Assembly (NCBI RefSeq): GCF_001194135.2
Contig: NC_068997.1
Span: 18,986,992-19,019,512 of the forward strand
Reading direction: 5' to 3'
DNA: 32,521 nt
From: Octopus bimaculoides
Taxonomy: Eukaryota
Shown piece by piece: positions 1-32,521 of the stretch. Position 1 is the first letter of the stretch. Every line of letters begins with the position of its first letter. Below the pieces are notes generated by a model that was not told where the DNA came from, did no database searches, and saw only the letters and a list, made by a program, of their open reading frames with translations. The translations under genes and the position numbers were made by a program.

Positions 1-35
1 TATATATATATATATATATATATATACTTATGTGT

Positions 36-96
<61 letters not shown>
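1..96. repeat. (TA)n and (TAGA)n microsatellites
   Basis: Direct reading. Confidence 0.95.
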
Positions 97-835
97 CACA
101 CACATATTTATAAGTATGTGTGTATATGTGTGTGCGTGCGTGCGTGCATGTGAGTAAGTATATATCTATATAAGCATGTTTGCGTGTAAGCATTTGTTGC
201 TTATCCATTATTGTATAAGAGTCCTGTGTCTGTTCGTGTGTGTTTTCCGGTAACATAAGTAACTACGTAAGTGGAAAGGTATTCAGTTCAGGGTGACTGC
301 TTGAACGGGTTGATGGTTTTTGAATTGATAATGCAGGGCGCTGCTGATAGGATCAAATGCTTTATTGAAAGAACAGCGACTGACGTACTTCTTAAGTATC
401 CTTTGTTCGTTAAAATATTTAAAGGTCTATAAATGTTTAGTAAGGATTCCAAGTTATAATATAAACAATAATAAACTACTAGAACCTACATAGTAGAGGT
501 AATAGAAGTTTGTCTAGCGGAATTAGCGGAATTCTGGTTTAAGTTCCCCATAACACCCCCATATAACACCTCATAAATTTTTAACTTTATGGAATTTTTA
601 GAAAATTTTCGCGAATTTGTGTTCTACATTCGGGAATTCATACGATTATTCAAAAGAAAAAAAAGTCCTTTTTTTTCTTTTCTTGTGTGTGATTTAAGGG
701 CGATTTGGTTGTTGATTTTAGCACATCTCACGACCACCAGATATCTTACTCGTTTCTTTGTCGATGCACTCAGGGGTGGTTATTGTGGGATTTAAGTAAA
801 AAAAAAATCTGGACTGTCTGTATTTTAAACACTGA

Positions 836-997
836 GACGTAGGAGTGGACGTGTGGTAAGAAGCTTGCCTCCCAACTACATGGTTTCAGGTCCAGTCCCG
901 CTGCGTGGCACCTTGGGCAAGTGTCTTCTGCTATAGCCTCGGGCCGACCAAAGCTTTGTGAGTGGATATGGTAGACGGAAACTGAAAGAAGCCCGTC

Positions 998-1000
<3 letters not shown>
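836..1000 (+). mobile_element. tRNA-derived SINE family A, 5' half
   Basis: GACGTAGGAGTGG...CCTTGGGCAAGTGTCTTC...GTAGACGGAAACTGAAAGAAGCCCGTCG; homologous to 7416, 24173 and 27969. Confidence 0.85.
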
Positions 1001-1032
<32 letters not shown>

Positions 1033-1072
1033 GGCCATGACGAAGGGAAATAGCCCTGAAACTCGAGTCGCC
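1033..1072 (+). ncRNA. Minimal type I hammerhead-like motif (variant core)
   Basis: GGC CAUGACGA AGGG AAAUAG CCCU GAAA C UCGA G UC GCC: stems I, II and III all pair, GUC triplet, palindromic stem III (ACUCGAGU); one extra A in the CUGANGA box. Confidence 0.55.
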
Positions 1073-1316
1073 TTTATATATATATATTTATATTTATATA
1101 TTTATATATTTGATCCTTTATATTGAACACTCAATATTTCATCTACATTCAATACTTTCTTTCATGGTGCCATCCATTTTTATGTTATTTTATTTTATAT
1201 TGTATATTGTATATCATATTATATATTGTATATTCCATATTCTATACCCCACATTAGTTCTGCAGGAATATAAATAAAACATAAAAAACAGACAGTGTTG
1301 GAACTCTTTTAAGCAA

Positions 1317-1359
<43 letters not shown>

Positions 1360-2270
1360 CAAATATACATGTACATACATATACATATATATGTATACAC
1401 ATACATACATATATATATATATATATACACGTTTAAATAAACACACATACAGGTGTGTGTGTGTGTGTGTGTTGTGTGTGTGTGTGTGTGTGCTAGTGTT
1501 ATTTCGTCTAATTCTAAAGACATTTTCAAACTCCCTCGGCTCCTGTTCGTTATAACAAACAGTGAGACCTTTTTCTTCCAACAGTCGAATATGTAAATTC
1601 TAATGTTCCGTAACTAAGTGTTAGTTACAAACACCGTGGGAGGCAGGCCCTGTCCTCTTCACCAACACACAGCAAAGGCGACCACAGTTAAAAAGAAATT
1701 TATAGGAAAACTCCTAGTTTTCTGAGACTAAATGCTGAAAATATAGTCTACCCAAGCATGTACAATAACAAAATGACTTGCTTTTTCTCTCGAGCATTTC
1801 ACTGCCCTGTATACTCTCTTTTACTCTTTTACTAGTTTTATCTCGAGGGTCATGGCCAAGCTGGGGCACTGCCAATGTCATATAACTAATATAACTCAGT
1901 GAATGCGTGTCGATGGCAAGGCTACAGTTGGTCGGCAAAACTTCTGGTAACCCGAGATATTATTAATAAACGGTGAATTTAACAGTTTATGTGTTTTGCT
2001 TCAATGGCTAAAATGTTTCTTCCACGATGTAATTAATTCAGTTTCAAGACATGGCTTCAGGTCCGATCAATGATATTGTTTGATGAACGATTGAATCCAT
2101 CTATCGAAACGATATTCGAAAGTGTTTTTTTCCCTCCCACATTGACATTAAGTTTCGAAACGGAAATGCGTCAAGGCATGGGAGAAATCACTCTCAGTAA
2201 AATAGCCCAATCTTGGAGCGGAATGTGGCGGGAGGGGGAATGCTAAAGTTCGTGGGATCTTTCTTTAGAC

Positions 2271-2370
2271 CAGTGATTCTCAACCAGGGTACATATGACC
2301 CTTGGGGATCCATATAAGACTCTGTTGCTAAAATTCATGTGTCATAAATTGGTCATACTTCTACAATATA
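2271..2370 (+). mobile_element. hAT/Charlie-like MITE left end
   Basis: CAGTGATTCTCAACC preceded by CTTTAGAC; internal sequence resembles the 3955 and 27753 elements. Confidence 0.6.
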
Positions 2371-3429
2371 CAGCGACATGTTCACCGGCTCCAACCCTGC
2401 TTCTTTGGCTGCAATACCGGGGATCAGTTTTGAAGTCCGTAACACAGAAGAGATATAAATAAATAAATACAGGAGCCTAACCGGCCACTATCAGGTTATG
2501 CCGGTCGGTGACCGTCGAGACTTTAATTATTCTCGAACCCCACACTATCGATTTCATCCGTAAAATCTAGATAACAGCTGCCCGTCTGAGAAACGAACCC
2601 CACGAGGTAGGGTGGCTGCTACGAATTTCGCTGACCATTCTCTGCGGCAACGCCATCGCAATGTATGGACATTTTGTGATGGCGGCTTCTGTTTTTTTGT
2701 TTTGTTTTTTTTTTCGGCAGCGGGGTTCAAATTCATGCAGTAGCAATCTATTCACTCGTTAATAGACTTGCCTCTATGTGTGGTTTCAATTTCTTTGCAA
2801 TTAGCTCATACACTACGGAAATATTTTCACTAATATGTCTTCTGGAAATAGATTGTTGTTTGCATTAAGATTCTTTTAAAAGTGCTAGCTTGTCTAAATA
2901 CAATGTTACCATTTAAACCGCCATATTTCTTTTGCTTGGTCAAATAATGGCGTTCAAGATTCTACTTTTCAAATCTTTATAAATAAGCTACGCACGCACG
3001 CATACACAACACACACACACATTTTTCATTTACTTCTATGGAAAGGTATCTATCTGTCCATTTATCTTCGAACAAAGAATTATCGCCAAAAAAAAAGAAA
3101 AAAAAAACTCCTTTTCTTTTACTTGCATTGCAAGAAGAGTTATTTTTATGTATCTTACATTTCATTAAAATCTAGGTGTTGGTCTTAGTATCACACACAC
3201 ACACACACACACACACACTGACAGAATAGACGATTGACAACGCATTTTTTTCATTGGCCCTTTTCACACGACCATATATAGACTGCATTATTTTCATTGA
3301 CACTTTTGATTTGACTCAATATAACCTATTCACGTAAATACAGAGATTTATATCGTATATGTCTGGTCACATTTGGGACGCTCTTAAAACGATTTGACGG
3401 TCATGGTTGGAACTCTCCTAAAATGGGTT

Positions 3430-3800
3430 ATCATATCTGGGATGTTGGTGGCGCTTTCCACAAATAAGTTCGCCATATAGCATCCGCTTAGGGAATCCTC
3501 CGATCGCTCATCCGAGTAAGGCATCTACTCGAGCAGCGCTCTCGGCCGTTCTTGCTCCTTGGATGATGAAATATCTCTTAAGGCTTCAGAAGGCAACTGA
3601 TTCCTTCACAGCTCTTGAGTCTCGTATTTGGGATGCTTTTAACACTTTTCGAAGATGTGACATCAAGAATGTAACTGGAGGGATAGCGATAAGTACAGTC
3701 CGCCCTGGTGGGGGGAGGGCACCTTCATGGGAATGGTACTTTTCGGTTTGCTGTATAAGTTTGTATACTTTGCCACCCTGTAAGCGGGGAGAAAACTCAA
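3430..3800 (-). pseudogene. RTE-clade LINE ORF remnant (region C-terminal to RT)
   Basis: Frameshifted translation KVYK...FLMSHLRKVLK...RMSDRRIP-KRMLYGELICGKRH resembles RTE motifs (CLRKIL; RMxDxRxPKxxLYGEL). Confidence 0.75.
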
Positions 3801-3954
3801 GCCTACTCCGAGCTGCACACGTTCTAGCTACGTCACTGCGTGCCATGTGAAAAGAGACAATGAAAAATAAATGACACATGAATCGTCTGCCATAGAAGGT
3901 AGCAACCTAAAAGAAGGCCAAAATGTTAAATACCTACTTCGTTTCCCTCTAGAT

Positions 3955-4020
3955 CAGGGGTTCTCAATTAACGCCACATGGCCCTTGAGGTTCCATATCA
4001 GATTTTCTTGTTAAAACTTA
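3955..4020 (+). mobile_element. hAT/Charlie-like MITE left end
   Basis: CTCTAGAT followed by CAGGGGTTCTCAA; interrupted by a SINE at about 4024. Confidence 0.6.
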
Positions 4021-4023
4021 TAC

Positions 4024-4165
4024 ACTCTTTTACTCGTTTCAGTCATTTGACTGTGGCCATGCTGGAGCACCACCTTTAGTCGAGAAAATCGACCCCAGGA
4101 CGTAAACACACCAATACCGGCTGTGAAGCAGTAATGGGGAGACAAACACAGATACGATGACACCC
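4024..4165 (-). mobile_element. SINE family A, 3' part, runs into gap
   Basis: ACTCTTTTACTCGTTTCAGTCATTTGACTGTGGCCATGCTGGAGCACC matches the 3' ends of the 24173 and 27969 copies. Confidence 0.85.
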
Positions 4166-4426
4166 NNNNNNNNNNNNNNNNNNNNNNNNNNNNNNNNNNN
4201 NNNNNNNNNNNNNNNNNNNNNNNNNNNNNNNNNNNNNNNNNNNNNNNNNNNNNNNNNNNNNNNNNNNNNNNNNNNNNNNNNNNNNNNNNNNNNNNNNNNN
4301 NNNNNNNNNNNNNNNNNNNNNNNNNNNNNNNNNNNNNNNNNNNNNNNNNNNNNNNNNNNNNNNNNNNNNNNNNNNNNNNNNNNNNNNNNNNNNNNNNNNN
4401 NNNNNNNNNNNNNNNNNNNNNNNNNN
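4166..4426. other. Assembly gap
   Basis: Run of N. Confidence 1.
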
Positions 4427-4701
4427 TGTCAGATTATGTGATTGAGAATCGAACTTATAAACCACAAAACCGTGCCTGCTCCTATAAATAATTTTAGAAA
4501 ATGAAATTTAAATTAGAAAACAAAATTTGTGAAAGTATTTTATTATCAATTACGTTTTTTTTAAAAAAAAAATGGAGAAAATAATTGTATAAAATAGAAA
4601 ACGTGAAAGAAAAATAGACAAAAACAAAAACTACTGGTAGTTTTCTGTTTTTCTTGGATGGATCACCTGTTGTCAATTAATAATAATAATGATAATAATG
4701 A

Positions 4702-5125
4702 TTTCAAATTTTGGTACAAGACCAATAATTTTAGTGGAGGGCTAAGTCAATTACATGAACCCCACCAGGGATGAAAATTAGAGTCGACCTCGGTGGAATT
4801 TGAACTTAGGACATAAAGACATGAAATGCTGCTAGGCATATTGCCCAGCATGGTAACAATTCTGTCAGCTCACCACCTTACTACTACTACTACTACTACT
4901 CATAATAATAATAATAATAATAATAACAATCCTTTCGGCTACAGGCATAAGGCCTAAAATTTTGTGGGGAAGGGAGCTTGTTGATTACATCCACCCATGC
5001 TAAACTATTTTATTGACCCCACCCGCCAAAAAGTGGAAAGGCAAAGCTGACCATGGCAGAATTTGAACTCAGAATGTAAAGCATTTTGTCCAGTGTGCTA
5101 ACAATTTTGCCAGCTCACTGCCTTC

Positions 5126-5173
<48 letters not shown>

Positions 5174-5935
5174 TTTTTAAAAAAGGATTGACAATAATAA
5201 TAATAGTTTCTAACTTAAGCACAAGACGAGCAGTGTAGAAGATTAGTTGATGACACTGACTTCTGTACTTAGCAGGTAATTTATTTTATCGACCCTGAAA
5301 GGATGAAAGGTAAAATAAACTTTGACAGGATTTGAACTCAGAATTTAAAGGGCCAGAAAAAATACCACAAGGCACTTTTATCTAATACTTTAAACAGTTC
5401 TTCCAAATCACTGCCCTACACTAATGATTAAAACTACCATTGGTTTCTGTTTTAAGCACAAGGAACAAACATTTTTGGTGTAAGTGTACAGCCATCCTAT
5501 TCAACACCCCCTGGGATTCAACTGGTATAAACTTCATCAAACTTAGAAAGGTGAAAAGTAAAGATAATGCTTGTATTTGACTAGTGCTTTATTTTATTGA
5601 TCCCTGAATGATGAAAGGCAAAGATGATCTCAGTTTGGATTTGAACCTGAACTACGAAGAAACATGACTAAATATACAAAATATAAGACTATATTGTTTT
5701 TAACCCCCAGTGCTCTTAGTGGTTGTTATTTTATCAAACTTGGAAGGGTGGAAAATAAAAAAAACGACACTAGTAGGATCTGAACTTGGAATAGCATAAC
5801 TAAATACCACAAGGTGTTTTCTCTAACATTCTCTAACAGTATATCAAATAGATAATGGTTTCATAGACAGACACAAAGCTAGAAGTTTTATGGTATGTAT
5901 CAGCCGATTAAATTGATCCCAAGGCTTGACCAACG
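4702..5935 (-). mobile_element. Cluster of about 5-6 same-orientation SINE family B copies separated by (TAA)n/(TAC)n
   Basis: Repeated GACCC..AAAGGATGAAAGGCAAAG..GGAATTTGAACTCAGAA blocks near 4770, 5030, 5295, 5605 and degraded copies. Confidence 0.8.
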
Positions 5936-6120
5936 CTTTATGTGCCATATCTGCCAAAGAAGAAGAGAGAAAAAGAAAAAAAACAGGACAAGTAAGAAAA
6001 ATTACAAAAAAAAAAAAAGAAATATATAGATAAAAAGTAATTTGTTTAGGCTATGTAGGGATCTAGGAGGGGATTCCTTGTAATATGGTAAAGGCACTGC
6101 ACAGTTTATATGCAGGACAG

Positions 6121-6294
6121 CTAATAAATTGACATATTAGTGCCTTGCATTGAGCTTATTCTGTTGGAGCTATCAAAAGTAGTATGCTTATCATCTTCTT
6201 CAATGTCATCCTCGTCGTCGTCGTCGTCATCATCGTCATCTTCATCGTCATCATCATCATCATCATCGTCGTCGTCATCAACATCCTCAAATGT
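6121..6294 (-). CDS. CIBAR1: CIBAR1/FAM92 terminal coding exon with poly-Asp tail (TFEDV-D12-E-D9-EDDIEEDDKHTTFDSSNRISSMQGTNMSIY*)
   Basis: ctttttttgtag|ACA in phase 0 after exon 9; open frame to TAG at 6123-6121; an acidic C-terminus is also present in vertebrate FAM92A as recalled. Confidence 0.8.
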   Translation of the reverse strand, partial: TFEDVDDDDDDDDDDDDEDDDDDDDDDEDDIEEDDKHTTFDSSNRISSMQGTNMSIY

Positions 6295-6379
6295 CTACAA
6301 AAAAAGAAAGAGGAAAAAGTATAAGAAAAACTATACAAATATATATATATATATATAATTGTTGTCCATCACAGGGTCC

Positions 6380-6715
6380 AGTCCTTACTGTGGTGGCTTG
6401 TGTGACTTGCGGCCCTGAGAGCTAGGTCAATGCTGCTTTCCATGCTGCACAGGTCAAAGTATAGAGGCCACTTCTTCCCAGAGGTCAAAAATGGGTCTAC
6501 ACGTTTACATAGGGCCAAGACCCCTACCTACAAAACAGCAAAGCTACGAAAGCATGGATGATAATTCAAAACCAACAAGGTCTGAAAGCTATACCAGAGG
6601 AGGGCAAGCTCCAGGTAGAGTTTCCTATGTAGGACAGGTTAAAGGATAGAGGTCAGACTAATATGGACGTCTCTTCCAAGAGGTAAAAAATGGTTTTGCA
6701 TAGGGTCAAGCTTCC
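6380..6715 (+). mobile_element. Possible RTE-type LINE 5' UTR remnant with internal duplication
   Basis: GGCTTGTGTG..CCCTGAGAGCTA..CCATGC..CAGGTCAAAG..TAGAGGCCA resembles RTE/Expander 5' ends from memory; 6450-6519 recurs at 6635-6710. Confidence 0.4.
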
Positions 6716-6733
6716 TGTAGCTGGTTGTCGATA

Positions 6734-6874
6734 CAATCTGCACCCAACAAATATTGCAAGCAGGAGAGGATGGGCAAAATAGCCCAAAACCAGTTGGTCA
6801 GCTGGTCTTGTCAAGTCACTAGAAGATGGCAAGGGTTCGTTCCCTTACTTGCAATATATATTGGGTGCAGATTG
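6734..6874. repeat. 141-bp element with 27-bp inverted repeats
   Basis: CAATCTGCACCCAACAAATATTGCAAG versus CTTGCAATATATATTGGGTGCAGATTG, 25/27 complementary. Confidence 0.8.
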
Positions 6875-7096
6875 CATTGATTACCAGCTGGAGGAGGTTC
6901 CTCCTGGGGTTAAAAACAGTAGTAACATCAGTTCCAGCGGGACAGCCATGTACAATGTACAAGTAGTGATAAACATTACTTCTCAGTATAGGCACTACTT
7001 TCATCTCTTATAGAGATTTTCTAACTAGCTACTTCGCTTGATATCAATAAGGTTTCACCGAAAATAAAAATTTGAAGAAATTTCCCTGCTACATAC

Positions 7097-7240
7097 CATT
7101 ACTGAAGACATAGTCTGCGGAATTTTGCCAAGTGAGCTACTGTCTGGCTTTGACATGCGAGGTGAGCTTTCTATCGATGCTTTCTGAGCTATTTCCATTC
7201 GAGATATGAAAGTTGGTGGATGTATGTGTTTCCGAAATTC
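7097..7240 (-). CDS. CIBAR1: CIBAR1/FAM92 coding exon 9 (EFRKHIHPPTFISRMEIAQKASIESSPRMSKPDSSSLGKIPQTMSSVM)
   Basis: 144 nt, ttttttatag|GAA...ATG|gtatgt; N-terminal part resembles VFRNSLYAPDYSSRLDIV as recalled. Confidence 0.88.
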
Positions 7241-7415
7241 CTATAAAAAAGTTGCATTAAGTTAAAAGTGAAGGAAGAGGCAAAAAAAAAGAGAAGCATA
7301 CACAAACACACATGCAATCATTTGACTTGCTAGAAACAGCAGCAAAACCTATTTTCAATCACACCACATCTTCTTCCGAAACTAATGGCCACATTGGACA
7401 ATGGAATTCTAGATA

Positions 7416-7797
7416 GGCATAGGCATTGCTGTGTAGTTAAGAAACTCATTTTGCAACCATGTGGTTTGGGGTTCAGTCCTACTGCATACCACCTTGGACA
7501 AGTGTCTTCTACTATAGCCCCTGGCTGAACAATGTGAGTGAATTTGGTAGTCAGAAACTGTACGGAAGCCCATCGTGTGTGTGTGTGTGTGTGTGTCTTT
7601 GTGTTTGTCTCTACTACCACCACCACTGCTTGACGACCAGTATTCAATTGTTTACATCCCCGTAGCTTAGTGGCTTGGCAAACAAGTACCAGACTTCAAA
7701 ACTAAAATAGATGCAGGAATTAATTTGTTTGACTAAACGCATCAAGGTAATGCCCCAGCATGGTCTCAGCCCAGTGACTGAAACAAGTAAAAGAAAT
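7416..7797 (+). mobile_element. SINE family A, full length but diverged
   Basis: tRNA-like head, CCTTGGACAAGTG core, internal (GT)n, 3' GACTGAAACAAGTAAAAG. Confidence 0.85.
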
Positions 7798-8105
7798 AAG
7801 ATATGTGGAACAATGTGATGGCCATGGTTGGAAAGCCTGTGATGATAAGTCTGTCAGGGTTGACTCATGGGGCTAAACAACAACATAACAGGAACAGACT
7901 GGGCTGTGGACCAACTGCAACATGGTCAAAATAGGTACAGAGATAAAGATGGTGGCAAGTGCCAAGGCAGACCAGGAAGTACATAACAACATAAGTAATA
8001 TGGGCAGTCGATCTGCCAAATTGTTGACTGGTCCAAAGAAATTATGCTTCCATTAGTTTTCATTTACATTGCTAATATTATCTGTCTAAGGCAGAAGCAA
8101 ACTTT

Positions 8106-8322
8106 TTTTTCTACTCTAGGCACAAGGCCAGAAATTTTGGGGGAGTGGGGGGGCGTTGATTAGATCGACCCCAGTCCGCAACTGGCACTTAATTTATCGA
8201 CCCCGAAAGGATGAAAGGCAAAGTCAACTTCAGTGGAATTTGAACTCAGAACATAAAGACAGACGAAATACCGCTAAGCATTTCGCCCACCGTGCTAACG
8301 TTTCTGCAAGTTCACCACCTAA
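8106..8322 (-). mobile_element. SINE family B
   Basis: GATCGACCCCAG..ATCGACCCCGAAAGGATGAAAGGCAAAGTC..GAATTTGAACTCAGAAC. Confidence 0.85.
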
Positions 8323-8342
8323 GAAAGCAAACTTCTTACCAC

Positions 8343-8545
8343 ACAGCCATGCCTACACCTATGTAAATCAATCCTGGAACGACAGGCTCTGGTACAGTTG
8401 GGGCAAATATGTAGGCTTTGGTCGAATGAGGGTTGTGACAATAATTCATTCCTTCTTTTGTGTTTCTCATCTGCCACAGCTGCTCTGGCCTTCTCAAAGT
8501 TGCTTGCAGCATTCTGGATGCAGTCTTGCCACAAATCTCAACCAT
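8343..8545 (-). pseudogene. RTE-clade LINE ORF C-terminal remnant
   Basis: WQDCIQNAASNFEKARAAVADEKHKRRNE...CPNCTRACRSRIDL resembles the RTE terminal CPxCxRxCxSRIGL motif. Confidence 0.8.
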
Positions 8546-8743
8546 GTCAAAGATAAATGGTTAGACTCTCCAAGTGCAGAGAGACAAAACAAAAACTCAC
8601 AAGCTATTCTATCCAACATCCCAATCAATGCCACCTTCTACCAATTTTCCATTTTCACGACAACATAAAACAATATATACATATATATATATACACACAT
8701 ATATATATAAGTGTTTATTGTATAGAACAAACAAGGGTCTTAC

Positions 8744-8857
8744 ATCAAGATCGTCTTCCACATTGATATCTGAGAGATTCTGGAAACAAATGGTGTATAA
8801 TTCTAAAGCTTTGCAGTGGAACGTCATCTCTGTTCGTACAAAATTCAATAAAACTTT
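8744..8857 (-). CDS. CIBAR1: CIBAR1/FAM92 coding exon 8 (KVLLNFVRTEMTFHCKALELYTICFQNLSDINVEDDLD)
   Basis: 114 nt, tttctttgtag|AAA...GAT|gtaaga; EMxFHxKALExYT motif. Confidence 0.95.
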
Positions 8858-9311
8858 CTACAAAGAAAATAAATACATACAAATATAAACACAAAATTAA
8901 AATATTTCTTTCTTTTTCTCTTTTTTTTTTTTTGTTTTGATTAATCTCATCTCATCTTTAAAGATGAAAGATATTTTCATTGTTTACATCAACAAGGTAC
9001 TACTACAGAAACTCAACCAACAAAACATGATGCAATGTGCATTGAGGAAAAGGTACTGACAGAAATTGGGATCAGTGTGCATATGTGTGTGTGTATATTA
9101 TATATTCATATATATATATATACACACACACAATCATCAGTCAATTTTTCATCTGATGATCATTTTGTCATGAAACTTGAGTTGCAAGAATGAAATTCAG
9201 TTTGAATAAACTGTACACACTACACTATGTATTTGTTACACTCTTCTTCATTCATTCACTCACTAAACATTTGAACACACACACACGACAGTGTTTTTCT
9301 TCTTTGCTTAC

Positions 9312-9416
9312 CTTCATATCAGTCAGCTTTTGCAACTCAAATGCATCCATTTCTTTCTCCAGCACTTTACTGCACCGGGTGGCCTCAACACTTGCTTTCG
9401 CATAGTCTGATTTGGC
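9312..9416 (-). CDS. CIBAR1: CIBAR1/FAM92 coding exon 7 (AKSDYAKASVEATRCSKVLEKEMDAFELQKLTDMK)
   Basis: 105 nt, ctctccttcacttgtag|GCC...AAG|gtaagc; aligns to [35 protein letters not shown] as recalled. Confidence 0.93.
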
Positions 9417-9715
9417 CTACAAGTGAAGGAGAGAAGACACATGTTAACCAACATCAGACAACATCAGTTTAGTGGCTTTATTCAAAGTGCACAGGTAACG
9501 GGTTAGTAAGGGCACATCTCAAACTCTTTAGATGTTTTTGTTACAGGTATTATTGTTTACACCCAGGTGAGTCCTAGGCAATCATAATTATGGCGAAAAG
9601 TAATCCAATGTTGTCCATCTTGTCTTTTTTTTTTTTCTCAGACACAATATCAAGGACTACATTATCCAATAAGTTCACCATAAGGTGATAGGGTGTGCTT
9701 TCAGGCAGATTAAGC

Positions 9716-9894
9716 TGCTGAAAAGTTCCTGGCTTTAAGGGTGTCATGAGAGGCCTAGTTGGAGGCCCAACCTCCTGAATTCTTTTACAGGGCTTAGAAA
9801 AACTGAAGGACCAGGGAATATGTTGAATAAAATAATTAACTGATCCTCCTGTATTTTCTTTTACCCAAAGCCAGGAACTTTACAGCACCCCCTC

Positions 9895-9895
<1 letters not shown>
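9716..9895 (+). mobile_element. mariner-derived deletion element
   Basis: TGCTGAAAAGTTCCTGGCTTT and its inverted copy at 9868-9888; right end abuts (TA)n; internal FYRA*KN..GEYVE*-like transposase C-terminus. Confidence 0.7.
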
Positions 9896-9934
<39 letters not shown>

Positions 9935-10904
9935 ATGCGTGTGTACATGTGAGTGTGTGTGTGTGTGCGTGTATGTATGTATGTTTACAACTCATACAAA
10001 CACACGAGGAGTATACATACATGTGTGTGTGTGTGTGTGTATGAATGTGTACACGCACACATACATGTATATATGTTAGAAACTGAAGATTCTATAAAAG
10101 TAAGTTTAAATTTCACATTTCTGATTGTTCAAAAGATTCAAAAGAACCATCAGAATAATGGAATAATCAGATGCATGAACTCTAGAGTTATGATTAAAAA
10201 AAAACTTCAGAGTCTAATATAAAAAAAAAAAAAAAACACACTGAGTACTTTTTTCTCTGTTTGTAAAGGTAAACATTCCTTAATTTAATCTTTATCCGTG
10301 TGTACCCTTCTGGATATGACCATATTCATGTGTGTTCATATGTATATACACATATAAGAAAATATATACATAAGTGGATAACTATGTGTGCATGTCTATT
10401 CTATACATATCTATTGGCTATGTGCAATGTATGCATGGTGTATGTATGTGCTGCATGTTACTAAATATTAGTATATTTCTTTTCTAGTCACATGAACACA
10501 GTAGCAGTAATACATAATAGTAACTATAGCAAAAGTGTAAAAGTTCAAAGCAGTTTATGTAGCATATGTGGTGAATGTTAGCAGAAACAAAAGTAGACAG
10601 TACACGGGTATGTAAGTTCATTAGTAAACCGGACATGACAGTAACGAAGGAAGAGTTTATCTCCAAGCAGTCAGTCAGCTTAATTAATTACGTGATAAAT
10701 TAATTACGTGATAAACCCATTTACCCTGTATCAAATATATAACACACACACAGATATATCTTTTATGTGCCCTTATAGTACCTGAAAACAAAAGGATGCA
10801 CATACACCAAAATTCCACAAAATTCCATGCTAATGCACGTTCTGAACACTAGCTTAATAACGACTAAATTATTTACCTAAATTCTTCATTATTTTTAAAA
10901 TTCA

Positions 10905-11163
10905 ACGCCGCATAAAAGGTGACTGTGCCAGCACCATGTTAAAAAGCACCCATGCCGGTGACACACAAACGGCACCCATGCCAGTGTCACATAAAAACAC
11001 CCATTACACTCTGTAAAGTGGTTGGCATTAGGAAGGGCATCCAGCCATAGACAACATGCCAAAACAGACAATTGGAACCTGGTTCAGTTCTCCAGCTCTG
11101 CCAGCTCTTGTCAAACCGTCGAAATGCATGCCAGCATAGCAAATGGACAATGATGACGATGAT
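10905..11163 (+). mobile_element. Interspersed repeat family C with (GAT)n tail
   Basis: GTGGTTGGCATTAGGAAGGGCATCCAGC...GGAC AATGATGACGATGAT; homologous to 12842, 24634, 26280, 27155 and 28900. Confidence 0.8.
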
Positions 11164-11374
11164 AAAACAAAGGCACTATATTTGAAAAGAAAAACGGTAA
11201 TGAAACTTAAAGTCACTCTCAGCACCATGGGCCACTTGTACAACTTTACTTCTGCCACTGAAATATTCAAACTGTAGAATCTTTACTCAATGTGCTTTTT
11301 CCCATTTTGTCTATGAATAAATGACAAGCAACCCAAGTAGAAGTAAGTTTGCCAGGACATTACTGACTGGGAGT

Positions 11375-11552
11375 CTGAGAATTCATAGGGCCATTTACCC
11401 AGTTTCCATGGCATATATATAAGTGACCGGGGTCACAACATTCACCCTGAACAGGAAACCGGGCCATCACACAGTTACATATTTAAGGTTAAATGGGGTG
11501 CAGCAACATGAAATGAAGTGTTTTTTCGCTCAAGAAAATAATGCACCACTAT
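11375..11552 (-). mobile_element. SINE fragment related to family D
   Basis: GCAACATGAAATGAAGTGTTTT..GCTCAAG resembles 28747-28775 and 32339-32365. Confidence 0.55.
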
Positions 11553-11890
11553 TTTTTTCCACCTTGTTTCATATTTATGTGCTTACTCTGGTATATATAT
11601 ATATATATATTAAGCATGTTTTAAGCAAGCAGAGACATAGGGGTTAGTTAATTTAGATTTTTACACAGAGTACTACTTTAAAATGCATGCATGCATGTGG
11701 GTGTGGGTGTGTGTGTGTGTGCACGTGCACAAATGGTTAGAGTACATTATATTAGTTAAAAGTTTGTTTTAAAAATCAAAGAAATATATATGATGCTTAT
11801 GAAGCATACACCAACAAGAAAAAGAAAGAAAAGAGAGCAAAGAAACACTTGAAAGAATTAATAGACAATGATACTTACTGTGATTATTTC

Positions 11891-11894
<4 letters not shown>

Positions 11895-11959
<65 letters not shown>

Positions 11960-11977
11960 CAACAACAACAACAACAA
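11895..11977. repeat. (TAA)n-(CAA)n microsatellite
   Basis: Direct reading. Confidence 0.95.
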
Positions 11978-12841
11978 CTGCTGAGCTGAAAGGGAAACAA
12001 ACCCTCAGAAGCTACGTCCACAAAAGAAAGTATTTACTAACCAATGCAATCCTACGTCACAATCATTTTTACAAAACAACAACAAACCACAGCCCAAAGA
12101 TGAAGTTAAAGCAATAAAAACAAAAAGCACCTCACTAATAAATAAAAAGAAATGGCAATTATTGTTATAATGAGATATAACATGTTATGACAGTATGTTA
12201 TGATATTAGTTATGTGTTAAGATTGATGTCAGTACAAGTGTTGTATCATATTATAGCAAAGCAGCATGTATTTATGACATGAGAGAGTATGATGAGATAT
12301 TTTGTGATAGGTTTTCATTATAATGAGCTTACCAGATATTGGAAGTATGATAACATTCTGGCTAGATGAGATATACAATGATATAGCATATATGACATTA
12401 AATGTTGTGAGATCCTATGATTATGACACGGATACAGAGAGACACAAGTATGTTGTGTCAGAGATAGATACAGTATGCACAATATTAATATGATGGAGAT
12501 GTTACAAATTAAGAGAACATTCTAGTGACATTACAAGAGTTATGAAATTGTGGTGAGATACCTCTAGTTATGACATCAATACAATGAGCAATGAGATGTA
12601 GTAATGTTATGATATTAGTATGATGAAATGCTACATGTTGTAGAGATATTGTATGAGTTATGAAATCACTGTAGCGATATAGTATAGTTGTTACATGAAT
12701 ACAAGTAGGATAAAGCAAGTTATGATACAAGGCAAAGATGTTATTTTTAAAATGAAGTTACAATGAATACTATCCTTCCAAGTTAAAAATCTAGAAAACT
12801 ATTTCTAACCTAGTTTATTAAACATTCTTGTTATCATTAAT

Positions 12842-13085
12842 CATTATCATCACCATCACCATTTAACATCGACTTTTCGTGCTGGCATAGGTAGAAAACG
12901 GTTTGACACAGAACTGGCAGCATGGCTGCATCAAGCTCCAATGTCATCTTTGGCATGGTTTCTATGGCTGGATACCCTTCCAAATGCCAACCACTTTACA
13001 ATGTGTACTGGGTGCTTTTTGTTTTTTGTTTTTTTTTCTTTTTTTCATGCCACCAGCACTAGTGAAGTTGCCATGTCATTTATTT
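12842..13085 (-). mobile_element. Repeat family C
   Basis: Reverse complement of the family C core (GGCTGGATACCCTTCCAAATGCCAACCAC). Confidence 0.75.
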
Positions 13086-13200
13086 GCAAGACAGAAAAAG
13101 AACAGAGGAGGAGAAGAAGGAAAGAGAGCAAAAAGTTCCCACTACGAAGAACAAGTATCTGGGAGAGACAGGCAGAGGTGAGTGGCTTTAATGAAAATTA

Positions 13201-13304
13201 TTTTTTACTTCTTTTAGTCATTTGACGGTGGCCATACTGGGGCACTGCCTTGAAGAATTTAAATCAAACAAATCAATTCCAGTGCTTTTGTTTTTCTTAA
13301 GCCT
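13201..13304 (-). mobile_element. SINE family A, 3' fragment next to gap
   Basis: TTTTAGTCATTTGACGGTGGCCATACTGGGGCACTGCC. Confidence 0.7.
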
Positions 13305-13687
13305 NNNNNNNNNNNNNNNNNNNNNNNNNNNNNNNNNNNNNNNNNNNNNNNNNNNNNNNNNNNNNNNNNNNNNNNNNNNNNNNNNNNNNNNNNNNNNNNN
13401 NNNNNNNNNNNNNNNNNNNNNNNNNNNNNNNNNNNNNNNNNNNNNNNNNNNNNNNNNNNNNNNNNNNNNNNNNNNNNNNNNNNNNNNNNNNNNNNNNNNN
13501 NNNNNNNNNNNNNNNNNNNNNNNNNNNNNNNNNNNNNNNNNNNNNNNNNNNNNNNNNNNNNNNNNNNNNNNNNNNNNNNNNNNNNNNNNNNNNNNNNNNN
13601 NNNNNNNNNNNNNNNNNNNNNNNNNNNNNNNNNNNNNNNNNNNNNNNNNNNNNNNNNNNNNNNNNNNNNNNNNNNNNNNNNNNNNNN
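13305..13687. other. Assembly gap
   Basis: Run of N. Confidence 1.
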
Positions 13688-13776
13688 GCTTCTTACCACA
13701 CAGCAGCATCATGTTAAAGTCAATAGCAAAGATTTTTAAAAAATCTTAAATCACATTCTTAAAAATCTGCCAAATA

Positions 13777-13817
<41 letters not shown>

Positions 13818-15045
13818 TGTGATGCTCTGCTTGAGAACCACTAATGTGTTATGTTGTCACTGTCAGAAGACAAACTGTGATACCAACATAAGGAAACGAG
13901 GAAAATTATATCAATGTTATATTAATACATTCATGTAATATCCTATTACATGGATAACCCGAGATACAAGAGAAATGAGATATCATGAGAACAATAAAAC
14001 ATTAGACCTTATGATATTATTAGGGACCTCAGAAAACACAGGTTATGCTATCAGTGCAAAGAGTTGGCTAGTAATGGAATATAACAGTGTAGTGAGATAT
14101 ACTATGAGAATATTCTGAAAATGTAATGAAGTATATTACAAATACTGTTACTATAGTGATACAATGTATAGACAGATATGTTATCAGTTAAGTGAAATAC
14201 TAAGTGATATATTATCACTATTTTATATTACTACATTAATCCCAATCAAGTCACTTGCTAGGAAAATGCAACTTCGGGATAGTTATTATATCAGCCAGCA
14301 TAGTAAGATAACATAAGGTAATTATGTTTATATAAGATGAGTTATATAAAGGTAGTGACAAAACATGAGCTATGATTCAGACAAATGAGATAATAAGAGC
14401 TGTGGTAGTAAAGTGAGATAGCATGAGTCACATCAAAGTAGTGATGTAACAGGAATTATATTAAACAGGATAACAGGCTAAAATAAATTAATAACTGTGT
14501 AGTTAAATGGTGGACCAGAGGCAAAGGAAATACTGTGGTTATATTGAAGTTGTAAAATTACATAAGTTATACCAGTAAGTTATACTAGTAAGTGATATAT
14601 GAGAGTAATGAAATAGGTCACTATATCAGGACTATGATGTTGGAGCCAGACTCAAAAGCAATTACTGGGTAACCGAATTGCATGTAATAAGAAAATGGGT
14701 ACTTTCCTATTATCAACAGTTATTATTTTTTTTTTATTTAGTAAAGGATTAGTAAATAAACAACTACTAGGTCATTACTCATTACTATGCTGCTGGTAAA
14801 AATATTTGTTAATCATGCACATGCTTTCATAAATTGTTCAAAGTGAAAGTCTTCTTTTGAAAATCTGTGTTGTGTTGTCTATATGTTGAAAGACACAGAA
14901 AAACACACACCCAAACAACCAAAATAACAGCTACATATTTATACGGGGTGTAATAGGTAAGTTGTTGCCATTTTATATTTTTAATTTTGTCTACTACACA
15001 GTATAGCAGGGTCAGTTGGACACCATCTGTGACAAAAACAGCACC

Positions 15046-15407
15046 ATGACGCAATTCACTCTGCCAGAAATTTGGAAACGACATGCTGTACTGCTTGGCG
15101 TTCACACAAGAAGCTCCAATACGAACATTTCAGAGTGTTTGGGTGTCAATCTGAGGACATGTAGCAAGAGTGATAATAATCAAACATCCAGTCAACAATA
15201 GTGATGGCAACGTTATGCCTCCATTCATCTCAACATGGAAGCCTACATCAAGTGCCTAAAGGAGGTAATGCTGCCCTGGGTCAAAACTGCAGCTGCTGGA
15301 AGAATCTATGTCTGGCAACAGGACTCTGCACCAGACCACACAAGCAGCAGAACCCAGTCATGGCTGTCAGACAATTTCTGCAACCACATCGCCCCTAACA
15401 ACTGGCC
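15046..15407 (+). pseudogene. Tc1/mariner transposase remnant (maT/DD37D-like), internally deleted
   Basis: MTQFTLPEIWKRHAVLLGV..SECLGVNLRT (N-terminal HTH-like) joined to LNMEAYIKCLKEVMLPWVKTAAAGRIYVWQQDSAPDHTSSRTQSWLSDNFCNHIAPNNWP. Confidence 0.85.
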
Positions 15408-15998
15408 ATATATATATACATATATATATACATATGGTCTTCTTTTGGAGTGCTGCATTGTGTTGACAGACTTGCACTTAAAATTCTCACGGTTTTAATC
15501 AATATCTGAAGAGCCAAGACAAATCCAGACATCATAACCACTCAACACTGAATGATCCCATGAAGTTTCATCTTTTTTTATGTCAGTATTTCTAAGTTTC
15601 ATACATAATGGCATTGTCACTGAAACATGGAATTAATGAATGTAGAATACAATTATGTATATCATAGTTACTGAAATATTAGGCATACCGTACGAGAAAT
15701 CAGTTAAAAATTATTTGGTATGGGTTACGGCACCTTTTTTTTTATATGCTTACTCCCCCTAACTATAGAACCTGGCTATGTTACTGCAAATAATTACACC
15801 TCCGAAATAGTTATAACATTAATCCGTGTAATGAGATGACAAAAGCCTTATTAGTTAGAGTAGTATGAGAACATATGTCAGGATAAGGTGAGAAACATAA
15901 ACTGTATGAGTGTAGTGAATTAATACAAGTGACACTATTGTAATGAGACAGAATGAATAACACATCCGTAATGAGATAATATGAGTTATAATAGTATA

Positions 15999-16555
15999 CA
16001 GGGTGACCCCCAAAAAACACAGAACCCATAAGAATTTTATTAAATCCTACAAAGGTCCAGCAAATTTCCTGAAATTTGCTGGACTTAAACTTCGGACTGT
16101 GTACCGTCATTCCCTTTGCATAAAAGTCATGTTCTTTTCAAAATATGCTCCAAATGGCATACATTGCGCAAACCCTTGCATACGTCGCACAAAATTGTCA
16201 ATTACTCGGACACGTTCCTCTTTAGGGATTTCCTTGATTTCTCCTGTGATTGCTGCCTTCAGTTCACCAATCATTTAAGGGCTGTCCTGGTAAGCATTAT
16301 CCTTGAGATACCCCAACACATAAAAATCGGTGGTGGGGTTCAAATGCGGTGAATGCAGTGCCTGCTTGCTCAATGTCATACTTCCTGCCGATCAATCCCT
16401 TCTGAAATTGCTCCCTCGGCCAGACTCAAGAGTCATTTTGATGCGTGGTGGGCGGCCCCGTCTTGCTGGAACCACTGTGCATCTCGATCTATCCTTATGG
16501 ATTGTTTATTCAAAGATTTGTGGGTTCTGTTTTTTTGGGGGGTGGGGTCACCCTG
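15999..16555 (-). mobile_element. Tc1/mariner deletion derivative with TIRs, TA target duplication and transposase C-terminus
   Basis: TA-CAGGGTGACCCC..CAAAAAA..AGAACCCA at both ends; minus-strand WFQQDGAAHH, HSPHLNPTTDFYVLGYLKDNAY, ELKAAITGEIKEIP. Confidence 0.92.
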
Positions 16556-16867
16556 TAATATGATGCTAATAGTTGCAGTATTAGTATAGCATGAAATAAT
16601 AAGTTATCGCATGGGTGAAGAAAAATATTTGAAGCACAAAGTTTTGGCAGAAAACAGAAGAAAACCATAAAGCAATTCCTCTTCTAAGAACTAGCGTGGA
16701 ATATATTATACATTAGTAACACACTTCTGACAGTTTGGAGCTATGTGAAACCCACCAAAGGAAAAAGAAACTAAAATATCATCAACAATAACAACAACAA
16801 AAAGTAGATTACGTACAGTGATCCAAGAGTTTACTGATTCAACTAAAACAAAAACAAAAATTATTAC

Positions 16868-16873
16868 CTGAGC
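16868..16873 (-). CDS. CIBAR1: CIBAR1/FAM92 6-nt microexon GCTCAG (Ala-Gln)
   Basis: tttcttaacgacttcccag|GCTCAG|gtaata; supplies the two residues (SQ in the human protein as recalled) absent between exon 5 (HQI) and the next exon (AKSD). Confidence 0.7.
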
Positions 16874-16883
16874 CTGGGAAGTC

Positions 16884-16892
16884 GTTAAGAAA
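16884..16892 (-). promoter_or_regulatory. U12-type branch point TTTCTTAAC
   Basis: 8/9 match to TTCCTTAAC at the U12-typical short distance from the 3' splice site. Confidence 0.7.
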
Positions 16893-17003
16893 ATATTTAA
16901 ATCCAGGAAAAAAATTTCAAATTTAGAATATAAACTATGATGGTAACGATGATGACAACAAAGCTAAAGGCGATGAGCATGGTAATGATGATGAGGATGA
17001 TGA

Positions 17004-17350
17004 TAGGTTGGTAGAATCGTTAGAGCATTAGACAAAATACCTAGTGTTATTTAGTTCAACCCCTTACATTCAAATCTTGAAGTCAACTTTACATTCTTTT
17101 TAGAGTCAATGAAATAACAACCAGTCAAGTACTCAAATTAAGATAATCAATTGTTCTCTACTCTCAAACCAAATTTCAAGTCTTGTGCCTATTTAAGACT
17201 ATGTTCTGAGTTCAAATTCCACCAAGATCGACTTTGCTTTCATCCTTTCAGGATCAATAAATTAGGTACCAGTGAAACACCAGGGTCGATGTAATCAACT
17301 AGCCCACCCCCTCAATATTTCAGGCCTTGTGCCTATAGTAGAAAGGATTA
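17004..17350 (+). mobile_element. Two tandem SINE family B copies
   Basis: GTAGAATCGTTAG head; GTTCAAATTCCACCAAGATCGACTTTGCTTTCATCCTTTCAGG. Confidence 0.8.
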
Positions 17351-17548
17351 TTATTATTATTATTATTTACTTTTAATCTGCATGTTTGTTAAACCACTTG
17401 CTGAGACATACCCAGCATCCTATGTGGAAAGAAGTAGCAATGTAAAAAAACGAAAAGGATAAGAGATGTAACAGTATGACTGAAAGCTTGGGGAGGGGAA
17501 GTGGCAGGGGAAGTAGCAAAATATCTTCATGTAATACAACACAGACAT

Positions 17549-18090
17549 TTAAACTGATAGGGTTTTTCTGAGGATGTTGTCAGTACTTGTCAGCACAATC
17601 TTTTGGATTTCTCTGAGACATAGTTCTCCTGCGATATTATCGAGATGTTTCTGACATCCCTGTCTTATCATACCTAGGATACCCACAATAATAGGAACAG
17701 TTCTTGCTTTAAGATGCCACATCTTTTGTATTTCAATTTCCAGTTCCTTATATTTACTTAATTTGTCAAATTCCTTTACAGATATACTTTTATCAGTGAG
17801 AACACTTACATCTATTAGTCTACAAGTATTTTCTTCTCTGCCTTTAATGACTGTGCCTGGTCAATTAGCCTTGATTGTTCTGCTGGTGTTGACTGGAAAA
17901 TCCCAGAGGATAGTGACATTTTTACCTTCAACGACTGGCTCAGGATGATATTCACACCAATAAGCAGGAAAATACTGTCCTACCTTATCGTGGCGATTTT
18001 TGTATTCGTTTGGTGTCAGCACAGGACATCTCAAGATGAGACGGTCTATTGTTTCATCAAATTTATCTCAGAATCTGCATTTAGAGTCAG
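17549..18090 (-). pseudogene. R4/Dong-type non-LTR retrotransposon C-terminus (CCHC knuckle and restriction-like endonuclease)
   Basis: CRF*DKFDETIDRLILRCPVLTPNEYKNRHDKVGQY...ILWDFPVNTSRTIKAN*PGTVIK..CRLIDVSV..KEFDKLSKYKELEIEIQKMWHLKARTVPIIVGILG...ILRKTLSV*. Confidence 0.88.
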
Positions 18091-18124
18091 AACCATTTTG
18101 AAGAATGTTAGCCTTGTAGTTTTC

Positions 18125-18352
18125 GGTAAGTTGAACAATATGTTTAGCAGGCATTTCCTCTAACTCTGTACATTCTGAGTTCAAACGCCACAGAGGCCAA
18201 CTCTGAGTCAACCTCTGTGGCATTTGAACCTTTTTGGGTCAGCTTTGTCCTTTTGGGGTTGATAAAATAAGAACCACTTAAGCACTGGAGTAGATGTAAT
18301 CTACTTCACCTTCCCCGAAAATTGCTTATCTTGTGCCAAAATTAGAAAGAAT
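18125..18352 (+). mobile_element. SINE family B, diverged
   Basis: CATTCTGAGTTCAAAC..GGGGTTGATAAAATAAG..GCTTATCTTGTGCCAAAATTAGAAAG. Confidence 0.7.
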
Positions 18353-18604
18353 TATTAACAACATCACATCATAAAAGATTACGTCCTTCAATTTATTTTG
18401 TGCCAGATTTCTGGCAATAATGTTAGTTAATTGCCAACTGTGCCCTCTTTTAACTGCAACAATACCCATACCCATAATATAAAAATATAACATTCATATT
18501 TTTCTAATACATGCCACAATATAAAGATGTTGCAAGTGAGAGGTGTCAGTTGTCTCAAGCGACCAACAAAACAGATAATGCATAAAATATTTCAATTGCA
18601 AAGT

Positions 18605-18680
18605 TGTGATGGCTTAACAGAAGCAGTTCTGTTGCAAACTGTGATGGCTTAACAGAAGCAGTTCTGTTGTAAACTATGAT
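18605..18680. repeat. 35-bp tandem repeat, about 2.2 copies
   Basis: TGTGATGGCTTAACAGAAGCAGTTCTGTTGCAAAC repeated. Confidence 0.9.
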
Positions 18681-19019
18681 GTGGTGAGGTGAGGAGATAT
18701 CAAACAGGTACGAGAAACTGTAACACAGGGTGAGAAATGTAAGTCTAACTGAAGTTACAAACTGTGAGTGACTGAGGTCGTGTCAGTTGTATGTGACAAG
18801 AGTTATACAGAGTTAAAAACGGTTACAGGCAATGAACTGGCAAAGCTGTTAAAATAGAGGGTAGATTACTTGGCAAGATTTGGTCCACATTTCTTGGTTT
18901 CGGGTTCAAATCCTGCCAAGGTCAACGTTGTTTGAATCCCTTCAGGAGTTGATAGAAAAAGTATCAGTACAGTAATGGCATCAATTCTTTTGTTTCTCTC
19001 TCTCTCATTTTCTTTCTCT

Positions 19020-19087
<68 letters not shown>

Positions 19088-19149
19088 CTTTTCTGTCTCT
19101 TTGCTTCTCTCATCCCCCCCCCCTCTCACTCTCTCAAAGAAACACACTG

Positions 19150-19280
19150 ACCTCAGACTTGGAAAAAGATGGGCTCTGCCAGGTTTAAATGCCCAACACA
19201 TGCCATATGTCAGTCACGAGACTACCCCAACAAGTCTCTTAGGAGCTAAGGGCCCATGGAAAGAAGCAAACTGTAAGTGA
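19150..19280 (+). pseudogene. Short RTE-like LINE remnant
   Basis: Broken frames give RWA..H..HMSVTRLPQQV, resembling RWAGHVxRMxDxRLPKQV. Confidence 0.4.
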
Positions 19281-19563
19281 CTGTGATGATATCAAGCAGA
19301 TATCATACAAGCTTTAACTACACAAACTGTGAAGGGTTGTGATGATATGAAATAGATATCACCTAAGCAATGTTATCATAAACTGTGCCGTTGTTTGGTA
19401 GAGTAATATCAAGCAGGCATGGCAAACTGTAACAAATTATGGTGATAGAAGGGAAAATAAGACATTTTGAGAAAACAAAGACATTTCAACTCCAACCATA
19501 ACGGTAATAGTAAAATGTACAAAGGAACTAAATATTTATAATGATGTATATCTTAATTTCCAG

Positions 19564-19599
<36 letters not shown>

Positions 19600-19631
19600 T
19601 ATATACATACACACACAAATATATATATATA

Positions 19632-19758
19632 CAGGGTGTTCACAAAGTGTGGGTACATGGGGATTAACACATACTTTAAGAAATTATTATTTCTCATATT
19701 TAATTGTTTATGTTATAAATACATTTACTCCATGTACCCAGACTTTGTGGACACCCTG
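19632..19758. mobile_element. Tc1/mariner-type MITE, 127 bp
   Basis: 29-bp TIRs CAGGGTGTTCACAAAGTGTGGGTACATGG, 27/29 complementary; inserted in TA-rich sequence. Confidence 0.9.
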
Positions 19759-20071
19759 TCTATATATATAAGTATATGTATACATATATACATACACAAT
19801 GAGAGAATGTCTGTTTATATGTTAAAGGGAAAGAGATGGCGTGTATGTAAATGGTGAATGTAAGAGGAGAGAAAAGGCAAAATCTATAGAATAGTATAAA
19901 ATTACAATCAGAAGAATGTATTTTCACTAATTACCAAAATATAAAAATAACAAATAACAAATAAATGAAACAAAACAAAAATGCACACACACAAAAAAGA
20001 AATTATTTCACAAGAAAATATTAATCAGAAAAATTTACATACATATATATGTAAATATATATATTTATATG

Positions 20072-20108
<37 letters not shown>

Positions 20109-20110
<2 letters not shown>

Positions 20111-20358
20111 CGGAGATATAATTGCATAGCAAGTGACCTGATCTGAGATCGTGTGCTGGAACAAAAACAATTGCAGCGTGGAAGGTGTTTATAACCCATT
20201 TAAGAAACACACAAAATCTGTTAGATTCACTTCAACATTTAAATTTAACTTTGCCAAAATATTTTCGTCGCTTTGAGACTGCAACCTGTTCACTGACAAA
20301 ATTCTGTGCATGTTTCTTAAATGGCTTATAAACACCTTCCACACTACAATTGTTATAT
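20109..20358. mobile_element. Small element in a (TA)n tract with long inverted repeats around a hammerhead; Penelope-like LTR derivative (inferred)
   Basis: Arms 20167-20209 and 20311-20353 are inverted with 3 mismatches in 43 nt; (TA)n on the left and TA repeats on both sides of the adjacent gap. Confidence 0.5.
20250..20300 (-). ncRNA. Minimal type I hammerhead ribozyme motif with G3:C8 core swap
   Basis: UUUGUCA GUGAACA G GUUGC AGUCUCAAA GCGAC GAAA AUAU UU UGGCAAA: stem I 7 bp (one G-U), stem II 5 bp (one G-U), GAAA, palindromic AUAU loop III, UH site. Confidence 0.65.
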
Positions 20359-20359
20359 A

Positions 20360-20504
20360 NNNNNNNNNNNNNNNNNNNNNNNNNNNNNNNNNNNNNNNNN
20401 NNNNNNNNNNNNNNNNNNNNNNNNNNNNNNNNNNNNNNNNNNNNNNNNNNNNNNNNNNNNNNNNNNNNNNNNNNNNNNNNNNNNNNNNNNNNNNNNNNNN
20501 NNNN
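20360..20504. other. Assembly gap
   Basis: Run of N. Confidence 1.
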
Positions 20505-20776
20505 TATATATATATATATATATATATATATTGAAGAAAATATACAAGAAATTCACTTATTGCAAAAAGAAAAAAAAGAAAATTAACAACGCTTTTATAC
20601 AATAATGCTATGTTTCAAAATAACCAGCGTGCTGAGAGAAAGTGCTGTATGCTTGTCAATATCAAAAATGCCATGCTTTGGACAAATTTTATGCAGAGCA
20701 AGCGTATAGTGGTCAAACAGACATGCTTTTCATTATAATCAATGCTATTACTATTATTATTATTATTATCATTATT

Positions 20777-21097
20777 AAGGCAGTGAGGTGGCAGATACAT
20801 TAACATGCCTGACAAAAAATTCTTAGCAGCATTTCATCCATCTCTATGTTCTGAGGTTCAAATTTAACTTTGCTTTTCATCTTTTTGGGGTCAATAAAAT
20901 AAGAACCAGTCGAGTACTGTGAGTGGACTAGTCGATTACATCAACCCCAGTGTTTCACTGGTACTTAATTCATCAACCCCAAAAGGACGAAAGGCAAAGT
21001 CGACCTCGGCAGAATTCGAACTCAGAACATAGCAACAGGCAAAATACTGCTAAGCATTTCGTCCGGTGCACTAACAATTCTGCCAGCTCACCGCCTT
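20777..21097. mobile_element. Two SINE family B copies tail-to-tail (plus then minus)
   Basis: GGCAGTGAGGTGGCAGA head at 20779; TTCTGCCAGCTCACCGCC (reverse head) at 21078-21095. Confidence 0.8.
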
Positions 21098-21098
21098 C

Positions 21099-21141
<43 letters not shown>

Positions 21142-21414
21142 TAACAATAATGATGATCATGATAATGATGATGATTTAGGCACAAGGCCAGCAATTTGAG
21201 GGCGGCAGGGTCAGTTAATACCATTGACTTCCGTACATAAGTGATATTTCATTTTATCAGCCCTGGGGGTGATGAAGGGCTAACTCAATCTCACAAGGAT
21301 TAACTTTGTCTTCCATCCCTCAGCGGTTAATAAAATAAAGTAGTAGTCAATTACAGGAGAAGGGATTGATTAATTAGTTTCCTGATTGATTAATTGATTA
21401 ATCAATTTCTTCCT

Positions 21415-21449
<35 letters not shown>

Positions 21450-21769
21450 GGCCTTCTACCGAAATTCGAAACGACAGCAACAATGTCGAAAACAATAGTT
21501 ACATAACACAAACTTTGAACGTGGAAAGAAGTAGCAACGTAAAAAAACGAAAAGAAAAAAAATTCATAATTGCAAATACATTTCAGTCAGCCGTGCATTT
21601 ATACTTTTCAACAAAGAATCCCACAACACCTTTTTAATTTCAAATTTTCAAATTCCTCCCACACTACAGGGCCTCCGTAGTCACCCCGGATAAAAAAAAA
21701 AAAAGGGGTTTCATGCAACAATCAGAATCTGAGATGCAGCCCGAGATACAGATAGACTCTCGCAGGCTT

Positions 21770-21835
21770 TGTAGCTGCTACTGCTACTGCTGCCTCTACT
21801 ATTACTACTACTATCACCACCACCACCACAACTAT

Positions 21836-21887
<52 letters not shown>

Positions 21888-21932
21888 GCTATTACTACTA
21901 CTACTGCTACTACTACTAATAATAATACTACT
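21770..21932. repeat. Compound (TAC/TAT/CAC)n microsatellite
   Basis: Direct reading. Confidence 0.95.
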
Positions 21933-22619
21933 ATGGCTTGAGCCAACAAGGGAACCTCTATTATGCAGTCACTTGACCGGCAAGAAATAGCAGCGAAATC
22001 AACTTCAAATCTTGAAAGACAAAAAAATTTTTTTTTTTTTTTTTTAAATTTTTGAAGACACTGGGAAATGTAGTGTTGGATACCACTGTGCCTGAATGAT
22101 CAGAAGTGATCATAAGAGATGGTCACATTTGGAGTTACTTCAGATCGTACGATTGCGCAATTAGAAATGACCTAGGATTAAACAAACACCAACCACAAAC
22201 TACTATTATTAGTACTACTACTACTACTACTAATACTACTACTACCAAAAGACTATTACTACTAAAATAAGATCATGTCTTTGGGTAGCACACATGCTTG
22301 ATTTCCTGACAGGAACATCAGGTGAATAATCTCATTTCACTGTGTTTTTAAGTTTTGTAAAACACAAAACACAAAAAAAAAAAACAGAAAAACAAACCCT
22401 ACGCCCACAGTAAGACGAAGGACTGTTGCAAGTGAGAGGTGTCAAACGTCTGGACGATGACCAACTAATAATGCTGAGCCAACGAAGCAACCTTGGTGCA
22501 GTCACTTGACCGGGTAGAAATAGCAAGCGAGTCTCCCTCGAAAAAATGAAAGGCACTGCACAATGTGGTCCTGGATACAACTGGTCGGAATAATCAGAAG
22601 GGATGGTTATGACTGGACT

Positions 22620-22705
22620 NNNNNNNNNNNNNNNNNNNNNNNNNNNNNNNNNNNNNNNNNNNNNNNNNNNNNNNNNNNNNNNNNNNNNNNNNNNNNNNNN
22701 NNNNN
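22620..22705. other. Assembly gap
   Basis: Run of N. Confidence 1.
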
Positions 22706-22759
22706 TAAACAACAACAGCAACTACAGGTGGTGCTGCAACTATTTCTACTACTACTACT

Positions 22760-22791
<32 letters not shown>

Positions 22792-22822
22792 CAATAACAA
22801 CAACAACTACTACTACTACTAC

Positions 22823-22854
<32 letters not shown>

Positions 22855-22905
22855 ATGGTGGTGGTGGTGGTAGTGGTAGTAGTGGTAGTGGTAGTGGTAG
22901 TGGTA
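22706..22905. repeat. Compound (CAA/TAC/CAC/TAG/GGT)n microsatellite
   Basis: Direct reading. Confidence 0.95.
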
Positions 22906-23117
22906 GAGCCAACAAACAAACCTCTAAGCAGTCGCTCAACTGGCAAGAAGTAGCAGCCAAAAATGTAGTGCTGGACACCATGGTGTTAGAAAGATTGGAA
23001 GGGATTAGAAGGGATGGCCACAGTTGGAATTACTTCAAATCATAGGTCTGCTCAAATCATAAGTGACTCAGGGGTTTTAAATAAACAGCAACCAGAATCA
23101 ACAACTACTACTACTAC

Positions 23118-23159
<42 letters not shown>

Positions 23160-23565
23160 TATTATTATTATTATAAGAGTTAATAATAATAATAATAAAA
23201 ACAATTGCATGTTTAAACAAGTTAAACAAACGATCAACTAATTAGTTAGATATTTAATCAACTGACTAACAATAATAAAGTGGAATTGAACCTGTGTGTG
23301 TGTTATTATTGGTGCAATGACTCTCCCAAGACACAACAAAATAATAATAATAATAATAATAACAATAATAATAATAATAGAATAAAGATATCCCCACCCA
23401 CCCCCAATTCATGCCTCATGCAGGAAATGACAAATAATTAAATAAAAATAATAAACAAATAATTGAATTAAAAAATTGAATAGTTAAAATAAAAATGATA
23501 AATTAGAAAATATGAAATAATCAAATATAAAAAAAAAAGATGAATATAATTTATATCATTGCCTT

Positions 23566-23574
23566 AGAGGATAC
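23566..23574 (-). promoter_or_regulatory. U12-type 5' splice site GTATCCTCT
   Basis: Directly follows exon 5; 8/9 match to GTATCCTTT. Confidence 0.8.
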
Positions 23575-23676
23575 AATCTGATGTTGATTGGTGGGACTTC
23601 GAAGGAGTAATTTGTTCATCTCTTGTCTTTTCTTTCCTTCACGCTCTTGAGCTGTGAATGAAGTCTTTAATTCATT
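23575..23676 (-). CDS. CIBAR1: CIBAR1/FAM92 coding exon 5 (NELKTSFTAQEREGKKRQEMNKLLLRSPTNQHQI)
   Basis: 102 nt, ctcttaattgcag|AAT...ATT|gtatcctct; aligns to DDLKATLTARNREAKQ...NPSDRHVI as recalled. Confidence 0.92.
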
Positions 23677-24172
23677 CTGCAATTAAGAGAGGATAAAAGG
23701 TAATAAAAGACATCTTAGAATAATTTTGCTTGTCATTGCGTTACTTTGCCCATCAGTAACACTTTCACGTGATTAGAGAAAAAGAGAGAGAAAGAAAAGA
23801 GGGGGAGAGAAAAAGAGGGAGAGAAAAAGAGGGAGAGAGAAGCGTCCGACGTGATGTAAGAGGGAAGGTAATTGTGAAGCTTTCACATGATTAGTTGAAG
23901 GGAAAGAGAGGAGAAAGGAAAAGGAGGAAGAAAAAGAGGATAAGGCAAAGTGTGAGACAGAAAGAGGGGGAGTGAAGCACCCATGACATGAAGTAAGGAG
24001 AATGTAATATTCATCACATGGTTAAAAAAGGTAGTTATGGTATAGAGGAGGAGAGTTAAAAAATTCTTATAGTAAGAGAAAAGAACACAACAATAATATA
24101 TGACCGAAATTTTATTGTTCCTTATCAATTTTGTTCAGTATTTTCATTAAAGTTCATTAAATAGTTCTTATA

Positions 24173-24580
24173 GGCACAGGAGTGGCTGTGTGGTAGCAGC
24201 TTGCTTACCAACCACATGGTTCTAGGTTCATTCCCACTGCATAGCATCTTGGGCAAGTGTCTTCTACTGTAGCCTCGGGCCGACCAAAGCCTTGTGAGTA
24301 GATTTGGTAGACGGAAACTGAAAGAAGCCCGTCGTATATATGTATATATATGTGTGTGTGTATATGTTTGTGTGTCTGTGTTTGTCCCCCCAACATCGCT
24401 TGACAACCAATGCTGGTGTGTTTATATCCCTGTAACTTAGCAGTTTGGCAAAAGAGACCGATAGAATAAGTACTAGGCTTCCAAAGAATAAGTCCTGGGG
24501 TTGATTTGCTCGACTAAAGGCGGTGCTCCAGCATGGCCACAGTCAAATGACTGAAACAAGTAAAAGAGTAAAAGAGAGTA
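24173..24580 (+). mobile_element. SINE family A, full length
   Basis: GGCACAGGAGTGGCTGTGTGG head, CTTGGGCAAGTG core, internal TA/GT repeat, GTAAAAGAGTA tail. Confidence 0.92.
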
Positions 24581-24633
24581 TCGAAAAGTGGTAACGATAC
24601 AAAAGGACAAAGAAATTATTTTATTAATTCATT

Positions 24634-24815
24634 ATCATCATCATCACCATTGTTTAACGTCGGCCTTCCATGCTTCCAGCATGGAGTGGACAGTTTGACA
24701 GGAGCTGACCAGACTTCTGTGTCTGTTTTGGCATGGTTCCTACAGCTGGATGCCCTTCCTAACACCAACCACCCAGCAGAGTGAACGGAATGCTTTCCAC
24801 ATGTCACAAGCACAG
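24634..24815 (-). mobile_element. Repeat family C
   Basis: CAGCTGGATGCCCTTCCTAACACCAACCAC with (ATC)n tail. Confidence 0.8.
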
Positions 24816-25926
24816 GTGAGCATAATTTTACTTTCAAAAGAGAAATTCAGTTTTATACGAAGGAGGTCAATAAGTTATCGACATTGCCATAAAGAGATCA
24901 ATGACATAAATTATCTGCTGACCCCTGCATTAAGTGGACACTTAAGTTGATGAAAATGAGTAAAAGGATACACAAATTAGATGAGAAGCCAATCAATCAG
25001 GCAATTGATGATTAACAATTGCTTTGCATTAATGAAATTAAAGAAGAGATATGGAAAGATGAAAATGTGACCAGCCAATTAATGCATTATATTTAATGAA
25101 TATGTTAACAAAAATACATAAACACATGTAAGTGAGATGAGACAGAACCAAGCCAATGAAGCTATTTAATTAATGAGGGTTTGACATGAACAAAAATTAA
25201 CAGACAGATATACATCAGAGATAAGAAAGAGACTGGCCAGTTAAAGTGTTACATTTAATGAATGCTTACATTAACGAATATGAGTGGATAAATACAGGTA
25301 AGATGAGAAAGAGGCCAGACGATCAAGCTATTAAATTAATGACTGGTAGATATTAATTGCTTGCACATTCATTTTTGTTAGTATATTTAATGAACAGTTA
25401 CATTAACAAACATGAATAGTCACACAGTCCAATTTTTATTGCAGTGTGGGGGTTTGTACCACCTGACTAGCACCTGCACCGGTGGCATGTAAAAGGCACC
25501 GTTTGAGTATGGTTGATGCCACTTCCACTTTCTCAAGTCATGTCAACTCATAAGGGCCAGATTCTAGGTTTCATGGCGTTTAAATTCCCCACCTGGACGC
25601 CCATTCTATCTTTTTTTGTGGCACCAGCACAGGTGTGGCCACTAAATACTTACAAGACAAGAGCCCTCAACTAAGTAAGGGTATAGAATTAAGGGATGAG
25701 AAAGATAGTGGGACAGGAGCAGGTGTGTGTAGCTGAAGAGAGAGAGAGAGAGAGACATAGACAGACGAACGGACAGCCAGACAGACAGGGATGTGAGGTC
25801 AAGGTACAAAGTAGAAAAAGTGAACAGGTTCGTTAGTTCGCTAAAGTGAGAATAGCATGACAGATGATTAGAGAAAGGGAATGAGTTGGGTGCAGAGATG
25901 CTTATTGGAGTTAGGGAACAGCTTAC

Positions 25927-25995
25927 CTTCTTTTGTTTACACTTGGGCCCATAATCAGAGAGAAGTCTCAAGACATTGGCATCAAGGCGTTGCAC
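25927..25995 (-). CDS. CIBAR1: CIBAR1/FAM92 coding exon 4 (VQRLDANVLRLLSDYGPKCKQKK)
   Basis: 69 nt, tgatttcag|GTG...AAG|gtaagc; aligns to VERLEAKVVEPLKTYGTIVKMKR as recalled. Confidence 0.92.
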
Positions 25996-26279
25996 CTGAA
26001 ATCAACAATTTGTAAATGGAAATCACTTTTTTAAAGCTGGGTGAGTTACATTGTTAGTTGTTTTGTAATTGTCATAAATATTAGAGAGTTTAGTTAACAG
26101 AATGTTACACTTATGGCTGAAGACGCTTTTATGGCTCGGCGAAGTGAGAAGAGGAAGTGAAATGGAAATATGTCAATCAAAATGATATGATCACATGATT
26201 AATCAAGTGATTAAATGATTCATTTTTGTTGGATGAAGGATCACAAGCTTTGAGGAACTATGAGCAGCTACAAAGTGAG

Positions 26280-26575
26280 TGCTGGTGGCAAGTAAAAAGC
26301 ACCCACAACACTCTCGGAGTGGTTGGCATTAGGAAGGGCATCCAGCTGTAGAAACTCTGCCAGATCAGATTGGAGTGTAGAGTAGCCATCTGGTTCACCA
26401 GTCCCCAGTCAAATCGTCCAACCCATGCTAGCATGGGTGCTTTTACGTGTCATCGGCATGAGGGCCAGTCACACGGTACTGGCAACGGCCACACTCAAAA
26501 AGGTGTCTTTTATGTACCACCTGCATGGGAGCCAGTCCAGCGGCACTGGCAACGACCTCGCTAGAATGATCTTCT
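26280..26575 (+). mobile_element. Repeat family C (composite)
   Basis: CTCTCGGAGTGGTTGGCATTAGGAAGGGCATCCAGCTGTAGAAAC. Confidence 0.8.
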
Positions 26576-26643
26576 AACGTGCCAAATTTGAATAAATAAG
26601 CATTGCATTTAAGACAGGAATCCAAATGTTAAAGGGTTAAATC

Positions 26644-26855
26644 NNNNNNNNNNNNNNNNNNNNNNNNNNNNNNNNNNNNNNNNNNNNNNNNNNNNNNNNN
26701 NNNNNNNNNNNNNNNNNNNNNNNNNNNNNNNNNNNNNNNNNNNNNNNNNNNNNNNNNNNNNNNNNNNNNNNNNNNNNNNNNNNNNNNNNNNNNNNNNNNN
26801 NNNNNNNNNNNNNNNNNNNNNNNNNNNNNNNNNNNNNNNNNNNNNNNNNNNNNNN
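26644..26855. other. Assembly gap, probably hiding CIBAR1 exon 3
   Basis: Run of N between exons 2 and 4. Confidence 1.
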
Positions 26856-27111
26856 TTTTGGGGGTCAATTAAATAAGTACCAGTTATGCACTGGGGTCGA
26901 TGTAATTGACTTAATCCCTTTGTCTGTCCTTGTTTGTTCCCTCTATGTTTAACCCCCTGTGGGCAATAAAGACATATATGTATATACATATATGTCTTTA
27001 TTGCCCACAGGGGGTTAAACATAGAGGGAACAAACAAGGACAGACAAAGGGATTAAGTCAATTACATCGACCCCAGTGCATAACTGGTACTTATTTAATT
27101 GACCCCCAAAA
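26856..27111. repeat. Perfect 256-bp palindrome made of a SINE family B 3' portion
   Basis: Base-by-base reverse complement about the 26983/26984 axis; the ORF track shows the identical peptide on both strands. Confidence 0.97.
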
Positions 27112-27154
27112 GGATGAAAAGCAAAGTCAACCTCGGCGGAATTTGAACTCAGGA

Positions 27155-27298
27155 AGGCATTAGGAAGGGCATCCAGCTGTAGAAACTCTGCCAGATCAGA
27201 TTGGAGCCTAGTGCAGCCATCTGGTTCGCCAGTCCTCAGTCAAATCGTCCAACCCATGCTAGCATGGAAAGCAGACGTTAAACGATGATGATGATGAT
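27155..27298 (+). mobile_element. Repeat family C, 3' part with (GAT)n tail
   Basis: GGCATTAGGAAGGGCATCCAGC...GACGTTAAACGATGATGATGAT. Confidence 0.85.
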
Positions 27299-27540
27299 AA
27301 CACAAACTAAACACAATTGTGTCAATGTGGCAAGTATTATATGAGTGTAAGTGTAATTTTAAAAAGAATTCTCTTTGTAACATTCAATGCTCAATCATTA
27401 AGTAAATGTAACAAAAATAAAAACAAGAAGATGACAAAATAATTCCAGAAGAATATTATATTATGAGTGAACAATATGAAATCATCAGAAGATACAATGC
27501 ATATCCTTCATTTGTGAGCAAGTATGAATGGGTAACTTAC

Positions 27541-27656
27541 CTTTGTCCCGGATTTTGGCAGTTTTTCTAGTATAAGAATTAAAAGACACACAGAGATCAC
27601 CAAAATATTTTTCAACGTGTGCTAACCGGTCTTGGACGAATTTTGAAGTAAATGGA
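27541..27656 (-). CDS. CIBAR1: CIBAR1/FAM92 coding exon 2 (PFTSKFVQDRLAHVEKYFGDLCVSFNSYTRKTAKIRDK)
   Basis: 116 nt, ttgttttccag|...AAAG|gtaagt; strong similarity to the FAM92 N-terminal helix. Confidence 0.95.
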
Positions 27657-27752
27657 CTGGAAAACAAGAAACAAAAACAACAATAAATGCTTCAAACACT
27701 GGCATAAGGGCAGATATTGTGGAGAAGGGGTTAGTTTTTTTTTTCACTAGAT

Positions 27753-28175
27753 CAGGAGTTCTCGACCATTTTCTTTTTTATCTATGGACCCCCTTGATTA
27801 CCATTTTATTCTTGTGGACCCCCACAGTCATTCAATGTTTAAAAACCAGAAACTTCTTTCAAAATTCCTATTTTGTTTTCCACACATTAACTTGCATAAA
27901 TTGATCTATGTAAAATGTTAGAGAAAGAAACCTAGCCCTTTCTTGCAATACATACCAATACATACATCTACTCTTTTACTTGTTTCAGTCATTTGACTGC
28001 AGCCATGCTGGAACACCGCCTTTAGTCAAGCAAATCGACCCCAGGACTTATTCTTTGTAAGCCTAATACTTATTCTATTGGTCTCTTTTGCCGAACCACT
28101 AAGTTACGAGGACATAAACACACCAGCATTGGTTGTCAAGCGATGTTGGAGAGACAAACACAGACACAAACATAT

Positions 28176-28220
<45 letters not shown>

Positions 28221-28496
28221 TACGACAGGCTTCTTTCAGTTTCCGTCTACCAAATCCACTCACAAGGCTTTTGGTCGTCCTGAGGCTATAGCAGAAGACA
28301 ATTGCCCAAGGTGCCATGCAGTGGGAATGAACCCGGAACCATGTGGTTGGTAAGCAAGTCACTTACCACACAGCCACTCCTGCACCTAGAGCAAAATTTT
28401 TCAGGGTCCCTTAAAATACTATTGTGGATCCCCAATTTACTATTGTGTCGCATGGACCCCCACCAACCTTATGTATACCCTGGTTGAGAACCACTG
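27753..28496. mobile_element. Complete hAT/Charlie-like MITE with 8-bp TSD CACTAGAT, carrying a nested SINE
   Basis: CACTAGAT-CAGGAGTTCTCGACC ... GGTTGAGAACCACTG-CACTAGAT; TIRs 12/15. Confidence 0.92.
27969..28386 (-). mobile_element. SINE family A, full length, nested in the hAT MITE
   Basis: Reverse complement of the 24173 copy from head to GTAAAAGAGTA tail. Confidence 0.92.
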
Positions 28497-28530
28497 CACT
28501 AGATAATTAATTCCAGGTTTAAAGGGTAAA

Positions 28531-28795
28531 CGACTCCTTTCAGTCACGAATGACTATGGGATTGCACCTAGAATGTTACCTCTGAGGCACGAGTCTGGGC
28601 AAGGTTGTTTATGGAAGACCAGCAGTCATCCATGCATACCAGCCTCCACTCACAACACCACTGATGGTATCCAAGAGAAAAGCAAAGGCTGACACAGCTT
28701 GGCACCAGTGATGTCGCAACTCATTTCTACAGCCGAGTGAAGTGGAGCAATGTGAAATAAAGTGTCTTGCTCAAGAACACAACATACAGCCTGGT
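28531..28795 (-). mobile_element. SINE family D lacking the tRNA head
   Basis: Collinear with about 32123-32387. Confidence 0.85.
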
Positions 28796-28899
28796 TATAA
28801 ACTAATTCTAGAAAGCAACAAAAATCTAATTAGAAATACTTATGTGATGAGGGGATGCTAATTAGGAAAGTGGTTACACTTTGCGAGTGTAGTGGGTGG

Positions 28900-29240
28900 G
28901 TTTTTTTACGTGCCACCAGCACGGGAGCCATTGACCTGACACAGACATCGACCACAACTACGGTCTCACTTGACTTGCTTGTGTAGACTTGTCAAACCAA
29001 GTGAGACTGTAGTTGTGGCCAATGGTGGTATCCTGTCAATGGCACCCATGCCGGTGGCATGTTAAAAAACACCCACTACACTCTCGGAGTGGTTGGCATT
29101 AGGAAGGGCATCCAGCCACAGAAACCTTGTCATATCAGATCAGAACCTGGTGCAGCTCCCTGGCTTACCAGTTTTCAGTCATACCGTCCAACCCATGCCA
29201 GCTTGGTAAACGGACGTTAAATGACGATGATGATGAGGAG
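28900..29240 (+). mobile_element. Repeat family C
   Basis: CACTCTCGGAGTGGTTGGCATTAGGAAGGGCATCCAGC...GGACGTTAAATGACGATGATG. Confidence 0.8.
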
Positions 29241-29319
29241 GAGGAGGAGGACTAATATTAATAAAGTATCCATGGGAACACATCGATCGACGAGCAGTTT
29301 CAGTTTATCGAACTCGAAA

Positions 29320-30575
29320 GAAAGAAAGGCAGAATTTGAACACGGAACATTCAAGAAACTTAGTACTGCCGCTAAGCAATTTGTCCGACGCGCTAACAAA
29401 TCTACCAGTCTACCTCCTTAAAATAAGAAAATGTCTATATCTGAAGAGAATGTCATAGCACAAAAGGAATAATTTTATAGCATCGTCTAAGTTGTTTGTA
29501 TCACTGGCCAAGTGAAATCGATTCGGGACGATGATATCCTAGTTTTATAAACGAACTCCATGAAAGATCCAAAAGTTACACAATAACGAGGGTGGAAGGG
29601 AGATAACCTAGGCTGTATCTAAAGGTGACGTAACTGCGAAGACTTATGTTCGGCTGTGAAATATTTATACAAATGGGAACGTGCTAATTTCAAATCCTGC
29701 CAAGGTCGACTTTATCTTTAATTTTTTTCGGGGTCGATAAAATAAAGTATTCGTGAAATACTGGCATCGAGGTAATCTAGTGACCTCTTCCCTCAAATTT
29801 CAGTCCGCGCCCTATATGAGAAACAAAATATATATTTACATAAATGCTCCAGATGTCCCCTAAATGTACAGTTTCTAAATGTAGGGGTCTGTGTCAGACA
29901 GAGTGGTTCTTTTTTTTCCCTCCCAACCAACATCTTGGCATATTATTGGTATATATTTTATTGACTTGCCAATCTCCGGAATTGAAAGATATGTTATATT
30001 TAAAGATTTGAGTGCCAAACACTGAATATCACAACACCGTGTGTAATATTTGGTTATCTTAATTAAATGCTTGCACTAATTACACACATATATGTACAGC
30101 TGTTAGCCAGTTGGGGGGGGGGTAAATCAGGTGTAATTTGTTATATAATAACGAACACACAACAAGAAAAGCAGGAACTTTGGAATTTGGCATGTTAGAA
30201 AATTCAAATTCCGCCGAAGTCGACTTTGCCCTTCATCCTTTTGGGGTCGATAAATTAAGCACCAGTCGAACCTTGGGACATGGGTAATGTTATCGACTTG
30301 TCTCTTCCTCGAAATTGCTCGCCTTGTGGCAAAATTTGAAATGATAATTATTATCATTACAGAAGCGAGATGGCAGCATTGTCAGTACGCCAGACAATAT
30401 GCTGAGCGGTATTTCTTCCAACTCACTGCGCTCTTAGCTCGAATCCCATAAAGGTCGACTTAGCCTTTCATCCTTTTGGAGTTGATAAAATAACCAGTCG
30501 AGTACTGGGATCGGTATAATCGATTAGCCCACCACCAAAAATTCCAGCCTTTGTGTGTATAATAGAAAGGATTAT
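29320..30575. mobile_element. Four SINE family B copies (about 29320-29420 minus; 29685-29820, 30200-30342 and 30364-30575 plus)
   Basis: Each carries AGGTCGACTT..TTCATCCTTT..GGGGTCGATAAA or its reverse complement. Confidence 0.75.
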
Positions 30576-30834
30576 CATCGGTGTTAATTTCATTTATCCA
30601 AAGTTTTCAAGAATTTTTGCAACCTCTTCAGTACGAGGACAGACAGCAAGTAATAAAATCGCTATTGCTTAGCCCAATGTCAAAGACATTCCAGCCGTGA
30701 ACATCCCATCTTTTTTAACTACTTTATCTGATTTGTCCTATGCGCTGGATTGTAAGGTGTGATTTGATGGAAATTTAGCTGCTGTTTCTAGCTGGTTGTA
30801 CAAACAAGTGGACGTTCCTCTCACTGGTTCACTG

Positions 30835-30890
30835 TATATACATAACCATTGCGTATGGTTATTATATACATAACCATTGCGTATGGTTAT
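30835..30890. repeat. 28-bp perfect tandem duplication, each unit a hairpin
   Basis: TATATACATAACCATTGCGTATGGTTAT x2; ATAACCAT/ATGGTTAT stem. Confidence 0.92.
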
Positions 30891-31155
30891 TACATACACA
30901 CACCATATATATACATAGCACGTTAAGAAACAGACAAGTATATAACGTGACAGACAGACAGACAAATATCGGGTTGTTTACCAATTCAAATATGCTTGCG
31001 GCATATTCGAACTGTAAGAAAGCAACTCACTTAATAGAGATAGAAAGACAGACAGAAATTTCAAACCCCAAAGAGATTGGTGTTGGTCTGCGATGGCAAA
31101 ATCGGCGAAAAAAATTTTGAACTTTCTGTCGAATTTGCTATATATGTTCGTATGT

Positions 31156-31191
<36 letters not shown>

Positions 31192-31520
31192 GCAGAGAGA
31201 GAGAGGCGAGCACGTAAGATTGAGAATTAAATAGATTAGACTGTGCAATCATTCACATAAACATATATCCTGATAAAACTAGACAGATTTACGCTGTGAC
31301 GAGTATAAAACTACTCTACATCCGGCTGTGGAATCATATAAGAAGAGAATGACTAACACGAAAGCAATTCTCATCTTCTCTACTCGCATACTCCGACATT
31401 CTTTATAAAGTTTTACGACACGTCATTGTACAAAGTGGAAAAACTCAGAGATCTTTCTGAAATATTAAAGTGAACTCAGTAAGTATATGACGTGAAAAAA
31501 AAAAAGAGACCATTGTTTAC

Positions 31521-31552
31521 CTAGATGTAATTTCAGCACCAGATCGATTCAT
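31521..31552 (-). CDS. CIBAR1: CIBAR1/FAM92 first coding exon (MNRSGAEITS + 2 nt)
   Basis: ATG at 31552, 32 nt, ends TAG|gtaaac in phase 2, which matches the phase of the next exon. An acceptor (ttttattttttttttattaaag) lies 1 nt before the ATG. Confidence 0.75.
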
Positions 31553-32119
31553 CCTTTAATAAAAAAAAAATAAAATTCTGTTGTCAGTGGGAACAAACAA
31601 AAACAACGATACCGAAGCAAATCTCACAACAGTAGAGAGCTCCATAAAGTTGCGGCGGATGATTCAAAATTCAACAGAGTTGTCTCTCAATAAGAAGCAG
31701 CTATCCAAGGAAAACAACTCTTGTCAAAAACATGTTTATTAATTCCCTTTACAATGTGTTTTTTTTCTTTTTCCTTTTTTTTTTTCTGTGTTCCTGGGAT
31801 AATGTTTTCTCAAAAATCAAATGGGAAGCATTGTTAGAGCCGTTCAGTCGCCGGACAAAACGAGTTCCGATATAAACCATGATGGAAATCGCATTTATTG
31901 CTTCACATCCTGAGATTGAAATCTAATAGTTTATCCATAACAAAAGTAAAGTGAGTCGAAGGGAAAAAGAATAGAAGTTCATTTAGCAGTAATAAAAAAT
32001 TGCATTTATTTCAATTACAAGTTAAAGCAATTTCATTTCATATCACACACATAGTTGTAATTGGGAAAGTCATAATCTCCACAAGATCTTGTTTAACGTT
32101 AACACACACTGCTGCTACT

Positions 32120-32451
32120 GAGACCCCCTTCGGTAATGACTGACCATGGGATTGCACCTAGAAAGTTACCCTTCCAGGGACAAGTCCGGGCAAGGTTGTT
32201 TATGGAAAACCAGCAGTCACCCATGCATACCGGTCTCCCTTCTCCATGCCACCAGTGTTATCCAAAGGGAAAGGCAAAGGCTGATACAGCTTGGCACCTG
32301 TGACGTCGCAACTCATTTCTACAGCTAAGTGAACTGGAGCAACGCGGAATAAAGTGTCTTGCTCAAAAACATAACACGCAGCCTGGTCCGGGATTCGAAC
32401 TCACAACCTCACGATCGTAAGCTCAACGCTCTAACCACTGAGCCATGCGCC
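32120..32451 (-). mobile_element. tRNA-derived SINE family D, full length
   Basis: Head GGCGCATGGCTCAGTGGTTAGAGCG..GAGTTCGAATCCC with Pol III A and B boxes, followed by TTGAGCAAGACACTTT. Confidence 0.9.
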
Positions 32452-32486
32452 TTCCCAACGCTAGCTATAGTGATATAGATATACAC

Positions 32487-32521
<35 letters not shown>

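What the first reader, a model, noticed from the sequence alone, without database searches (positions are those of the whole stretch)
16874..23574. Long, transposon-filled U12-type intron in a ciliary gene
Seen: GTATCCTCT donor and TTTCTTAAC branch site 12-13 nt from CAG, both one mismatch from consensus. All other introns here have U2-type donors. Known: minor introns are rare, slowly spliced and present in several cilia genes. Inferred: CIBAR1 output may be limited by minor-spliceosome activity.
Basis: partly seen in the sequence, partly recalled or inferred. Interest (0 to 1): 0.7.

Follow-up and report, generated by a model that had tools for sequence, protein, structure and literature searches.

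The report
Conserved minor intron in octopus CIBAR1
The octopus cilia gene CIBAR1 carries a rare minor-spliceosome (U12-type) intron at exactly the place where human and mouse CIBAR1 have their catalogued one, so it is real but ordinary; the less expected point is that it ends at a 6-base exon shared by vertebrates, molluscs and a ribbon worm.

Summary
Confirmed. The window is Octopus bimaculoides, and CIBAR1/FAM92A lies on the minus strand. Exon 5 ends CAGATT|GTATCCTCT at 23574. TTTCTTAAC puts a branch A 12 nt before CAG| at 16874.

This is the only donor in the gene that scores as U12-type: +13.7 bits, against -8 or lower for the other eight. It sits after the same Ile codon, in phase 0, as the human and mouse FAM92A minor intron listed in MIDB (ATT|GTATCCTTT).

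The exon after the acceptor is a 6-nt microexon, GCTCAG (Ala-Gln), followed at once by a U2-type donor, GTAATA, and a second 7.45 kb intron. O. sinensis RefSeq isoforms X3 (…HQI-AQ-AKSDY…) and X1 use this acceptor. X2 bypasses it through a GC donor 12 nt downstream.

The same U12 intron, 6-nt exon and U2 intron occur in O. vulgaris, Haliotis, Lottia, a nemertean, a grouper and a bat. The longest exact octopus-to-octopus match in 14.2 kb of intron (103 nt) surrounds the microexon.

Both assembly gaps are intronic and flanked by sequence collinear with O. vulgaris. "Transposon-filled" is only partly shown, since about a third is measurably repetitive. Rate limitation by the minor spliceosome is untested in octopus.

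The parts
23575..23676 (-). CIBAR1 coding exon 5 (102 nt, phase 0 to 0), encoding NELKTSFTAQEREGKKRQEMNKLLLRSPTNQHQI
   Evidence: tblastn with the O. sinensis protein; sequence read; acceptor ttaattgcag|AAT.
23566..23574 (-). U12-type 5' splice site ATT|GTATCCTCT
   Evidence: U12 PWM 13.7 bits; -2.4 bits on a U2 matrix recalled from memory. Identical in O. vulgaris. Same codon and phase as human and mouse ATT|GTATCCTTT.
16874..23574 (-). U12-type (GT-AG) intron, 6,701 nt as assembled, containing two N gaps
16883..16894 (-). U12 branch-site 12-mer ATTTTCTTAACG (core TTTCTTAAC at 16884-16892); predicted branch A at 16885, 12 nt from the exon
   Evidence: 9.1 bits; one of only 7 sites above 8 bits in 14.2 kb. 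No polypyrimidine tract between it and the AG.
16874..16876 (-). 3' splice site CAG of the U12 intron
   Evidence: This acceptor is required by O. sinensis isoforms X3 and X1.
16868..16873 (-). 6-nt microexon GCTCAG (Ala-Gln), phase 0
   Evidence: O. sinensis XP_029647065.1 reads ...NQHQI-AQ-AKSDY.... 100% identical in O. vulgaris. The same architecture is present in 6 further genomes outside Octopus.
16862..16867 (-). Proximal U2-type donor CAG|GTAATA that closes the microexon
   Evidence: U12 -16 bits; U2 +6.2 bits.
16811..16867 (-). Alternative extension of the microexon to a 57-nt exon (adds VIIFVFVLVESVNSWIT, 16817-16867), with a distal donor ACT|GTACGT (16811-16816)
   Evidence: The translation matches O. 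sinensis isoform X1 (P0184) exactly.
16805..16907 (-). 103-nt block identical between O. bimaculoides and O. vulgaris. It spans the branch site, acceptor, microexon and both donors.
   Evidence: Longest exact run in 12.7 kb of chained intronic alignment that is 86.3% identical overall.
9417..16867 (-). U2-type intron (7,451 nt as assembled, including gap 13305-13687) between the microexon and exon 7
   Evidence: It carries a mariner-like ORF remnant at about 15200-16270 (family recalled from memory, Pfam negative).
9312..9416 (-). CIBAR1 exon 7, encoding AKSDYAKASVEATRCSKVLEKEMDAFELQKLTDMK; acceptor ctctccttcacttgtag|GCC
23557..23574 (-). 12 nt, GTATCCTCTAAG (Val-Ser-Ser-Lys), read as exon in bypass isoforms, followed by a GC donor AAG|GCAATG (23557-23562)
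   Evidence: O. sinensis X2 and the O. vulgaris model read ...HQI-VSSK-AKSDY.... The sequence is identical in the window.
20360..20504 (.). Assembly gap (145 N) inside the U12 intron, bordered by (TA)n
   Evidence: Flanks 20505-20921 and 19761-20108 align collinearly to O. vulgaris L001 24139-24565 and 25088-25457.
22620..22705 (.). Assembly gap (86 N) inside the U12 intron, among trinucleotide repeats
   Evidence: Flanks 22877-23574 and 22401-22619 align collinearly to L001 20072-20794 and 20914-21127.
17199..18223 (.). Repeat-derived DNA in the intron: a multi-copy ~170-nt element (17199-17367) and a degenerate ORF remnant (17549-18223, minus strand)
   Evidence: 27 blastn copies within window plus L001. 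The ORF has unnamed multi-copy homologues at E=1e-34 and no Pfam match.
20727..21228 (.). Second multi-copy dispersed element in the intron
   Evidence: Up to 33 blastn copies within window plus L001.

Best explanation
Window 16874-23574 (minus strand) is a GT-AG U12-type intron of Octopus bimaculoides CIBAR1/FAM92A. It is orthologous to the catalogued human and mouse FAM92A minor intron.

Inferred mechanism, from the established minor-spliceosome pathway:
- The U11/U12 di-snRNP recognises ATT|GUAUCCUCU and UUUCUUAAC together.
- The A at 16885 is the branch point.
- The CAG 12 nt downstream is the 3' splice site.

The exon it joins to is a 6-nt microexon (GCUCAG, Ala-Gln). A U2-type donor (GUAAUA) closes this exon at once, so one spliceosome defines its 3' splice site and the other its 5' splice site. 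A second, major-type intron of 7.45 kb then leads to exon 7.

The locus also offers alternatives that are annotated in the sister species:
- a distal donor that makes a 57-nt exon;
- a GC-AG bypass from 12 nt inside the U12 intron straight to exon 7.

Shown here: the sequence signals, their conservation, orthology of position, and use of the acceptor in annotated orthologue isoforms. Inferred: dependence on the minor spliceosome in octopus, and any kinetic limit on CIBAR1 output.
For: 1. Signals. The donor scores 13.7 bits on the U12 matrix, against -8 or lower for all other donors of the gene. The branch site scores 9.1 bits with its A at -12, and there is no polypyrimidine tract.
2. Orthology. 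The MIDB supplement lists Fam92a/FAM92A with 5' splice site ATT|GTATCCTTT in mouse and human. The window has ATT|GTATCCTCT after the aligned Ile codon, in phase 0.
3. Conservation of the donor. GTATCCTT(N) sits at this boundary in Haliotis, Lottia, Tubulanus, Paralvinella, Epinephelus and Myotis.
4. Acceptor use. O. sinensis X3 reads HQI-AQ-AKSDY, and X1 reads AQ plus 17 residues that translate exactly from window 16873..16817.
5. Architecture. A strong U12 branch site with its A at -12 to -14, then AG, a 6-nt exon and GT, was found in 6 further genomes outside Octopus. The exon encodes TQ, RQ, TK, SQ and SQ. The Myotis branch site equals the one MIDB gives for human.
6. Conservation island. 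A 103-nt exact match between O. bimaculoides and O. vulgaris surrounds the microexon, the longest in 14.2 kb of intron that is 86% identical.
7. Minor introns have been surveyed in O. sinensis and are relatively enriched in molluscs (PMC10639083).
8. Loss of U11 in mouse mis-splices Fam92a around this intron.
Against: - No octopus RNA was examined here. Support for the splice junctions rests on RefSeq isoform models of a sister species and on one RNA-seq-assembled ORF of unknown species (P0185, ...QI-SE-AKSEL...).
- The donor motif alone occurs by chance about 0.7 times per strand in a window this size.
- The best U12-like branch-site score in the whole 14.2 kb lies just upstream of exon 7 (CTCTCCTTCACT, 10.5 bits, A at -8). 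Direct U12 splicing to exon 7 is therefore not excluded as a minor route.
- The crayfish orthologue has a U2-type GTAAGT donor at the same position. This intron can therefore be converted, and function does not strictly need the minor spliceosome.
- intronIC itself was not run. My PWM is a stand-in built from 152 mammalian sites.
Confidence: 0.9

Rival explanations
1. One long U12-type intron runs from 23574 straight to exon 7 (acceptor at 9417, 14.2 kb). The CAG at 16874 and the 6 nt after it are not used, or are used only rarely.
For: The top-scoring U12 branch-site 12-mer in the 14.2 kb (CTCTCCTTCACT, 10.5 bits) lies just before exon 7. Skipping the microexon keeps the reading frame. Some annotated orthologues lack the two residues, including Tubulanus, Myotis, Huso and some Branchiostoma models.
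Against: - The branch A would sit only 8 nt from the exon. From my memory of published work, that is shorter than the usual 10-15 nt spacing.
- That 12-mer lies within an ordinary polypyrimidine tract, with a TTAAC about 28 nt upstream, so the site looks like a typical U2 acceptor.
- None of the three O. sinensis isoform models or the O. vulgaris model retrieved reads HQI-AKSDY.
- In Tubulanus and Myotis, whose models lack the residues, the genome still holds an intact branch site, AG, 6 nt and GT. The omissions therefore look like annotation misses.
- A 103-nt conservation island surrounds the microexon.
Confidence: 0.05
2. The intron is removed by the major (U2-type) spliceosome despite its U12-like motifs. 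This could be directly, or through the annotated GC-AG bypass (donor AAG|GCAATG at 23562) that skips the microexon.
For: The termini are GT-AG. O. sinensis X2 and the independent O. vulgaris model both read HQI-VSSK-AKSDY, which needs the GC donor. The crayfish orthologue is U2-type.
Against: - ATT|GTATCC scores -2.4 bits and AAG|GCAATG only +0.8 bits on a U2 donor matrix recalled from memory. The gene's other donors score 3.7 to 11.8 bits.
- The GTATCCTT donor is retained in phyla whose introns are otherwise unalignable.
- The mammalian orthologue behaves as a minor intron when U11 is lost.
- The bypass isoform may exist alongside the U12 route rather than replace it.
Confidence: 0.04
3. The motifs are a chance match in AT-rich, repeat-rich intronic DNA.
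For: About 0.7 donor-grade and about 4.6 branch-site-grade matches are expected by chance in sequence of this size and composition. A second donor-grade motif exists at 24971.
Against: The donor lies on the exact exon boundary. The full acceptor architecture is expected 0.06 times by chance. The same arrangement recurs in seven other genomes, and annotated isoforms use it.
Confidence: 0.01

Closest known systems
Human and mouse FAM92A/CIBAR1 minor intron (MIDB; Olthof et al. 2019, PMC6717393: chr8:93705011-93708010, 3000 nt; mouse chr4:12165772-12168222)
   Same: - Same gene, same codon (Ile, ATT) and same phase 0.
- Same GT-AG U12 subtype, with donor GTATCCT(T/C)T.
- By inference from the bat locus, which has an identical branch site TTTTCCTTTATG and a 3,082-nt intron, it also ends at a 6-nt microexon followed by a U2 donor.
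   Different: - The octopus intron is two to three times longer (6.7 kb; 10.8 kb in O. vulgaris).
- Its branch site is closer to consensus (9.1 against 5.9 bits).
- The microexon encodes Ala-Gln instead of Ser-Gln.
- Octopus-specific alternative donors are annotated (57-nt exon; GC bypass).
Nested or competing U12/U2 introns ('twintrons'; reviewed in Akinyi & Frilander 2021, PMC8329584)
   Same: A major-type GC-AG intron annotated in the sister species (23562 to 9417) would enclose the U12 intron, the microexon and the U2 intron. Its donor lies 12 nt from the U12 donor.
   Different: The two routes share no splice site. Use of the bypass rests on gene models only, and no regulation has been shown.
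Microexons (3-27 nt), as described mainly for neural, SRRM4-dependent exons
   Same: An in-frame exon of 6 nt, deeply conserved, inserting two residues into a folded domain. From memory of the human protein, this is the turn before BAR helix 3.
   Different: - Its 3' splice site belongs to a U12-type intron rather than a U2-type one.
- No evidence for tissue-specific inclusion was obtained.
- No paper in the library pairs 'microexon' with CIBAR1.

Membership tests
U12-type (minor) intron, GT-AG subtype | 5' splice site matching |RTATCCTTT, extended and rigid, unlike U2 GTRAGT | tested here: met
   ATT|GTATCCTCT scores 13.7 bits on a PWM of 152 mammalian minor 5' splice sites (training median 13.9). 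It scores -2.4 bits on a U2 matrix recalled from memory.
U12-type (minor) intron, GT-AG subtype | Branch-site motif TCCTTAAC-like near the 3' end | tested here: met
   ATTTTCTTAACG scores 9.1 bits, one of 7 sites above 8 bits in 14.2 kb. The same TTCTTAAC core occurs in catalogued SACM1L and ATG9A minor introns.
U12-type (minor) intron, GT-AG subtype | Short, constrained distance from branch A to 3' splice site (about 10-15 nt) and no long polypyrimidine tract | tested here: met
   The A at 16885 is at position -12. The intervening sequence is CGACTTCCCAG. Orthologues have the A at -12 to -14. The distance rule itself is recalled from the literature and was not re-derived.
U12-type (minor) intron, GT-AG subtype | Positional orthology with an accepted minor intron | tested here: met
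   Same Ile codon and phase as MIDB Fam92a/FAM92A. The U12 donor is conserved in 8 of 9 other loci examined: O. vulgaris, Haliotis, Lottia, Tubulanus, Paralvinella, Epinephelus, Myotis, and Branchiostoma via the VSF read-through of its model. The crayfish donor is U2-type.
U12-type (minor) intron, GT-AG subtype | Classified as U12 by a trained classifier (intronIC or MIDB scoring) | not tested
   intronIC and its matrices were not available. My PWM is a stand-in.
U12-type (minor) intron, GT-AG subtype | Excision depends on U11/U12/U4atac/U6atac, and the organism has a minor spliceosome | not testable with these tools
   Literature only. Minor introns were surveyed in O. sinensis and molluscs are relatively enriched (PMC10639083). 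Dependence on U11 is shown for mouse Fam92a.
CIBAR1/FAM92A (CBY1-interacting BAR-domain protein) | FAM92 BAR domain (PF06730) and orthology to named CIBAR1/FAM92A proteins | tested here: met
   The window exons are 94% identical to O. sinensis 'protein FAM92A' (E=1.8e-93). Homologues carry PF06730. UniRef A0A0L8G445_OCTBM equals window exons 1-2 plus read-through.
Microexon | An exon of 27 nt or less, with functional splice sites on both sides, included in mRNA | tested here: met
   - 6 nt between CAG| and |GTAATA.
- Encoded in RefSeq XP_029647065.1 (AQ) and in Haliotis XP_067651562.1 (TQ), where the 6 nt are separate from both neighbouring exons.
- In the grouper XP_033492461.2, SQ is likewise separate.
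- Inclusion in O. bimaculoides RNA itself was not examined.

The most novel reading that the evidence does not exclude
The exon downstream of the CIBAR1 minor intron is a 6-nt microexon that has persisted since the bilaterian ancestor. It was seen in cephalopods, two gastropods, a nemertean, a teleost and a bat, and its two residues appear in amphioxus protein models. It has fused to the next exon in an annelid and a crayfish.

Its 3' splice site is read by the minor spliceosome and its 5' splice site, 6 nt away, by the major one. Its inclusion would therefore depend on direct cooperation between the two machineries over a distance too short for ordinary exon definition.

Octopus, and apparently amphioxus, add alternative donors and a major-spliceosome bypass. 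The locus could therefore act as a switch that reports minor-spliceosome activity by adding or omitting two residues before BAR helix 3 of a ciliary transition-zone protein.

I found no paper that describes this arrangement.
Probability: 0.5. Interest if true: 0.55.

Novelty: new member of a known kind. Interest (0 to 1): 0.33.

Why it matters
The octopus intron adds little as a U12 intron. It is the orthologue of a catalogued vertebrate minor intron in a lineage already known to keep many minor introns. Its value is as a clean, well-supported example.

- **Conserved signals in changing DNA.** The intron has grown to 7-11 kb of repeat-rich sequence while its signals stayed fixed.
- **Annotation lesson.** Several public gene models at this locus do one of three things. 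Some read through the GTATCC donor (VSF or VSSK). Some drop the two microexon residues. The Lottia model borrows them from the next acceptor.
- **The microexon.** A U12 intron, a 6-nt exon and a U2 intron appear to be conserved across Bilateria in a gene needed for ciliogenesis and limb patterning. If that holds, it is a compact natural substrate for studying how the two spliceosomes cooperate across a very short exon. It could also help explain why Fam92a is mis-spliced when the minor spliceosome fails.

Tried and rejected
- **Doubt about the acceptor.** The CAG at 16874 is followed by only GCTCAG and then GTAATA, and tblastn placed the next coding exon at 9416. I rejected this doubt after finding the O. 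sinensis isoforms and the same layout in other genomes.
- **First protein search.** A word-indexed search with concatenated window exons found nothing. The exhaustive HMMER search and a later search with P0152 both worked.
- **Genomic look-ups.** Look-ups for O. sinensis X2 and X3 and for Branchiostoma X2 returned nothing, because only the longest product of each gene is on record.
- **TE family.** Pfam on ten intronic ORF fragments gave no transposon domain. The repeat finder mostly returned microsatellites.
- **Literature.** Searches for FAM92A1 with U12 and for microexon with CIBAR1 gave nothing relevant. The intronIC paper's held supplement does not list the gene.
- **Scripting error.** My first donor-score table was off by one base. 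It is superseded.

Full report
**What is in the window.** The window has 36.7% G+C, is rich in microsatellites and holds five N runs. A CIBAR1/FAM92A gene lies on the minus strand.
- Exons were first placed with a human sequence I recalled from memory, used only as a lead. They were then placed with real orthologues.
- UniRef A0A0L8G445_OCTBM equals window exons 1-2 plus read-through of the next intron. The window is therefore Octopus bimaculoides.
- The O. sinensis 'protein FAM92A' isoforms are 94-99% identical, and homologues carry PF06730.
- Coding exons, given high to low on the minus strand: 31552-31521, 27656-27541, exon 3 (absent, see below), 25995-25927, 23676-23575, 16873-16868, 9416-9312, 8857-8744, 7240-7097, and 6294 to the stop codon.

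**The observation.**
- Exon 5 ends ...CAT CAG ATT, followed by GTATCCTCT (23574-23566).
- TTTCTTAAC lies at 16892-16884, and CAG at 16876-16874. The branch A at 16885 is 12 nt from the exon.
- I took 152 human and mouse minor-intron 5' splice sites and branch sites from the MIDB supplement, left out FAM92A and built PWMs.
- The donor scores 13.7 bits (training median 13.9). The branch site scores 9.1 bits; human FAM92A's own scores 5.9.
- All eight other visible donors of the gene score -8 bits or lower on the U12 matrix and 3.7 to 11.8 bits on a U2 matrix recalled from memory. The exon 5 donor scores -2.4 on that U2 matrix.
- The donor motif alone is not rare. About 0.7 are expected per strand, and one more sits at 24971.
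- The complete acceptor layout (branch site, AG at 10-15 nt, 6 nt, GT) is expected only 0.06 times in 14.2 kb.

**The difficulty, and how it resolved.** After the CAG at 16874 there are only six bases, GCTCAG, before GTAATA. The next recognisable coding exon (AKSDY...) starts at 9416.
- The best U12-like branch-site score in the whole interval lies just before that exon (CTCTCCTTCACT, 10.5 bits), but its A is at -8.
- Two readings were therefore possible: a 6.7 kb U12 intron ending at a 6-nt microexon, or a single 14.2 kb intron.
- The O. sinensis RefSeq isoforms settle it.

| Isoform | Length | Sequence at the junction | What it uses |
|---|---|---|---|
| X3 (XP_029647065.1) | 326 aa | ...NQHQI-AQ-AKSDY... 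| U12 acceptor; 6-nt microexon |
| X1 | 343 aa | AQ + VIIFVFVLVESVNSWIT | Same acceptor; exact translation of window 16873-16817, ending at a distal donor ACT\|GTACGT |
| X2, and the O. vulgaris model | 328 aa (X2) | HQI-VSSK-AKSDY | The 12 nt GTATCCTCTAAG read as exon, then a GC donor AAG\|GCAATG, skipping the microexon |

**Conservation between octopuses.** I fetched the O. vulgaris locus (L001, gap-free).
- The two introns align collinearly at 86.3% identity overall.
- The longest exact run in 12.7 kb of alignment is 103 nt at window 16907-16805. It covers the branch site, acceptor, microexon and both donors.
- The donor and about 44 nt after it are also identical.
- The O. vulgaris U12 intron is 10,772 nt, and the following U2 intron is 12,483 nt.

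**Conservation across phyla.** MIDB lists Fam92a/FAM92A as a minor-intron gene in both mouse and human. The 5' splice site is ATT|GTATCCTTT and the branch site TTTTCCTTTATG. That is the same Ile codon and phase as in the window. I fetched genomic loci for seven more orthologues and read the boundary in each.

| Species | Donor | Branch site (position of A) | Acceptor, exon, next donor |
|---|---|---|---|
| Haliotis asinina | ATT\|GTATCCTTG | TCTTCCTTGACA (-12) | CAG\|ACACAG\|GTAAAT (TQ, as in its RefSeq protein) |
| Lottia gigantea | ATT\|GTATCCTTC | TATTCTTTAACA (-13) | TAG\|AGACAG\|GTAATA |
| Tubulanus (nemertean) | ATT\|GTATCCTTT | ACATCCTTGACA (-14) | CAG\|ACCAAG\|GTAAAT |
| Epinephelus (grouper) | ATT\|GTATCCTTG | GTTTCCTTGACC (-13) | CAG\|TCCCAG\|GTATGT (SQ) |
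| Myotis (bat) | ATT\|GTATCCTTT | TTTTCCTTTATG (-14) | CAG\|TCACAG\|GTGGGT (SQ) |
| Paralvinella (annelid) | CTG\|GTATCCTTT | TTGACCTTGACC (-16) | Two codons fused to the next exon |
| Procambarus (crayfish) | ATT\|GTAAGT (U2-type) | none | Two codons fused to the next exon |

- The Myotis branch site equals the one MIDB gives for human. Its donor-to-microexon distance is 3,082 nt, against 3,000 nt for the human intron. I infer that the catalogued mammalian intron also ends at the microexon.
- Amphioxus isoforms show the same four variants as octopus: SQ, none, SQ plus an extension, and VSF read-through.
- An RNA-seq-assembled ORF 66% identical to the octopus protein reads QI-SE-AKSEL.

**Gaps.** Both N runs inside the finding (20360-20504 and 22620-22705) are intronic and bordered by simple repeats. 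On each side the sequence aligns to the gap-free O. vulgaris locus in the same order and orientation.
- The O. vulgaris interval between the aligned flanks is 522 nt, against 396 nt in the window, 145 of them N.
- For the second gap it is 119 nt, against 257 nt, 86 of them N.
- Nothing suggests a misjoin, and reading frame is not an issue.

**'Transposon-filled'.** The comparison set was only 117 kb (the window plus L001). Within it, the 6.7 kb intron is 3.4% N, 13.7% tandem repeats and at least 19% dispersed multi-copy DNA. The main dispersed elements are at 17199-17367 and 20727-21228.
- A degenerate ORF at 17549-18223 has multi-copy unnamed homologues at E=1e-34 and no Pfam domain.
- At least a third of the intron is repeat. 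The true share, and the families involved, need a repeat library.

**Mechanism and limits.** The mechanism is inferred from the established minor-spliceosome pathway.
- U11/U12 binds the donor and branch site as a unit, and the AG 12 nt from the branch A is the 3' splice site.
- The C-to-T change in the branch site would turn one U12 pair from G-C to G-U. This rests on my memory of the U12 snRNA sequence.
- The U2-type donor 6 nt downstream probably helps define the acceptor. Cooperation of this kind between the two spliceosomes is reviewed in PMC8329584.
- Minor introns have been surveyed in O. sinensis and are relatively enriched in molluscs (PMC10639083).
- In U11-null mouse limb, both exons flanking the Fam92a minor intron are skipped. 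This supports the idea that CIBAR1 expression is sensitive to the minor spliceosome. The idea has not been tested in octopus, and intron retention was not measured here.

**Verdict.** The observation and its main interpretation stand. The intron is a new orthologous member of a known, catalogued minor intron, so the finding is ordinary. The ancient 6-nt microexon between a U12 and a U2 intron is a secondary point that I could not find described.

Noticed in passing
window 26278-27156 (gap 26644-26855): CIBAR1 coding exon 3 (45 aa, GDEISQLIVKYVDKETLNPSSKKCLTTFAENLSTIQDYRQAE in O. sinensis) is absent from the window. In O. vulgaris it lies in a 5.1 kb interval. The window has only about 880 nt there, including 212 N, so the gap is much larger than written and hides an exon. 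This probably explains why the UniRef O. bimaculoides model is a 67-aa fragment.
   Followed up: partly
window 9422-9433 (minus strand): The highest-scoring U12-like branch-site 12-mer of the whole 14.2 kb (CTCTCCTTCACT, 10.5 bits, A at -8) sits just before exon 7, whose upstream intron has a U2-type donor. It is identical in O. vulgaris. It may be only a pyrimidine tract, or it may allow occasional direct U12 splicing that skips the microexon.
   Followed up: partly
L003 (Lottia) 3298-3327 and 3520-3525; L004 (Tubulanus) 4999-5029: Public gene models look wrong at the microexon.
- The Lottia JGI protein has 'SQ' read from the acceptor region of the next exon (no AG precedes it). The genome has an intact U12 acceptor plus AGACAG (RQ) plus GTAATA.
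- The Tubulanus RefSeq protein lacks the two residues, although an intact ACCAAG (TK) microexon is present.
- The Paralvinella and Branchiostoma X2 models translate the U12 donor as 'VSF'.
   Followed up: partly
window 24960-24971 (minus strand) and 393-404 (plus strand): Two further donor-grade U12 motifs, neither at a known exon boundary: TGT|GTATCCTTT at 24971 inside CIBAR1 intron 4 (14.2 bits), and TAA|GTATCCTTT at 396 on the plus strand (14.3 bits). Their number fits chance expectation. The flank of the first was not found by exact match in O. vulgaris.
   Followed up: partly
window 15200-16280: ORF fragments on both strands resemble a mariner/Tc1 transposase, e.g. ...VWQQDSAPDHTSSRTQSWL... 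and ...IDNFVRRMQGFAQCMPFGAYFEKN. They lie in the U2-type intron after the microexon. The family is my recollection, and Pfam gave no match to the short fragments.
   Followed up: partly
window, many places (e.g. 8156-8400, 20950-21102, 26930-27163, 30127-30357; also 10895-11270, 12903-13062, 24616-24837, 26258-26434): Two short interspersed repeat families recur on both strands throughout the window. Their chance ORFs show them up: ...YRPQKDERQS...NLNSEH... and ...WMPFLMPTT(L/P)Q.... They look SINE-like and make up a good part of the CIBAR1 introns.
   Followed up: no
L001 (O. vulgaris) 22897-24139, 27405-29034 and 37277-40604, compared with the window: Most of the length difference between the two octopus introns comes from kilobase-scale insertions or deletions. 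These include a tandem array of about 165-nt units at L001 39771-40606, matching window 10928-11094.
   Followed up: no
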